Source of the DNA: Klebsormidium nitens
Lineage: Eukaryota > Plantae > Klebsormidiophyceae
Direction of reading: 5' to 3'
Assembly: GCA_000708835.1 (NCBI GenBank)
Contig: DF237169.1
Span: forward strand, 62,001-126,000
DNA: 64,000 nt
The notes under the pieces are model-generated. The model ran no database searches and was not told the origin of the DNA. It worked only from the letters and a program-made list of their open reading frames with translations. Shown here one piece after another: positions 1 through 64,000 of the stretch. The first letter of the stretch is position 1, and each line of letters starts with the position of its first letter. Position numbers and translations under genes: made by a program.

Positions 1-697
1 AAACCTACCTAGGTACATCCGTCACGTCAAGCTCACAGTGGTGTAACGCCGTATGTATCGGTGTTCATAATATTGGTTTTCGAAAGCTCAGAACATTACA
101 TCGGGTCACATCGGGTTACGCTAATGAGGTCTCTAACCCTGCTGGCCTGCTGACTTCCCAAGGAAAGGACCAAGCAGTGGCAAGCACAGGCTGCCCTGCA
201 CTACCAGCTGTGCACAGGCCGGAAGAGACTTGCTGTCAAGGAGAGCAGGCGGCAAATCAGCTCAGAAGGTGCTTTGCAGGTGCACGGCATCGCCTTCAGG
301 GGGACACGATGTGGCCTTTTGCTTTCGAAAGGATTTGCGTGAGAGCTCTTTTTGAAATGGAATGGTTTGTGGCGACCCCAGAGATGACGTTACCTCCTGC
401 TATAACCTGGCAAGATGGTGCGAGGCCGTCAAGTAGCTGCACAAATATTGCACGATGTTGAGGGGGTGGGATGGCGCGGGAGGCTGTTTCTGCACGGTGA
501 CGGGCTAGTGCTAGTCAGCTGAGTTGTCTGGATTCAGGGGTAATCCCTGTTGGCAGGAGAATAGCGGGAACGGGCTCTGGAGATCACTGAGTGGCTGGAT
601 ACGCAAGCCTTGGACGTAGGTTTTTAGCACTAGTGCAACGCAGCTGGGGAGATCATCTTGATGATCGGCCGGAGCTTCGGTCCTATGTGAGGAATCC

Positions 698-3600
698 ATG
701 GGCCCTTCGTCGCAGAAGCCATGGAGGAAGAAAGGGGCGGACGTTGATTCCGACGATGTTCAAGAGGTGAGACGTCTTTGGAGTTAGTTGTGTTCTTGTT
801 GTGCTGCTTGATCAAATCAGGGTTGTCTCAGTGCAGGGAGGGCCCAACTACTAAAGGTTAAAAGCGTCACCCTTGCTGTGGAGGTTTTCTTTATGATTAC
901 AGGAATCTCTGGTGCCCCCTCTGGTGCCCCAAAATGCGGCCGCATTGAAGCCTTAGAGGGTTTGCGTCAACAAGTGTACGGAGTGATTTAGGGTTGTGAG
1001 CATGTTGTCATGAACATCTTTTGTCAATTTGATAGATATAGTGGTTTCGGTTAGGGTTTGTGGCCCCGCTCCTTGAACTGCGATTCTTACACAAAGCTCC
1101 CAGTTCTGTTGGGTGTGTAACTCCCATGGGTTTGGTCCCCCAAGCTTTTGTTCGTTCTTTGCTGATCCGTTGGTCGTTTCCAGCATCTCAGCCATTGCCA
1201 GTGGGTGATCAGTTAACAGCACTTGCTTCCCTTTCTTGCGCGAGCTGGCCCTTCCAAAAGCTCCGACAACTTTACCCAGCACGTCAGAATGACGTTGGTG
1301 AAGGAATGATCGGCTCAGTCATTGCTGAAGCCCCAGGGCAGCAAAGTTGTGCTCAACTGTTGCTGATGTTACCATGTTGTGCTGGTCGGCTGGGGGAACC
1401 ATGTCACTAGCGGAAGCAAGATATTCCATTCCTGGCCGTCGGCCTGCGGCTCCTTCATCGGGCCCTTTGAATATGTATGTCCATCAACTTCGCAAAGAGT
1501 CAAGCGCCAGGAAGGGTAACTGGGATGGATGGAGTTAGCTTGGGGGTTAGGGTGGGTACGGGTGCGGAGCGTGTGGACTTCCGGCTAAGGTTTTCGATCA
1601 AGTGTTGCTGTCACTTCTCATGGCGCTCACCCTCCATGGATAACTCATCCTTTCATGTAATCAAGAAGCGTCAGATGTTTCTATTTCCTCATGGAGCCCC
1701 ACTCATCTCCCCAGTTCTGGAAGGGCCTGTCCCTGGCGCAGCGGCGCGCGCTGCTGCGGGTGGACAAGGCCACGCTGTTCGAGACGGTGCGCAAGAACCT
1801 CTACTGCTGCAAGTGCCACGGCCTCCTCGTCGAGGGCTTCACGCAGCTCCTCCTCTACAACCGCACGCTGCAGAACGGGCAGTTTCTCAACGGGCCAGAC
1901 GGAGAGTACCTTATGAACTCCCCCACGGGGGCGGGGGGGTTTGTGTTTGGCGCAGGGGGCGCGGCGCGAATGACAGAGGGAGGCGGGGTTGAGTTGGTGA
2001 ACGGGCTGGAAGAGCATTGTAAGGACCCGTTGGTTCACCCGTGGGGGGGGCTGACGGCGGCGAAGGACAGCGTGCTGACGATTTTGGATTGCTTTCTGAG
2101 GGGGGACGCGCCGACGGTGGTGTTTGAGAGCTCGCGGGTACGGGAGAGGGAACGGGAGTTGCTGTACCCGGATGCGTGTGGGGGGTTCAAGGGGCAGGGG
2201 GGAAGCAAGGTGACGGTGAGTAGACTATGAGACCATCTTCCCTTGACATGAGTGTTGAACTTCGAATATCAGTTGACAAGATTGCGGTTCTAATGCTGGT
2301 TGTACAGGCAAGGAGGGGTTTCTCGAAGGGCAGGGTCAAAGCAGTTGATGGTGAAGGAGCTTTCAAATTTTACAAGGTTGTCTGGTTGCTTGTGGAGGAT
2401 TTGGGCATTACTTGGGTGGTTTTTACCGGCTGCAGCTGTGGATCCGCAAGAAGGAGCTTTCGTTGTCGCTTCCCATCCAAACTGATATCAACAAAGGAAA
2501 TTCTTCCTTACCTTTTAGGGAGCCAGGGCGGTCCGCTGACGTCATTCCCCCTTCTGCAGCTCTGGAGCCCCCGGAAGACTCCGTCCCAGTGGTGCCCCTT
2601 TGTTCCTAAAGGAGAACGATGCTGTTTGAGGATGTCATCTTTGCTGTTTGCCGACGATATATTGTCCTCTGCAGCTGTGGAGCCCTGGGAAGGAGCCATC
2701 GCAGTGCGCACCACGGCACCACAACCCCAAGGAGAGCTGCGCGCTCCACAAGGCGAAGCTGAGCTGCGAGGCGCTTGTGGACTTTTGGGGAGCGCTGGGG
2801 GAGGAGACGCGGGCCAGCCTGCTGCGCATGAAGGAGGAGGACTTTATCGAGCGGCTCATCAAGAGGTGGGCTTCTGGCTTGACAACCTGAATGCTTGGAT
2901 GTCAAGCGTTTCTCTTGGACTGCGGATAAAGGTGTCAGTGGAGGACTTTTGAGCTTGCAGTTTCGTCTAGTCGGACATTGACCGGCTAACATACCTGGAT
3001 CATGAAGGGCTCCGTTGGAGCGTGGGTTTGTGTATAGCCTCTGTGGGGATTCGGAAAAGTAGGGCCGCTGCTTTTGGGCAGAAACGCCCTCCATGCTTAG
3101 GTCCGGTTATGTATTAAAGCACACGCGGGTTGCGCTGGACATGCTCTTCAGATTCCTAAATGTTCCGTGACTTTCGCTTCAGGACTGCTGTTGATGTATG
3201 TGGTTATCTGAAATAGTACTTTTGCGGTTCGGCTTTGTCTGACTTCGGTTACTGGCTTGTGATGAGAACATAAATAAAACAAACCCGCTCTCTGGTTCTC
3301 AGAGAGCGTCGAGCTCCTTGGGCAATGAAGTAGGTTTAATCCGTTCTCTGAAGCATCTATGTGGATTTTCTGGTACTTTTCCGCGGTCGTGTTGTTGTTT
3401 TGAGACTGGCTTAAACCTTTGCACATCCCTTCTGATGGACAGTAAAACACTTTGGTCTGGAGTTTGACGAAGTACGTTGCGTTTTGGAAGTGCTCTGGAA
3501 CAACAGTTTGTCATTGGAGACTATTCCTGATTCATGCTTCTTAAGATCAACCTGACAAAATTTTGACTTCTTTCTTTTTGCGTACTTCTGCTGATGTTTT

Positions 3601-6600
3601 GCAATAAGTGCACTCTCTTGAGAAATTGGAGACTACAAGTGCTTAGCTTCTTGATTTGAACATTCGCGTGCCGTCCTCCCCGGTGCATATTTTCATTCAA
3701 GCAAGATAGGTACTTGTAGGAGCAATTTACGGTCCTCTTTCTGCCGGATCTAAAATTGTAGAACCAGGTGTGCTGCAAGAATCTACCAAAGCCATTTTCA
3801 TCCTCCCGTGAGAGTCTCCAACATCCAAATGCAATCTGGCCCAATCGAATGCGTAGGTTCGAGTCGAAGCGTTTCTGCCGGGATTGTCGGCGGAACGTTC
3901 TGAAGGAGTTCAAGGAGATGAAGGAGCTGCGCAGGGCACGGCGGGAGACGCGCTGCAATGCCTGGTTCTGCATGGCCGACACTACGCTCGCGCACTATGA
4001 GGTACGCAGCCTTGGCACTCCGCCCGCTGTCAAGTGGCCAAGAACTTGTGTCCTGCTTTCCTTCACCTGTTAATATTTTGCTGAGCGAAGGCTGAGCAAA
4101 AATAAGCCTTTCCTCAGCAGAACACGGATGTTTGCTGCAAACCGTTGCCAGAAAAGCGGCCGAGAACAGTAGGAGGTGCGACATGCCGTTCGGGAAGCTT
4201 CCGTAAGCTCCTTGCATTTTGGTTTCACGAGCTTTGTTGACGGCAGAAATGGTCAGCCCCCTCCACAGAGCTCAAAAGGCCCCAGTACAGACGAAGCCGG
4301 AAGATGGATGAGACTATCAACTCGCCGTTTTTGTTTTTTAGTAAGTGGTTGGTACTACTGCCCACAGCAAAATATTTACTTAGTTCCTTCTACTCATCCC
4401 TTGCAGATCACTGACTCCGGCGCGTATGCAAGCTGGGCCGGCAGCTTCGGCGAGGACGCGCGCGAGGAGTACGCGCGCTTCCAATGGGGCCTTGGGACGA
4501 GCGAAGGCAACGACGACCTGTTCCCGTTCGAGGACGTGGGAACCGCCGATTCCGCGACCCTCGGAAATTTAGACTTGGGCGATTTCGTGATGACGCCGTG
4601 TTGGCTGAGCGTGCGGGGCTGGAAGCGAGACGGGCGGTGCGTGGAGCTGTTTGCGAAGGCGTCACCGGTCACCAAGGGGGGCCCGTGCGTGCACCGGCGG
4701 CTGTGGGTTGGGGACGGGTACGTGGCGATCAACAAGGGGGAGAGCATCCAGCGGTTCTTTGAGAAGGCGGAGGAGGCCGACGAGGACGTGAGTGGCGATT
4801 TGCTTTGTCGATATTTCCTCGTCGTTTGGGCGCGCTGTCTTCCTCTGCTTGGATTACGGAGCGAAGCCTGTTTTCTGGAAGAAACGCATCTGGTTCGGAG
4901 GTTCTTATGAGGTTTCTGAGGTGCTGGCATTGTGCAAGCAAACGACGTCCTTGATTTGGGCGCCTGCCCTTGCGGCTGCACCTCCGATCGGACGGCAGGC
5001 AAGCATGACTTCATCTTCGGACGATGCTAACGTCATGCCGTTGCGCATTGTGGCGACGTCACCGGCTTTGTCCTACGCGGACTTCAAAGATCGAGAGAAG
5101 ACAGGAAGAAACGATGGGAGGTGCAGAGGAATGGAAAAACGGAGTCCCAGTAATGAAGTAGCGTTGTCTTTTTCCAGTGGCTGCAAGAGGACGACGAGCT
5201 GAGCGAGAGTGGCGCAGACCTGTTAGACCCGGACGCGCCGCGGCAGCAGAAGCACGCCAAGAGCCCCGAGCTGGCGCGCGACTTTCTGCTGGACGCGGCG
5301 ACGGTCATCTTCAAGGAGCAGGTGCGTGCCACACCTCAGCTGAGCTTCTTTTCTTAGCAATTGCTGACTTTCTCGTGACAACTCGCACAGTACGACTGCT
5401 TCGAGTTCACCTGACAAGTTACCAGTCACGAGAAGGTGGTTAATCTTCAGATGAAAGACAGTTCTTAGAAGCTCACTAGGAAAGTGTTCTCAATGGCCAG
5501 AAAGATCACGCATTACGCCGCTAGCTTGTGTATGTTTTGTAAATGCCGCCTTCCAGTGTCAAGTTTCCAGGCAATGCGGTATATTGTTGCTGTCTGGGTT
5601 TGCAAAACGCCTCAGTCGACTCATAGCGAGCTACATGTCCCGCAGGTTGAGAAGGCGTTTCGGGAGGGGACAGCACGGCAAAACGCGCACTCCATCTTTG
5701 TACACCTTTCGCTGAGCCTCCTAGAGGAGAAGCTCAAGGTGGCCTGTAGGGAGATTGCGGCGCTCCGGAAGCAGGTAAGGAGCCGTGTCTAACTTCGATG
5801 ATCTGCTGAATCCCTTTGAGCGACTTTAGTCTCTGAGAGGCAAGGGGTTTCCTTCTTTTGGGGGCCGTACTTCCTTGACTTCAAAAAGTTTTGAATCTTT
5901 TTCGGTCAACTTACTTCCGGGGCCCTTCCTCAATGGGCATCCTCTTCACAAACAGGCATGCCGCACTAGGAGGAGTCCAGATTTGGAAAACTGCTTTGGC
6001 GATCTGATTTGAAGATGCCTTGCAGGCCTTTAGGAATACCATCAGTTTCTTTGATTCCAAGTAGAGTGCTTGGGCTCCAATTCCGTTGCAGGATCTGCTG
6101 CTGTTGGAGGAGGAAGAGGAAAATTTGGCCATCTGATGTGAAGATGCCTTGCAGGCCTTTAGGAATACCATCAGTTTCTTTGTTTCCAAGTAGAGTGATT
6201 GGGCTCCAATTCCGTTTGCAGGATCTGCTGCTGTTGGAGGAGGAAGAGGAGAAGAAGGAAGAAGAGGAACGGCGGGAGCGCAAGCGGCTCAAGGACCGCG
6301 AGAAGAAGCAGCGCCGCAAGGGCAAGGACAGGGAACAGAAGGACAAGGATAGCGAATCTGTTACGGCGGATGCACAGAGCGAAGATGGGAAGGGCGGTGA
6401 TGACACCCCCCGGGGGGGTGAAGAAACGGGGGCGGAAGAACGGGGACCGGAAAATGCAACCGGGGAGGAGACTGGGAGCCCCGATGTGGAGAGGGACGGG
6501 GAGGCTGAGATTTTGGAGGGGTTGACGGATTTCGAAGAGAAGCCGGTTGCGGCGGATGCGTCTTCCGGGGGCGTGGCGCACAGAGAAGGGGGAGAGTCTG

Positions 6601-8624
6601 GGAGGGGGGCAAAGGTCGAGGAAGTTGCGCCCCGAGGGGGGGTGCTTCTGCAGGGCAAGTCGGGGGGGGTGATTTTGGACCGGCAGGTGAATGCGGTGGG
6701 GAAGAAAGTGGCGGATCTGGAGCTGGAGAAGCGCGGTGGGATGGAGCACGTTGGCAAGGAGAACGGCCGGACAGCTGGCGCAAAGCTGCCGAAGGCAAAG
6801 TCGTCGGCGCCGATCGTGAGCAGTTCCGGGACCGGGGGGGTGAAGATCCTCGTGAGGTCGATTCCGTCCGTTCTAGCGAGCACCAACACGAAAGCGGGGG
6901 CGGGGAAGACAGGGCCCAAGGGGGGAGGAAACGTTTCGGGGGGAAAGGGCACAGGTGTTGCGAAGGGCGCGTCGAGTGGTGCGCCGGCGACGGTTAAGGG
7001 AGGGACGACGGCTGGGGGGGGCGCTGCGAAAGGTGGACTGGGGGGAAAGATAACGGCGCAGCGCATTGTGGTGAGTGCGAATGGGATGAACGGTGTGGCC
7101 AACGGGGCAGCGCCAGGTGGCGCAAAGATAGTGGCTGGTGGGCGGGGGGCAGGTGCGCCAACGCCCATTCTGCGGAGTGTGGTGAATGGCACGACGGGCG
7201 CGTTGCGAAGTGGGGTGATTGGGTCTAGCGGAGTTAACGGGTCGACCCCAGTGGTTAAGAACGGGTCAACGGGGGCCGCTGTATCGGTGGGGAGCGTCTT
7301 GCGGGCCGGCCCGCAAGTGATAAGGGCGACGTCGCTCCCGGGGGGAGCGGTCATCAGCAGTTTGAATGGGGGCGGAGGAGGGGGAACGACGACGATCGTA
7401 ACGCAGGTTGCGCCGGGCGTCACCGTGGCGACAAAGCGGCCGAGCGTTAACCCGAGCGTTAACCCAGGACTTAATCATGCGGGTGCAAACGGAGGGGTAA
7501 AGCTGGGAGCCAATCCGGGGGGAGCGAACGGGCCTGCCGCGAGTGCGGCGGAAGCACCGGCGAAAACGTTGAGCGGGCAAGTGTTGGGTAGTTTGAACGG
7601 GCCAGCGAACGTGAACGGGCAGGCGTCGACGGGTGTGAATGGGCAGGCGTCAACAGGTGTGAATGGGCGAGTTGTTGGGGCGGGTAGCCGGTTGACTACT
7701 TGGGCATCTGGGATTCGCAACCCCGCCCTGTTGAACAACAAGGTCATCCGGGTAGGGGCAGGGCCGGGGGCTTCAGTGGCGGGAAATGTTTTGCTGAGCA
7801 GGGCGAACAGCGCGAGCGCTGCCACGCTTGGGGGGTATGGAGGCCAGGCAAAGAGCCCCCCCGGGACGGCGTCTGGGGTGGCAGCAGCGGCAGTGACGGG
7901 TGCCTCTCCAGGGGGGAGAGTTCAGCCTGTGCCCAGCCCCCCCGCAGTAGTGACGCCGTCGCAGGGGGGTCCGCTCTCTGGGCACAGCTCCCCGTGGCTG
8001 GCAAGCAGGTCGGGGGAGAGTGACGCGCAGGCCCCCACGGAGCCGGCACCGTTTGCATTGGGGCACGCTAGTGTGACCGCGCCCTACCAAATTGGGGGGT
8101 TGCTGAGCAATTTCCAGAGGAGCATGTCTGCAACTGAGGGCGCATTGAGGGGCAGCCCCCCAGGGACGGCCGCCCTGGAGGGAGGAGATCAGTTAGGCGC
8201 CGGCGTGCGTGCAGTTATTGGATCTCTTCCGTTAGATATGGACGGAGGCATGCGGGCCGAGAGCGGGCGGGTGGGGGTTGCGTTTGGCCCGCGGAGCTTG
8301 GAACGAGACGGGGGGCATTGCTCGCCGTCGCTGGGGCCACTCGCGGGGCAGCAGCCGTTTGCGAGCCAGGGCGTCAAAGGGTTGGGAGCTTCGGATGGGA
8401 GGCCGTTGGGGATTGGCGCGAATGGGGTGAAGGGAGGGGCGAACGGGTTTGCCCCGCCGAGTGACGGCCACATATGGGGCCCGGACTTTTCGCTGTTCAG
8501 TTTTGCGGCGCCGTCGGAAAGCAGGGTCGGGGGTCGGGGGGATGGTGGGAAGCGGGAGAACGAGGGGGGACAAGGGGAATACAGCTTGTTTGCTTCGGCC
8601 GGGGGTGGGTTTGGATTCTTCTAG
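698..8624 (+). CDS. Plant 'stress response NST1-like' protein (Arabidopsis AT3G58050/AT2G41960-type, from recalled motifs); 9 predicted exons
   Basis: Predicted exons 698-766, 1716-~2209/2215, 2675-2865, 3857-4001, 4407-4787, 5178-5321, 5646-5774, 6222-8624, with GT/AG ends and mostly consistent phases. Peptides FWKGLSLAQRRALLRVDKATLFETVRKNLYCCKCHGLL, FESKRFCRDCRRNVLKEFKEMKELRR, KHAKSPELARDFLLDAATVIFKEQVEKAFREGTARQNAHSIF, LLEEEEEKKEEEERRERKR and terminal EYSLFASAGGGFGFF* match my recollection of this family. Confidence 0.85.
5995..6250 (+). repeat. Two-copy ~130-bp tandem duplication spanning an intron 3' end, acceptor and exon start
   Basis: tttggc.atctgat.tgaagatgccttgcaggcctttaggaataccatcagtttctttg.ttccaagtagagtg.ttgggctccaattccgtt(t)gcaggatctgctgctgttggaggaggaagagga occurs at ~5995-6120 and ~6124-6250, nearly identical. 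Confidence 0.95.
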
Positions 8625-10041
8625 ATTGGGGAAGCTTGGGTTTTGGTACGAAAGGGTCCTGGTTTTTCTGGATTGAAGTGACGGGATGCACTGGATTTCT
8701 GCTGGTATGGCTTCCTTTTGATTGGAGCCATGGCAAGGACTGCACTGCCCATGTGTATACAAGTGCAAGGATTGACATGCACTGCAAAGACCAGGTTTGG
8801 CGAAGGTTGATATCGATGACTGTGCTCAAACAAAAGAGTTTGAGTTGTAATTCGCTATGCCTTGATTAGTAAGGCAGGAGTTTTGTCTCGCACGGTTTAT
8901 TTCGATCGTGCCACTATAGTGGGATCGAGCACAGAAGAGTCGAGCTTACAACGTTCTTCAGGATATTACATGCATGTATCGGACGTGCATAGCTCAGGCT
9001 TATGTACTCGAAAAACTCAATGATGCTTAAAAGCCTGCACGCCGGGCCCGGCCGCAAGAATGCAACTGACGGTCACTACCATGGTCGACATGTGCTTATT
9101 CAAATCATTCCTGACTTTGATGCTCGATCCCATGCATGTATGGCATGCAGCCATGTGCATCGATCATCATGCATCCGGGTTGCATGAGACGTAGCCTGTA
9201 CTATTTATAACTGGGCTTTATGCATGCAGAATATATCATGAGCTCGAATGCTTCGAGTCGATCGGATCAATGTTGAATTGTTGAATGGTCGGATCGTTCC
9301 GCCCCATCATGTCCCGTGTGCAAGCTAGCAAAAAATAGTAAGGAAGTGTTTATCCGGCCATGATCATGCCAAATTCAGGGTGGGGCCGCACTCAAGTGCA
9401 AAATTGCAGCTCATTGGATGTGCGTAGAGACAGCTAAGCAACGGCGTGTTATGCACCTACCATCCCCACAATCTGTACCACTTCGCCCGAGCCATTTTGC
9501 ACCATGCATTCAATGAGCTCCGAGGCTCGACATTGAATCTGTGAGCAACAAGAGTCCGAGTGACTATACAAAAAGTTGTCTCTGCGATGATGGAGCAGCT
9601 CTGGGCGGACCAAGCTGGCGGCTTCGATGTTGAATCCCTCAGAGCTGGCTGCGTCAGGTACACGAGCTTCTGTTGCACTGAAACCCCTCAGTGGGACTAT
9701 TGGCTCGTGTTCCCGAAAGCAGCATCACACAGTTGAGGTTGTATGCAACAGGATTGACGGCACAGAAAGCAAAACCGTTCTGCTAACATATCCCGATGAA
9801 CTGTGGACCACAACCCCCCACCCTTGTAGGTGCTACGAAAGTGACAAACAACTGGGCTACGGTATACTGATACAAATGCACGGGCCTCTTGAAAGGCCAC
9901 CCCACAGACGACTTTAGCCCTCTTGATCTGATGATCCGGTTTCAGAGCTGAAGACGAACTACCTTTTTGAACTGACTATCTTCGAATCTGTTACCTGGCC
10001 TTCCCGCTGGATTGAACTGACTATCTTCTTTGTCAGGCCAC

Positions 10042-11650
10042 TTATTGGATCACGCAGGCGCAACTCTGGGAGCCCTCACTATCATCATCGTCCCCCTCCG
10101 AGTCGCTCAGCTCAGAGTCGCTGCACAACGGCAAGGTTCTTTATTAGTGCATGTGACCAGGTTAGGGGCATCGTTTTATGCTAACACGAGTGGCAGAAAA
10201 AACACAAAGTCTGCCCTGGGGGGCTGCACAAACACCAAGCTGCACTAGTGTGCGACGTAAAATGATGCATTTTTGAGTGAGATCGACAGTCCCAAGGGCA
10301 CTCGTTCAAAGGAGGAAGTTTGCGCTGCATATGAATCAGTGAAGCTGCTGCAAGTCGGTCCACGAGTGGCCAAGAGTAGAGGCCCAACCACTCAAGCACC
10401 TCAACTTCGTACTTCCCAGAGTGGACTTTCACTCCTACTCTCACTCTCACTCTGCTTGCAAGTTCGGAAGTTTGACGAAATTTATTCTCCAAAAATTGCT
10501 CCACCGTGGAAAGGAAGAACCCCACTGGACTCATCCAGCAAGGAGACATCTGTAGAAAAGGTTGCTTCCATGCGACGATGCAACCTTCCGAACATTCGAC
10601 ATGCACATGTTCCTGCAATTTCCCTTCCCCACTATCAACCATGCAGACGGAGGTGTACGATTGCGGACTGGCACGAAAAATGGGCCCAGCTGGCATATAG
10701 ACAACCCCGTCACATGAGCATCGGCACATTACCCCAGTCAAGGCAGGACTCCGGTAATACTGTGAAGGAGTGCACTTCTGCTGCTCTTCAGAACATGGGG
10801 GAGCTGAGTAGCTTCTGGTCAGAAGTTAAGGGCAAATTCTGGACGGCTCAGAAAGCAATTCTTAAGAAAGAGCCAGACTGCGAAGTTTCCACAACTCATG
10901 AGCTCCACAACCGACTTAAGACGCGATGAGCCAGCGTTTCTGCTCAATTCGCAACAGAATCAAAACCATGCCAATCCCTTAGCAAGGCCATGACACCGCA
11001 GATCAAGCGTCGTCCTGCTCGAAGTCTGTTGCAACCGTCAAGATCACCTGGATTAGGGTTAGGCTTTTGCTCGAAAGACCTCACCTCGCCTCAAACTCCC
11101 GCACAGCAATCAGTGATGACCCATGGAGGTCCGGCCACGAGACCTTCTTCTTCCCCGCCTCTGCAAACCGTACAGCAGCCAAAACACCGGTTTTTGCGCC
11201 TGCGCCGCTGCGCGGCACATTCCGTGCGCCCCCAACCGCTTCCGAAATGTGTCTGGACCCGTTCTCTGCAATTGAGCTGGGACTTGCCAAACCCCCAACC
11301 GGTGCGGGCGGTACTGGCTTGAGGAAAACAGGTTCTGGCAGTGGGGGTAGCTTTCCAGCTCTCGTCGGCGAAGAAGGGCAAGTCTCTGGCGTCTCAAATG
11401 CGAGCCGTGGGGGAGGGGGGTCCCCGTGGGGAACACTGCTAATGATTGGATGGTGCTCTGGAAGCACAGAGGAATCCGGCAACTCATCTTCAATTCCATC
11501 CGGAGTTCCCGGAAGGCCGAGCTCTGTAATTTGGCCGTTGGCCACAAACGCCTTTTGCAGGTGGCCATTCAGAGGGGTTTGAGGGGGCGGACGCTGCACT
11601 ACGACTGACTCATGATCCAGGGTATGTGGTTCGTCCTTGGTCGTGATCAT
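10042..11650 (-). CDS. Pro-rich protein with KKKVSW (RVxF-type) motif, acidic tail and C-terminal CaaX box (CVIQ*)
   Basis: ORF exon 11085-11650 or further upstream ends ...KKKVSWPDLHGSSLIAVREFEA AG|GTGAG. The phase-2 acceptor ttgtgcag|C at 10120 gives S-DSELSDSEGDDDDSEGSQSCACVIQ* (TAA 10042-10044). It resembles the small land-plant family ending 'KV.W.D..G..L..V.EFE.S....C.C.I.'. Start codon uncertain: frame is open to ~11737 and there is a possible acceptor at 11732. Confidence 0.8.
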
Positions 11651-13064
11651 CGGTCTGTGTGTGAGGCCCCTCGGATCTCCCTGCGTGGGCCACAGCGGAC
11701 GAGACACGGGACATGCTTTACAAAAGAGAGTCTGCGGCTAACGGAGTTGTTTATCGCTCTAAAAGAATAGCGTTCCCTACCCGAAAATTGCGCGGCAAAA
11801 GGGGTCTAACCGAGCGCATCTTATTGCGCGGCCTCAGAAGGAGAAACCTTTGAGGTGTGCACTGTCCTTCAAGCTACGGGTCAATGACTCCGGTGGTCAA
11901 TTGTAGCCGGCAAGCGTGCAACATTTGCTTCGGTATTGAAAAAAAACGTTTCAAGCGCCTCGAGAAGCCTTCAAGTTCAATGATATGACCCCAAGCTTTG
12001 CAGAAACGGAGCACTCAGCACACTACACCGTAGTAACAGAGTGCCACATTCCGACCTGCTCCAGGATTGAAACGTGCCACTTCTTTGCGCCTTGCAGTGG
12101 CAGGAAAATGCTGATCTGACTCACGTCGACGACAAGACGGCCATGGGATCATGGAATGATGGCCGGATGCTCATTGCATGATGATTGCTGGTTCACCGTT
12201 GAGATCCCACAAATGCCGCCGGGATCATTTTTCCCGTCGATGAACAAAGTATGGAGTATCGGACGGCTCAAACCATGCCTACTCAAGCATATAACCGCAA
12301 AGAAACTTGCGGCCCAGACATGGTTTCTTTCATCCGCCGATCTACGCAGATTGATGATTGATCCCATGCTTCGGTACGGTGAGTACGGGCTTCATAATGT
12401 GATGTATGTATGTATTTCCAGATACCTGCCTAGTTCAACAGCCTCCTTGACGGAATGCCGCCGGACTAGGATAGATGTACATTATCAGCATCATGCATCG
12501 ACATTGCGTGCGCATTCAAGAATGCTAGTTTCATGGTCCATCGATGTAAGGACATGCATATGAAAGACTGACATGTCAACCCAAGCTACCACAGCTGGGC
12601 GGGGCTGGTAGTATGGTAGTGATTGCATGCGAAGTCCACCTCTGATGCAGCGCCAATGGACTGACCAGCAATTTGACCGACTGAGACCAGCGACACAAGG
12701 GTTCTTACACAGATCAAGGTTGATCAACTAACTTGTGCAACGCTTGCTATATGATAGGAGCTTCAAGCTTCGAATTCACAGCACTTTGGATTCCTTCTTC
12801 ATTGAAACCAACTGACGCTACCGTACATCGACCAACAGACCACATTCGACACAAGTGACTTGCGCTGCTTCTCAAAACTCTCTTTACATGCTATGCATCC
12901 AATTTAAAGGAACTTGGATCCTGCACCTCGTCGAACAGATTCACTTGGCAGGCCCGAGAGACAAACGTGGAGCGGACGGAACAATACCAAAGATGTTACA
13001 TAACCCCCGTCCCGAGACTTAAGAAAAGTACTACCGTACGGTCTCCATAGTGCCGTGTGCGATG

Positions 13065-16000
13065 CTAGTTTTGTGCCTCATCATCTCCTATGTCCGCCGA
13101 GCAACACGTGGCTCTTTTGGGCGAAAGGGCCTTCTTGTCCTTTCGCCGCTTTTGCCTTGCACCGTTGGACGTTGGCGAGCCGTTTACGGAGTCCCCACTA
13201 AAAGACGATGCGGGGCTAGTCCCAAACGTCTGCATCGGGCTGAGCGCTGCCTGTGCTTCCTGTACCTCCCTAGATGCGACCGCGGCAGCCGCCGTAAGCG
13301 GTGGGGGCTTGAGGGCAAACTGCAAACCAGACAGAAACCATCTTCAGAGACAGTCCTCAACGCCTGACTTCGAGGGAGTGATGATCCATAGAAAAGTTCA
13401 ACGGTGAAAACAATGCACGTGAGGTACTAATGTCAGAACCTCAGTGCTTCAAACTGACTCCCATTGTTCGTCCTCAATCCAGAATAAGCGACAGAAAAAC
13501 CAGACTCCTCCAGAAGTCCAACCCTCCGGTCAGCCGCCCACTTCCATTGCTCAGACTGCGAACGGCCATGATTTCCAAACGCAGAAGCGGCTGGAATCTC
13601 AAGTAAACACCTCCAACGAAGAAGCTCCCAGGAATGCCACCGACTCTGTACATGGCCCTGACTTTGGAGCGGCAGATCGAACCCTTTCGAAAAAGTCCGC
13701 TTGGGAAATCACCAAAGAGGACATCTCGATCTTCCGGAACCCGCTTTGGAGACCACACGAAAGGAACTACACTGCCTCGGTCGCTCGCTTACGTACTTTC
13801 ACTTGCCGTATTTAGACCACCCCTTATACCACTCAGATAAGCGGAGCCCGACGCCCTCCAAACTTCCTAACAAACATCCCAAAACTGCGGCGCAGCCCTG
13901 AATCTGCGGCACCTACCTGCATCGCCCAGATGGCCAGCGGCCGCATGTACGTCAGCGAACGGAAGCGGCCGTCGACGGTCCACGCCTCGGGCGTCTGAAA
14001 CCAGTAGCCGTGGTCGCACCAGCCGGCCTGGAAAACTTTCATCGGGTTAGTGAGTGGTAAGCCCAGTTTACAGAAACGGGCACGGGTGGGGTTAGTAAGG
14101 TGGTCAGGTTATCTGTGAGGGCGGGGTGCATGGACTTTTGAGTTCGAAAAAGTTGCTTGCAATCAGGTGACTGGACCGCTCAAATTCCGTGGCTGTCACA
14201 TCTAAAAGCAGGTCAGGCAGCCACGTTTGACATGGATATGCAAGCACGAAGCTATCTCTCAGATTATGGTGGTAGCACAAGAAAAGTACTGTTCGCTGGG
14301 CTGAACATACGTTGGACCGAACATTACCTGGAACACGCCCTCCGCTGTTTTGAACGCCTCCGCTGCCATGCCTTCGTACAGCATCGTCGCGGAGAGCGCA
14401 TACGTGACACCTGTCCACACCTCGCGGGACTGCATGCACGTGTCGTCGACCTGCAGAGAAAAGGAGGGCCCTGTGAGCGAACGGAGGCAGAAGTCGTAGC
14501 CCCCTGTCACCATGGCGGTTCGTACGCACGTCCAAAATCAAATAACCTCATCTATTCTGTTCTATTTGAAACGGCGGACATAGAAAAATTCAAGCACTGC
14601 AAACTCAGCACAAGAACACGTGGACATCAAACTAAGCGATGCTCCGTAAGGCGTATCCCAAAAACAGAGGCCCTCGGACCTTTAAAGTGAGGCAACGACT
14701 TGGATCAACGGGCCGTATTGAAATGGACTCGGCTAGACAAAAGCCTACCTTTCCGGACAGCTCCATTCCGTTGACGGCCCCCATCTTTCCGTTCCGGATC
14801 TTCATGACGTTGTACTCGAAAATGGTCCTGAGCGCGCTCTGCGCCTGGTAGTCGTGGAACAGGGGGGGCAGCCCGCATGCCCAAGCGTACCTGGGCAAGA
14901 AAGGACAAGCGCGTCAGCGTTGAGCGGATCGAGCGAGGCCTCAAGGTCACAGACTTTCCGACGAGTCTCTGAAAAGTGTTTCCTCAAGGTGCAGGCAGCA
15001 GATTGCCTTAAGGAACTCGACAAAAGCCGGTTAGGATAGGAAGCTTTTCACCTCTGGAACCAACTTGACGGATGTCGGGAAGACAGCTCTTGCGATTCGA
15101 TGTCGAAAGTCCTTACTGCCAAAGGAACGCCCCAGAACGTAACATCCGGAATCAGAGCAAGGAACAACTTTGAAGCAAACGCAAACGACACCGAGACTTC
15201 AAGGAGTCCTTACAGACCTTAATTAAGACGCCCCAGGAGCAAACGCCCTCTCTGTTTCACAAGCTGGGAAGTTCCTTTCAGCATCCCTGAATCTAACCAC
15301 ACAAGCCTCAGCTTCTGATTTCCAGAACCAAACCTAAACTCAAACCCAAAACGAAACCCCAAAATCCAAATTCAAACCTCAAACCTCAATGCCAAATCCG
15401 AACCCACCACTGCCCCGCTAGCTGGTCCGCCTGGATGGACGCGCTGTTGCTGCTGTCGCTCGCATCGTACTTGAAGTAGCGCCCGTTCCACAGAACCTGC
15501 TCGTACTTTGCGCTTCCCTTACGGAACATGGCGCGGTAGCAGCGAGCGGCTTCAAACTCGCCGAGAGCGTCGGCCATGCCCGCAGCGGCACGAAGGGCGG
15601 CGAGCCAAAGGCCCCCACAGTAGGCGCTGATGCCCTTAACGGACCTGTGGCGAGTAAGCGGAGTTGTGAGAAAACTATGCGGAGAAACGGAATTCAGTTG
15701 GCCAAGATCCGAGTCAGATCGTACTTGTTCTTTCTTGGACTGAAGTAAGGGTGAGATTCGAATAAACGGCCCTTGAAAGTACCTGCGAGTAACATACAAA
15801 CGAAACAAGGAGACTGGTGTACACGAGTATGCTCTGCAAAGGATTAGCCAGGGGTGTGATTGATAAGGCACAGCAGAAAAGCGCACAACTGGAAAACACT
15901 CTCAACCACAAAATCTGGTCAAAGTGGCAAAATTGAATCATCTTGAGACAAACTGGGACTGATTTGTTTGATGTAACAGGCATTGATCTGTGTACGGATT

Positions 16001-19000
16001 GGTTGTTCTGAATGTAATATACAAAGGGTTCGACATTGCAAATACCTGAAAGGCAAGAAAGCTTGCGTCAAAAAATGATGAACAGGATCTTGTGGGGGTG
16101 TCCAAGCGGACAGGTACCGACGCTGTTGGTCCATGACTTAATGGGAGGTTTGGTAGGAGCAGAACTCACTTTGAAAGTGCATGATCTGAAGAAAGTGATG
16201 GGTGCTTGCTAGATACAGCTAGTTTAAAGAGTTTCAATGGATAAAAACCGTGGCAAATCAGACTGCTTGAGCAATGTTGGGCTTTGAAGGATGGATATTT
16301 TGGCGGTGTGGGTATTTAGTGTGATTCGGTTGAATACAGTCGAGTTGTTTGTAAATGGCAATCGCTTGCGGAAAACAAAATGCGATAAGGCCGGTTGTGT
16401 CACTGAGTTGATGGGTTAACCAGATCAAATGTGACCTGCCAGGGGTTGAGTTGAGGTCTTCAGAGATGTGGTTAATCTGTCGAGGGCTGACGGAGTTGAG
16501 GAAGTTTAAAGCGAGGTGAGGGATCCTCGAAGTCTGATAGCCAATGAAGGTTGGGGATGATGGTGGTAGTTTATGCGGACTGAAAGCACTGGCAGGGGTA
16601 TGGGTTCGAATGTTCCGAAACATTGCCGAGTGGTTTGAGGGGGACATCTGGAATTGATATGGAGGGGAGAAGTTGAGGGTATCAAGATTCAAATATTCGA
16701 AGTCGTTGCCATGTGGTTTGCAAGATTGATCAAATATGAGGGGGAATACTTGAAGTTTTTGACATGGAGGGGGAGATGAGGGTTGTGGAAGGTTTGTGGG
16801 GCAGGGAAGAGTTGGGAGTGTTGGACATGGAGGGTGTAAGTAATCGTGAAAATGTGTTGAGAGTAGTGGAAGGTTGTGGGACAGGGAAGGGGGTGAGAGG
16901 TGAAGTGTTGGACGTGGAAGGTTGTGGGTCAGGGAAGGGGTTGAAAGTTGGAGGTGTGAATAATGTGGAAAATGGAGAGGGTGTTGTTGGGCAGGGGCCG
17001 CGCGAACGCGAGCCCCCGCTGCCACAAATTGTGCCGTGTAGACACCCCGTAGGGTGTTACTGGGATTCACCGCGACCGGAGTGCAATGGAAGCAGCTCGT
17101 CCCAGGCCATCCGCCTTCGTGATCACAGATTGACCCCGGCCAGGTAAGTGAAGAAACAGGGCCTGGGTCCGGGTTTATAAAGCGGTCGGGGAAACCGCCT
17201 GGTTGTGGGTGAATTTCACGAGAACTCCGACCGACCGATGGAATTCAGTCGGCCGATCGGACGGTCATCGACGATCGACGCGACTCCGGTCGCAAAATTC
17301 AAAATTCCGCGCGGTGGCCATTCTCCGAATTAAAGAGAGCGGAAGCTGACGAGCAGTTCACTTGTTCGCGGTCCAGCTACTTCTAAGGCCTAAGCGGCAC
17401 TGAATACTGACACCAGAAACTTGTACGTTTCGGTGTTATTCAGGCTCAGCTTAGGCTTTGAAATCAGCACAGAAAGCAGAGAAGACGACACAAGCAGAAG
17501 GATTCTGACACGCAAGACTGTTCTTGCCTCCTTGGGTGGATGGTATAGAAGCCCGAAGTCCCTTAAAAGAAGTGACTTTCAACAGAAGTACACATAATAG
17601 CTCACATGCAAAGCGATGCTCGCAAGATGAGTAAGGTTACAGAAAAGCTCAAAGTAAAAGCAATCCTCTCAACATGCAGACACCCCATTGCCTCCCTAGT
17701 AGAGATAGGTTCTCACCAGGTATCGTAGGTCTGGTCCGGGAAGCCCCCGTTCTCAATCAGGCCGTCCCCGTCGGTGTCGAACTGCATGCTGTACTCCATC
17801 GCGGAGCGCACCGCCTCCCAGCAGTCGCGCGCAAACTTCATGTCGCCGGTCGCCACAAAGTCGCGGTACACCTGCCAAATTACAGGGCCCTCTAATCAGT
17901 CTCAAGTTGCTACTAGGTTAAGCTTTCTGGAAATCGTGCTCTGTTTCATATGACAGGCACGCTGGGAAGCCTTCTGGTGGCAAAAGTGCCAATGGAGTCT
18001 CATCTGGTTACAGCATCAACTTGGAACGGGAGTCGCTTATGTTGGGTCTTAGTACGGAAGCCTTTCGCGGAAGTTCACATTGACGGGGACTAAAACAAGT
18101 TTCAGAAAAGGCAATAAAGACACCCTCGCCCAGCCGCCGACCTACAGCACGAACTTAAAGAGTCAATCTTCTTAATCAATCCCGAAGATGTGATCCAGCG
18201 AACCAAAAAACACCCGCTCCCTCCGCAGTAGGGAGGCGGCTGGAAATCCGCTAAAGAAGGACACCCACTGACCTGCAGCACGAGGTCCTTCCATCTAGAG
18301 TCCAAACTTTCGAGAAGGGTGATGCGTCAGAACATCTTTACGGGAGGAGCTGAAACGAGCTGAAGGGGACCCTCTTCCCGGTGCTCCACCCGGGATCATA
18401 CCCGGGGTCTAAATCTAGCTTAAGAAGGACCCCCCCGCCGCTGACCTGCAGCACGAACTTGGGGTTGAGGTCCTTCCACGTGGAGGTGTTGTGGATGTTG
18501 TACGCGTTGACGGCGACCCACGGGTTGTCGATGCCCAGGTCGTGCGGCACCGCGCCAGCCACCTTGCGCGGGCCGTAGTCGCCCTCGTGCAAGAACTTGA
18601 TGCGCTCTGGGATCTGTGTAGGAGAGAAAGTGGGGTTAAGAGAGGAGCAACCCTTCAAAAGACGGATTGTCGATCCAGAGACACCGCAGTCCAAAGCCAC
18701 CGCAATTCAGAGCCACCACAGTTCCTCTTACAAAGATGAATGTTGGTAAGGCCGCCAGACGCTCTGAATAGTCGGAGGGTTCCAGTGTCTTTTAAAGCCC
18801 ACTTAAAGAGGAATGTAAGCTCACTTGGAACCCAGGTCAAGCTGGAAGTCTCATCCGGACTGGGAACAATATTCAGAATCCCAAATGGCAAACCGAGTCG
18901 CTCAGACAGAAGACAACGCAACTGTAACAAGCGGACGTGCAGAAAGCTCGTCTGTCCAAGCATTTCCTTCCTGACACAGCAATCCGTAGGCTGCAGGACT

Positions 19001-22000
19001 TCGGCTGGGGAGGCCTTTTCCGGATTTCGAGGCCACGTGCCTGCTGCCATCAGGTGAAGAGAACAAGCGTGGTTTTCCAGAATCCACCAACAAAACAATA
19101 AACTTCAAGCTCAGTAATCTCAGATGACGTCATCGGGGCGCATTCTCACCTCCATCATGGTTGCCTCCGCAAAGTCGCGCTGCAGGCTGAGCTCCAGCTT
19201 GGGGAACAGGCTCAGCAGCGCGAAGCTGGCGTAGAAGTGGACGTCATACGTGTTCCACATGACGTACTCCACGCCCTCCAGGTACAGGAACTGCCCGACG
19301 CCGTAGTGCGTGTCGACGAACGGCTCCGTCTCGGGTACTGTTAGCACCGGCTCGATGCCTGCGGAGGAAGATAGTTTTAGACACAAGGGTCTGGAATAAC
19401 GAAGAAACAAGATGACCAGTTTTCGCAAGCAGCGATACATCTTCCGTAGCGGTACATTCGAGTGTCTACGAACGGCTTTGCCGTTACCTTGTGCCGGCGT
19501 TCTTGGTGCTGATGCCCAAAAGTGTGGGCTGCTTGCGTCAGAAACAAATCAAAAGTGTCGCGCGATCACTGGAATTCTGAAGTCAATAGCGAGACGAACT
19601 TCACAGCTGCATATTGTCCGGGCGGCCTATCTACATAGATTGTAAAGAGGGGGAATAACACTCGGGGAAGGTAATCAAACTGCATACTTACATCAGCAGG
19701 ATATCCAATTGACAGAAACGAGATTGTTGCGGCAAGAGGGTGCAAAAGATGGACTGCTGGACGTGCAGTCTCTCTTGCATCTGTCGCGCGAGCCTTACCT
19801 ACGGCCCCCTCCCCATCGCCCAAATCATCCCCCAAGCCAATTGCAGCGCCGCTGGCATCTATCCGCACCGGTAAAGACGCCGCCGGAGCTTTCCCCCTTG
19901 GCCGAAGCTGCGCAGTCCCTTCCGCAGCATGCGCACTCGACGGAGCAACCCTCAGGCCCTCCCCAACCTGCTCACTCCCGCCGCCCAAAGGCGCCTCTCC
20001 CCTATCAGTTTCCGCACCAGTCGTCCCCGGATCTCTGTGGCTCTCGTCAAGCCCGTTTCCCTCTTCCGAGCTTTCGTCCTGACTACCAACCGAAGCTACC
20101 GACCCGTGCGCACTGAACATCCGCTGGCTGCCCAAACCTGCGTCCCGCAAGGCGCCGTCGTTCTCTTCCAGCGACGTGCCCGGTTCCGCCCCCCGCCCTC
20201 CGTTCCGTTCCGTTTCTCCAGCTTTCCGTTCCGCCCCACCCTCCTGCTCCGCCCACTCTTCCAAACTCACCGCCCCCAACCTAGAGACCGTCCCGGGAGG
20301 ACTCAGCGTTTTTCCCGACGCCCCATTTTTCAGCGGCGACAAACTGGGCGCCACCCCGTCCCTTTCTTCCACCTTGCCCAGCCAGCTACTTGTCCGTAGC
20401 AGCCCCGCTAACCCCCGCCCGCTGCTAGTTCTGCCAACTTCCGCGCCGAGGGATCCCCCTTCGGCCCCGTCCGAAACCTGGTCCAGGCTGAACGAGCGCC
20501 GAATGGGCTCTACCGGGGTGCGCCCCTCTTTGTGCCGGTGCCCCCGGTGCTTCGCTTTGGGCGTCCGTTTCTTTGCGGACGGGCTCGTGGTGGGGCTGCG
20601 GACGGGGGAGGTGGACGGAGTTGGGTCCGAATCGATGGCGTCCGAGAGAACCACGTCCGTGAGCTTCATCAGCACCTGCCAATATCAACCAAGACATGAA
20701 TCTTGTTTTCAGCTTCCTCGAGTGTTTGGCAGCACGATCAGACACTCTGCCTTTTGCTCTTTGTCAGTCCAAACTGTTCCGTCCTATTTTTTTAAATCAA
20801 CGTCTTTCGTCTCGTTCGTTTGAGTATGAGAGGAAACGCAAAAGAAGAAACAAGCTTATGCGACACGCGACTCTGAAACTTCTTGCTACAAGTGTGCCGC
20901 TTGTCAATAAGCACAGCATCCAAACCATGAACTTTTGGAAGGTCTGACGTAACGTACTTCAAACTCGAGGCCTCTGAGTTCACGAGACAAAGACAAACCT
21001 AAGCAATGTCTCCTGCTTACCCTGGTCTTGAAGGGCACTTCTTTTCGAGGCGCCGCCAGCGCCTGGTGCTCTTGAGTGACCTCCCGCCCATTTTCCGCTC
21101 CTTCCCGGATCTTCGGAGTCCCGTCTGCAACCAACAAAGTTGCTCTTTGTCTATTTATATGCATATATTGCCTGGAAAAGAACCCCCGCCCCGAAACTCC
21201 AAACGCCGGCACTGAAATAGTGAAACCTCTGTAGAAGAACTTTGACTGGACAAAAACACAGAGGAGAGCGACTGAGCTCGGCCTTCGTCTGCGGATCTCA
21301 AGCACAACATAATATCTCGAGCACACGAAGAAATACTGGCCTAGCCTTACGAGCCTGCTAAAAGCTTCCTGCTCATGCAGAAAAACATAAGCAGGACATC
21401 CCCTTCTTCAGGATTCACTCCACTCCTGCTTGCTAAGCTGACGTTTCATATGTTCATTCCTCACCGGTCCAAACCGTCCCTCCGGAAACCAGGTAGTACA
21501 GCTCGTTGAACAATGTGATCCGGTACCACTCCGGTACCGTGTCGTCGTCAATGATGGGCTTCTGCCACTCCTCGATGGCAGCCTCCCAGCTCCGATGATC
21601 TGCACGAGGTAAGATTGCTTTCGGCAGGTGAACACCCACTGTAGAGGTCTAATACCTACAGGGAACAGACAAGAAACTTCATCAAAGCGGTATGCAAAAG
21701 AAAGACTGCAGGATCTTCAGCTCTCTCTCTCTCGTGCGGATTGGTCCAGAAGACGTTGAAGCCGAGTGCCCATTGGTTCAGAAGACATTAAAACCTACTT
21801 CGCATCACTCGAGGCTGCTGCCGCTTAGGAAGAAAAACCCTTTCCTGACGCAGAAAAGCTGTTGGAACTCAAGAGGAAGAGTACTGATGCCCGCAAGCAA
21901 CGACTTACTGAGGATAGCATGGTGCACCAACTTCGGAGCTGCGTTGCCTGCCCGTCCGAAAAACTGGGTGTACCGCCTGCATAACCGCCAGTCGCTTTCA

Positions 22001-25000
22001 GAGACGGCCTTTTTTTTTCGCCCTACTGGCATTTGCGAAAATCGCTACATGCGTCGCCTAGAGCGTTCCACATGCGACCACGTCTTCGACGAGGAAGTGT
22101 TGTGAAATTCTGCTGGGGTCTTATGCTTGGAAGCTGTACACTTGGAAAGCAAGCAGGCAAAAGCAGATGTTCCCATCAAGAGGCCTGGCTCATAAAGGCG
22201 GGTTAGGATTATTGAATGTGATGCAGCTTCACCGCATCAACTGGGCGCAACGACTAAGCTGCATCTTCCAGGCAAGCCTGCCAAAATGCACGGGCAGTCT
22301 CAAGATGTTGTTGCGTAGTCGAGCCGAACGGATCAAAGAAAGTTCCTGCTAGAAGACTTCGTCACTCACTTCCAGTAGGCACTCCCCTCTGAGAAGCGCA
22401 CAACTGGAGCGTCCCACGCCAAAGAGAAGACGACCTCGCGTTCCTCTCCAGGGGGAACCACTACGGTGGCGCAGACTGCAGCCCCGATGCTCTTGCCAGG
22501 CTTGGACTTAGTGGAGGTCTTTGACACTGCGGTGCCCCGCGCTTCCATGGAAATGAATTTTCCGTGCTGCGGGTTTTAATAGAAATTTTCTGCTTCCTCA
22601 ACGGTCAGATTTGATTAGATTAGAAGCATGCTTTGCTTTGGGCACAGATCACCGGAGGGAACAGCATGCAACGGACTCAGATGAGAAAACACGACGAGCC
22701 TGTGGCCTCTACTGCCTCTGCTAAAGTTAAGTGACAGTGATGAGTTGCGTCCCTGTTAAGCAGATACGCTGCTCCCCTGTTGGGCGGTTACAAGTTACCC
22801 CAGGTAGCTGGCATGTCTTCTGCCTTCGAGCCAGATCGATTATCACCACAATCACGCCTAGGACTTATCGTCGTCAATTTCGCTCTCAGGTTAACCCCAG
22901 GTCAACTCCTTGGTCGCCTTGTCCAGATCACGACGCACGTACAGAGGAGCCAAGCAACCAGAGCAAACTTCGGCAAGATACTTACATGCGCAATCTCGTC
23001 CCAGACCGCTTTGGCATCGTACGGCGTGCTACCCTCCACGTCGAACGTCTCGCACGTCGTCACCGCCACCTCCTGACTCTGCTGGGCAGCAATCGCCCAC
23101 GTGAACTTGTCTGACATGTGCTTCAGCCTGCAGTAAATACACGCCCGCATGACAAGTTGTTCCACACGTGCTGAATCAGTGCTTAGTGACAGTACTTATC
23201 AACGGCCTTCCTCACCAAGAGTAGCCAAGGGGCTGGAAAAGAATAGTGATATCGACGACCTTGCAGAGTAATAGATTCCAGATCGTTGAGAAGGGTCGAC
23301 GGATTTTCTGTTCCGAGCAAAGACCTCCTTTTCCTTGTTCATATAGAATGGGGAGAAAGAATTCCTTCAGCAGCTGCTTCGAGGTGGTTTACTTAAGAAT
23401 TCGCAAGGTACTAGACGGATTCTCTGTTCCAAGCAAAGACCTCCTTTTCCTTGTTCGTTAACATGGGGGGAAAAGAATTCCTCCAGCAGCTGCTTCGAGG
23501 TGGTTAACTTGTTCTCCGCGAGGTACCAGACGGACTTTCAGTTTCAAGCAAAGACCTCCTTTTCCTTGTTCATGAAGAATGGGGGAGGAAAGACTTCCTT
23601 CAGCAGCTGCTTCGAGGTGGTTAACTTGGTCTCCGCGAGGTAATAAACGGATGATTCGGTTCCAAGCAAAGACCTCCTTTTCCTTGTTCGTATAAGGTGG
23701 GGGGGAAAGAGTTCCTTCGGCAGCTGCTTCGAGGTGATTATATTGCTTTCCCAAGGTACTAAACGAATTCTTGGTTCCAAGCAAAGACCTCCTTTCCCTT
23801 GTTCGTATAAGATGGGGGGGAAGAATTCCTTCGGCAGCTGCTTCGAGGTGGTTATATTGTTTACCCAAGGTGCTAAACCTAAACGAATTCTTGGTTCCAA
23901 GCGAAGACCTCCTTTTCCTTGTTTGTATAAGATGGGGGGAAACGATTTCCTTCAGCAGCTGCTTCGAGGTGGTTCACTTGTTTTCCGCGAGGTACTCACT
24001 TGTGATTGAGCAGTACGCCGGTGACCCCGTCCTTCTCCTCAAAGCTCGAGTTGGAGTGGCCCCCGGACAGGTGGGTAGCACCCCCTGTGGAGTTCTGCAA
24101 TCAAAAAGGATGCGACGACTTGAGGAAAATCCTCGCAGAATGGATCGGTCCTGCTCTAAGTTCAGCTTCCTAACAGTGGCGCCGAATGCTTTTCACAAAA
24201 TAGTTGCAAGTAGGGCGCTGTGTATCGAGTAAAAAGACATTCACTAGGAGACAGACGAACCAAAATTGTTGCCCGGACAGAGTGATTAGTGTTTGGTTGA
24301 TTCGCCCACCCAGCTATGGCACTTACCGCAAACGTGAAGAGGACGGACACTTGAGCATCGTCTTTGCCCGTGTTTGCAATCTGCAGATGCGCCACAGACA
24401 GCTGGTCAGTCTTTTGAGGACAGCGAGCAACAACTGGACGCATATAGAAACGACTCCAAAGCTCCAACGTCAAGCCATGCCTCGTAACACACCAAAATCG
24501 CTTCTATGCTCAGCTTGAAGCGGCATGAAGCAGCACGCAAGGTTTCAGAACATCCTGGGGTTTCCTGGACGCTCAATTTGTGAAGGTTAAATGGCAGCAT
24601 ACAAGCGGGGTAAACAGGATGCCAGACAAGTAGCTCTCTACTTTGGTTGAAAGAGAACCTTGTATAACCTGTGCCAGGTGTTTGTCTTCAACTGAAACTT
24701 CGCAGGTCTGTCTACAACCGTCTTCTTACAATCCAGATGCCCATAACACCGATTCTAAGCAGTCTTATTCGAGTCGAGCCATCCAGATGCCCATAACAAC
24801 GATTCTAAGCAGACTCATTCGAATCGAGCCATCCAGACCATCAGATTATTGGTCGACCCTCACCAAGTAGGAGAAGACCGCAACAGGGTAGCTGCTGTCC
24901 TTGTAGTTGTGGGGAAGGAAAGGGGACACCTGGCGGCACGAGATCTTCAACTCTGGATCGGGTTCGCCTGTACGAGACAAGCCGCAGCGTCATGAGGATT

Positions 25001-28000
25001 GCGCATGTGCTTCGGATCCATTCCATCTCCAGCAGACGTCTTGCGGTGAAGTATGGGAGGCCACAGACTGAGACACAGCTAACAAGGGACTGAAAAGAAG
25101 GTCACGATGAAACGGACAGGTAGGCACAGAATGGACTTATCTATCGTACATGGGCCCCTGAGACGGGGTGTTCGTGCAACTTGGGGCAAAGGGGGACAAG
25201 CTCTCCTCTCCGAAGCCCGGTCGACATTCAGCCGCGTCGATGGTTTCCCTTCGACTTTCACTTCCGAATATGCCAATGCCAAACCACGGCTTTATTTCCT
25301 TTTCCTGGAGGTTGGCAATGCAGGTGAGCTTCAACTTCGCAACCTTATACTAACAGAAAAGGGGAGACCGAAAGATCAGTCTTACCATCGTAAACCGTCC
25401 ATGCGCGAGGAAAGAGCGCGTGGTACGTCGACTTGTCCCCTTTCAGATTCCAACCCCATGTGGCTATCCCCGTCGGGGGCTCAGGCGCCTTCTTCTTGTC
25501 CTTCGGCTTCGGGGGACTGCAAGAAGGTTATGCGAGTTGTCAACGATAACAGTCTGCTTTGTACGCACCTCACAACCTGAGATTAAATTTTTCCAAGGCT
25601 TGGCCCAGATGGAGGAGGGCAGCAAGCACGCTCAAGGAAACGTTGATTGAAAGCAGGAAGCAGTCGCCAAAAATTGAAGCATGCATCCTGGCAACGAGGG
25701 GACACGCTTAGTTGCGCGAACCAATAGTGGCGGCGAAGTAAGTGCTTGCGATATACAGCACGAGTTGGAATCCTGTTGACATGACTACTTGAGAAATAGG
25801 GACCAGATATCGTCACTGATCCAAAGATTTGAGTTGACCACCCACATCAGCTCCTCAGGGCGCCCGGGGTAGAGCACGCTGGAGAACCTCTTGTGCCCGT
25901 CTGCTCCTCGCTTGATGAAAACCTACGGTGAAGAAAAGCGAACTGAGAATTGATAACGCCTCAGGAAAGATGATGCGAAGGCCTTGGAGGCAATCAGCAA
26001 ATCTTGGGAAACATGACCCGCCGTCCAGGCAACGACCCAGCCTTTTGCGGGCCAACAAAGGCGTCCTGTGGTGTCGAATCCTCTGCACTTCTTTACATTT
26101 GAAAACATTTACTTGAGCCTTTCATGAAGTCGGATGTGACACGTCTGCAGTTGGCCGCAATATTTTTCCTGTCGAAAGACATTCTGACAGTGAGCACATG
26201 GCTCTACTCAACGGTCCAAGCCATGCGTTTCGATTATTTTAGCTGGTACTACGAATTGTCTGCCTCTTCCTCTCTAACAAATCGTCGAACCCCTTGCAAA
26301 AGACTCACGGAAAACTGATCAGCTAGCACAGGCGCCTCGTCACAGATCCCCGGCTGAAGCTGCCATCGCCGGAAGTCCCCCCGCCAGCCCCTGCCAATGC
26401 TTCCCCCCCTGTACAGCATGAGAAACAATAAGGAACCTTTCTTGGAATCAACACATCAATTCGTCAGTATCTGGCAGCTATTTCCACGGCAACCGTTTTT
26501 CTTGGAACTTATACATCAATTCGTTACTATCTGGTCAGCTGATTCCATAACCATCGTCTGTTGTTTCTTTCCATCCAAATCTAGGATCAAAAACTGCACG
26601 ACAAAACCCCACTTGCATTCAGCCCCACAGGTCTCTTCCTCATACGCATCCAAACCAGTGGCGATGATAATTTTGCCCAATCTCCTCAATCAAACCCGCA
26701 CTGAAAGTGATGTTTGTTGACAGAGTCATCAGCAAGGAATGTTTGACGGAAACAGCTCTCACCCAATGCCCCCAAGTGGGACACCGTGGCACGCCTGTGG
26801 CCGCGTGACGGACTTATTGAACGGGTCAATGATTGGCACTCGTCCCTGGCTGCGCTCTTCCAGGACATGACGGTACAAGCGCAGGCCCAGTCGCGCCTGG
26901 ATATCAGAGGGGCCAGTGTCAAGGTCCAAGTTTTAGCTCCTAAGTACCAGACTGTGACGCGAAAATAAGTAGGAACTTAGACCTGCCGTCAACGCTACAA
27001 TACCTCTTTTACACACTCTGAACTTGGAGACAACACCTTTGGGCGTTGACTCAGCAGAGTCTCCATGCATGAGGCAGAGTAGTCCCTGAAAGTACTGGGT
27101 GCAAGCTCATCAGCGCCATTTGTCTGGAAGGTGGGGCATGTCAAAAAGAATGTCACGAAGTCTGCATGATTCATGTACAGTTCAACCTTCACATGTTTTG
27201 AGAATCTTTGACACATCCCCACGGCCCAGAGCAAGCACTCTGCCCCTGGCCGGAGTTGTTGCAGTATGCATTGTTTCGAGCCCCAACCAGAAACTTGCCG
27301 GGCGCAGAACCTCTCACCATCTTGAACGCCTCCGAGACTGTCACCGTGAACTCCTTGAGCAGACTGACGGGCAGGTTCAACTTCCGCCGCCACGCCAGGC
27401 TGGGGGGCGCCACGCCCTTTGTTGCTAGCTGCAGAACTCCCCCCCCCCAGATTTGCAACAATCAGTTTCTGCCAAATGGTGTGACCAGAGCAACTTTTGT
27501 ACGGTCCAGTGTAGGATCTCTTGGGTCAGGGGCACTCGTCTACTCTTTCAGCAGCGTGTCGCACTTGCATGCTGCCAGAAGGTAGGCAGTTCTGCTGAAC
27601 GTGTAAACTCTGGAATGACAGCGCACAACAGCTCATGCCCCTCATCTTTGAAATAGGGCAGAAAACACTGACAATTTACGCACCCAAGTCTCAAAGTTCA
27701 CGCAGAGTGTCTGAGCTCCATCTATGTAACATATTGAACTTTTTTGATTGTGCTTAGAGCAGACCTCTTCGCAGCTTCACTTGTTGCTTCATCCAGAATG
27801 TTGTCATTCCATGAAGTAGAGCTTGAACATATCACCATAGACTCAATACACGCAGCCACGTCGATTGCATGCCACTAGTCAAGCCCTTGATAAGATCAGC
27901 TTGAACGCAATCCGTGGCAGCAACTTCACTCAGAAGCCCATCAGCCAACCTCCTTCCACAGACCAACGCTTCTCCTAGCTAGTCTCCAACAAAGCTCTTC

Positions 28001-28160
28001 TCACCAACTGCAAGGTAGGCTTGTTGATGAAGTCGTTCAGCGGCCATGACGGCTTCCTTCTGTGCCCCGGTTTCAAGGAGAAGGACCCTGACTTGCTCCT
28101 CTCGTAAGTCTCCGACTTCTTAGATTCCAAAACTTTAGTGTGTTCAGGTCCGTCTGCCAT
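13065..28160 (-). CDS. GBA2: Non-lysosomal glucosylceramidase (GH116), about 23 exons
   Basis: Exons spell [19 protein letters not shown] (28005-28160), [14 protein letters not shown] (27318-27428), IDPF...[180 protein letters not shown]...[11 protein letters not shown] and last exon 13065-13319. These are hallmark GH116 motifs. Confidence 0.97.
15331..15390. repeat. Degenerate (CAAAC/CAAAA)n low-complexity tract just inside a GBA2 intron
   Basis: caaacctaaactcaaacccaaaacgaaaccccaaaatccaaattcaaacctcaaacctcaa. Confidence 0.6.
16760..16960. repeat. Degenerate purine-rich tandem repeat downstream of U1
   Basis: Recurrent ggaagg(t)ttgtggg.cagggaag.g and agtgttggac.tgga motifs at ~16785, ~16868 and ~16915. 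Confidence 0.7.
16990..17151 (-). ncRNA. U1: U1 spliceosomal snRNA gene (~162 nt) nested in a GBA2 intron
   Basis: Minus strand reads ACUUACCUGG (5' splice-site pairing end), SL1 loop GAUCACGAAG (17115-17124), SL2 loop AUUGCACUCC (17078-17087), SL3 ACACCC-UACG-GGGUGU, Sm site AAUUUGUGG (17022-17030) and SL4 GGGGGCUCGCG-UUCG-CGCGGCCCC. All are in canonical order and spacing. Confidence 0.97.
17174..17213 (-). promoter_or_regulatory. Putative U1 promoter: TATA box plus weak USE-like element
   Basis: TATAAA at 17179-17174, about -28 to -23 from the U1 5' end. CACCCACAACC at 17211-17201 is a partial match to the land-plant USE RTCCCACATCG. Confidence 0.6.
23290..23998. repeat. Intronic minisatellite, six ~115-122-bp units, abutting a GBA2 donor site
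   Basis: agacctcc(t)tttcc(c)ttg near 23321, 23437, 23551, 23668, 23784 and 23905; gcagctgcttcgaggtg near 23370, 23485, 23603, 23720, 23833 and 23955. Confidence 0.95.
24731..24840. repeat. Two-copy ~50-bp tandem repeat in a GBA2 intron
   Basis: atccagatgcccataaca(c/a)cgattctaagcag(t/a)ct(t/c)attcga(g/a)tcgagcc occurs twice, followed by a partial atccaga. Confidence 0.9.
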
Positions 28161-28968
28161 GACTGGAGTTCTAAGAGAGCTCCTTGCTGTTCGTTCTTGA
28201 AGCTAAGGCGTAATCACCCACAATGTAAATCACCCCCCTGGATTTCAAAGCACATCAGATGCATCCATTTGCCTCCGTCCTCGTCAATCGGCTGGCTAAT
28301 GCGCCACAGGCCTTTTAGCATCTGAAGGCCCACAAACGCTCAACCCGTTGAACATTCCAATGAAGTAGCGCATCTGACGTGAGGGGAAGCCCTTGCTATG
28401 ATCTCCAGATTGGGGGCCATGCATGGAACTGGAGTTTCAAATTCATCAGGGAAGCTGTCCCAACCCACGACATTGTTCAATTGGTGTAAGCAGGGACGAC
28501 TTTGTAACTTGCAGCCAATAGAAATTCTACAAGCTGCCACGTCGTTCTGCCATTTTGGCCTAGGGGTTAGTAGACAGCCTACCAGGCACCCCTCTCAGGG
28601 GTCCGGCGGAACTATCACTCATGACGTGGCACATGCACGTGGTCACTGCCCACGCAAGTCTGCTTTTCAGACTCCTTGATGATTGGTTCAACGAGCTCGC
28701 TGGCACTGCAGTCTCAGAGCAGAAGAGCTGGAGACTGAGGACCGTTTGCTAGGTGGTAGATAGCGCTAGTCAGCGACCAGCTAGCCGTCATGGGCGACAT
28801 GTGAAAGTCGTAGCTACTTACCCAAAGTTTTGCTTTGGAAACGTCGGAGCGTGGTTTGCTTGTTGGATTCAACAGTGTGCATCGCAGCTTTTTGTCATAC
28901 CCATCGGGCATAGCGTACAAGGCAGAGCGCAGCCGGCGATTCGATCGAAGCTGGCGAGTCTGAACCTG
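28161..28968. promoter_or_regulatory. Divergent promoter interval between GBA2 and the lectin-receptor gene
   Basis: Head-to-head ATGs at 28160 (-) and 28969 (+). Contains CCAAT 28515-28519, GCCACGT 28536-28542, ACGTGGC 28624-28630 and CACGTG 28636-28641. Confidence 0.5.
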
Positions 28969-31900
28969 ATGGCAGGCGTTTCTGCGCACTGCTTGCTCCT
29001 TGTCTTTTTGGGCAGTCTGCTTTCAGCTGCACTTGCACGTGAGTTTAGTTTGAGGTTGCTCATCCATTCGGGACGCTTGCTTTCACGGGTTGACAAACAG
29101 GGAGCTTGGACCTCACTTATAAGTTTGGACTGCTAGCCTTTCTCGATCGACGAGCTTTTGTCTCAGGTTTGAAAAGCTGCTTGCTGCTGTGATCTGGACA
29201 CGAAAAAGGCCACAATCGATTGAAAACAAATGGTCGACCACATGCTACAAGTCTTAGAGATGCATAGTGCGTGTGTGTATCTTTGTGTGTGTGTATGTCT
29301 GTTTGTGCGATGCATAGTGCCTAGCGGCCCCACAGGAAATCCATTCACTATGTCAAGGCCGGGTTGCCTACAGCTGGAGCGATGTGACAAGGATCTTTGT
29401 CTGTTCTCTGTTGTTCACCAAAACGATGCGGTAGACGCTACGATTGCCTCAAAACACACCGCATATCAGATGGTGTTGACACCTCTTTTGCCTTACCATT
29501 TCAAAAAACCCAGCTTTTATCACTTTGAGCAGGAGGGAGTGCCCTCTGTCCCTGTGTGGGGTGGTATGAATCTTGTCAGAATGTGGTAGCCATGTTTTGC
29601 ATGAGTGGCATAGGCTTTTTATGTTGTTCCAGTTCATTGAATAAACCTCAAAAGTCATTCTTTTCCGAAGCTCACCCGCTCATAGGCTTGAGCAAGCTGC
29701 TGCAGAAACCAGCTTTGCGTGCATGTTACCTCATCAGCTGCTTGCTTATCTGATGTGTGCAAAAGTACTCATGCTGGTGCATTGTTGGATTCAGAGTCGG
29801 ATGGGCCGCAAATGCTGCTCTTTGGCGACCATGTTGCGATGGCGAGAGCGGGCCCCAACTTTCCCACCACGCAGCTGACCTTTGAAACGTGGCTGAAGTC
29901 GCACGATGTGAGTATGCTAATGTTCATTGGTGCTGTGCTGGGAAATGTTGAATGATAGTAAAATCAATTCACTATCAATGCTTTTCGTATTTTGAAGGTA
30001 AGCGCGACATGTTGCTCTACAGAACATTGAATCCATTCACTGCAAAGAATTTAATTTTTGGCAATGCTGTGACATCGATGAATCTTTTCTTTGAAAGCTG
30101 TGTGCTTTCTTGCTGGACATTTCTTCTCCACCGACGTGAAGTGTTACTCAGTCTCACGGACTACTTTGAGGTGTGCCGCCAGGTACTCCAGCAGTGCCCA
30201 GGGTTGCTGGGTGCATTTGCACTACGCTTTTACGATTCAAAAGTCAGTCCCTTGCTTGAGGCAATTGAAGCCAGGCAGGTGTCTACTTTCATTGACTGAC
30301 CTCCACTCAAAGGACAGAAATTGTCTAGCCATCTCTTTACTTCCCCTTCTCCAGTTTTCAAACAAAGCAGAAGCGTTTCTAGGAGAAGCGAATCGGTTTG
30401 TATAGTGTCGGTTCAGTTTACACTGTCAAAGGAACGCTCCTGATCTTTCTGCCTGCTCTGACACGCGCAGACTTGCCACAAGTCCACGCCGTTCTCCTAC
30501 AGCGGCCCCAACAGTCCCGGCGGCAATGGATTTGTCATCTTTGACTCGGGCGATGACATGATTATCTGCATAGAGGAGCTGTACATCGTTCCAACATGCT
30601 ATGGGTGGCAAGATAATGGGATCAAAGTCGGCCTCTCGGACGGGCTTTGGCACCATCTGGCGGTGAGGACAGGAGTTGGACGTAGATGCAAGGATCCAGT
30701 GTCAAATCGATTTCTCATGGGGATGCAAACCCATCAAGCCTGCTCTGGTTGGGAGGAGCAATCGAGGCGGATCCAAGATGAACAGGAACCAACGGTCCGG
30801 TCGGGGTTTCAAGGATATGTCATGACTGTCTTTTACCAAGTTGGTTTATGATGAGAGGAACATTGATTCAGCAGTTTCGTGGACAAAAGATCTGTTCAAG
30901 CTGGGATTCCTCAACTTTCTTATCAAGCTGGTAGAGCACAGGCAGAGTCTCAGTAAGCTGAAAGGAACACCTTGTCTCATGGGTAGGTCTCATGGATCAG
31001 GTTCAGCCACTGCAAGCCTAGAGCAATTTCACAATTTTTCCTAGCTTTATCCAGATTTGAGATCGACAACCACTGTATGTTCCTTGTTGCAGGTCACTTG
31101 GAATGGCGAGCAGAGTGGCCGGGTGATGATCTACGTGGACGGGGTGCTGGCGAAGGCCTTTGACACCTTCAAAACGGGGCCGCTACCGGGCGGCGGAATC
31201 ATGGTCCTTGGCAATGAACAAGGTGAGGGGATAGGTCAGATTGGGGATAGATTTTCCCATTGCACAAAGCAGTAGGACCAATGCAAGAAGCATCGTGAGA
31301 TTTGATAGGGGAAGCAGGTCGTCTCTAAGTCGTCTGCGACTTGGTGTATCAGTTTGAGTGTTGATTGTTCAACTCGTTTTTGAAGGGAATGTTGCATGTT
31401 GCTGGGGTTGTTTCGAGACCCTTCCTTCTCTTCACCGCTGATTTCTGCCAGTCATGACGCAAAAATCCTTATTTGATAAAGTCAGTTAGAGCAAGGAAGG
31501 AGGGGCCGTGCGCACCATCCGCCATCGAAGGGATAGCTTCCAAAGCGCAGGATCAACCCCGTTGGGTCCGGCAGCGACCAGCTGTTGCGGTTGTCAGAAG
31601 CGTTTGACTCCGATTGGCTAAATTTCGAGAGAGGAGGGATGGCGGGGTGTCTGACAGAAACATAAGCAGGAAAGCCCCTGCGCTTTTCCCTTGAAGTGAC
31701 CCTATTTGGTACTCGTTCCCGGGCTCAAAATCTATACCCAAACTGTAACCCCCGTCGTTCTTCCAGATTGTGTGGGCGGCTGCTTTGAGACGGGCCAATC
31801 GTATTACGGTGCCATGGACGAGATCCGGCTCTGGAGGGTGGAGCGGAGCCAGGCCGAGATTCTGCAGTTGATGCACCAGTCAGGTCCGTTCTCCTAAGGG

Positions 31901-34900
31901 AGTTCATTAATCCAGCCCAGTTGGGTTTCACAAACGGATTCAATAGTTCGAATCAAACCTTTGGGTTTGTTCGTCCGTGCGTTTGTACGCATGGCAGGGA
32001 GTTCAAGCAAGGTCTATGATCCAGTACAACTGGGGCCAACAAATGACTCCAGCACTTGGGGTTTATTTTCTTGGAAGAGTTTGTTTGTTCGTTTGTTCGT
32101 ACACCTGACATTCAGTGCGTGGACGTGGATACTTGAGTGATACGCATGAACACGTCAATTGGTTGCCTAGCTTGCGGGTCGAGAGATGGATTGGAGTGCT
32201 TTGTTGCCAAAGGTTGGGAGCCTTCTTAGTGGAGGAGATTGAGGTAACGGAGGCATTAGCGGAAGAAAGAAGGCAAAAGGATCCGGCGTGTAGCTTTTGG
32301 TGTTGTCGTTTGGCTTACTACGATCGTTGATTGGCCGGCGCCTTAATCATGAAGGCCTGCGAAGGTCGAACCGAGCGGGCGTTCCTATACTCGCATTTAT
32401 CGTCATGTGGGGGCCGTGAAAGTGTAGGCTTTGCAAAGCGTTTCGATTGTTTTTGTACAGTCCGCGTCACATCGTCATAGCCTATGAACTTTGTTTCCCT
32501 CTCTCGTCGCTGGACAGGTAACCCAGTTCTGTCAGCGCCAGGAGCCAAGGACAATCTGGTGGGCTATTGGCCGCTTGATGAGAGAGGCGGGGACATTACT
32601 TTTGACAAGAGCCATCGAGGTGAGCTTCCTGCCAATTTAGATCAGTCGGCGTCGGCGGAAATGAGATATGTGCATTTGCGTGTGACACCAGCGACTGGCT
32701 TTTGTTGAAGTCTAGAATAGTTTTCAGGAAAGAGAAACGTTGTAGACGAGAGCAGCATGAATTAATCAGCTTATAATCGTTGGGACTTTGGTCAAGTAGC
32801 TTGACAAGAGGCTGTAGTTTTGTTGATATATGACAAAGGCTTTTCATCGCAGTGCCTTCGTTTTAGAAGCAAACACTCAACGAGCTTGCCTTCCTGCAGG
32901 GGGCAACAACTTCAACCTGACATTCCCTCCCGTTCACAACGTCACGAACGAGATGTTCCCGCTCAGGGGATCAACGAACAAAGTCCTTGCCTTCTCCAAC
33001 AACTTCGCAAGGAGCACAGCTGTGAAGACGTTCCCGACGGGCAGGTACGAAAGTTTGGGGCTCATCTCCGACTGCCGCCAAGCTTACTGAAGTCGCCCTG
33101 AGGGTTCGTCTATTTTGCACCAATCCCAGCCTTTTCCAGAGAAAGAGCAAGAAGGACGCATTTGCAATTTCGAAAGCGGTCCCGTCAAAGAGCACCTTTG
33201 ACATTCTTCCATAATTTCTAATCTCGTGATTTGGTCTCCTCTGATTGGTCCGGTTCACATGATCCATCCTGCAGCGCTCTTCCGGCTTTCCAAGGCCTTT
33301 AGAAGCTCGCATAAGGCACATTCGTCCGCCAATCGTTCTCGATTTGGAATGCACTCATTTGAACTCATGGGCAGAGCCACAACGTGCCCTGGCTGGCAAT
33401 TTGCAACACGCTTCATCGGGCTTGATTTTTGTTGTGCAGCTTTTCGGTGGAGATGTGGGCCGTTGATCAGAAGAACCTGGACGCAGGCTACGTGAATGAG
33501 GGCCGTAGCACGTGAGGACGCCTGTCGTATGTCCTTTTCCCTTCAAGCCGTAGTTCAACCACTGACTGCAGAGTCTGTTGAAATTCAACGAGAACATCGC
33601 AAAATTTAGCGGATTGCAAGGCCTCGAGCCGCTCTCGTTTGCTGTAGATTCTATTTAGGCTTTCAGCATACATAGTCCCGACGTGTCCGATTGTCTTTCT
33701 CGATGGCTCCCCTTTACTTTCAAAGTACTTGCAGGACTGCCTTCACTCTACTCCCTTGTGTACGATCTCGCAACATCATTTTCAATGAAGGTATCTTCGA
33801 CGGAACTGTTCAGGGTCGGAGAAAGTTGGAAGTTGCGAAAAAGCGCATGCAAACGGCTGTTTGGTCAGCCCTGCTACATCGGTAGTAAACGGTAGAGGGC
33901 TGACGGGATTGAGGTTTTTACCTGCGCAGTCTCTTTTCATACGCGGCCGAAGTCAGCACCCCAGATGAGTCGGGCAGCCACTTTGAGCCCCTGGCGGTCT
34001 GGATCTACAAGGACAACTCGGACGACCTCATGAGCGTCGTTATCAACTGTGAGAATACCCAACGTCACGGGCGGTTTCCCTTACTTAAACTTGACCAGCA
34101 GCGTTTCGTCGAGTATCCATGCAGGAAGCGTAGTGTGCAAAGTATTTTCCTTCGGGTTCCAAAAAGCTATCGTATGAATTCAGGTTGGGACTGCAACTGC
34201 TTACACTTAGTTTTTCCTTACCTCCCTGTTTCAAGAATTGCTGGACATTTTAGCAGCTTCGATCGTAATCCCAAAATTCATCAGAAATTGAAACCCGATA
34301 TCTGAAAACATGGCACCATCTATTCACCCCAGCTTCAAAGGGCGCCGATCAATTACTTAGCGCGCAAAACCCCCGTGCAGCCATGGTTTCTCGCGACACC
34401 GAAGTGTTTGCGGAAGACCACAAGTGGCACCACTACGCGCTGACGTGGGACGTAACCACCGGGGTAGCGATCCTCTACATGGACGGGCAGAAGATGTGGG
34501 ACGGCAGTGTCGACGCAGGGGCGACACGAGCTGCCAACGGGTGTCTCGTTTTGGGGCAGGTACGAATCATCTCCCGAGTAAAGTCCTGTAAAGTGCTTCG
34601 CTTCCTCCAGAACTTGTCTTTAGCGGGCTTGAAGTCCGTTTTCTACGACTTTCGGTCTCCAGGCCAGTTGAGCTGTCGGTATTTGTTTGCATAGTCTTAG
34701 CCATATCTGCCGAGGAGCCATGTTTCGGGGGTTTCAGTATGGTTGCGTCGCTTCTCTCAACACCGTCGAGCGGAATAAGCAGGTCTTCGTGGGTTCTAGG
34801 GCCCCCTCTTGGTGTGAGCGCGATCTAGAAATTGGATTGCGAAGATAAAGAATGTCAAACCGAGGCTTCTTTGTCTTCGCAAATCGGTTTGACACAATTC

Positions 34901-37900
34901 CCATCTTTCCTCTGTGCAGAACCAGCATTGCTGCGGCGGTTGTTTCGCCAGCGAGGAGAGCCTGCACGGAGGGCTCGCAGAGGTCCGGGTGTGGGATAAA
35001 GTCCTCTCTGACGCTGACGTAAGTGACCGCCTGGTTCGGAACGTCGTGACATAAATGATCGCTGCACTCTTCTCCGCTTCGCATTGGCTTGAGCGAAACC
35101 TGCTGGTTCGCTTGATTTGCAACTCATCTCAACTGCAGCGCAACATCGTCATGAGGAGTTTGTTGAAGCAGAGCTGATACTGGTGGTGCCGCTACCCGAA
35201 CAGCAATGCAGAGGAACGAGGTCTATTACTAGGAGTGCGAACAGAGGGGCGATGTGGGGCAGCAATTACAATTTCCGTTGGTTTGGCTCGCTCACAGTAA
35301 GGCACAAATGGATTTTGCGACACCGGTTTCAAACACTCTTACTGGCCACCTGACAACGACCTTGATTTCACTGCGTTTGCAGATTAGCGCCCACTACAAC
35401 CAGCCTATCCAGAATCCGGCCTCAGAGAAGGACCTTGCAATCTACTATGATTTCCAGAGGTGGGATCAATATGAAGGCCGTCGTTTGAGATCGGGTGTCA
35501 CTCGGTTTTCTCGTTGCTTGCCGTCTAATTGTGCGAGTTCGCTTTTTGCAGCCTTTTCCTACAAATGTGGCGTCAAAGTGTTGTCAGCTTTAAGATGTAG
35601 AACGCTGACATCATAAAGCTTTGGTACTCTTTTTGCCATCGGTAGAGTTAAGAGCTAAACGGTTTTGTGGTCGTGGCACCGCCTTGTACAGCGGACTTGT
35701 GAGGTCCATCGTTTGGGTAATGCTTGGCTTCAATAAAAGTCCCCCAAAAGGAAGGCCTCTGCTCAGTCTTCGTTCCGTTTGGATGAACTTGTGCGTCAAA
35801 CGCAAGAACCTGTAATACAATCAAACACAATTGCTCGTCTTGACTGAGAAAAGAACGAACCGAACTGGTCAGCTGGCGATGCTTCCCTTGATGTAGACGT
35901 CGAGTGGCTACCAAGCTGAAGAACTTGAATGGACACTCTTTGAGCCCAAACCTTTTTGCATTTTTTCTTGCTCAGGGATCAAGAGTCCCGGTATATGATC
36001 GTGGATGCTTCCGGCAAGGGCAATGACCTCATTCTTGGGAGCGCAGCGCCCCTTTGGCAGGTAAGCTTCAAGTGGTCTGCACCGTTAAGTTGCCATGCTG
36101 CTGTTGCAAGATACTCCCAGATCCGGTTAAAAGTATGCTGAGAAAGAGGGAACGCACTTTCCCGGTTCTCTTTCCGACTCCGTTGTCGGTGTCCTTGCTT
36201 CATATTGACACGCGGCGCAAAACATTCCACACCAAGGAGCCCGGGTGGCCGTTTGATGGCGCCTGTAAGCACTGCGTTTCGAGCACGTTTCTTTGACAAG
36301 CTACGAGCTTTCGGAAGCGTGCAGATCACTTAAGGAATCTTTCTGGCGACGTTAGACAATGAATATGGTGGGGTCTCTTTCAAAATCTGCTGCTGTCATT
36401 CTTCTGCTTAGGATTGATCCGACGCGATTCTGTTGCTTTGAGGTCAGAACAATATGTTCGTGCATGTCCTCTTGACCAGTGGCAAACACGACAAAATTCG
36501 CTTATGGTGTTCTTAGGAATCCACGTGTCCTCTGGAGGGCGAGTCCAAAGGCCCACCCCCGAACAGGAAAGGATATGCCGCCAGCCTCGACGGAACAGAG
36601 GCCCTCCTAGCCACGGCGGTGAAGGGTTTGGCTAATGACCAGGTAAGTTTCTGCTGGGCTGATGGTGTGTGCAGGCCATGTGTTTCAGTATCCTTTTACG
36701 GCTCGCGATATGCAGGTTCCAGCTTGTTTGCTTGTCTGACCTCCTGTATCGCTTTGTTTTACAATGCATGAAGGAACAAATGTCGGCTTGATTGTGAAAC
36801 AGCACTTTGCGGTGCTATTCCCACACTTGGTAAGCTCATGGCAATGTCAAAGTTATCCACTCCTGACGATCGATCTGATGTCAAAGCAATCTACTTTCCC
36901 GCCTTTCAAGCCTGATTTGCGTGGCGAAGTTCTTACTCTCTTGCCCCATAGCAGACGCGAGAAGTGGTTGAAACAAGCTCTTTGTCTCGTTTCTGCAGTT
37001 TACGTTCGAGGTCTGGATGCGCTCAATTGACGTGTGCAACGATGGCACGCTCTTTTCGTACCGCTTTGGTAACGGACCTGCGGACCAAGTCTATCTGATT
37101 AGGTGAGCGTCGAAAACATTGCTTTTTGGTGCTTTGTTTCACATGGTGGATTTTTGTTTTTGGCGTCGCTTGTCCCTAGGTTCAAAGAGGACAAGAGCAT
37201 GCATTTTTGGCATCGGACGGCGGTTGCAGACGCCTTTTTGAGAACTTCTGCTTAATCGTATATAGTTTTGTACAAGTTTGTATTCTGTGCATATCAAATT
37301 GACAAGCAGCACACACGATTTCGCGGTTTCCACCAACAGCTTTTCAAGCAGCTTGTCGTACTATTTTCGCAGAGGGGCGTTTTCGCTCTGATCTTGGAAG
37401 GGCTTCTGCTCTTAGTCTCTGTCTTTGCTTTCTGCAGGCGATCCGATTTGCGGGTGGGGCTCGAGATCGCTGTGAACGGGGACGTGAAAGGCACTGGCCT
37501 GCGAGCTGCCGACGGCACGTGGCACCACATCGCAGTCACGTGGAACTCTGCAGACGGGAGGACGATTATGTACAACGACGGGGTGGAGGTGTTCCGGGAC
37601 ACCTTCTCGAAGCAAAAGTGAGCTCCTTTTGCTGGTTAAGAGGAATAGCGTTTGTTATAATGCTAGGTGACTTGTGTCAACTGAGCGCGTTTCTCAAGCA
37701 ATAAGCATGGAAGTTGGTAGTCCGCCGAGGGAGTTTATATCTAGGTGCTTTTGATTGCTGACCTCTAGGACCTCGACATGGTGGTTTGTCTCTCCTCTTT
37801 TATGCGCTACTGTTTCAGTTGCTGCTTGTGGGGGCGCTTCTCAACGGTGGAGCGGCCGACCGTCAAAGCACCGCACATGATCCGCCTTCAATTTCTGCAT

Positions 37901-40631
37901 AGTTCGTTGGTCCCAGCAGGTTTGATTTCGAATCAAAAGGTATTGACAGCTGTCTAATCGTGGACTTTTAGTTGTTTCAAATAGTGTAGGCAAGTTTCTT
38001 GGCCCTCGTTTGCAGGGCGATTGCGGAGGGGGGCACGCTGTCCATTGGCGGCCACCTGGGCTGCGTGGGCGGGTGCATAAATTCCTCAAGCCCGATCAGT
38101 CCCGGGGACTCTTTCGTGGGCGACTTGGACGAGATCCGACTCTGGCGAAAGGCGCTCAGCGCGGCAGACATTGCTGCCCGGTGGAAGATGTTTGATATCA
38201 AGGTAAGCAAACTGTTTCTGGTTTGCAGTCGAAAGAATGGCGTTGTGTTTGGAAGTTGGTGGAGGTGGTTATGGTTTGCGTTGGAGGAGGTGACTTCAGG
38301 ACGGGTTGAGAGAGATTCTTTTCAAGCTTGTTCATGGACAAGGTTAGACGAGTCTTCCCGTTTGCAATTGAAGGAAGCCCTCCATCTGTTTGACACGGAA
38401 GGACCGGGCGTTTGTGGCGTTCTTGCGTCCAAATTGCCTGGAACTGACGCGCAGCTGTATGTCAGACGACGGCGTTCTGTCTTTTGACATACTTGCTTCT
38501 CATCAGCTTGAAGGCTTTGAACAAAGCGTATCTTTGCCGGAAGTGGGATACGTTCATACTCCTTTCATGTGTCAAAAGCTTTGGTGGTGAACTTGACCGA
38601 TTGAATGTATGCGGCTGCAGGCGACCAGCGATCTGGCTGGGTATTGGACCTTCGACGAGGGCCAGGGTTTCGCCACCCGGGACGTGGGTCGGTACGGGAA
38701 TCACCTTTCCTTTACAAGGCCGCCCACGTTTTTGGTGAGTTCGGGATCTTGCTCTACTGTTTGCAGCTTTTGTCTTGGTGTAGTTGCGCACGGGATGGCT
38801 CCAACCTGAGGAGATTGCTTGTACATGTATTCCGGAGGACATCATATTGTTCCCCAAAATACTTGACCGAGGAGCTTGCTGCGCTAACGTAAAAGCTTCT
38901 GACCATTTGGTATTAGTTAGCCCTGATGATTCTTTCGTCTGCAAGCTTTGTGGTTCGCCTTATGGGTCAGTCCAGCACCACTGAGAAATCAGATCTACCA
39001 GAGTTGTTCTGCGACCAAGTGTTTTTACGCACAAGCCCGTTTAGTTCAAGGCGTGGCGGCATGTCATAGTGATTGTCCAGGTTCGAAGGCCGGCTAAGCA
39101 GCTCTTTCTGAGAGCTTGTACGCTTCACTTCTCAGCTCTTCTGACATGATTCGTCTCGGTATTTCGATTGCAGATAAGCACTGCTGGCGAGTATGCTGCG
39201 ACAGGGGGGCAGCCCCCTCCAGGGGGCAGCCGGAAGGGCTTCCGATGGGCATGTGAGTAATGGCTCCATTCATGATTTGCCTGTACTCGGTCGAAATAAC
39301 AAAACGCTCCTTGCATGCTTCTGAAAATTTCCTTCGTCCGCCCTTAAATTGACTGCCTGCGAGGGTTTCTCTTGATTCCTGGAACCCTTCAGTCCTTGTG
39401 GTCAAAAGGCTGTAGGAAAGTACTAGTCTGATGATAACGCCCACGCATCGGACCCGAACTTCTATTCACAGCTCGACTGGTTCGCGCCCAGAGGAGCTTA
39501 AATAAGCCACAACCGTCATTTCTGGAGCAGGCTCTTGTGACACTCGATGGACTCGATACTGTACTGTCAACTATGTTCAGAGCTACAAGACTGTCTTAGT
39601 GATGACTACCCTTTCACCTACTTGCCCTTTCTTGTCTTATGCAGCATTTTTCATCACTGTCCTGGGCTTGGCGGTGTTGGGCGCCGTCGGTTATCTCGTG
39701 TACCTAAGATGGGAGGTCGTCTCGCCACTGTAAGGAGCGTTCTCCTATCCTTTCCGTGGCTGGCTGATTGTGGTTACAGTTTGTTCTTTCTCTTTGAATT
39801 GACTATCTGTTGCCGGTCTTTAGACTCAGCAAATGACATTCTCTGTTGGAGAGAGCTGGAATTCTGATTGGCAGAGTTACTTTTAAGACCGTCGGCAACT
39901 TGAAGGCTCTTCGAAGGCTCTTGAAAGTGTCTCCATCAAAACCCGCTCATGATGTTGAGAAATGACCGCGCCGTATGCTCATTTCGTGTACGTGTTTGAG
40001 CAGGAAAGTATCCCCCCAAGAACGTGTTGGATTTTTCGCGAAACCGCTTTGTCTTTTCTGTGTTGTACACTCATCGGATTGCAGCAGGTTGGCCCCGCTT
40101 CGACTTATGTTCGGCACTGATTGTGCCCTGTTTCCACAGTGTGGACGTGGCTTTGGATACGGGTGTGAACGCGTTCAACAGCGTGAAGGAGCGCTTATTT
40201 GGGCAGCGCTATGCGCGGAATACGCTCCTGGAGGAGCTCGACGGGTAAGCAAGTTCACAACTGACACCCATCGGGAACACGGGTTTGCAATACCTGGAAA
40301 AGGGCTGCGCTCTTTCTACGGCGACTGGTGCCAAAGCCAAGTTCTCTGACGTGTTTTGCAATACATCAGCCGATCGAAATATTTTGCCATTCATATGGGC
40401 TGTCAGCTTTTCATTGGCTGTTTACGCGCCTTTCAAGGACGACTTTTGGGAATTTTTCCGGTCCAAAAAGAGCTGCTCTGTGTTTCAACGGATTTGAGCG
40501 TAGAGTCCGTAGGCTGTTGCTCGTCGAATCTAAGCTCATTTTGAGATGAACGCATTCTGCGATGCAGGGGCCTCGATGACTACACGCCGCCGCCAGAAGA
40601 CATGGCAGACTTTAGTGCTGGAAGGCATTAA
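28969..40631 (+). CDS. Type-I membrane protein with signal peptide, three tandem pentraxin/LamG-like (ConA-fold) domains, one TM helix and a short acidic tail (~850 aa, 22 predicted exons)
   Basis: Signal MAGVSAHCLLLVFLGSLLSAALA (28969-29038). Each repeat carries FT/SxExW..FSY (TFETWL..PFSY; FSVEMW..LFSY; FTFEVWM..LFSY), WHH.A.TW, C.GGC (DCVGGCF; HCCGGCF; GCVGGCI), G..DE.R.W and L.GYW..DE. TM FFITVLGLAVLGAVGYLVYL at ~39646-39705. Tail exons ~40140-40245 and 40568-40631. Intron phases are consistent throughout. Confidence 0.85.
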
Positions 40632-41515
40632 CATTTTTGGATCTTCTGCTCCTGCCGTTGTAACCAAAGCTTAGGCGCAATGCTATCTCAAAATCTTACA
40701 TTCCGTTGTTTTGAACACCTGGGTTCCTTTCAGCAGCTTGTTTAATCCAGAGCGCATTATCGGTACAATGTTGTTCGTTCATTGAAGGATCGATGCACTG
40801 TATGATTTCGTATCCTGCTTGTCTGGCACCGTTGTCGATTGAATCATGCCAGCCAAACCCATGACCCTTTGCAACTGGCAACATCCGACATGACCGTCCG
40901 GGTCTCACCTGATATTTGCATCTTGGTGTTGCATAAAAACTCAGCTTTGAATCAAGTTCAAGAGAGAGCGGCCTCCTCGCTCGGCGGACAGCAGACATAC
41001 TGAAATGATAAATCCATCCATTAGGATCTCAACGATCGCGATATATATCATTTTATTACTAACGCCTGCATGCCGCCACCTCGCGACGGTCATACTGACG
41101 TGCGCAATTGATGTTTCGGGTGGATAATATGTATCATGCACTCAGTTAAAAGTACGTTCAACGCGTGCACAAAAGAAGTAATTGCATATGGTCAGAACGC
41201 ATACGTACCTCCAATTGGGATCTTTCGGATTACCCGGCGCTGTTTAATCCCCCGAAAGACATGATCCTCATCCAATCATCAGCTCCTTCTCAGCTGCATG
41301 AGCCCATCGCACATGCACGTGTACATAGTACCATGACTGCATGCTACTAACCTCTACGTTTAGTACTGGACTCAGATCCTCTACCCCAGGATGCTTTGTA
41401 ATTCGATGTCTACCTTCTTGTTGCCGCCAGCTGAATCCTGTTGGTCGAATATACGGGTCTGAGCCTGCGGCGTCTAATTTCCCTGGCCGACTATGTACGG
41501 GCTATTTGAAGCAGA

Positions 41516-44480
41516 CTACTGGGCGCCCGGGCGAGATGTTTCGACCGGCAGACCCGCGAGCACCCACGCGCGGAAGCCTCCTTCAAGGACGGCCAGGTCC
41601 TGGAAGCCCTGAGGTGTGAAGAGGGGCGCACGGAGGTTAGTCGTTGACCGGATTCAGCGCGTTGAGTCGACGAACATGGTTACGGGCAGTTAACTAGCAA
41701 ACACGGTCAGAGGGTCACTTGGTTTAATACGATTGTTTCAAGAAGACCCACTGGTTCAAGTACCGCATTCTTGACCGAACTTGAAAGCCGTGCGGTGACT
41801 TTGGGCGCCACAACATTTCTGGCCCAAATTCAGGTTTCAAGCTATTGCGTATTGAGCGCGAAGGGACACCACGTGGCTAGTCACGAGCGCTTCTCTCGCG
41901 GAGCGCTTCACTTTCGCCGTTCAACAACATAGCTGCAGATTTCTGATTCATTTGAGAACGTCGCAACAAAGATCCATGGCCCTTCTCTGTAAGCAATGAA
42001 TTCCAAGCCCCTGTATATCTGAGGCAGTAAAATGGATGGCGATGGGTTAAGGAAAAAATTAATCGGGCCAAATTGTCAGGGCGACGTTCCCACCTGCTGA
42101 GACAGGTCGACGGCGGCCGCCATCGAACGGGATCCGCTCTGGCAGCCCTGCAAATTGCAAGAAGGTGTCAGCGCAAACGATTCGAGATTGGCAGGAGGAG
42201 ACTGAGAAAAGAATGTTGGCGCAGTGCTGTATTGATCACGATTGTCTGGTTGGGAGTTGGTTACGGTGCATGTATCATACATGAGGAATTGAATCGAAGT
42301 TTCTCGAAGACTGGCAATGGAGAAATAACAAAGGCTTCGTCAAGAAGCTCTGCTCAAGAATCTCAAAAAATGACGTTATCCGTTAATCTTTTCATCGAAA
42401 CGAGAAGCAAATCAGCCCTTTCCGCTTCCAACATACGAGCAGGGTGCGAACATACCCCTCCGTTGCACAGAACGTTGCTCAAAAGGAAAGAAAGCCAACA
42501 CGAGCTATTTGACGTGGATTGTAGCAGGGACTCAGCAAGAAGCTTACCGAGACCTCAGGATCAGATGAGCGGCTATCTTTGCGCATCAGATTCGGCAAGC
42601 AGAGGTCTCAGATGTGCTTCGTACACGAAGGGATTGGTAAGATGATCTCAGCTTACCAGCACGATCTCGTTATTTGGGTCGAAGTCTTCCCTCATCTGAC
42701 GCTCGAAGTTGGAATTCTTTGTCATGCCTGCGCAACAAGTCGAAGTTCTGGTTAGCAGAGTGAGAGGATGCGTTCATGTCTCATTGGCCTCCCCCGCTCC
42801 AACAGACGTCGGAATGTTTTAATGACATCGTATCATCAGCTGGCGAAGGTGCTGTCGTAAGGCAAAGAAACTGCAGACGTCGACTGAGTGTGCGTATCTT
42901 CGGACCTCAGCCCAAGACGTTCCCTAACAAACTCACAGACTCAGCACTTCGAGATGCTTCTGACCACAGTTGGACACCGTCGTGCCGTTGCTTCTTGCCT
43001 TAGTTCTCCTCGCCAGATCACGGTGTAAACAAACCCATTTAGAAACCAAAAGCCGCGACACCAGGGAAAGGGCAGGGAACCCCACCCCATTCTCATATCC
43101 TACCTTTCAGCAAATCAGACCTCACATCCCCCACGCCCCATCTCTGGGCTCCAACTTACTGAGGAATCACGTGAGACTTTCCTCAGCCAAGACACTTACC
43201 CCTTGCCGTCCTGAGCATGTAAGGAACGTTGGCCGCTCCCGGCGGGTGGCCAGCCGCGTACTCCTCCGGTGTACGGACGTCGACGTACGGCCGCCCCTGC
43301 CTGAGCAGCTCCGGCACGTCTTCCACGGAGACGGTGTGCACGCCGTGCGGCTCGAACTGCGCGTGGGACTGCGCGTGCGGCTGTGCGTGCGCGCGCGAGT
43401 GCGCGTGCCCGTGCGCGTGCGGGTGGGTGTGCCTGTCGGGAGAAGTATAACTGGATTGGCTCTCTGGTTTGGGAGTTTCGCGCAAGCAAACGGAGGGAGG
43501 TCGAAGAATTCTAAAACGCAGATGCGGAAGCGAATAATTGGGCAGGGCTGTAGATTTTCAGAAGATGCGAGAAACAGCAGAATTCCTCGACTGTCAACGG
43601 TGAAAGATGCAGCAAAGATTATAGCGCTCGCGTTCAGACTCTCAGCGAGTAGCAGGATGTATTGTGGCTTACAAGAAACCTGATCGGAAGATGGCCGGCA
43701 GACCTAGAGCATGAGAATCTGAGAAAATTCGCACAAAACGCATACACACTATCAGATCTTTTGTAAGACAGAAAAGACGTCCTCACTAACGGTCAAGTCA
43801 AAAATCGATCCTACTATGCTGCATGGTAAGCACATCCTCAAAACACCAACTTGGAGAATCCGTGAAACAATGACACGAAATTCCTGGCGCCTACTCCGCG
43901 CATGCACGACTTGTAAACCGACGTAAGATATCAGAAGCTTCAATGCCCGTTTTTGGTCGGCTGCAGAACTCGTGGCCGAACTGGGTACTTTTAGTGCCCA
44001 TCTATTGCCACTTGCTTTCCAATTTCTATTCAAGATCACATTCAGCACCTCGTGAAAGACGGACTACGCTGGCATCCATCTTTCAGTATGCATGATTGGT
44101 GGAAAGAAGGAGCGGGTAGCTATTGCTGGCAGTGTCTTCTCTCCTTCAGGCCCGAAAGGGTGCCTGCATATCGATACGGGACCGGCGGAAAGCCCTTCAA
44201 TGATTTCAAGGCATGCAAAGATTTGAACAGCATGAGGATCTCAACCGTCGCTCAAGTGTTTCTTGAGAGAAAGCAACAATTCAAACAACTTTGCAGTGCG
44301 TCGTAATTGGTAAGATCGAGCGGTATATCCTGATTCATGTAGAGAACAGTTGGCTTTTGTCTTTGCTTACCTCTGAGCGGTCCAGTACAGGCTTCTGGCG
44401 TTATTTTGCAGCCTTTGGGGCGCATGCAAAGAGGTGAGCAAAGAGCGAGTGCTGCGGAAGACGCGAGCCGCTGTTGCCAT
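41516..44480 (-). CDS. Single-domain rhodanese/thiosulfate sulfurtransferase (STR16/STR18-like) with a mitochondrial-type presequence
   Basis: Exons 44371-44480 (MATAARVFRSTRSLLTSLHAPQRLQNNARSLYWTAQR), 43200-43432 (YVDVRTPEEYAAGHPPGAANVPYM), ~42657-42727 (GMTKNSNF..IVL), ~42094-42147 (GCQSGSRSMAAA, catalytic Cys loop) and 41516-41608 (GFQDLAVLEGGFRAWVLAGLPVE..*). Confidence 0.92.
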
Positions 44481-46538
44481 GAGTCTTCTTTCCAACTTTT
44501 GAGCGAAATAAGATGTCTCCTGGGGCTGCGTTCACTCTAGGCCTACCCCTACCTACCACGGTTACTGCTTCAAGATCGCTCATCAGACTCCCAAAACTTC
44601 CTCAATCTGCTATTCTGCCTTACCGACTCGTTGCAGCTTCGAAGTTTAGGCCCGACATTTAAGTCGAGTCTTGACATCTTGCTTTGTCGACGCTGCCTGT
44701 CCAATGATTCTGAAGACTTCGAAGGATTCATCGCAGCTCAAACGTGACTTGGAGATGGATCGCAGCCATGAGAACATGCATCGACCAGAATAGGCACCAG
44801 CGCATGCCTTCTGCGTGCATGCTTTGCAGAGCTGGCAACCCAGTATTCATGCGTACAGTACCAAGACAACATGGCCGCGCAATGGCCGCGCCCGGCGGCA
44901 GGCGACCTGACTACGGTGCGGCGGCACCGCGGCCGACGGTAGCAGCGAGTGCAAGCCGGGGGTTCCGACCTGCGGGGATTTCGGATTGGACCTAGACTCG
45001 CGGAGTCCGGCCGGCCGAACGATGAGTCCGGACTCCTCTGCACTCACTGCCAGTTCAGTCTCTGGTCGATCCGAGGGGCTTGAGCCTTGGCCCTAAAAAT
45101 TGCTTGAGCATCGTGAATGTGACCTGCAGAGGAAACTCCCGCCACATTTTGAAGTTTGAAAAGGGAGCGATCAGATCACCACCATCATGTAGGTAGGTAC
45201 CGTAGGTGATCCAGTGAGATTAGGTACCTAGTCTCAGAGATGTGCAGGGGTGGACAGTGAACAGTTCAATACAGGTAGCCTAAGAATCTGAGCAGTCTAC
45301 CTACCTGGATTTAAGCGCACCTCAGAAGCAAAAGCCGGGCCCTGGCCGGACGCTTGACGTTGGCAGTTCTAATGGAAATGGAGTGTGGTGCTCATGCGTG
45401 CTCCCGAACCCAACAGCATTTGCAGCGCAAGATAGTTGAACAGTAGTTGACACTCACCCTGCGATAGCTTGTAAATTTGCAGCAGACAGTAAAGCTGGTA
45501 CACTCTCAAAACTGGCACTGCCTTCGTCTGTGGCTACAAGAGTGAAGAAAACGGAGAGTGAGGCAAAAATCCTGCAGGAGCAGCACCCGAGCTCCTGGGG
45601 AACCACAGACCAAGACGAAGTGAGGGTAAGTGTGCTTTCATCTAGGTAGTATCTTCTTGTTTCTTTGTCATTCCAAGCACCGGTTACGCAACGATTTACA
45701 TCCTTGTTGGACACCACTATCAGCTACAAGACAGCTTGGAGTGGCCTCCAGACAATCTGGATGAGTGTACAGCCTGCTCTCACAAAAGGCTCACGTGCGA
45801 GCTTTTGAGGAAACGTTGTCCACCTTGAGACTGAGACCTCTTCATGTATACCCTCTAGGAGTATTACTTGTCATTGGACCTCAGCTTCTGATACCAGCAT
45901 TCCTGCCTTCGCATGACAATAACAGGCATGTGAGCTGCCCTCTGTCCAATCTGTATCTCGCTCCTTTCGTCAATCGTGACATCCATGGGGCATATAACCT
46001 CCCTGATTGTTCTTGCAGAAACTAGGCAACAGACATGCATTTGATTCGCTGTTGCTGACAGAGCTGCAGACCACCTACCACAGTGCGAACCTGGCGTTCA
46101 TTCGCCCAGGAGCGCCAACAGGAGCAGGCGTTCAACTGACGCAAGCAGGTAAGAGATGAGCAAGACAGAAAATCTTCCATGGGTCTATGGGGGTTCTGGA
46201 CGCTTTTTGGTACTATACCAGCTTATCAGCAGACGATAGCAGATCTTCATACATGCTAAGATGGCATACTCTCTCTTCTAAAGGTGCAATGGTCTGCGTA
46301 AAATGCTGCGGTATTTACGATCTAAAACTCATCGTTTGCAAAATGCAAGCAGTATACCGTGCTCGCCTCAATCCTTGTGATTAAATAAAGCCAGAGCGCA
46401 GCCTGGTGTATAGCTTTCCAAATTGTTAGACTGCCCACTACAGCAGACATGCCAATGAATGTACTGTGCTGCTATACTTTTAACACTCAGAAAATAAGTA
46501 TTGGAAAATGGCAAACTCTGACCATTTTTCTTCTGCAG

Positions 46539-49500
46539 CTGCACGTGCCCATTCAAGCGGCCCTCCTGGTGCATCCCTTGCAAAGAGACAGAGTTTTGGG
46601 GGTCACCTCTGCCGGGCCAGCGGGGACCCCCCCTTGCAGCGGCCAGTTTTAAGGACTGGCCCCCCAGCCTGTGACTAACAGTGTCATGGCGGCCGCCAGT
46701 AGTCCGGTCCCAGGGGTGTCCAAGGCTGCTGACCCCAAGACTCCTGGGGAAGCTTCCCCGGCGCCCCAATTCAAAACCCCAGCCAGCTCTGTCCCCCCTC
46801 CCCAAGCCCAAACATCAAGGGATCCCCCGTCTGGAACCTCATTCAAAGCACTGCCATGCGGAGAGGATGTGGAGACCATGAGCGTCCGGCAGCTGAGGGA
46901 AGCACTCAAGGAGCGCGGCCTGAACTCGCACGGCTTGCTGGAGAAGCGGGAGTTCCAGGACCTGCTGAGAGCGCATCTGCCTCCTATCACCCCGGAACGC
47001 GCAGATGCCACGCCCGCAACCGCGAGCGTCTCTGACGGCACAGCGGAACAGATGCCGGCTGCAGATGAGTCGGTTGCTCATGCTGGTGCCAGTACACCCC
47101 TTGCGAGCAAGCCGTCAGACAAGCCGAGTCGTGTACCGAACGGTCCGTTGGAAGGAGGTGGGGCTGCAGCAGGACGCGATTCTCTGGATGGAACGCCACT
47201 CAAGGAGGATGCTTCAAAGACGTCTGCAAGTCCTCCAAGTGGGGGGTCTACAGCCACCCCCACTGACAGCTCGGACCCCCTCCCGAAAACTCCGAGTGCC
47301 ACCCCTCCGGGCGAGGGCATCCCTCCTTCGAATTGGTTCAAAGAGAGCCGGGTAGACAAGGCTCCACAGACCGTAGCGGGAAGGAAAAAGGGTACTCAGG
47401 GAGAGGAAACACAGACAACAATACGGCCCAGGCGGACGGGCAGGCGAGTGCGTTTCACGCCCATGATGCAGGGCAGGCCGCGAGCACCGGTTTTCAGGCC
47501 GAAGGCGGAGCAAGAAGGTGCTGAGGAGAGGGAAGTTTTGGAGCACGAGGTTGAGGTCACAGTTCTGGAGGGGCTTCAGGGGTCGGCCAACAAGGAGAAG
47601 TGGATTTTCCAACGGGATGAAAAGGGACATCTTCGGTCGCAGAGCGGTACGCGCAGCGAATCGGACAGCGGTTCCGAGCGTCGTTCCAGGGCAAAGAGAG
47701 CCAGGGGGAAGGCCGCCGAGGCGAGGACTGCGAATGCGCCTGGGTCTGGGCGGAGATGTGAAACGAAGACGGAAGGAGATGTCGGCCGGAAAGCTGTCAA
47801 AGAGAATGACGTTGTGGGGCCCCGCAGGTCGTCACTTGGGAGCAACAGCGATTCTGTGAAGGCGCAAGGGGGCGCAGGTGCAGCCCGGGTGAAGGAGACC
47901 GCCCGGAGGGGGCGCGGCGCGGAAGAGGACAGCGACAGCTCGAGCGATGACGACAGCGAGAGTGACTCGGGCAGCGGCAGCAGCAGCGGGAGCGGAGACG
48001 ATTCGTCCAGCAGCGAGGAGTCAGAGAGCGAGGTCGAGGGAGCGGCTCAGACGCCGTCCAACAGCGCGGGCGGTGCTGCCGAGTCAGCCATAAAGGAGAA
48101 CGGTGGCTCAAACGGGGATGCAAGCCCTGTCTCTGCAGCAAAGCAGATGGTCGAAACGGGAGTGAAACCATCCCCGGTTCGGGGGTCGGAGCAGGATGGA
48201 ATTCCCGAGCGCAGGGAGCGGGGGAGGCCCAGGCGCGTTGTTTCCAAAGCGGCAGAGCAGGCTGGCGCTTCGGAACCTGCGAGGAAACGCGGCAGGCCGG
48301 TTGGGCGGCCTGGGGGTCGTTCGACCCCGCAGAAAGCGCCCGGTTCGAGGAAGCCCCGGGCAGTGGGGTTGAAAACTAAGGTGAAGCGGTTCTGGACGAG
48401 CGTGAGGGCTCGCGCGCGTGCGCAAGAGCAGAACGCGAGCATCCTGCGGAGGAGCCGGAAGCTGTGGCGGCTGAAGACGGCGCCGGCGGACCAGGCGGCG
48501 GAGGCGCGGAAGCGACGGATCGAGGCACGCAAGGCCAAGGCTGGAGAGGTGGGCTCTGATTTCCTTCTTCTTGTCCTTTGAAGTTGCTGTTCCAAGCGGC
48601 GAGCGGCAGTCTGAGATTAGAGGCAATTTTTTGCAAGCTTCGTAAGTTTTTGGAGATTCCAAGGCCGTCCTGCCTTATTGAGCGTAACAAGAATGTGGTC
48701 GCATCCTTCTCAAGCTTGCGTGTGCAGTGCACTTTTCCTGCAAGGCATTTCGTGCCGTCCCTGACAGCACTCAGACACGAGCTGGAAATTTTCACCGAGT
48801 CTGTGTCGTTTGGGCACCTGATTTTGTGCACCTGTTCACCGCAAATAGAGCTGCTTCAAGGGCTGACTGCAGTCGATTTCAGTGTACTCGTACCCTCCTC
48901 TTTGAGGGAACGAAGGCACTTCTGGTTATGACTGATGGGAACGTGCAGGCCTGGCAGCCAGCGAATTTCCGCCAGACGTCAAAGTTTTCCCAGTGCGCCT
49001 CGGACCTTGCTTTGCAGACACACTAGATCATGAGATGTCTCCATTGTTTGGACAAGTCAAGGATTCTGACGCCCCAGACGGACTTCGCCTGTGTTGCGTG
49101 TTTGAGGGTCTTTAAATTCATCGCCTCCCTTACAATCTGCAGGACGACAAGGCCTTCGCTCTGGCCAACCGCCAGAAACGCCTCGAGGCGCTCCAGGCCA
49201 AGGCCCTAGCCCGACGCGCAGCCGCCAAGCTCCGGGCAGAGAAGGCCGCGGCAAAGAAAGCCGCTGCGGCTCACGATCCGGCCACGGCGAAAGAGCGGGT
49301 TCCCTCGACAAAACACAACCCTGCGCCAGGACCCAGAATCGATCCCGGAATGCAGAAACGGCGGCGGCCGTCAGTGTCGATCCTAGAGGCGGCGGTGAAA
49401 CGGCAGGCAGCGAGGAACCTGGAAGTAGGGAAGGGGGAGCCGCTCGGGGAAGCACCCCGGGAAAGCGATGAGGGCTCTGGTTTCGCTGGAGCAGGCTCCC

Positions 49501-52500
49501 GGTTCTGGGTACCGGAACCGGAGGTGCAGGCCGGGGCAGATGGAAAGTTGGCACCGGGAGTCTCGGAACGAGTAGCCACGGCCGGAATCAGCGCCCAAGT
49601 GCGCGGAGAACCTGGGGGATCCCCCAGGACAGTCAAGCTTAGTCCGGTACAGGCGAAGTCCGTCCCAAGGAAGAAACGGACGGGGACGAGGCCTGGTGTC
49701 AAGCCCAAGAGTACGGACAAGCCGCCGGACAAGTTGACACCAAAGCAGGCGAGGGAGGGGCTTCCCGGGCGCCGCGCCGTCGAGCGACGCACCGACGGGT
49801 TTGTCAAAGACGACAGCGAAGAGGAGGCAGAAAAGGCGACCGCCAAAGAGCAGGTTGGCGCGGCCGATGCGGTCGGGATAGCTGGGCTATCGCCGGAAAA
49901 AGAACCGGCAAAGGCGCCCGTGAAAAAGCGCGTGACGGGAAAACGGGCGGCCAGGAAGAGGCCGACTGCGAAGACGAACGGCAAGGAGAACGTCCTTCCG
50001 CCGGAACTGGCTGCGGAGAAGCGGAAGGAACAGTCTGCTGCGTCGCCGGAAGCGGGAGCGAGGAAGGTGAAGCCGTTGGGGGACGTGTACGTGAAAGGTG
50101 AGGGTGCCGCATGCAAGCAAGAGGGTTCGGTCTGATTGGGAGTTCGTTTCTGATTGGAGACCCTTCCAAAGTGTGGAGCTGGGGGTGTCTACACAGCCTT
50201 TGCTTGTGGTTTAGGGAACGAAGCATGCTTATCTGACCTTTGTGACGGCATTTCGTAGCCTAGTACGTCCCTATACCATCTTTGATGTTCTGGCCACCAT
50301 TCAGAAACTTCATGTGTTTCTGCATAGCTGGTTCAGAAGGAAAGCGAATCTTAAGGTCACAAACAAATCATGCATTTCGGTGAAAGGACATACACTCCAA
50401 CCTCCCCCAATCTTCAGATGTGCCTTTGTAGGAGCGGTTTGTCAGCTTCGCATACGGACAGTCCAAGTCTTGAGTCACAAGACCAGAATTTCCACACAGG
50501 ATCTGGCTCAATCTCTGTGGGCAGGTTTGGGAACTAAAGCAAGGTGATCGCGCTAGGCAGATACCAGTGGCCTAGTTCTGGGGCTGTACAGACTCTTCAT
50601 TTCCTCATCTGCCACGTGGCCGGTCTGACCGACTTCGGTTCATGCTTGTTGCAGACGAAGAGGTGCGCGTGCAGAAGCGCGCCATCCTGAAAGAGGCCAA
50701 GGCCCGCCGGTTCGCGGTCGAGCGCACTCCGCTGCGGCGCACGGATCGGCTGCGGAAGAAGGCCCCCTCCGCCGTGCCAGGTGCCGAAGAGCCGCGGCTC
50801 CAGCCGGACGCTCCGACGGAGTCCGGGGCAACGAAGAGTCTGCTGGAGGCGGACGTCCGAACGGACGGCTCACCGTTGGCCACTGGGCGCACGACACGTG
50901 GCGGCGGTCTGAAAGCGGGTCCGCAGAAGAAGGGGGCAGTAGATGCTCGGGCGAAGGTGGCGAAAGCCGGAAAAAAGGAAGTCAAGGCTGGGAAGATGGG
51001 GCTCAGGAGAGGGGCCAGCCAAGGAAGTGACGCTGCTGCCGACGTCAGCATTGCAGCCGGGGAGATTAGGACGAAGGTGGGGACGGCAGGAAAGAAGCGT
51101 AGGAATGTTGAGACGCCAGCAGCAGACACGGACAAAGCCCCTCACTCGAGCGGGAAGAAGCGGCGCTTTTCGGGAGAATTGAGTGCTACGCAGGCAGCGA
51201 TGAGTGGGGCAAAGGGGAAGCTAGCCCGACGGAAGGACAAGAGTCGCGAACAGCCAATGGAAACGGAGTCTGACGATGAGGTCGTAGGGAAGAAGCGGAA
51301 GGGTGAGAAGGAGATCAAAGTAAAGAGAAAGGCGGCAGAATCTGAGGGAGAAGACGAGGAGCGCGCGCGGAAACGGAGGCGGAAGGAGAAAGCGCGCGCG
51401 AGCAGGGGGGAAGAATCGGATGAGGAGGAGCATGGGAGGAAGCACCGGGGCAAGCATAAGCGCCGGCACAAGCACGGGAGGAAGCACCGGCGGCACAAAC
51501 ACCGGGACGAGGGGGAGTCGGAGTCGGAGCACCGCCGCCGGAAGCATAAGCGGAAGCGCGGGGAGACGGAAGAGGAACGGAAGCAACGGCGGGCGGAACG
51601 GAGGGAGCGGAAGGGGGCGAGAAGAGAGGCGAGACGCGCGGACAAAGCGGAGAACGAGAGCGAGGGCCGTGCGGAGGCGGGAGATGCGTCCGGAGATGGC
51701 GGGCAGGAGAGTGATGGCGCGCGCGAGCAGCCGGGGGCGGAGGCGAGCGAGCGGAAGAGAGTGGAACCGGAAGCTGCGGCGGCGGAAGCATCGGATCCGG
51801 GGCACGAGGAGACACGTCCCAAGCGGACGCCGGAGGCGTCCGAAGAGAAGGACGGCCAGACAACGAACGATCCTGGCGATCGGACGTCCGTGGACAGTGA
51901 CAAGGCGCCGGTCGAGATGCTTAAGGAAGAGGCGGTGAAAGAGGCGGGCCCTCAGGCTAACGCCGCTGAGGAGACAATTGCTCAGAAGGAGACCGGGGGA
52001 TCGTCCCGGCCGGGGGGGGTCGTTGAGAAGAACGTTGAAGAGGCCCACGAAAGTCCCCCGGTGGGCACTCCCTCTGGAAAAGTTGTCCGCGAAGTGGAGC
52101 GAGGAACTGAGCCAGAAGCAGTTGTATCTGAGTCGGAATCGACAGGCAAGGGTCCTGTTTTGGAAACCAGCCCCCCTGCTGAAAGCAAGACCACACAACC
52201 GGCATGGCACGGGTTCGGGGCGTCAATAAACGGGGGTGCACAGTCGCCTCCTCGAGAAAGGACTGAGGGCGCCCCGACCGCGTTCTCTGCGGGAAAAGAG
52301 ACGTCGCCGCCGCCAGAGGCAGAAGTAGCCCCGAGAGAGGACGAATCGGCCGGAGAACCAGAGCCAGCAACCGAGCAAGGAGCCGCACTTGTTGCCCCGG
52401 ATAGCGTCGACAAGGAATCGGGTGCGGCTACCATTAGCCCAGGGACGATGGCTCCTGCCAAGCCGACTCGCGAGAAAGCTGATGCCGGGGAGGAGGAGAG

Positions 52501-53014
52501 CGGGTCGGACGTGGCGGAAGAGAGCGAGAAGAGCGAAGAGGAGGAGTGGGAGAGTGCGGCGCTGGACGCGCTGCTAAAGTTCGAGTCCGGCAAGTTGAAC
52601 GTGGACGAAGAAGCCACTCCGCAGAGCAAGCTGAAGCGCTCGGACGTTCACATCGCAGAGGAAAAGGATGGGGTCACGAGCGTCGCCAACAGTGGCGCTC
52701 CCCAGAAAGCGAGGTCCGCTCCGGTCACTGAAACGGAAGTTGCAGAGCGGACGGAGGTTCCTGCCAGCCCAGCCGGAGGAGAGCAGAGTGCGAGCTCGGC
52801 AAAAAGCGCGCCCGGGACCCCACCGAGAGCAGAGCCGCCGGTTGCTGACGTGGAGAGCGTCCTCGACTGGGTGGCCGCGAAGGGCCGGTGCAACCTGGCT
52901 GACGTCAGCGGCAACTTTGCGGGCACGGCGCCGAGTGTGTTGGAGGGCCTGCTGCAAGATCTGTTGGGCAGTTTCGACATTGGCGTTGACAATGGTCACT
53001 ATTTTGTTCTGTAA
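46539..53014 (+). CDS. Very large (~1,700-1,800 aa) low-complexity, basic/acidic hypothetical protein with a SAP/ARMET-C-like module and small C-terminal domain
   Basis: Exons ~46539/46686-48549, 49143-50097 and 50654-53014, phase-consistent. VETMSVRQLREALKERGLNSHGLLEKREFQDLL resembles helix-extended-helix SAP-like motifs. KHRGKHKRRHKH tracts are present. The C-terminus VLDWVAAKG..LEGLLQDLLGSFDIGVDNGHYFVL* is folded-looking. 5' end uncertain: candidate upstream exons near 45482-45625 and 46061-46147. Confidence 0.7.
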
Positions 53015-54566
53015 TGTGTTCAAAGACCTCGTGCAAGATTTGCGTCCTTTTTCCCCGTTGCGAAGCGCAGATTGAGGTGGGAGTTGAGTTGAGGGACTGA
53101 CTGCGAGGGGTTTCATTTTCCTAGGCTTAGGCTTAAAGCAAAGCAGAATTGGCAATGCCGCTTCCACCAGCAATACAATCTGCGGCTACTTATGTGCTTG
53201 AACAGATCCTAATCAGTGTGCCTTTCAAGTCGCAATCTACATTTACCCAGTCTCCAACACATGGCTGCAATTGCTTGTGCGCACAATAGGCGCTCGTTGC
53301 CAATCCTCATTGGGACTTGCGGATGCCAGATTATTAACCACGATGATGCTGATACTTTAGCGCTAGACCACAGAGCTAAACCACACTAGACAATGCCCTT
53401 TAACGACGTGATCCATGCTTCGAAGGACCAGAACACTCAGATAGTCAGACGGTTGCACATAAAGTGCTCCTTCCCTACTTCCGATTGGTCGTTGTTAAAG
53501 GGTCGCAAATTGAATCTTGACGATGGCTGCCAAGCGATAACAATATTTCGATATTAACGAGAGCTGCGGGGAGGGCATCTATGCGAAACTCTTGAGCATA
53601 GGAAAGCATTCGTACGTCGAACAATCGGGCTTGCCAATGCAGTTCTGAAGCGAGTCTTTACTTTTCATGTGCCACAGATGAAGCCTGTCCAAAGTTAAAT
53701 AGCTGCGCATATGAGAATTTGTCTCGAGACAAGATACCATGGAGCCTAGGGGATCCTGCGCGTGATCCCATCGAGCGCAAGCATTCTGCAGTACTGAATC
53801 TTGACTCATGAATCTCTTGGACTCCAGACCGTTCTGGCCCGCTCATCGTTGCTTTTCGCCGATGTTGCATGCTGGGCGTAAAGCAGCTCTTTAAGTTTGT
53901 GATCTAAAATGTTGCAAACCAGGTTAGCCTGCGCTCGTCGCTGACCCGGTCGATTCAAGCTGAGGACCTATAAGCGCTGCTATCACCATGTTGATACTAT
54001 GTTGCATCCTGCGGGCGGTAGTAGGGCGGCCGCGACCGCGACCCACGGGAGCGCGGCCGGTCCGCCGAGCTGTGTGCCAATTGCAGGTTTCAAGAAGGCT
54101 TTAAGTGGGCGTCGGATTTCAAAGCTGGGAAATGCACACTAGTGAGTCTGAGTCCTGAGGAGAGCCTTGAGGAGGCCAGCTCTGAGCCGTCCGATAGATT
54201 CAACTCGCATGTTTAAACCGTCCGATGTCCAGGTGCACTCGCGAGTGCATACGCCCACTTTAAGCTTTAGTTTGCCCTGACCTGTCGTCTTCTGAAAGAA
54301 TCGACGGCTGAAAATTTCTGTGGTTCGAAGCCATCCGATCGGTGCCCAATCGTGGGGTGAAAAAGCGGCCACGCATGAGGTTAGAGGTATTGCGTGCTCC
54401 CGCAGCTCTGATCGAAGGCGTGAATCCCTGCCAGTGCTGCAAACTTGGCCTGGAAGGCGCATGGGTTTTGCTGCTGCTGCTTGAGTTTTCGGTACCTGAA
54501 GGTCACCGCATTGTTGAAAACGTCTCCGTTGGTTGAACACTTAGTTTCACCTGCTTCTCCGCAGCC

Positions 54567-57008
54567 ATGGCGGCATCTGTCAGTTTGTTAAAGCGGCTGT
54601 CCTGCAACGATATAACTTTTCAATCTTTAGGTTCAACAGTGAACCCAGCAAAGCGGTTGGCCCCGTCTTGTTTTTCCTCTGCCTCCAGTTTTTCCCCTCA
54701 ACCAAAAGCGGCTTTGAGACCAAAAGCCAGTTTGTCAAAGGGATGGGGCTGGCGGAGAACTCCGCTCGCACCACCAGCGAGAAAGGGTGTGAATATGGAG
54801 AAAGGGATGGCAAGTCGAAGTTGGCGGTGCCAAAGTCAGGAGCTGGACAGTGTTGAAGAAACAGCCGAGAAAGTAAGCGGACCAGAAGTTATCTTGTCTC
54901 TGTTAAAAAACAACAGGAAAATACACAAAGACTCCTGCATTGAGAGCTCTACTCATATGTCTACCAGAATTGACTTTCTAGAAGCTGCCAATTGAGCTCG
55001 AAAAGGAGCTTGAATTGCGTTGCTCTGATGACTCTAAATGCAGCTGGTTTTACTGCAAAGAGACCGCCTGTTTCGCTGTGCCAACAAGATTGTGAGAAAT
55101 CTCATTGAAGCCAAGGACACTTTGACTTGCAACTTCTATTGTAACGAAGTGGTTCACACAGTACTTTGATTGTTGACACTTTCAGTAAGCTGCGGCTTCA
55201 GCTGCACAAAAGTGGTGAAGCAACGTACCACTTTCCCCATTGAGCCCCAATCTTGGGCCAAAACCACATTCTGTCCCATCCTTGCTGCGCAACACTCCAA
55301 GTTTTCGAGCCACTCCAATTGATTATTGTGCCTCCTCTTGTTATCCTGCACTCTTCAGCGATTGCCCCCGCTCTTGCAGCGCGGCCATGTTTTCGGTGGC
55401 CTTTTCTAGGGGCACCCATTGTCTGTCACTATAGGGCAGGGCAGCAGGATGACCTATTCCAGACCCAATTACTTAAATCCTTATCCTGGTTTTATCCTCA
55501 CACTAGTTTCTCAATTGAGTACGGTCGCTTTTTTGCAGCCCGACACCTCAGAACCTGTATTCGAAGAGGAGCCGTCCCCATCCACTTCAGGCTCCTCCGA
55601 TGCCGAATTCCCTGCACCCACAAAGAAACTGAACCAGCGCCTGGCGCTCGCTTCGGTAGCGGTGGCAGTGGGCATGTTTGTTGCGACGCGGGGGGCCGGT
55701 GCTGGCCCCGACTTAAACCAGCTAGCGGCTGGGGCAATGCAGTATGATGCAGCAATTACGAACGGAAGGCCGACGGTCGTGGAGTTCTATGCGGATTGGT
55801 GCGTGGTGTGCCGGGAGATGGCAAAGGAGGTGTACCTTGCAGAACAGGTGAGAGGAAAGACGAGGAGTTCGACATACTACTGATCAAGTATGGGTTGTGA
55901 TTGTGGAACTAAAGTGTGTCGATCATGCTTTCATCAACCGGAGAAGCGAGTTGGTCTTATCTGCTTGTTTTGTGCAGTTTTTTAGCTGAAGTGCGAGCCT
56001 TCGTTCGGACATCGGCAGTTTCTGGTCTCAATTCTGAGCATCCATCTGAATGGCTACCTTTGGTACAACGAAAAGCGTGGGGTTTGATGGCACAAGGGAC
56101 CTCGTTTCGAAAGTCGTTGTATTCGAAACATCCTGTTCTTGAGGCCAACACAAACTATATTGAATGTGAAAGCAGGTGCAGTGTTTTGATGTCAGGGGCC
56201 CTTACAATATCCCTTGTGGATCTTCTTCGCTACAAACTTCCTCTCAGTCGTCGCCCTAATGCGGTCCTTGTCTCATATCAGGACCGATTCTCATCTGAGT
56301 TGATTCGTTGGAATGCACCTCGATCTTTTGTTGGTTCCGAACATTTTGCACTTGTACCCTCCGTGAAGAAGGGCCCTTTTTGAGACAACGATTCCCCTTG
56401 GAACTTGATACTCGGGTCATGACTTACAAGGTTTCAGAACATTGTATTCGAGGGTCCGAGCGAATTAAAGCTGATGCTGGCATGTCATTCCTGGCCAGGA
56501 GTCGGTCTGCTCGCTTTTATCACGCGACTGGTACTGTTGGGAAATCAAGGAGACAGACAATCGAGACAATTGAACCTATCACACCGGAAATCGTTCAAAT
56601 ATGTCAGCTCTGTTGCCTACGAGCAGGACGGCAAGTATTACTTGCTGCCGATACCGCAGCCTTTAACTTGGTTGCTCGAATCTATCCGGATCCTCTTCTT
56701 TGCAGAACTACAAAGACAAGGTAAACTTCGTCTTGCTCAACATCGACAACAAGCGCTGGGCGGAGGAGGTGGAAGAGTACGGCGTCGGGGGGATCCCCCA
56801 TTTTGTCTTCTTGGATAGCGACGGGGTAGAAGAGGGGTCCGCAGTCGGGAAGCTGCCCCGGTCAATTCTAGAAGAAAACCTGGCAGCCATGGCTAGAGGG
56901 GACAAGCTGTTGCCGCACTCAGGAGTTGTGGGTCGTGTTACTGAACCGGGGCAAAGGCCGGCGGGGTTCACGGCTCCTGCAGTGGTTGAACCAAGGACGC
57001 ATGGTTAG
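54567..57008 (+). CDS. HCF164: Thylakoid-anchored thioredoxin-like protein HCF164
   Basis: Exons 54567-54872 (Ser/Arg-rich transit peptide), 55539-55847 ([19 protein letters not shown]; [20 protein letters not shown]) and 56706-57008 ([59 protein letters not shown]). Confidence 0.95.
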
Positions 57009-58216
57009 ACAAATTGGATAGATGGTTACTTGACAACGCTTCGTGTTTGATAAGAGTTGGTTGAGGTATGGTCTGAAGATCTGAGATGGCCTTGAATGCA
57101 TATCAAAATTGATCAAACAATCAAGTCATTGAGGTTCGAATCGACAACGAGAATCAGTCCGACTAATTGTGACCCCCCTTTGGTAAAGTGTGTAGTCCAA
57201 GCAATGCTCTGATTCTATACATTTGGCGGGCATTGCGGTAGCAAGGCCTGCAGCACGGATATGCATGCTCGTAAGTGAGGCTCTCCAGCCAAGGCTGTTT
57301 TTCGTCCGCGCACCGTCATACACATCAGCCAGCTGGCTGTTGGAAATGATCATGATGTATACTTTGCCGGCGCTATTGGAATCATTGATTGTGGGCGCTA
57401 CTTAGATAGATAAAATCTACGCATGCTGCGTGGCTGCACATGTATGCACGCTGGCATGCATACGGATGAAGCACGTACCCAATCTGAAATAAATAGCCTC
57501 CGGAGACCATGTGTTGTTCCATGTGATCCCAGGCTTCATCCATCGTGCCCATGAAGCGCTCTTACATACGAAAGACCTGCAGAATAGTGCGCTAGACCTC
57601 AACTAGGCTGTCGCGATATCCGGCGCGGCCTGGCGTCTTCAGAAAGCACTTGGTTGGGGTTTTACGTCAGCCTGGCAACATCGATCTCGTGGCCGGGGTC
57701 CCGGCCCCGATTTGATGTATCATTTTGAAAAGCTGTTCCAGCCGCCCTGTACTGTTTACCGTTCAATTGGTGGAACTCAAAGGATCGGAGGGGGTTCGGA
57801 GGGTTTGAAAAGGCGAGCTCCAAAGAAGTTCTGAATCTCTCGTATTCTGGCTCAGACTTCATTGGAAGGAACTCGCAAGGAAATCGCGAGGAAAAGCTGT
57901 CCAATCGTCAGCAAAGGAATTCTTCGGGGGCTGCCTTTTGGAGACCGTTGAAGCTGAAGGGTTTTGACGTTGCGTCGCATATGCTCGCATATGCTCGCAT
58001 GCGCTGCAGCGGGTTCGGGGCCACATATTTCGAGCGATGCTGCCGCTCTCGATCAGGACTAACTTCAATTTCCTCAGCACGCATCAGGTTAGCATCAGGG
58101 TCTCGTTTTGCAAGTTACATCTGTGACCAGATTTGCCGGCGGCATGCAAGTCCACAGACTCATCTCTGCATAAAAGATGGAAGGGACATCAAGGCCAAAC
58201 TGCAGCAACCATAGGC

Positions 58217-60371
58217 ATGGAGGAGATTGTTGAGAAGTGCGCTTCTTTGATTCTTGCAGGCAGCCCTGGGGCGCTGCTCTCCGCCGCAGAGTTGCTTGAA
58301 GACACGCGGAATGATTCCTGCGGGAGTGAATCTGCGAAGCTTGGGTTCTCCAGGGTGCTTCAGGAGATCTTGGCATACAAGCGCGGCGCAGTATCAGACC
58401 ATCTTCTGCAGCAAATAGTCAAATTTTCCGCAGACTCCAACATTGATAGTGAGCTTCAACGCCTGTACGCATGCAAGGTTCTTGTGGCGCTCACCGAAAG
58501 CGAGGCGGTAGCAAAGTACTGCGCAGGAGAGAAGCAGAAAGCCCGCTTGTTGGTCAAGGCATTTATGGAGGCTCAAGCGTACCTCCTGGAACGGATGCCG
58601 GATCAGCTGCGTGGAAAGAAGTGCATTCCGGAAAAGTATTTGGGTCGCCAAAAGGATGGCGACCAGAAGCACGTCTTTTTGAATCTAGCACTTGAGAACG
58701 TCAAGGGTTTCGCGAGCTTCTCCTTTGCTTCGAAGACCTTCCGCCTGGCCCTGCAAAAAGCGGGATTCAAAGGTTTCTTTCCTAGCCTAGAAAGCCTCCT
58801 CTCACGCGAGATATTTAAACAAGCAAGCTTGCAGCTTGTCGAGAAAGCTTTGAAGCACTACTCAGGTCTGATGCGCAGCTTCTGCCTCTTTGAGAAAAGT
58901 CAAAACTGGGCTTTCAACCATGGAATGATACGAGTCCAGGCCTCACTTGCTAGGCTTGTCTCCTTAGACGGAGCTACTGAACGGTTGATTGATCCTTGGA
59001 TGCTGGAGGCAATAGAGGGCATCCCAGGCGGTGCAGGTGTGTCCAGAACTGTATTGTTCCGAATGCTTCTTGCCGCCTCAGAGCAGGGGCTTTTGGACCT
59101 CGACAGACGGATCAGAGACAAGAGGAATGTGCGCGCGACGAAGACTGTGCGCGAGCAGTGGCTGGAGTTGGGGAAAATGAGGGTGCCAAGAGGTACAATG
59201 CCCCTGATCGGGTTGGTTCTTGGGGAACTCGCAAGCGTGCCCCCCTTTGCCCAGGCTCTCTTCAAAAGTGCTTTGGGGATTGCGAAGAATAGAGCAGATC
59301 TGGAAGGCGGTAGAACGAGCGAGGCGCCGATTGTGTGCTCTTGGGAAAGGTGCGACGAGGCCGGGTCGGAGGACGACGCGGGCAGGAAGTTCAGCAAGTG
59401 CGCGAAGTGCTCGCTCGCATTTTACTGCAGGTAAGTTTTTTCTGAGTTGAAAGCTCTAAGGGTTCCAGTCATCCAGACAGAATATGCAAACAGCACGTTA
59501 TAAAACTGGATGGCTGTTCTCGGAGTGGTCGTCAAATCCACCGCTTGCGGGATCTTTGCAACCCCGAAACTTTAGGGGCCAGCGTTTTGTGGACTTACAA
59601 AGATGTGATTTACATCTTCATGTAAGCCGAAAACGTTGGAACCACCTGATTTCTATTGTGGTTGAAAAAGTCTTTGCTTTTGCGACAGGAGAAGCCTCCA
59701 CTCATTGTCAGCACCGAGTGCCTTCATTCAACCTAGGTCCAGATTCTTGTTCGGATCCCTTTTTCTTTGATGCAGGTTTCGTGTTTCAAGCACGCCACTT
59801 TTCTGGCTTCATCATCTACACAATCAGAGCATCGGACAGTGTCAATCCACTGGGCTTGCAGACTTGTTCTTCTTTTTATGCCAGCAACTTGACTGAAACG
59901 ACTCGGATCTCGTATGAATATATACACTCGAACCCTCTTCTTGTCAGCAAGGAACACCAGAGGCTCCACTGGGCGAGCCACAAGAGGCAGTGCGGTGACA
60001 AGTCTCAGCAAGCAGATCTTCACCACATTACCAAGGTGAGAGCTGGGATAATAATCGGAGAGATTCGCAGCTTCGAAGAGCTGCGTCAGCTTCGTCCCTT
60101 GCTCTAGCAAACTGTTCGACGCAGGTAGATAGCACTGTTTATTGCGAGCGCATCGAAGAGCCGGGCTGTCCTCTCCCCAGACCCTGCTTGAGTACTCGTC
60201 TTGCACGTCCTGATACCTTTCTGCTGTGCGGCTCGTCTCCTTCGGAAATTTGTCTCTGGTGTTTTACCAATATGTGCCGCCTGTTCTCTTATGGTAGCAT
60301 AAGAATTATTCGCACGCTCAACACGTACTCTGTTGCAGGTAGACGAAGAAATTGGGAACGAGCCTGAGTAG
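58217..60371 (+). CDS. MYND-type zinc-finger protein with an uncharacterised helical N-terminal region
   Basis: Exon 58217-59429 ends CSWERC..RKFSKCAKCSLAFYC AG|GTAAG. Exon 59948-60035 (phase 2) continues S-KEHQRLHWASHKRQC, completing the CxxC..CxxC..YCS..Q..HW..HK..C consensus. Terminal exon uncertain (60339-60371 VDEEIGNEPE*). Confidence 0.85.
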
Positions 60372-61806
60372 CCTGCCGCTCCTAGAGTGGCAGAGGATGA
60401 AGTTTTTAAACAAGCTTTACTGGGTTTGAAGCAGAGAAATTATAAAGAACTGGCGTAAAGCTGTTTGGTTCGTAGATGGTCTGGGCGCCAATTCAGGCAA
60501 AGAGTACAGTGGCTACCAGACTGATTGACTTGTAGAATGTATCATGGTGGCCGATGAGTGTCAAGTATCTAGAGTTCTCCTTGCCTGTAGCAACCTCATG
60601 ATGGCTAGATTCGCGCTCCCGGTTACCAGCTAGCCTACTTTGGTCTCACATCGTGCTGTCTGATCTGGTCCGAAGCGGCCGTTTTCCCACATGAGATCGT
60701 CCTTGTAAACAGCTCCTGTCGTACAGAAAGGGGAGTTTTCCAGCCTGGTTGATGCGCGGTGATGTCCTTTTTACAGCTCCGCTTGCGTGCGGTTCATCGA
60801 CAACGGAAGCGGCAACCAAATCACTCTTAGCATGTGCTGGGGATTATACAGAACCCGGTATAATGGACATGCCAGCTGTATGACGCGATCCCTACCTAGA
60901 GAAATTCAGAAATTGGCCGCGGCCGACTCAATTCCTTCCAAGCACAGAACACTCGTCCATCACGCGCTCATAATACTTCTCGCAGGCTTCCGACTGCACA
61001 TGCATTCACACGAATTCCGAGGCTCGCTCGACACTGACTCGGATTCGTCCCTGCATTAGGAAACCGTTCGCATTCACGATCCGCGTCCCGGGAGCTGTTG
61101 CTTGTGATTGACCACCTGTGATAGAACGGACATCCGCCGCTCCCTTCAGTATACGGGACGACTAGCGGGAATCGCATGCATATTTGATCCAAGCTGTAGC
61201 TGGCAACGACTGCACAGAGTCTCTTATATCTTGACTATATATGCACGGAAGCTCGGACGGCTTGCTGTAAGGCGGCCGCCGGAGACGCATCCAAAACATG
61301 CTTCCACTAATCCAACATGCGTTGTGCAAGCAGAAAGAAGGGTGCGCGTAAAGACGGTGAACCATGTGTACGGCTTGCTCAACAAAGTATTCCGCCTTAC
61401 TGTGTGGTATACTGGCCATGACAGAAGCAATCATACGAGAATCTGAGCCACGTCGCTCTTTACAAAACCCAATTACTGTAACTACGCTGTCCAACTGTAC
61501 AGAAGTTGCCCTAACTTTCAGAACATGGTTTGAGATAAGCCAATTACTTTGTTAAAATAAACAGCCAAGCGAATCTCCTGAACACCAGATTGCCCGTCCT
61601 AACGTTCTTCGTACACAATAATAAGTCAACAAACTGAGAGATGCTTACTTTCTCTGCTGAGAACGTTTTGCAAGGGATATCTATAAACTTCGCCATACTA
61701 GAGTACAACGTTAATTACAAGGGCTCAGCTAAGCTGGGAAGCGAAGCCCTCTGTGGAACTCCAACTTCGAGCCCGTTGCCAATTGCCTAAATGCCTCTGA
61801 TTTTTT

Positions 61807-63897
61807 TCACAGAAAAAAATCAGCTTCAATCTCCAGATCTTGGTTCCAGTTGCGGACCAGGTCGCGCGCCATGTCGAACGGCGACCAGGGCTGATCCACC
61901 TGCAATTGCAAATACGCGGCCCACTTTAGCCGGAGGGACGTACGTTGCGTCACTTGTTGCTGTCTTGGCAGCTTGCCATCGAAAAGGTAACTAAACCGTT
62001 GAAGCGTCAGAAGCAGCAGGCGAATCAATCGCAAGTTTTATCTCGTCTGACATTGTGATAAGCTGTCGGGACGACTTCCCTCGGAACGGAGTCAAAAGCA
62101 CGAAGAGCCCTCTCGAGTCCTGCCCTTTCCCTTTCGAGTCTCAATCTTTGCAGCCATATTGTGACCCGATCTGGCGACTGGCAACATCCTGGGCCCACTG
62201 CTCATGCCGACACTCACCATTGAATCACCTTGAGGTCGTCCACTGAGCTCGTTTCGCAAACAGAGGCGACCGGTCGGTCCTTCTGCACACTCGCGGGCTG
62301 CTTTCCGTCGTTCCGCTTGGTCGCCTTCCGCTCGGTCCTGTCCCTGCTGACGAGGGAATGGCAACGTTCCCTGCCCTGGCGAACAAGCAGAGACAGCAGA
62401 TATGAAAATCAGCCTCGCCACAGCACATGTTCCAATCTGTGTCCACTTCTGCAAGTCAAGGATGATGGTGAGCGAGAACAAGACCCCATGCGCGTTGTCT
62501 GTAGACTGAAGGGCGGGCTGATAGAGCGATTAGTCTCCCACCCTGGACATTCAGGACACGGCAGAAAAGTCAAGAGGTGAAGCAGACGAAAAGCGGCGTC
62601 GCAACGGACAGGAAAGCAAGTAAGGACGTTGCCCACCCTTCGTCTACTTGATATCATAGTCCGCCAAAACTATGTTGATTAGTTCCTGTTCCGACATTGT
62701 CACAGTGAAGCCCACCGGAATGACGCCCTTTTCTCCTTCGTATAAGATTGTAAGCCATTCGAGTACGACTACCTACATCCGAGAATCATAGACCAGGCTT
62801 GGAAACTCAAAAACCTGAGGACAAGTCGGAGGCCTCAGGTTCGCCGAAGGCTGCACTAAGCGCACTTCACAAAAGAAAGCTGCAACTTGTGAGTTCTACC
62901 CCCACCTTCCTCAAACATAGGCCATGTTAAAATTCTGTCTTTGTGGTACCGAACGGCACAGCAAGCCCCAAATGTTTTGAGATCTTGACGGCCAGGATCG
63001 CGTGGGCCCCAAAAAGACTCACAGCAATAAGGGCGGAACGTTCCCTTCAGGGATTTAGGATACATTCAGATCTAGAGGCACCAGAGATTGCGAGTTGCTT
63101 CAATTGATCGACTCACGTGATTGGTCCTCAGACGGGGCTGTACCGTCAGAGCCGGAAAAAAAGCTTTGCGGTGGCTTTCAACACGTCTCGTCCGTCGTAA
63201 ACTTGCAATAATTGAAGCAGATTCTTGACCATCAAGGAACCTCAAGCTGGCCACGTGCTCAAAGATGGAATCCACTATTTTTTTAAAAGCTCCGGGGCTA
63301 CTCACTCTCCTTGGCCTTCCCCCCCGCACCAGCCTCGTCCTTGTTCATCCCTGCCTCACCGGGCCCCTGCGAATCGGCCAGCTCGAACAGCGTTTGCTCG
63401 TCCCCTCCCAACCGCCTGCGTTTCACTCCCCTCTGGTCTAAGCGACCACCCTCGGCTCCGGCCCCCTCGGATCCGAACGCCCGGGCAAACGCCTCATCGT
63501 CCCCGTTCTCCAGGCTGCCAGAGGGGTTTCCCTTGGGGTCCGGCTGCCGCCCCTGGGCGTCCTTGAGAGCGGGCTCCAAGTTTGCCGCCACCGTGCAGAA
63601 GCGGCGCAGACTCGATTCGTGCCTCGAACTCTCATCGGAACACCGAGTGAGGCACCGCTCGAGGGCTTCCGGGATTTCGTCGTGGTGACGGCACACGAGC
63701 GCTTCGATCACGGAACGAAGCTCACTCTTGGACAGCTGTTGCATGCGGCCTCGATACTTCCCTGCTCGGTACTCCTCGGGACTGCAGCCGTTCCCGCAAG
63801 GAACGTCAAAGACGGGGAACCAGTCGGGGACCTGTACCAGGGGTGCGCAGAAATGCTGCTCAGAGTTCCACACGTTGTCTTCGTCTTTACTGACCAT
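61807..63897 (-). CDS. Hypothetical protein, possibly 5'-incomplete at the window edge
   Basis: GC3-rich 210-aa ORF 63298-63930 with a strong GTGAGT donor at ~63305. Candidate downstream exons at ~62232-62372 and 61807-61899 (VDQPWSPFDMARDLVRNWNQDLEIEADFFL*). Phase linkage not fully resolved. Confidence 0.55.
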
Positions 63898-64000
63898 TTC
63901 CGATGATTGAGGTGCTTCAGAAGAAGTCACTAGGATGCAGAAAACCTTGCTGACGGCCTTTGTGCAATTCTGGCACCCCCGCTTGAAGTGCCAGAATCCG

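Follow-up and report, generated by a model that had tools for sequence, protein, structure and literature searches.

Does an unannotated locus of the streptophyte alga Klebsormidium nitens encode a protein that tethers protein phosphatase 1 (PP1) to membranes? PP1 owes its specificity to hundreds of mostly disordered partners, of which very few are known in plants and algae. The gene examined here has so far been annotated just as hypothetical. It lies within the window, the whole stretch of 64,000 nucleotides from contig DF237169.1, in whose numbering all positions are given. An original prediction, made from the letters of this DNA, described its product as a lipid-anchored adaptor that recruits PP1 (TOPP) through an RVxF-type docking motif and a C-terminal CaaX box.

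The gene and its relatives

The product of the locus is NCBI KFL_002200110 ("hypothetical protein", Klebsormidium nitens). Our translation is 100% identical to the database record (P0001, 214 aa), which served as the spliced protein sequence for the analyses. The gene exhibits two exons on the minus strand (Table 1). The intron splits the Ser189 codon, with bases 1-2 at 11086..11085 and base 3 in exon 2; exon 1 ends with ...AGKKKVSWPDLHGSSLIAVREFEA and exon 2 translates as (S)DSELSDSEGDDDDSEGSQSCACVIQ*.

Table 1 Features of the KFL_002200110 locus, in window positions.
Feature	Position	Strand	Description or basis
Upstream ORF	11610..11714	minus	34 codons in the 5' UTR; ATG at 11714
Exon 1	11650..11085	minus	Residues 1-188 and the two 5' bases of the Ser189 codon (translation; identical to P0001)
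Start codon	11650..11648	minus	Same start position in relatives (alignment)
N-terminal conserved islands	11327..11512	minus	Invariant alignment columns and motif scan
PGTP, P47-G-T-P50	11512..11501	minus	Invariant columns
HPI(I/V)SSVP, H67-P74	11452..11429	minus	Conserved
R(L/V)AF, R82-F85	11407..11396	minus	Conserved
S-P-x-(K/R)	11371..11360	minus	Exactly one such site per protein
EPV, E106-P-V108	11335..11327	minus	Conserved
Conserved 23-residue block G166-A188 (GKKKVSWPDLHGSSLIAVREFEA)	11087..11155	minus	Candidate PP1-docking module
RVxF core K168-K-V-S-W172	11135..11149	minus	Pattern matches
Second strand L180-F186 (LIAVREF)	11093..11113	minus	Gap-free correspondence with PTG residues
Intron	11084..10121	minus	964 bases, GT..AG; donor GT at 11084, acceptor AG ending at 10121
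Exon 2	10120..10042	minus	Last base of the Ser189 codon, residues 190-214, stop TAA 10044..10042
Acidic Ser-rich linker S189-S208	10063..10120	minus	S-x-x-(D/E) sites, CK2 type
Tail C209-A-C211-V-I-Q214	10045..10062	minus	CaaX box CVIQ and a Cys two residues upstream

Transcript contigs covering the region 9700..11900 from four public runs, each from a different study, contain the 11085->10120 junction and skip exactly 964 bases, the ends of which read CT..AC on the plus strand and hence GT..AG on the minus strand. The depth of the spliced contigs was 218-258, 114, 44 and 13 per run, compared with 20, 7, 3-5 and 0 for intron-bearing contigs of the same runs, a ratio of about 8-13x. The contigs span ~9575 to ~12110 and are unbroken over 11085..11900, so that the mRNA would be ~1.5 kb long with UTRs of ~450 bases on each side; these lengths are approximate, since the contigs do not fix the transcript ends. 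The 5' UTR contains four upstream ATGs. Its upstream ORF does not share the reading frame of the main ORF, extends across the start codon of the latter and is kept at this position in both genomic relatives (L001 and L002 below). An Rfam scan of 9000..12600 and Pfam searches of the neighbouring long ORFs found nothing.

Word and profile searches revealed four lineages in total, all of them Klebsormidium-like: K. nitens, K. subtile, and one lineage each from JGI and ENA metagenomes. The K. subtile member (P0002, 220 aa) is the product of a Trinity transcript with the same exon join. The JGI metagenome lineage contains P0003, P0007-P0009 and the genomic locus L001; its member P0008 (222 aa), from a 1444-base metagenome-project contig, also has this join. 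The ENA metagenome lineage contains P0004 and the genomic locus L002. In P0003 and P0004 the translation of exon 1 runs on into the intron and ends in ...EFEAR*, and at L001 and L002 a downstream exon following an AG acceptor codes for an acidic Ser-rich run that ends in SCSCVIQ*. The intron of the two metagenome relatives (1811 and 784 bases) interrupts the same codon position as in K. nitens. The junction for which the original prediction had called for a cDNA check is therefore confirmed, with the CVIQ exon spliced to the ORF in K. nitens and two other lineages. KFL_002200110 is thus a genuine gene with two exons that is expressed and encodes a small, disordered protein.

With exon 1 as the query, the word search matched Klebsormidium-type sequences only, and residues 158-214 gave eight candidates, four of which were matches, all to the KFL_002200110 family. 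A profile search of 1.84 billion representative proteins was carried out with the 188 exon-1 positions only, and a relative that shares just the 23-residue block would miss its E-value cut. It returned the family's own three clusters together with P0005 and P0006, two long repetitive proteins that we rejected on inspection as spurious. A phmmer search with residues 150-214 gave no match among solved structures at E up to 10. The original prediction had proposed a search for homologues across streptophytes; as the searches gave Klebsormidium-like sequences only, a streptophyte-wide family is not supported, and the family appears to be small and confined to Klebsormidium-like algae as far as HMMER can see.

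Proline accounts for 13.6% of the residues, in agreement with the description of the protein as Pro-rich. Neither the exon 1 nor the exon 2 product matches a Pfam family at E up to 10, and an AlphaFold2 monomer model obtained with the family alignment is devoid of secondary structure, its mean pLDDT being 52 and its pTM 0.11. On the basis of this model, a disordered chain bearing short linear motifs is the description that suits the protein best.

In the alignment, the K. nitens protein is 44-46% identical overall to the two metagenome lineages. The block G166-A188 is invariant at 21 of its 23 positions in the four lineages, with an almost invariant consensus GKKKVSWPDLHGS(S/A)L(I/T)AVREFEA, and the tail S-C-(A/S)-C-V-I-Q at six of seven. 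A comparison of the window with L001 shows changes in 14 of the 23 block codons, every one of them synonymous, and the changes relative to L002 comprise ten synonymous and two non-synonymous ones; in the tail, synonymous variation is likewise seen in the codons for Cys, Val and Gln. Synonymous change is near-saturated, yet V170 and W172 are invariant in all relatives, so that the conservation on which the original prediction depended is found in spite of the low overall identity. Because codon change is dominated by synonymous substitutions against this background, the comparison indicates that the protein sequence of both block and tail is under strong purifying selection.

The same prediction regarded block and tail as the only conserved-looking parts. 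They are indeed the best conserved, but the N-terminal elements PGTP, HPI(I/V)SSVP, R(L/V)AF, S-P-x-(K/R) and EPV are also kept. Between block and tail lies the predicted acidic Ser-rich, CK2-like stretch, S189-S208 with its S-x-x-(D/E) sites, whose acidic and serine character is kept in L001 and L002 while its sequence is variable.

The candidate PP1-docking block

The sequence KKVSW (residues 168-172), located in a disordered region, fits both a loose RVxF pattern ([RK]-x(0,1)-[VI]-{P}-[FW]) and a strict one ([HKR][ACHKMNQRSTV]V[CHKNQRST][FW]) in all four lineages, which bears out its assignment to the PP1 docking consensus. The loose pattern occurs in 8.4% of shuffles of KFL_002200110 and the strict pattern in 0.8%. 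A motif scan found the protein to lack SILK and MyPhoNE motifs, and a literature search for 'KVSW' together with 'protein phosphatase 1' returned nothing.

The original prediction also noted that the downstream L..V..F spacing recalls RVxF-PhiPhi segments, and the likeness proves to extend without gaps to the PP1-bound peptide of the glycogen-targeting subunit PTG. In the PTG-PP1 crystal structure, the first PP1 groove is filled by V85, F87 and L95 and the second by H99, which is Lys in GM and GL, together with F101; D89 forms a pair with R261 of PP1, and the stretch T96-V100 rests on the flat area that separates the two grooves (PMC9582199). Laid gap-free on the block, V85/F87/L95/H99/F101 correspond to V170/W172/L180/R184/F186, D89 to D174 and T96-V100 to I181-E185. 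All PTG-equivalent groove positions are invariant in the four lineages.

The block thus shares the 19-residue docking layout of the PPP1R3 subunits GM, GL and PTG (PTG residues 83-101): basic residues before V-x-(F/W), an Asp at two residues beyond the motif, a Leu at 8 that goes back to the first groove, and a basic residue or His at 12 and a Phe at 14 that fill the second. GM and GL have a serine with basic residues in front of it at the x of RVxF, and so does the algal block; its S171, in the context K-K-K-V-S, occupies the position of the GM and GL serine whose phosphorylation releases PP1 (PMC9582199, PMC6737228). The extended pattern [RK][RK]V.[FW].D.{5}L..[VIL][RKH].F was found in 0 of 200,000 shuffles, a figure that overstates the surprise because the pattern was written after the PTG match had been seen. 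In contrast to PPP1R3 subunits, KFL_002200110 has Trp instead of Phe, lacks a CBM21 domain (Pfam, E up to 10) or any other fold, and carries a CaaX tail where those subunits have their polysaccharide-binding domain. Membership of PPP1R3 was rejected on the absence of CBM21. There is no detectable homology to PPP1R3 beyond the short module, and common descent therefore cannot be claimed.

We predicted the complex of residues 150-214 with a PP1 chain obtained by scanning metagenome contigs with a degenerate DNA pattern that encodes APNYCGEFDNAG, a peptide specific to PP1, and extracting complete ORFs. The chain used (L021:739-1707:-, 323 aa) is a green-lineage metagenome PP1 and not that of K. 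nitens; its best solved match is a Chlamydomonas PP1 chain (E 1.8e-190), followed by mammalian PP1 isoforms. In each of the three runs the predicted complex scored 0.93, compared with 0.01 for the highest of three controls, both control types lying at 0.00-0.01, although memory of solved complexes may contribute to this result. The mark of 0.93 is attained by 51 of 78 solved complexes and by 2 of 108 mismatched pairs. Agreement between runs was at least 52% of contacts and the pLDDT of the partner at least 57.

Confident predicted contacts involve G166, K168-P173 and S178-S189, placing the whole block except K167 and D174-G177 in the predicted interface. In the model, V170 and W172 touch the PP1 equivalents of I169, D242, L243, L289, M290 and C291, and the second strand touches those of F293-P298, R74 and Y78. 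With an offset of +3, verified residue by residue, the human counterparts of the PP1 residues in contact are D166, I169, D242, L243, R261, L289-P298, R74 and Y78; the predicted surface is the one used by PTG. A pass may stem from the predictor's memory of many solved PP1-RVxF complexes, and the method is uncalibrated for disordered chains and peptides; we therefore read the score as motif resemblance and not as binding. To the model, the block looks like an RVxF-phi-phi peptide, and PP1 binding itself is only predicted. Modelling with PP1 had been proposed with the original prediction; in our model V170 and W172 sit in the RVxF groove, and the score may reflect what the predictor has memorized.

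The ten nearest structural neighbours of residues 163-205 in the Atlas contain clusters of PPP1R3/CBM21, TFIIS-N (PNUTS-like) and FHA (NIPP1-like) proteins, all with TM <0.5 and hence weak leads. Two streptophyte clusters of hypothetical proteins also appear among the Atlas structural neighbours and are likewise weak. An Atlas search by features gave scores of 0.85-0.86, under the meaningful level, and a literature search for 'F12G12.17' returned nothing.

The C-terminal tail

C211-V-I-Q214 has the attributes of a farnesyl-type CaaX box, namely a Cys fourth from the end, an aliphatic a2 residue and an X residue that favours farnesyltransferase. The sequence SC(A/S)CVIQ* is found at the exact C-terminus in all lineages, and C209, two residues upstream of C211, is invariant. 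A farnesyl-type CaaX box at the end occurs in 0.05% of shuffles. In proteins that pair a farnesyl with a palmitoyl group, a Cys two residues upstream is the expected place of the palmitate. Both PP1 and farnesyltransferase are taken as present in K. nitens.

Of the substrates offered to recombinant Arabidopsis farnesyltransferase, the fusion GFP-BD-CVIQ performed best (Andrews et al. 2010, PMC3017772), with a relative kcat/Km of 1.0 for CVIQ, 0.60 for CVIM, 0.21 for CVII and 0.06 for CVIL; CVIQ was poor for geranylgeranyltransferase I (0.07; PMC3017772). Classification of CVIQ as a farnesylation-type CaaX box, part of the original prediction, is strengthened by this ranking and by its conservation in all lineages. 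The Arabidopsis assay placed CVIQ behind a polybasic domain (PMC3017772), whereas the 20 residues before the K. nitens tail are strongly acidic, and a farnesyl group by itself may therefore provide no more than a weak or an endomembrane association. The acidic context could weaken membrane association unless C209 is palmitoylated.

Known regulators and alternative explanations

Animals are already known to have PP1 regulators that are prenylated. MYPT3 (PPP1R16A) and TIMAP (PPP1R16B) are CaaX-prenylated and membrane-associated, and both tend to inhibit PP1 in vitro (PMC6737228). KFL_002200110 resembles them in combining an RVxF-type site with a CaaX box at the extreme C-terminus, its prenylation being predicted. 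Unlike them, it is fully disordered, has about one third of their size and exhibits neither ankyrin repeats nor the MYPT N-terminal architecture. Membership of PPP1R16 was rejected because the ankyrin repeats are missing (no Pfam match, no fold), and the likeness to MYPT3 and TIMAP is therefore one of analogy.

Inhibitor-3 has the K-K-V-x-W form of the motif, followed by cysteines and an acidic run. Together with the other small plant PP1 (TOPP) regulators, Inhibitor-2 and SBG1, Inhibitor-3/Ypi1 shares with KFL_002200110 a short, disordered chain and an RVxF motif, but a CaaX box is reported for none of these three. Assignment to Inhibitor-3/Ypi1 (Pfam PPI_Ypi1) was rejected, as no Pfam family matches at E up to 10. 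SBG1, a recently found TOPP inhibitor of 129 aa, uses SILK and RVxF (PMC13652734); the SBG1 family was set aside because KFL_002200110 has no SILK motif and a different size, a distinction made from the description of SBG1. A full-text literature search combining RVxF, TOPP and prenylation yielded no such plant protein. It is credible that the protein represents a lineage-specific addition to the known class of RVxF-type PP1-interacting proteins, analogous to MYPT3 and TIMAP.

Our preferred explanation, which we consider somewhat better than even, is that KFL_002200110 is a partner of PP1 with a lipid anchor, tethered to a membrane and serving as a regulatory or targeting subunit. The adaptor proposed in the original prediction is supported in silico by the conserved V and W, the spliced CVIQ exon and the predicted docking. 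What the data show is the gene structure with its expression, the distribution of conserved residues, the matching motifs and the lack of a fold; we infer PP1 binding and lipidation, as well as the identity of the membrane and the choice between inhibition and targeting, and the mechanism would be as follows. Residues 168-186 would fold onto PP1 as two short strands, as does the N-terminal peptide of the animal glycogen subunits. V170 and W172, with L180, would fill the RVxF groove, I181-V183 would run along the last PP1 strand, and R184 and F186 would occupy the second groove. C211 would be farnesylated and the CVIQ end then trimmed and methylated, while C209 could carry a palmitate. With the anchor just 25 residues from the docking module, PP1 would be held within ~25 residues of the membrane. 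As judged from motif form, binding could plausibly be switched by phosphorylation of S171 in KKKVSW and of the acidic serine run that follows F186, and the motifs of the N-terminal 150 residues (PGTP, HPIxSSVP, RxAF and SPxK/R) may recruit substrates or be substrates themselves, with P-x-T-P and S-P-x-(K/R) as possible substrate or partner sites. The conserved overlapping upstream ORF may limit translation.

The docking evidence would apply equally to a protein that carries the same PP1 module but is not targeted to membranes, acting as a soluble inhibitor or as a PP1 substrate. Its conserved Cys-containing tail would then have another role, for example in metal or redox chemistry, as a signal for degradation, or as a site of prenylation for protein contact or for an endomembrane or nuclear-envelope location. 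The 20 acidic residues before the tail, which disfavour acidic membranes, fit this explanation, as does inhibition of PP1 by small disordered plant partners such as SBG1 (PMC13652734) and, in vitro, by TIMAP and MYPT3. It does not sit easily with a C-V-I-Q sequence that is invariant at the exact C-terminus in spite of synonymous codon changes, that is the optimal tested farnesyltransferase substrate, and that has a Cys two residues upstream, at the usual place of a second lipid. We therefore regard a protein of this kind as unlikely, though it deserves serious attention.

The block may instead bind another partner or form a short folding unit, its RVxF likeness being coincidental. The frequency of the loose motif in shuffles, the missing matches in solved-structure and Pfam searches and the susceptibility of the complex predictor to motif memory all leave room for coincidence. 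It is harder to reconcile with the rarity of the strict motif, with an extended pattern that no shuffle reproduced, with five groove positions and an Asp that match PTG gap-free, and with controls of both types that scored next to nothing; the PPP1R3/CBM21, PNUTS-like and NIPP1-like Atlas neighbours point in the same direction as weak leads only. On balance we think a chance resemblance quite improbable. That the locus holds no functional protein-coding gene, and is an annotation artefact or a non-coding transcript, would agree with the missing Pfam domain and fold and with the four upstream ATGs. Splicing of the mRNA in four studies, the retention of ORF, intron position and start in four lineages and the synonymous-only change in the key block make this very hard to believe.

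If the membrane-tethered explanation holds, the protein might be the first PP1 targeting subunit with a lipid anchor to be reported from the green lineage, a suggestion we put forward tentatively and hold somewhat less likely than not to be right in full: a fold-less adaptor in which a module of the glycogen-subunit type is wired to a farnesyl, and perhaps palmitoyl, anchor, with phospho-control at S171 and in the linker. The weight of the finding is moderate, as it concerns a prediction on one lineage-specific protein of a well-known functional class. If true, it would represent a new way of placing PP1 at membranes, in a lineage near the origin of land plants, and the extended docking module of the animal glycogen-targeting subunits would be used outside animals and fungi. 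The extended RVxF-phi-phi-Phe module would then be either ancient or have arisen twice, and motif-level counterparts may sit unrecognised in land plants.

Candidate PP1-docking elements and their possible counterparts

Besides the candidate docking region, KFL_002200110 contains a second RVxF-like site. Both metagenome lineages have it in the canonical form R-V-A-F, and the K. nitens and K. subtile proteins read R-L-A-F. An Atlas search with residues 163-206 of the protein (P0001) returned, among weak structural neighbours, two streptophyte clusters of hypothetical proteins, one of 52 members (206 aa) and one of 105 members (231 aa) named 'F12G12.17 protein'. Both may be land-plant counterparts at the motif level.

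PP1 itself was sought in metagenome contigs with the APNYCGEFDNAG coding pattern, which matched at least 119 loci (L003-L121). Among the matches listed, at least 22 loci carry complete PP1 ORFs of 298-339 aa, and R74, I169, D242, R261, L289, F293 and P298 (human PP1-alpha numbering) are invariant across 19 aligned ORFs. These residues occupy RVxF-groove and second-groove positions.

Features of the KFL_002200110 gene, its relatives and its surroundings
Feature	Location	Strand	Remark
Second RVxF-like site	window 11396-11407		residues 82-85
Upstream ORF	window 11610-11714	minus	position conserved in L001, L002
Upstream ORF counterpart	L001, about 2754-2834		
Upstream ORF counterpart	L002, about 3961-4035		
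Open frame	window 6009-8624	plus	871 codons

Intron and neighbouring open frame

In three of the four runs, contigs that contain the intron (10121-11084) reach about one tenth of the depth of the spliced contigs. They could stem from precursor RNA that is not yet spliced, from intron retention or from carried-over DNA; an Rfam search found no RNA gene within the intron. The neighbouring long open frame has no Pfam match and lies in a stretch of 63% G+C with a strong GC skew (0.32). It may encode a low-complexity protein or be a compositional artefact.

Overlapping upstream ORF

In all three genomic lineages (the window and the metagenome loci L001 and L002, which carry relatives of the gene), an upstream ORF at a conserved position runs across the main start codon in another reading frame. 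Its ATG lies 64, 64 and 40 bases 5' of the main start, respectively, in the common context AAGCATGT(C/T)CCG, and the 24-base difference in the length of the L002 spacing leaves the frame unchanged. Three more upstream ATGs precede the main start in the window, at 12049, 11924 and 11819. The conservation of the overlapping ORF suggests that the KFL_002200110 gene may be under translational control.

What the first reader, a model, noticed from the sequence alone, without database searches (positions are those of the whole stretch)
28969..40631. Triple pentraxin/LamG-like type-I membrane lectin, a candidate undescribed algal cell-surface receptor
The gene is split over 22 small exons, so it is invisible as a unit in the ORF track. 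Architecture is signal peptide, three complete ConA-fold repeats, a Gly/Pro linker, one TM helix and a short tail with no kinase domain. Each repeat has a C-x-G-G-C motif at the same position, probably a disulfide loop. Pentraxin-type lectins are established pattern-recognition and adhesion proteins in animals. I know no land-plant protein with this architecture, so it may represent a glycan-sensing or adhesion system retained in algae and lost on land (inference).
Basis: partly seen in the sequence, partly recalled or inferred. Interest (0 to 1): 0.75.

Follow-up and report, generated by a model that had tools for sequence, protein, structure and literature searches.

The report
Triple-pentraxin membrane protein of green algae
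This is a real 21-exon algal gene for a single-pass membrane protein with three pentraxin-type (C-reactive-protein-like) domains on the outside. It belongs to an unstudied family found across green algae that I did not find in land plants.

Summary
On the + strand, 21 GT-AG exons (28969-40248) join into one open frame of 837 codons. The product has a signal peptide, three ConA-fold domains, a 26-residue Gly/Pro linker, one TM helix and a tail of about 44 residues with no kinase.

Two orthologous loci from related algae are collinear. Their substitutions fall mainly on third codon positions (229 of 301 and 307 of 445), so every exon and frame is under purifying selection.

The domains are pentraxin-type. 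A profile of the relatives matches neuronal pentraxin 1 at E 5e-27. An AlphaFold model of a Micractinium orthologue superposes on NP1, SAP and CRP at Z 22-23, above LamG/LNS domains (Z 14-16).

The gene is not unique. About 90 protein clusters show the same layout, domain by domain. Every named one is a chlorophyte, auto-labelled "Pentraxin (PTX) domain-containing" or "ConA-like lectin". C-x-G-G-C is a family hallmark. It lies inside the loop that binds Ca2+ in CRP.

The window's gene lacks the family's DUF4215 cysteine-rich module. It keeps the Ca2+-site residues only in domain 1. No land-plant relative and no paper on the family turned up. Lectin activity and cell-surface location remain inference.

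Earlier scan notes on this genome do not mention pentraxins.

The parts
28969..29038 (+). E1: start codon and signal peptide (23 codons + 1 nt)
   Evidence: First ATG of the ORF. Hydrophobic core KD19 2.09. GTGAGT donor. 83% aa identity in L001.
29738..29907 (+). E2: start of PTX domain 1 (first strands, ...LTFETWLKSHD)
   Evidence: Family profile positions 20-65, iE 9e-9. Third-position substitution bias.
30471..30662 (+). E3: PTX domain 1 core (TCHK..PFSY..GN..WHHLA)
   Evidence: Aligns to P0080 residues 77-156.
31093..31222 (+). E4: PTX domain 1 (VTW...VLGNEQ). The last nt starts the Asp codon of the E-Q-D Ca2+-site triad.
   Evidence: Pfam Laminin_G_3 79-127. Family profile 147-189, iE 7e-12. 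Junction codon GAT = D.
31767..31883 (+). E5: PTX domain 1, CVGGC loop followed by F-E-T-G-Q and the MDEIRLW strand
   Evidence: Pfam Pentaxin 132-169. Family profile 191-227, iE 2e-18. Aligns to the zebrafish CRP loop 145-174.
32518..32619 (+). E6: C-terminal strands of PTX domain 1 (LVGYWPLDE...)
   Evidence: Matches the family's LVAYWxFDE segment. That segment lies inside the pentraxin superposition.
32900..33044 (+). E7: start of PTX domain 2. Carries two conserved N-x-T sequons.
   Evidence: Family profile 265-310. Sequons counted. 94% and 87% aa identity in the orthologues.
33440..33511 (+). E8: PTX domain 2 (FSVEMW strand)
33957..34048 (+). E9: PTX domain 2
34381..34559 (+). E10: PTX domain 2 core (WHHYALTW...LVLGQ)
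   Evidence: Pfam Laminin_G_3 26.7 bits and Pentaxin 23.5 bits. Query of the exhaustive search.
34920..35018 (+). E11: PTX domain 2, CCGGC loop. The Ca2+-site residues are degenerate (N-Q-H).
   Evidence: Pfam Pentaxin 26.9 bits, above the 25-bit cut-off. Family profile 485-516.
35383..35459 (+). E12: C-terminal strands of PTX domain 2 (DLAIYYDFQ)
35976..36060 (+). E13: end of PTX domain 2 (D.SGKGNDLIL..PLWQ)
36517..36642 (+). E14: start of PTX domain 3
   Evidence: Family profile 577-618..
36999..37102 (+). E15: PTX domain 3 (FTFEVWMRSIDVC..FSY)
   Evidence: Family profile 622-646, iE 6e-9. 100% aa identity in L001.
37438..37617 (+). E16: PTX domain 3 core (WHHIAVTWNS)
   Evidence: Pfam Laminin_G_3 27.0 bits. 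Family profile 678-713, iE 7e-16.
38016..38202 (+). E17: PTX domain 3, CVGGC loop. E-Q-D is replaced by H-L-G.
38621..38734 (+). E18: C-terminal strands of PTX domain 3 (LAGYWTFDEGQG...). It is not a fourth repeat.
   Evidence: Aligns to P0080 residues 792-823. Solved pentraxins superpose on P0080 577-833.
39174..39252 (+). E19: Gly/Pro-rich juxtamembrane linker
   Evidence: 100% and 92% aa identity in the orthologues. Substitutions almost all at third positions.
39645..39729 (+). E20: transmembrane helix (SFFITVLGLAVLGAVGYLVYL) and start of the tail
   Evidence: KD19 2.22. 92-93% aa identity in the orthologues.
40140..40248 (+). E21: cytosolic tail ending ...FGQRYARNTLLEELDG, then stop TAA
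   Evidence: The last 16 residues are invariant in all three genomes. L002 similarity ends at the stop codon.
40249..40631 (+). Probable 3' UTR
   Evidence: About 67% nt identity to L001 only. No frame continues past the stop.

Best explanation
The locus is one functional gene of 21 coding exons. It encodes an 837-residue type I membrane protein. In order it has a cleavable signal peptide, three complete pentraxin-type beta-jellyroll domains (E2-E6, E7-E13, E14-E18), a short Gly/Pro linker, one TM helix, and a tail of about 44 residues with no enzyme domain.

It is the Klebsormidium-type member of an old green-algal family of triple-pentraxin membrane proteins. Each of its three domains is closest to the domain at the same position in chlorophyte proteins. 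The triplication therefore predates the chlorophyte-streptophyte split.

Most likely mechanism (inferred). The ectodomain binds an extracellular or lumenal ligand through the pentraxin-type Ca2+ site of domain 1. That domain keeps N, E-Q-D and E..Q at the positions that bind two Ca2+ in CRP and SAP. A family-specific C-x-G-G-C pair is probably a disulfide that staples this loop. Domains 2 and 3 have lost those residues here and would act as scaffold or as protein-binding faces.

With no catalytic tail, the protein would pass on or use binding through its short, highly conserved tail. That makes it an adhesion, wall-sensing or co-receptor type molecule, or a trafficking receptor.
For: Shown:
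- A consistent GT-AG model with an open frame.
- Third-codon-position substitution bias in every exon against two orthologous loci, with 93% and 83% aa identity.
- A hydrophobic N-terminus and one TM segment only.
- Exon-wise Pfam hits to Laminin_G_3 and Pentaxin in three successive sets.
- Collinear mapping of the exons onto a 53-sequence family profile.
- Domain-by-domain best matches to chlorophyte proteins. E2, E4 and E5 hit domain 1. E11 hits domain 2. E15 and E16 hit domain 3. E18 hits the post-domain-3 segment.
- About 87-95 family clusters with E below 1e-100, followed by a gap down to bacterial LamG proteins at about 1e-30.
- The family profile hits neuronal pentraxin 1 and 2, PTX3, CRP and SAP (E 5e-27 to 3e-9).
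- The AF2 model of the Micractinium orthologue has pLDDT 81 and pTM 0.78.
- That model superposes on NP1, NP2, SAP and CRP at Z 22-23, rmsd 2.2-2.6 A, over 193-203 residues.
- C-x-[GA]-G-C occurs in all three domains, and [EQ]QDC in domains 1 and 3, across the family.
- E5 aligns to the CRP Ca2+ loop.

Inferred: Ca2+ binding, the disulfide, the nature of the ligand, and where the protein sits in the cell.
Against: - I have no RNA evidence for the splicing. A degenerate search for the E4-E5 junction in metagenome contigs found nothing.
- The spliced protein itself could not be searched or folded, so the structural claims rest on a homologue about 40% identical.
- Two of the three domains lack the Ca2+-site residues.
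- The classical pentraxin Cys of the HxCxS/TWxS/T signature is Ala in all three domains.
- No glycan-binding evidence exists for any family member. Pentraxin and LamG folds often bind proteins or lipid head groups rather than sugars.
- Localisation is unknown.
Confidence: 0.55

Rival explanations
1. It is an endomembrane cargo or sorting receptor rather than a cell-surface receptor. In this reading it is a lumenal Ca2+-dependent binding module on a type I anchor, and its short conserved tail carries trafficking signals. ERGIC-53/VIP36 and plant vacuolar sorting receptors work this way.
For: The layout matches such receptors: ConA-fold ectodomain, one TM and a short tail. The tail end (FGQRYARNTLLEELDG) is invariant in three genomes. 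Chlorophyte tails share R..IYD..P.V and a near-invariant Tyr. The family appears to be single-copy and widely conserved, which suits a housekeeping role.
Against: There is no match to the L-type lectin cargo-receptor family in Pfam. No canonical KKxx, YxxPhi or acidic di-leucine motif is readable in the Klebsormidium tail (sequence). No localisation data exist.
Confidence: 0.2
2. It is a Ca2+-independent protein-protein adhesion or matrix-linker molecule. It would use its jellyrolls as neurexin and laminin LNS/LG domains do, with no lectin activity.
For: The whole model also matches multi-LNS proteins such as neurexin-1 alpha and laminin LG. Two of three domains here lack the Ca2+-site residues. 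pTM 0.78 suggests a fixed three-domain body.
Against: Pentraxins score clearly higher than LNS/LG domains (Z 22-23 against 14-16). Domain 1, the best-conserved domain (about 87% aa identity to L002, against about 79% for domain 2), keeps the complete E-Q-D / E..Q set. Chlorophyte members keep that set in domains 1 and 3.
Confidence: 0.2
3. The exons do not form one expressed gene. It would be an annotation-style artefact, a pseudogene, or several genes.
For: No transcript evidence was obtained (look-up of encoding contigs closed). No annotated or spliced protein of this gene came back from three protein searches.
Against: All 21 exons keep frame. Every junction has consensus splice sites. No exon contains a stop. 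All exons show strong third-position bias in two other genomes. The exon order matches full-length intronless or cDNA-derived relatives.
Confidence: 0.03

Closest known systems
Chlorophyte 'Pentraxin (PTX) domain-containing' / 'concanavalin A-like lectin/glucanase' hypothetical proteins. Examples: Micractinium KAL4421057.1, and proteins of Tetradesmus obliquus, Coccomyxa subellipsoidea, Bryopsis, Chlorella sorokiniana, Gonium pectorale.
   Same: They share the signal peptide, three PTX domains with C-x-G-G-C in each, the LVAYWxFDE closing strands, one TM helix and a short tail with related motifs. Best matches run domain by domain, at about 40% identity in conserved exons.
   Different: They are about 1000-1100 aa and carry a DUF4215 cysteine-rich module between PTX3 and the TM helix. 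They also have a longer tail. Most keep E-Q-D in domain 3. The window's gene has no DUF4215 exon, has H-L-G in domain 3, and has a tail cut short after ...LDG.
Animal pentraxins (CRP, SAP, neuronal pentraxins NP1/NP2, PTX3)
   Same: Same fold (Z 22-23). Significant sequence relationship (E 5e-27). Shared WHH.x.TW core strand. The Ca2+-loop sequence E-Q-D-x-x-G-G-x-F-E/D-x-x-Q is conserved in domain 1. The assignment of these positions to CRP D60, N61, E138, Q139, D140, E147 and Q150 is from my own knowledge.
   Different: Animal pentraxins are soluble single-domain subunits that form rings, or they have a coiled-coil N-terminal part. Here three domains sit in tandem on a type I anchor. The signature Cys is Ala. 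Two extra cysteines bracket the GG of the Ca2+ loop.
PTX-like domains of membrane proteins (neuronal pentraxin receptor; adhesion GPCRs ADGRG4 and ADGRG6; SVEP1)
   Same: A pentraxin-type domain is displayed on a membrane protein's ectodomain. ADGRG4 PTX scores Z 17.8 and Gpr126 scores Z 17.7.
   Different: Those proteins have one PTX domain combined with other modules and a 7TM or type II anchor. No triple-PTX type I protein appeared among the solved structures or the papers searched.
Pappalysin (PAPP-A) N-terminal LG domain plus cysteine-rich repeat
   Same: The chlorophyte family members match the PAPP-A LG domain (Z about 20-21). Their DUF4215 part matches a PAPP-A segment by sequence (E 1e-9 to 1e-11).
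   Different: There is no metalloprotease domain. The DUF4215 part is missing altogether from the window's gene.
L-type lectin cargo receptors (ERGIC-53, VIP36) and plant L-type lectin receptor kinases
   Same: A ConA-fold ectodomain on a type I membrane anchor.
   Different: They belong to a different ConA-fold family; no PF03388 or PF00139 hit was found. They have one lectin domain rather than three. The receptor kinases have a kinase domain, which is absent here.

Membership tests
Pentraxin (PTX) domain family (Pfam PF00354) | A beta-jellyroll of about 200 residues that superposes on solved pentraxins | tested here: met
   Tested on the Micractinium orthologue, not on the window's own protein (the joined step was left out). 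NP1, NP2, SAP and CRP score Z 22-23, rmsd 2.2-2.6 A, over 193-203 residues against model residues 577-833. The window's exons map collinearly onto that family.
Pentraxin (PTX) domain family (Pfam PF00354) | Sequence match to the Pentaxin profile at or above the gathering score | tested here: met
   The piece holding exon E11 scores 26.9 bits against a 25-bit cut-off. The E10 piece scores 23.5 and the E5 piece 18.5; these are short pieces of a split domain. Full-length relatives score 97-147 bits with three stretches.
Pentraxin (PTX) domain family (Pfam PF00354) | Pentraxin signature H-x-C-x-[ST]-W-x-[ST], whose Cys forms the intradomain disulfide | tested here: not met
   The three domains read WHHLAVTWNG, WHHYALTWDV and WHHIAVTWNS. 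The Cys position is Ala in all three. The rest of the motif is kept fully only in domain 3.
Pentraxin (PTX) domain family (Pfam PF00354) | Double Ca2+ site (CRP D60, N61, E138, Q139, D140, E147, Q150; numbering from my own knowledge) | tested here: inconclusive
   Domain 1 has G-N, E-Q-D and E..Q, which is 6 of 7 positions. Domain 2 has N-Q-H. Domain 3 has H-L-G. These are residues only; no binding was measured.
Pentraxin (PTX) domain family (Pfam PF00354) | Soluble cyclic oligomer (pentamer or similar) | not testable with these tools
   Here the domains are tandem and membrane-anchored. The oligomeric state is unknown.
Green-algal triple-PTX type I membrane proteins (unnamed family) | Signal peptide, three PTX domains, one C-terminal TM helix, short tail | tested here: met
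   for the window's gene. for the relatives.
Green-algal triple-PTX type I membrane proteins (unnamed family) | C-x-[GA]-G-C in each of the three domains at the Ca2+-loop position | tested here: met
   CVGGC in E5, CCGGC in E11 and CVGGC in E17. Most full-length relatives carry three such motifs about 250-300 residues apart.
Green-algal triple-PTX type I membrane proteins (unnamed family) | Position-specific (domain 1/2/3) orthology | tested here: met
   E2, E4 and E5 hit domain 1 best. E11 hits domain 2. E15 and E16 hit domain 3. E18 hits the post-domain-3 segment, in P0080, P0036, P0091 and P0099 alike. Profile coordinates agree.
Green-algal triple-PTX type I membrane proteins (unnamed family) | DUF4215 cysteine-rich module between PTX3 and the TM helix | tested here: not met
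   No piece in any + strand frame of 28000-42000 matches profile positions of about 850-900. The only hit there is spurious at iE 0.76. Some chlorophyte members also lack a recognisable module.
LamG/LNS domains (PF02210, PF00054) and Laminin_G_3 (PF13385) | Best match to LamG-type profiles or structures | tested here: inconclusive
   Laminin_G_3 scores 26.7-27.0 bits on single exons, just under the 27.6 cut-off, and 95-161 bits on the relatives. Structurally, LNS/LG domains score lower than pentraxins (Z 14-16 against 22-23). These are the same clan; the pentraxin branch fits better.
Lectin receptor kinases / receptor-like kinases | Cytosolic protein kinase domain | tested here: not met
   The tail after the TM helix is about 44 residues and ends at a conserved stop.

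The most novel reading that the evidence does not exclude
Pentraxin-type Ca2+-dependent recognition would not be an animal invention. A triple-pentraxin membrane receptor with a disulfide-stapled Ca2+ loop would already have existed in the common ancestor of chlorophytes and streptophytes. It would serve as a wall, glycan or microbe sensor in green algae, and it would have been lost on the way to land plants, which use other ectodomains (LysM, malectin, L-type lectin) for that job.
Probability: 0.2. Interest if true: 0.7.

Novelty: new variant of a known kind. Interest (0 to 1): 0.5.

Why it matters
Pentraxins are textbook animal innate-immunity and synapse-organising proteins. This gene shows that a close structural and sequence relative sits on a membrane anchor in green algae. 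The family is conserved from chlorophytes to a streptophyte alga, has its own stapled Ca2+ loop, and nobody seems to have studied it.

If it binds wall or microbial ligands, it would be a class of algal surface receptor that plant lectin surveys have not counted. Those surveys use twelve land-plant lectin families and omit pentraxins (PMC6362431). It would also be a candidate for a gene lost at terrestrialisation.

It is a tractable target. The ectodomain should be expressible, and orthologues exist in transformable chlorophytes.

The protein searches did not return this gene's product. Its public gene model may therefore be missing or wrong.

Tried and rejected
1. E18 as the stump of a fourth repeat. 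Rejected. Solved pentraxins superpose over the homologous segment as the closing strands of domain 3. E6 and E12-E13 play the same part for domains 1 and 2.

2. An extra exon in intron 1 (conserved block 29347-29395). Rejected. It is conserved only in L001, has no convincing frame, and is not needed for phase.

3. A hidden DUF4215 exon. None found.

4. Single exons against PDB sequences. Too short to be significant.

5. ESM Atlas look-up of a relative. It returned only generic bacterial and viral LamG clusters, so it gave no taxonomic help.

6. MAFFT alignment of all 20 exons with full-length relatives (A1). The exons were shredded, so it was not used as a profile. A cleaner one (A4) was checked with hmmbuild before use.

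7. A spliced E4-E5 junction pattern in metagenome contigs. No match.

8. The look-up of encoding contigs to identify the source assembly, its public gene model and RNA contigs. I therefore took the organism name (Klebsormidium nitens) only from earlier scan notes and did not verify it.

9. Literature. No paper links pentraxins with green algae. One survey reports PF00354 absent from red algae (PMC11766507).

Left out by rule: the joined 837-residue model was never sent to a search or fold. Everything was done exon by exon by reference, or on database relatives.

Full report
**The gene.**
- The window is eukaryotic nuclear DNA. It holds a U1 snRNA gene and no long ORFs in the region of the finding.
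- Stop-to-stop pieces on the + strand show a three-fold internal repeat.
- Exon-sized pieces hit successive parts of Pfam Laminin_G_3 and Pentaxin three times over.
- An exhaustive search with the piece holding exon 10 found two short ORF fragments at 73-87% identity. These fragments led to two genomic loci from related algae, L001 and L002.
- Both loci are collinear with the window over 21 blocks, separated by unalignable introns.

**The exon model.**
- A search over AG/GT sites near those blocks, requiring an open frame, gave one best chain of 21 exons. It runs 28969-40248, 2514 nt, 837 codons plus TAA. Splice consensus is strong at every junction.
- In this frame, substitutions at codon positions 1/2/3 are 42/30/229 against L001 and 86/52/307 against L002. 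The bias is present in each exon.
- Proteins are 93% and 83% identical exon by exon.
- Each exon is therefore coding, in the frame given, and under purifying selection in three genomes.
Positions 40249-40631 are 3' UTR.

**Architecture.**
- Only E1 and E20 contain a hydrophobic 19-mer (KD 2.09 and 2.22). These are a signal peptide and one TM helix.
- The tail is about 44 residues.
- E19 is a 26-residue Gly/Pro linker. It is 100% and 92% conserved in the orthologues.
- There are two conserved N-x-T sequons in E7.
- There are 15 cysteines outside the signal peptide.

**A family, not a one-off.**
- Among the first hits, several proteins carried C-x-G-G-C two or three times.
- They share one layout: signal peptide, three Pentaxin/Laminin_G_3 domains, a DUF4215 cysteine-rich module, a TM helix and a tail.
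- Two profile searches returned about 87-95 clusters with E below 1e-100. There is then a gap to bacterial LamG proteins at about 1e-30.
- All named members are chlorophytes:
  - Trebouxiophyceae: Micractinium, Chlorella, Coccomyxa, Apatococcus, Trebouxia.
  - Chlorophyceae: Tetradesmus, Monoraphidium, Raphidocelis, Haematococcus, Dunaliella, Gonium, Volvox, Pleodorina, Chlamydomonas eustigma.
  - Ulvophyceae: Bryopsis, Caulerpa, Ostreobium.
  - One pedinophyte.
- Their names are automatic: 'Pentraxin (PTX) domain-containing protein', 'concanavalin A-like lectin/glucanase'.
- No embryophyte and no named streptophyte appeared.
- The window's exons match these proteins domain by domain. E2, E4 and E5 hit domain 1. 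E11 hits domain 2. E15 and E16 hit domain 3. E18 hits the segment after domain 3.
- The exons also map collinearly on a 53-sequence profile. The triple arrangement is therefore older than the chlorophyte-streptophyte split (inference).
- The window has no DUF4215 exon.

**Pentraxin, not merely ConA-fold.**
- The family profile hits neuronal pentraxin 1 (E 4.6e-27), NP2, PTX3, Limulus SAP-like pentraxin, CRP and SAP among solved structures.
- An AlphaFold2 model of the Micractinium member, built with the family alignment, has mean pLDDT 81 and pTM 0.78.
- Foldseek finds pentraxins at TM 0.72-0.75 per domain.
- VIA-align gives NP1 Z 23.0, NP2 22.7, SAP 22.1 and CRP 21.9, with rmsd 2.2-2.6 A over 193-203 residues. 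LNS/LG domains reach only 14-16.
- The superposition spans model residues 577-833. That range includes the LVAYWxFDE... segment to which E18 aligns. So E18, and likewise E6 and E12-E13, encodes the closing strands of a pentraxin domain rather than a fourth repeat.

**The binding site.**
- In CRP the loop E138-Q139-D140-S-F-G-G-N-F-E147-G-S-Q150, together with D60 and N61, holds two Ca2+. This numbering is from my own knowledge.
- Domain 1 of the window's protein reads E-Q-D-C-V-G-G-C-F-E-T-G-Q. The D comes from the split codon at the E4/E5 junction. The loop aligns to zebrafish CRP.
- G-N occupies the D60-N61 position in E3.
- The two cysteines replace the residues that flank G-G. They are conserved in all three domains across the family. 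A loop-stapling disulfide is the likely role. I could not measure it because model coordinates are not exposed.
- Chlorophyte members keep E-Q-D in domains 1 and 3. In the window and in both orthologues, domain 3 reads G-H-L-G and domain 2 reads Q-N-Q-H.
- Domain 1 is also the best-conserved domain. I therefore expect one Ca2+-dependent site per molecule.

**The tail.** The last 16 residues are identical in the three genomes. The tail is alignable with the juxtamembrane and Tyr-containing motifs of chlorophyte tails. This points to a conserved cytosolic partner or sorting signal. No canonical motif is evident.

**What is not known.**
- I could not obtain RNA evidence.
- I could not confirm the organism. 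Earlier notes on this genome say Klebsormidium nitens.
- I could not see the public gene model. None of three protein searches returned this gene's own product.
- The joined 837-residue protein was deliberately not searched or folded.
- Absence from land plants rests on searches that score 8000 word-sharing candidates and list 120 hits.
- The literature held here has no paper on algal pentraxin-domain proteins. A plant lectin survey that includes K. nitens did not look for this fold (PMC6362431). A red-algal survey found no PF00354 (PMC11766507).

**Verdict.** This is a new, unstudied architectural variant of a known domain kind. It is conserved across green algae and is not peculiar to this genome.

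Noticed in passing
window 16991-17151 (-): A complete U1 spliceosomal snRNA gene (Rfam RF00003, 130.7 bits). Earlier scan notes already record it.
   Followed up: partly
window 29347-29395: A 49-nt block inside intron 1 is 84% identical in L001 but absent from L002. It has no convincing reading frame. It may be an intronic regulatory element or a chance remnant.
   Followed up: partly
window 6009-8624 (+), 46671-48581 (+), 50642-53014 (+): Three very long GC-rich (0.58-0.63) ORFs encode low-complexity Gly/Ala/Ser- or Lys/Glu/Arg-rich proteins. They gave weak tblastn matches to a low-complexity part of an unrelated 5632-aa protein.
   Followed up: no
P0005 (Ostreobium quekettii CAD7701100.1, 2822 aa): It carries C-x-G-G-C seven times and about nine PTX domains, with a TM helix near the C-terminus. 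It looks like three tandem copies of the triple-PTX unit on one anchor.
   Followed up: partly
Family members, e.g. P0080 residues ~834-880: The DUF4215 cysteine-rich module of the chlorophyte proteins matches a segment of human pappalysin-1/2 by sequence (E 1e-9 to 1e-11). The adjoining PTX domain matches the pappalysin LG domain (Z about 20-21). So this two-module pairing is shared with an animal metalloprotease.
   Followed up: no
P0001 (1902 aa) and P0002 (1579 aa), ENA metagenome contigs: These were the best full-length hits to exon 10 in the exhaustive search (E 3e-51 and 7e-39). They hold 7-8 repeats at about 36% identity, and their origin is unknown. They are multi-PTX proteins outside the triple-PTX family.
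   Followed up: no
window 28000-28164; L001 3926-4090; L002 1475-1635: The end of the upstream neighbouring gene is conserved at the same relative place in both related loci. Local gene order is therefore shared.
   Followed up: no
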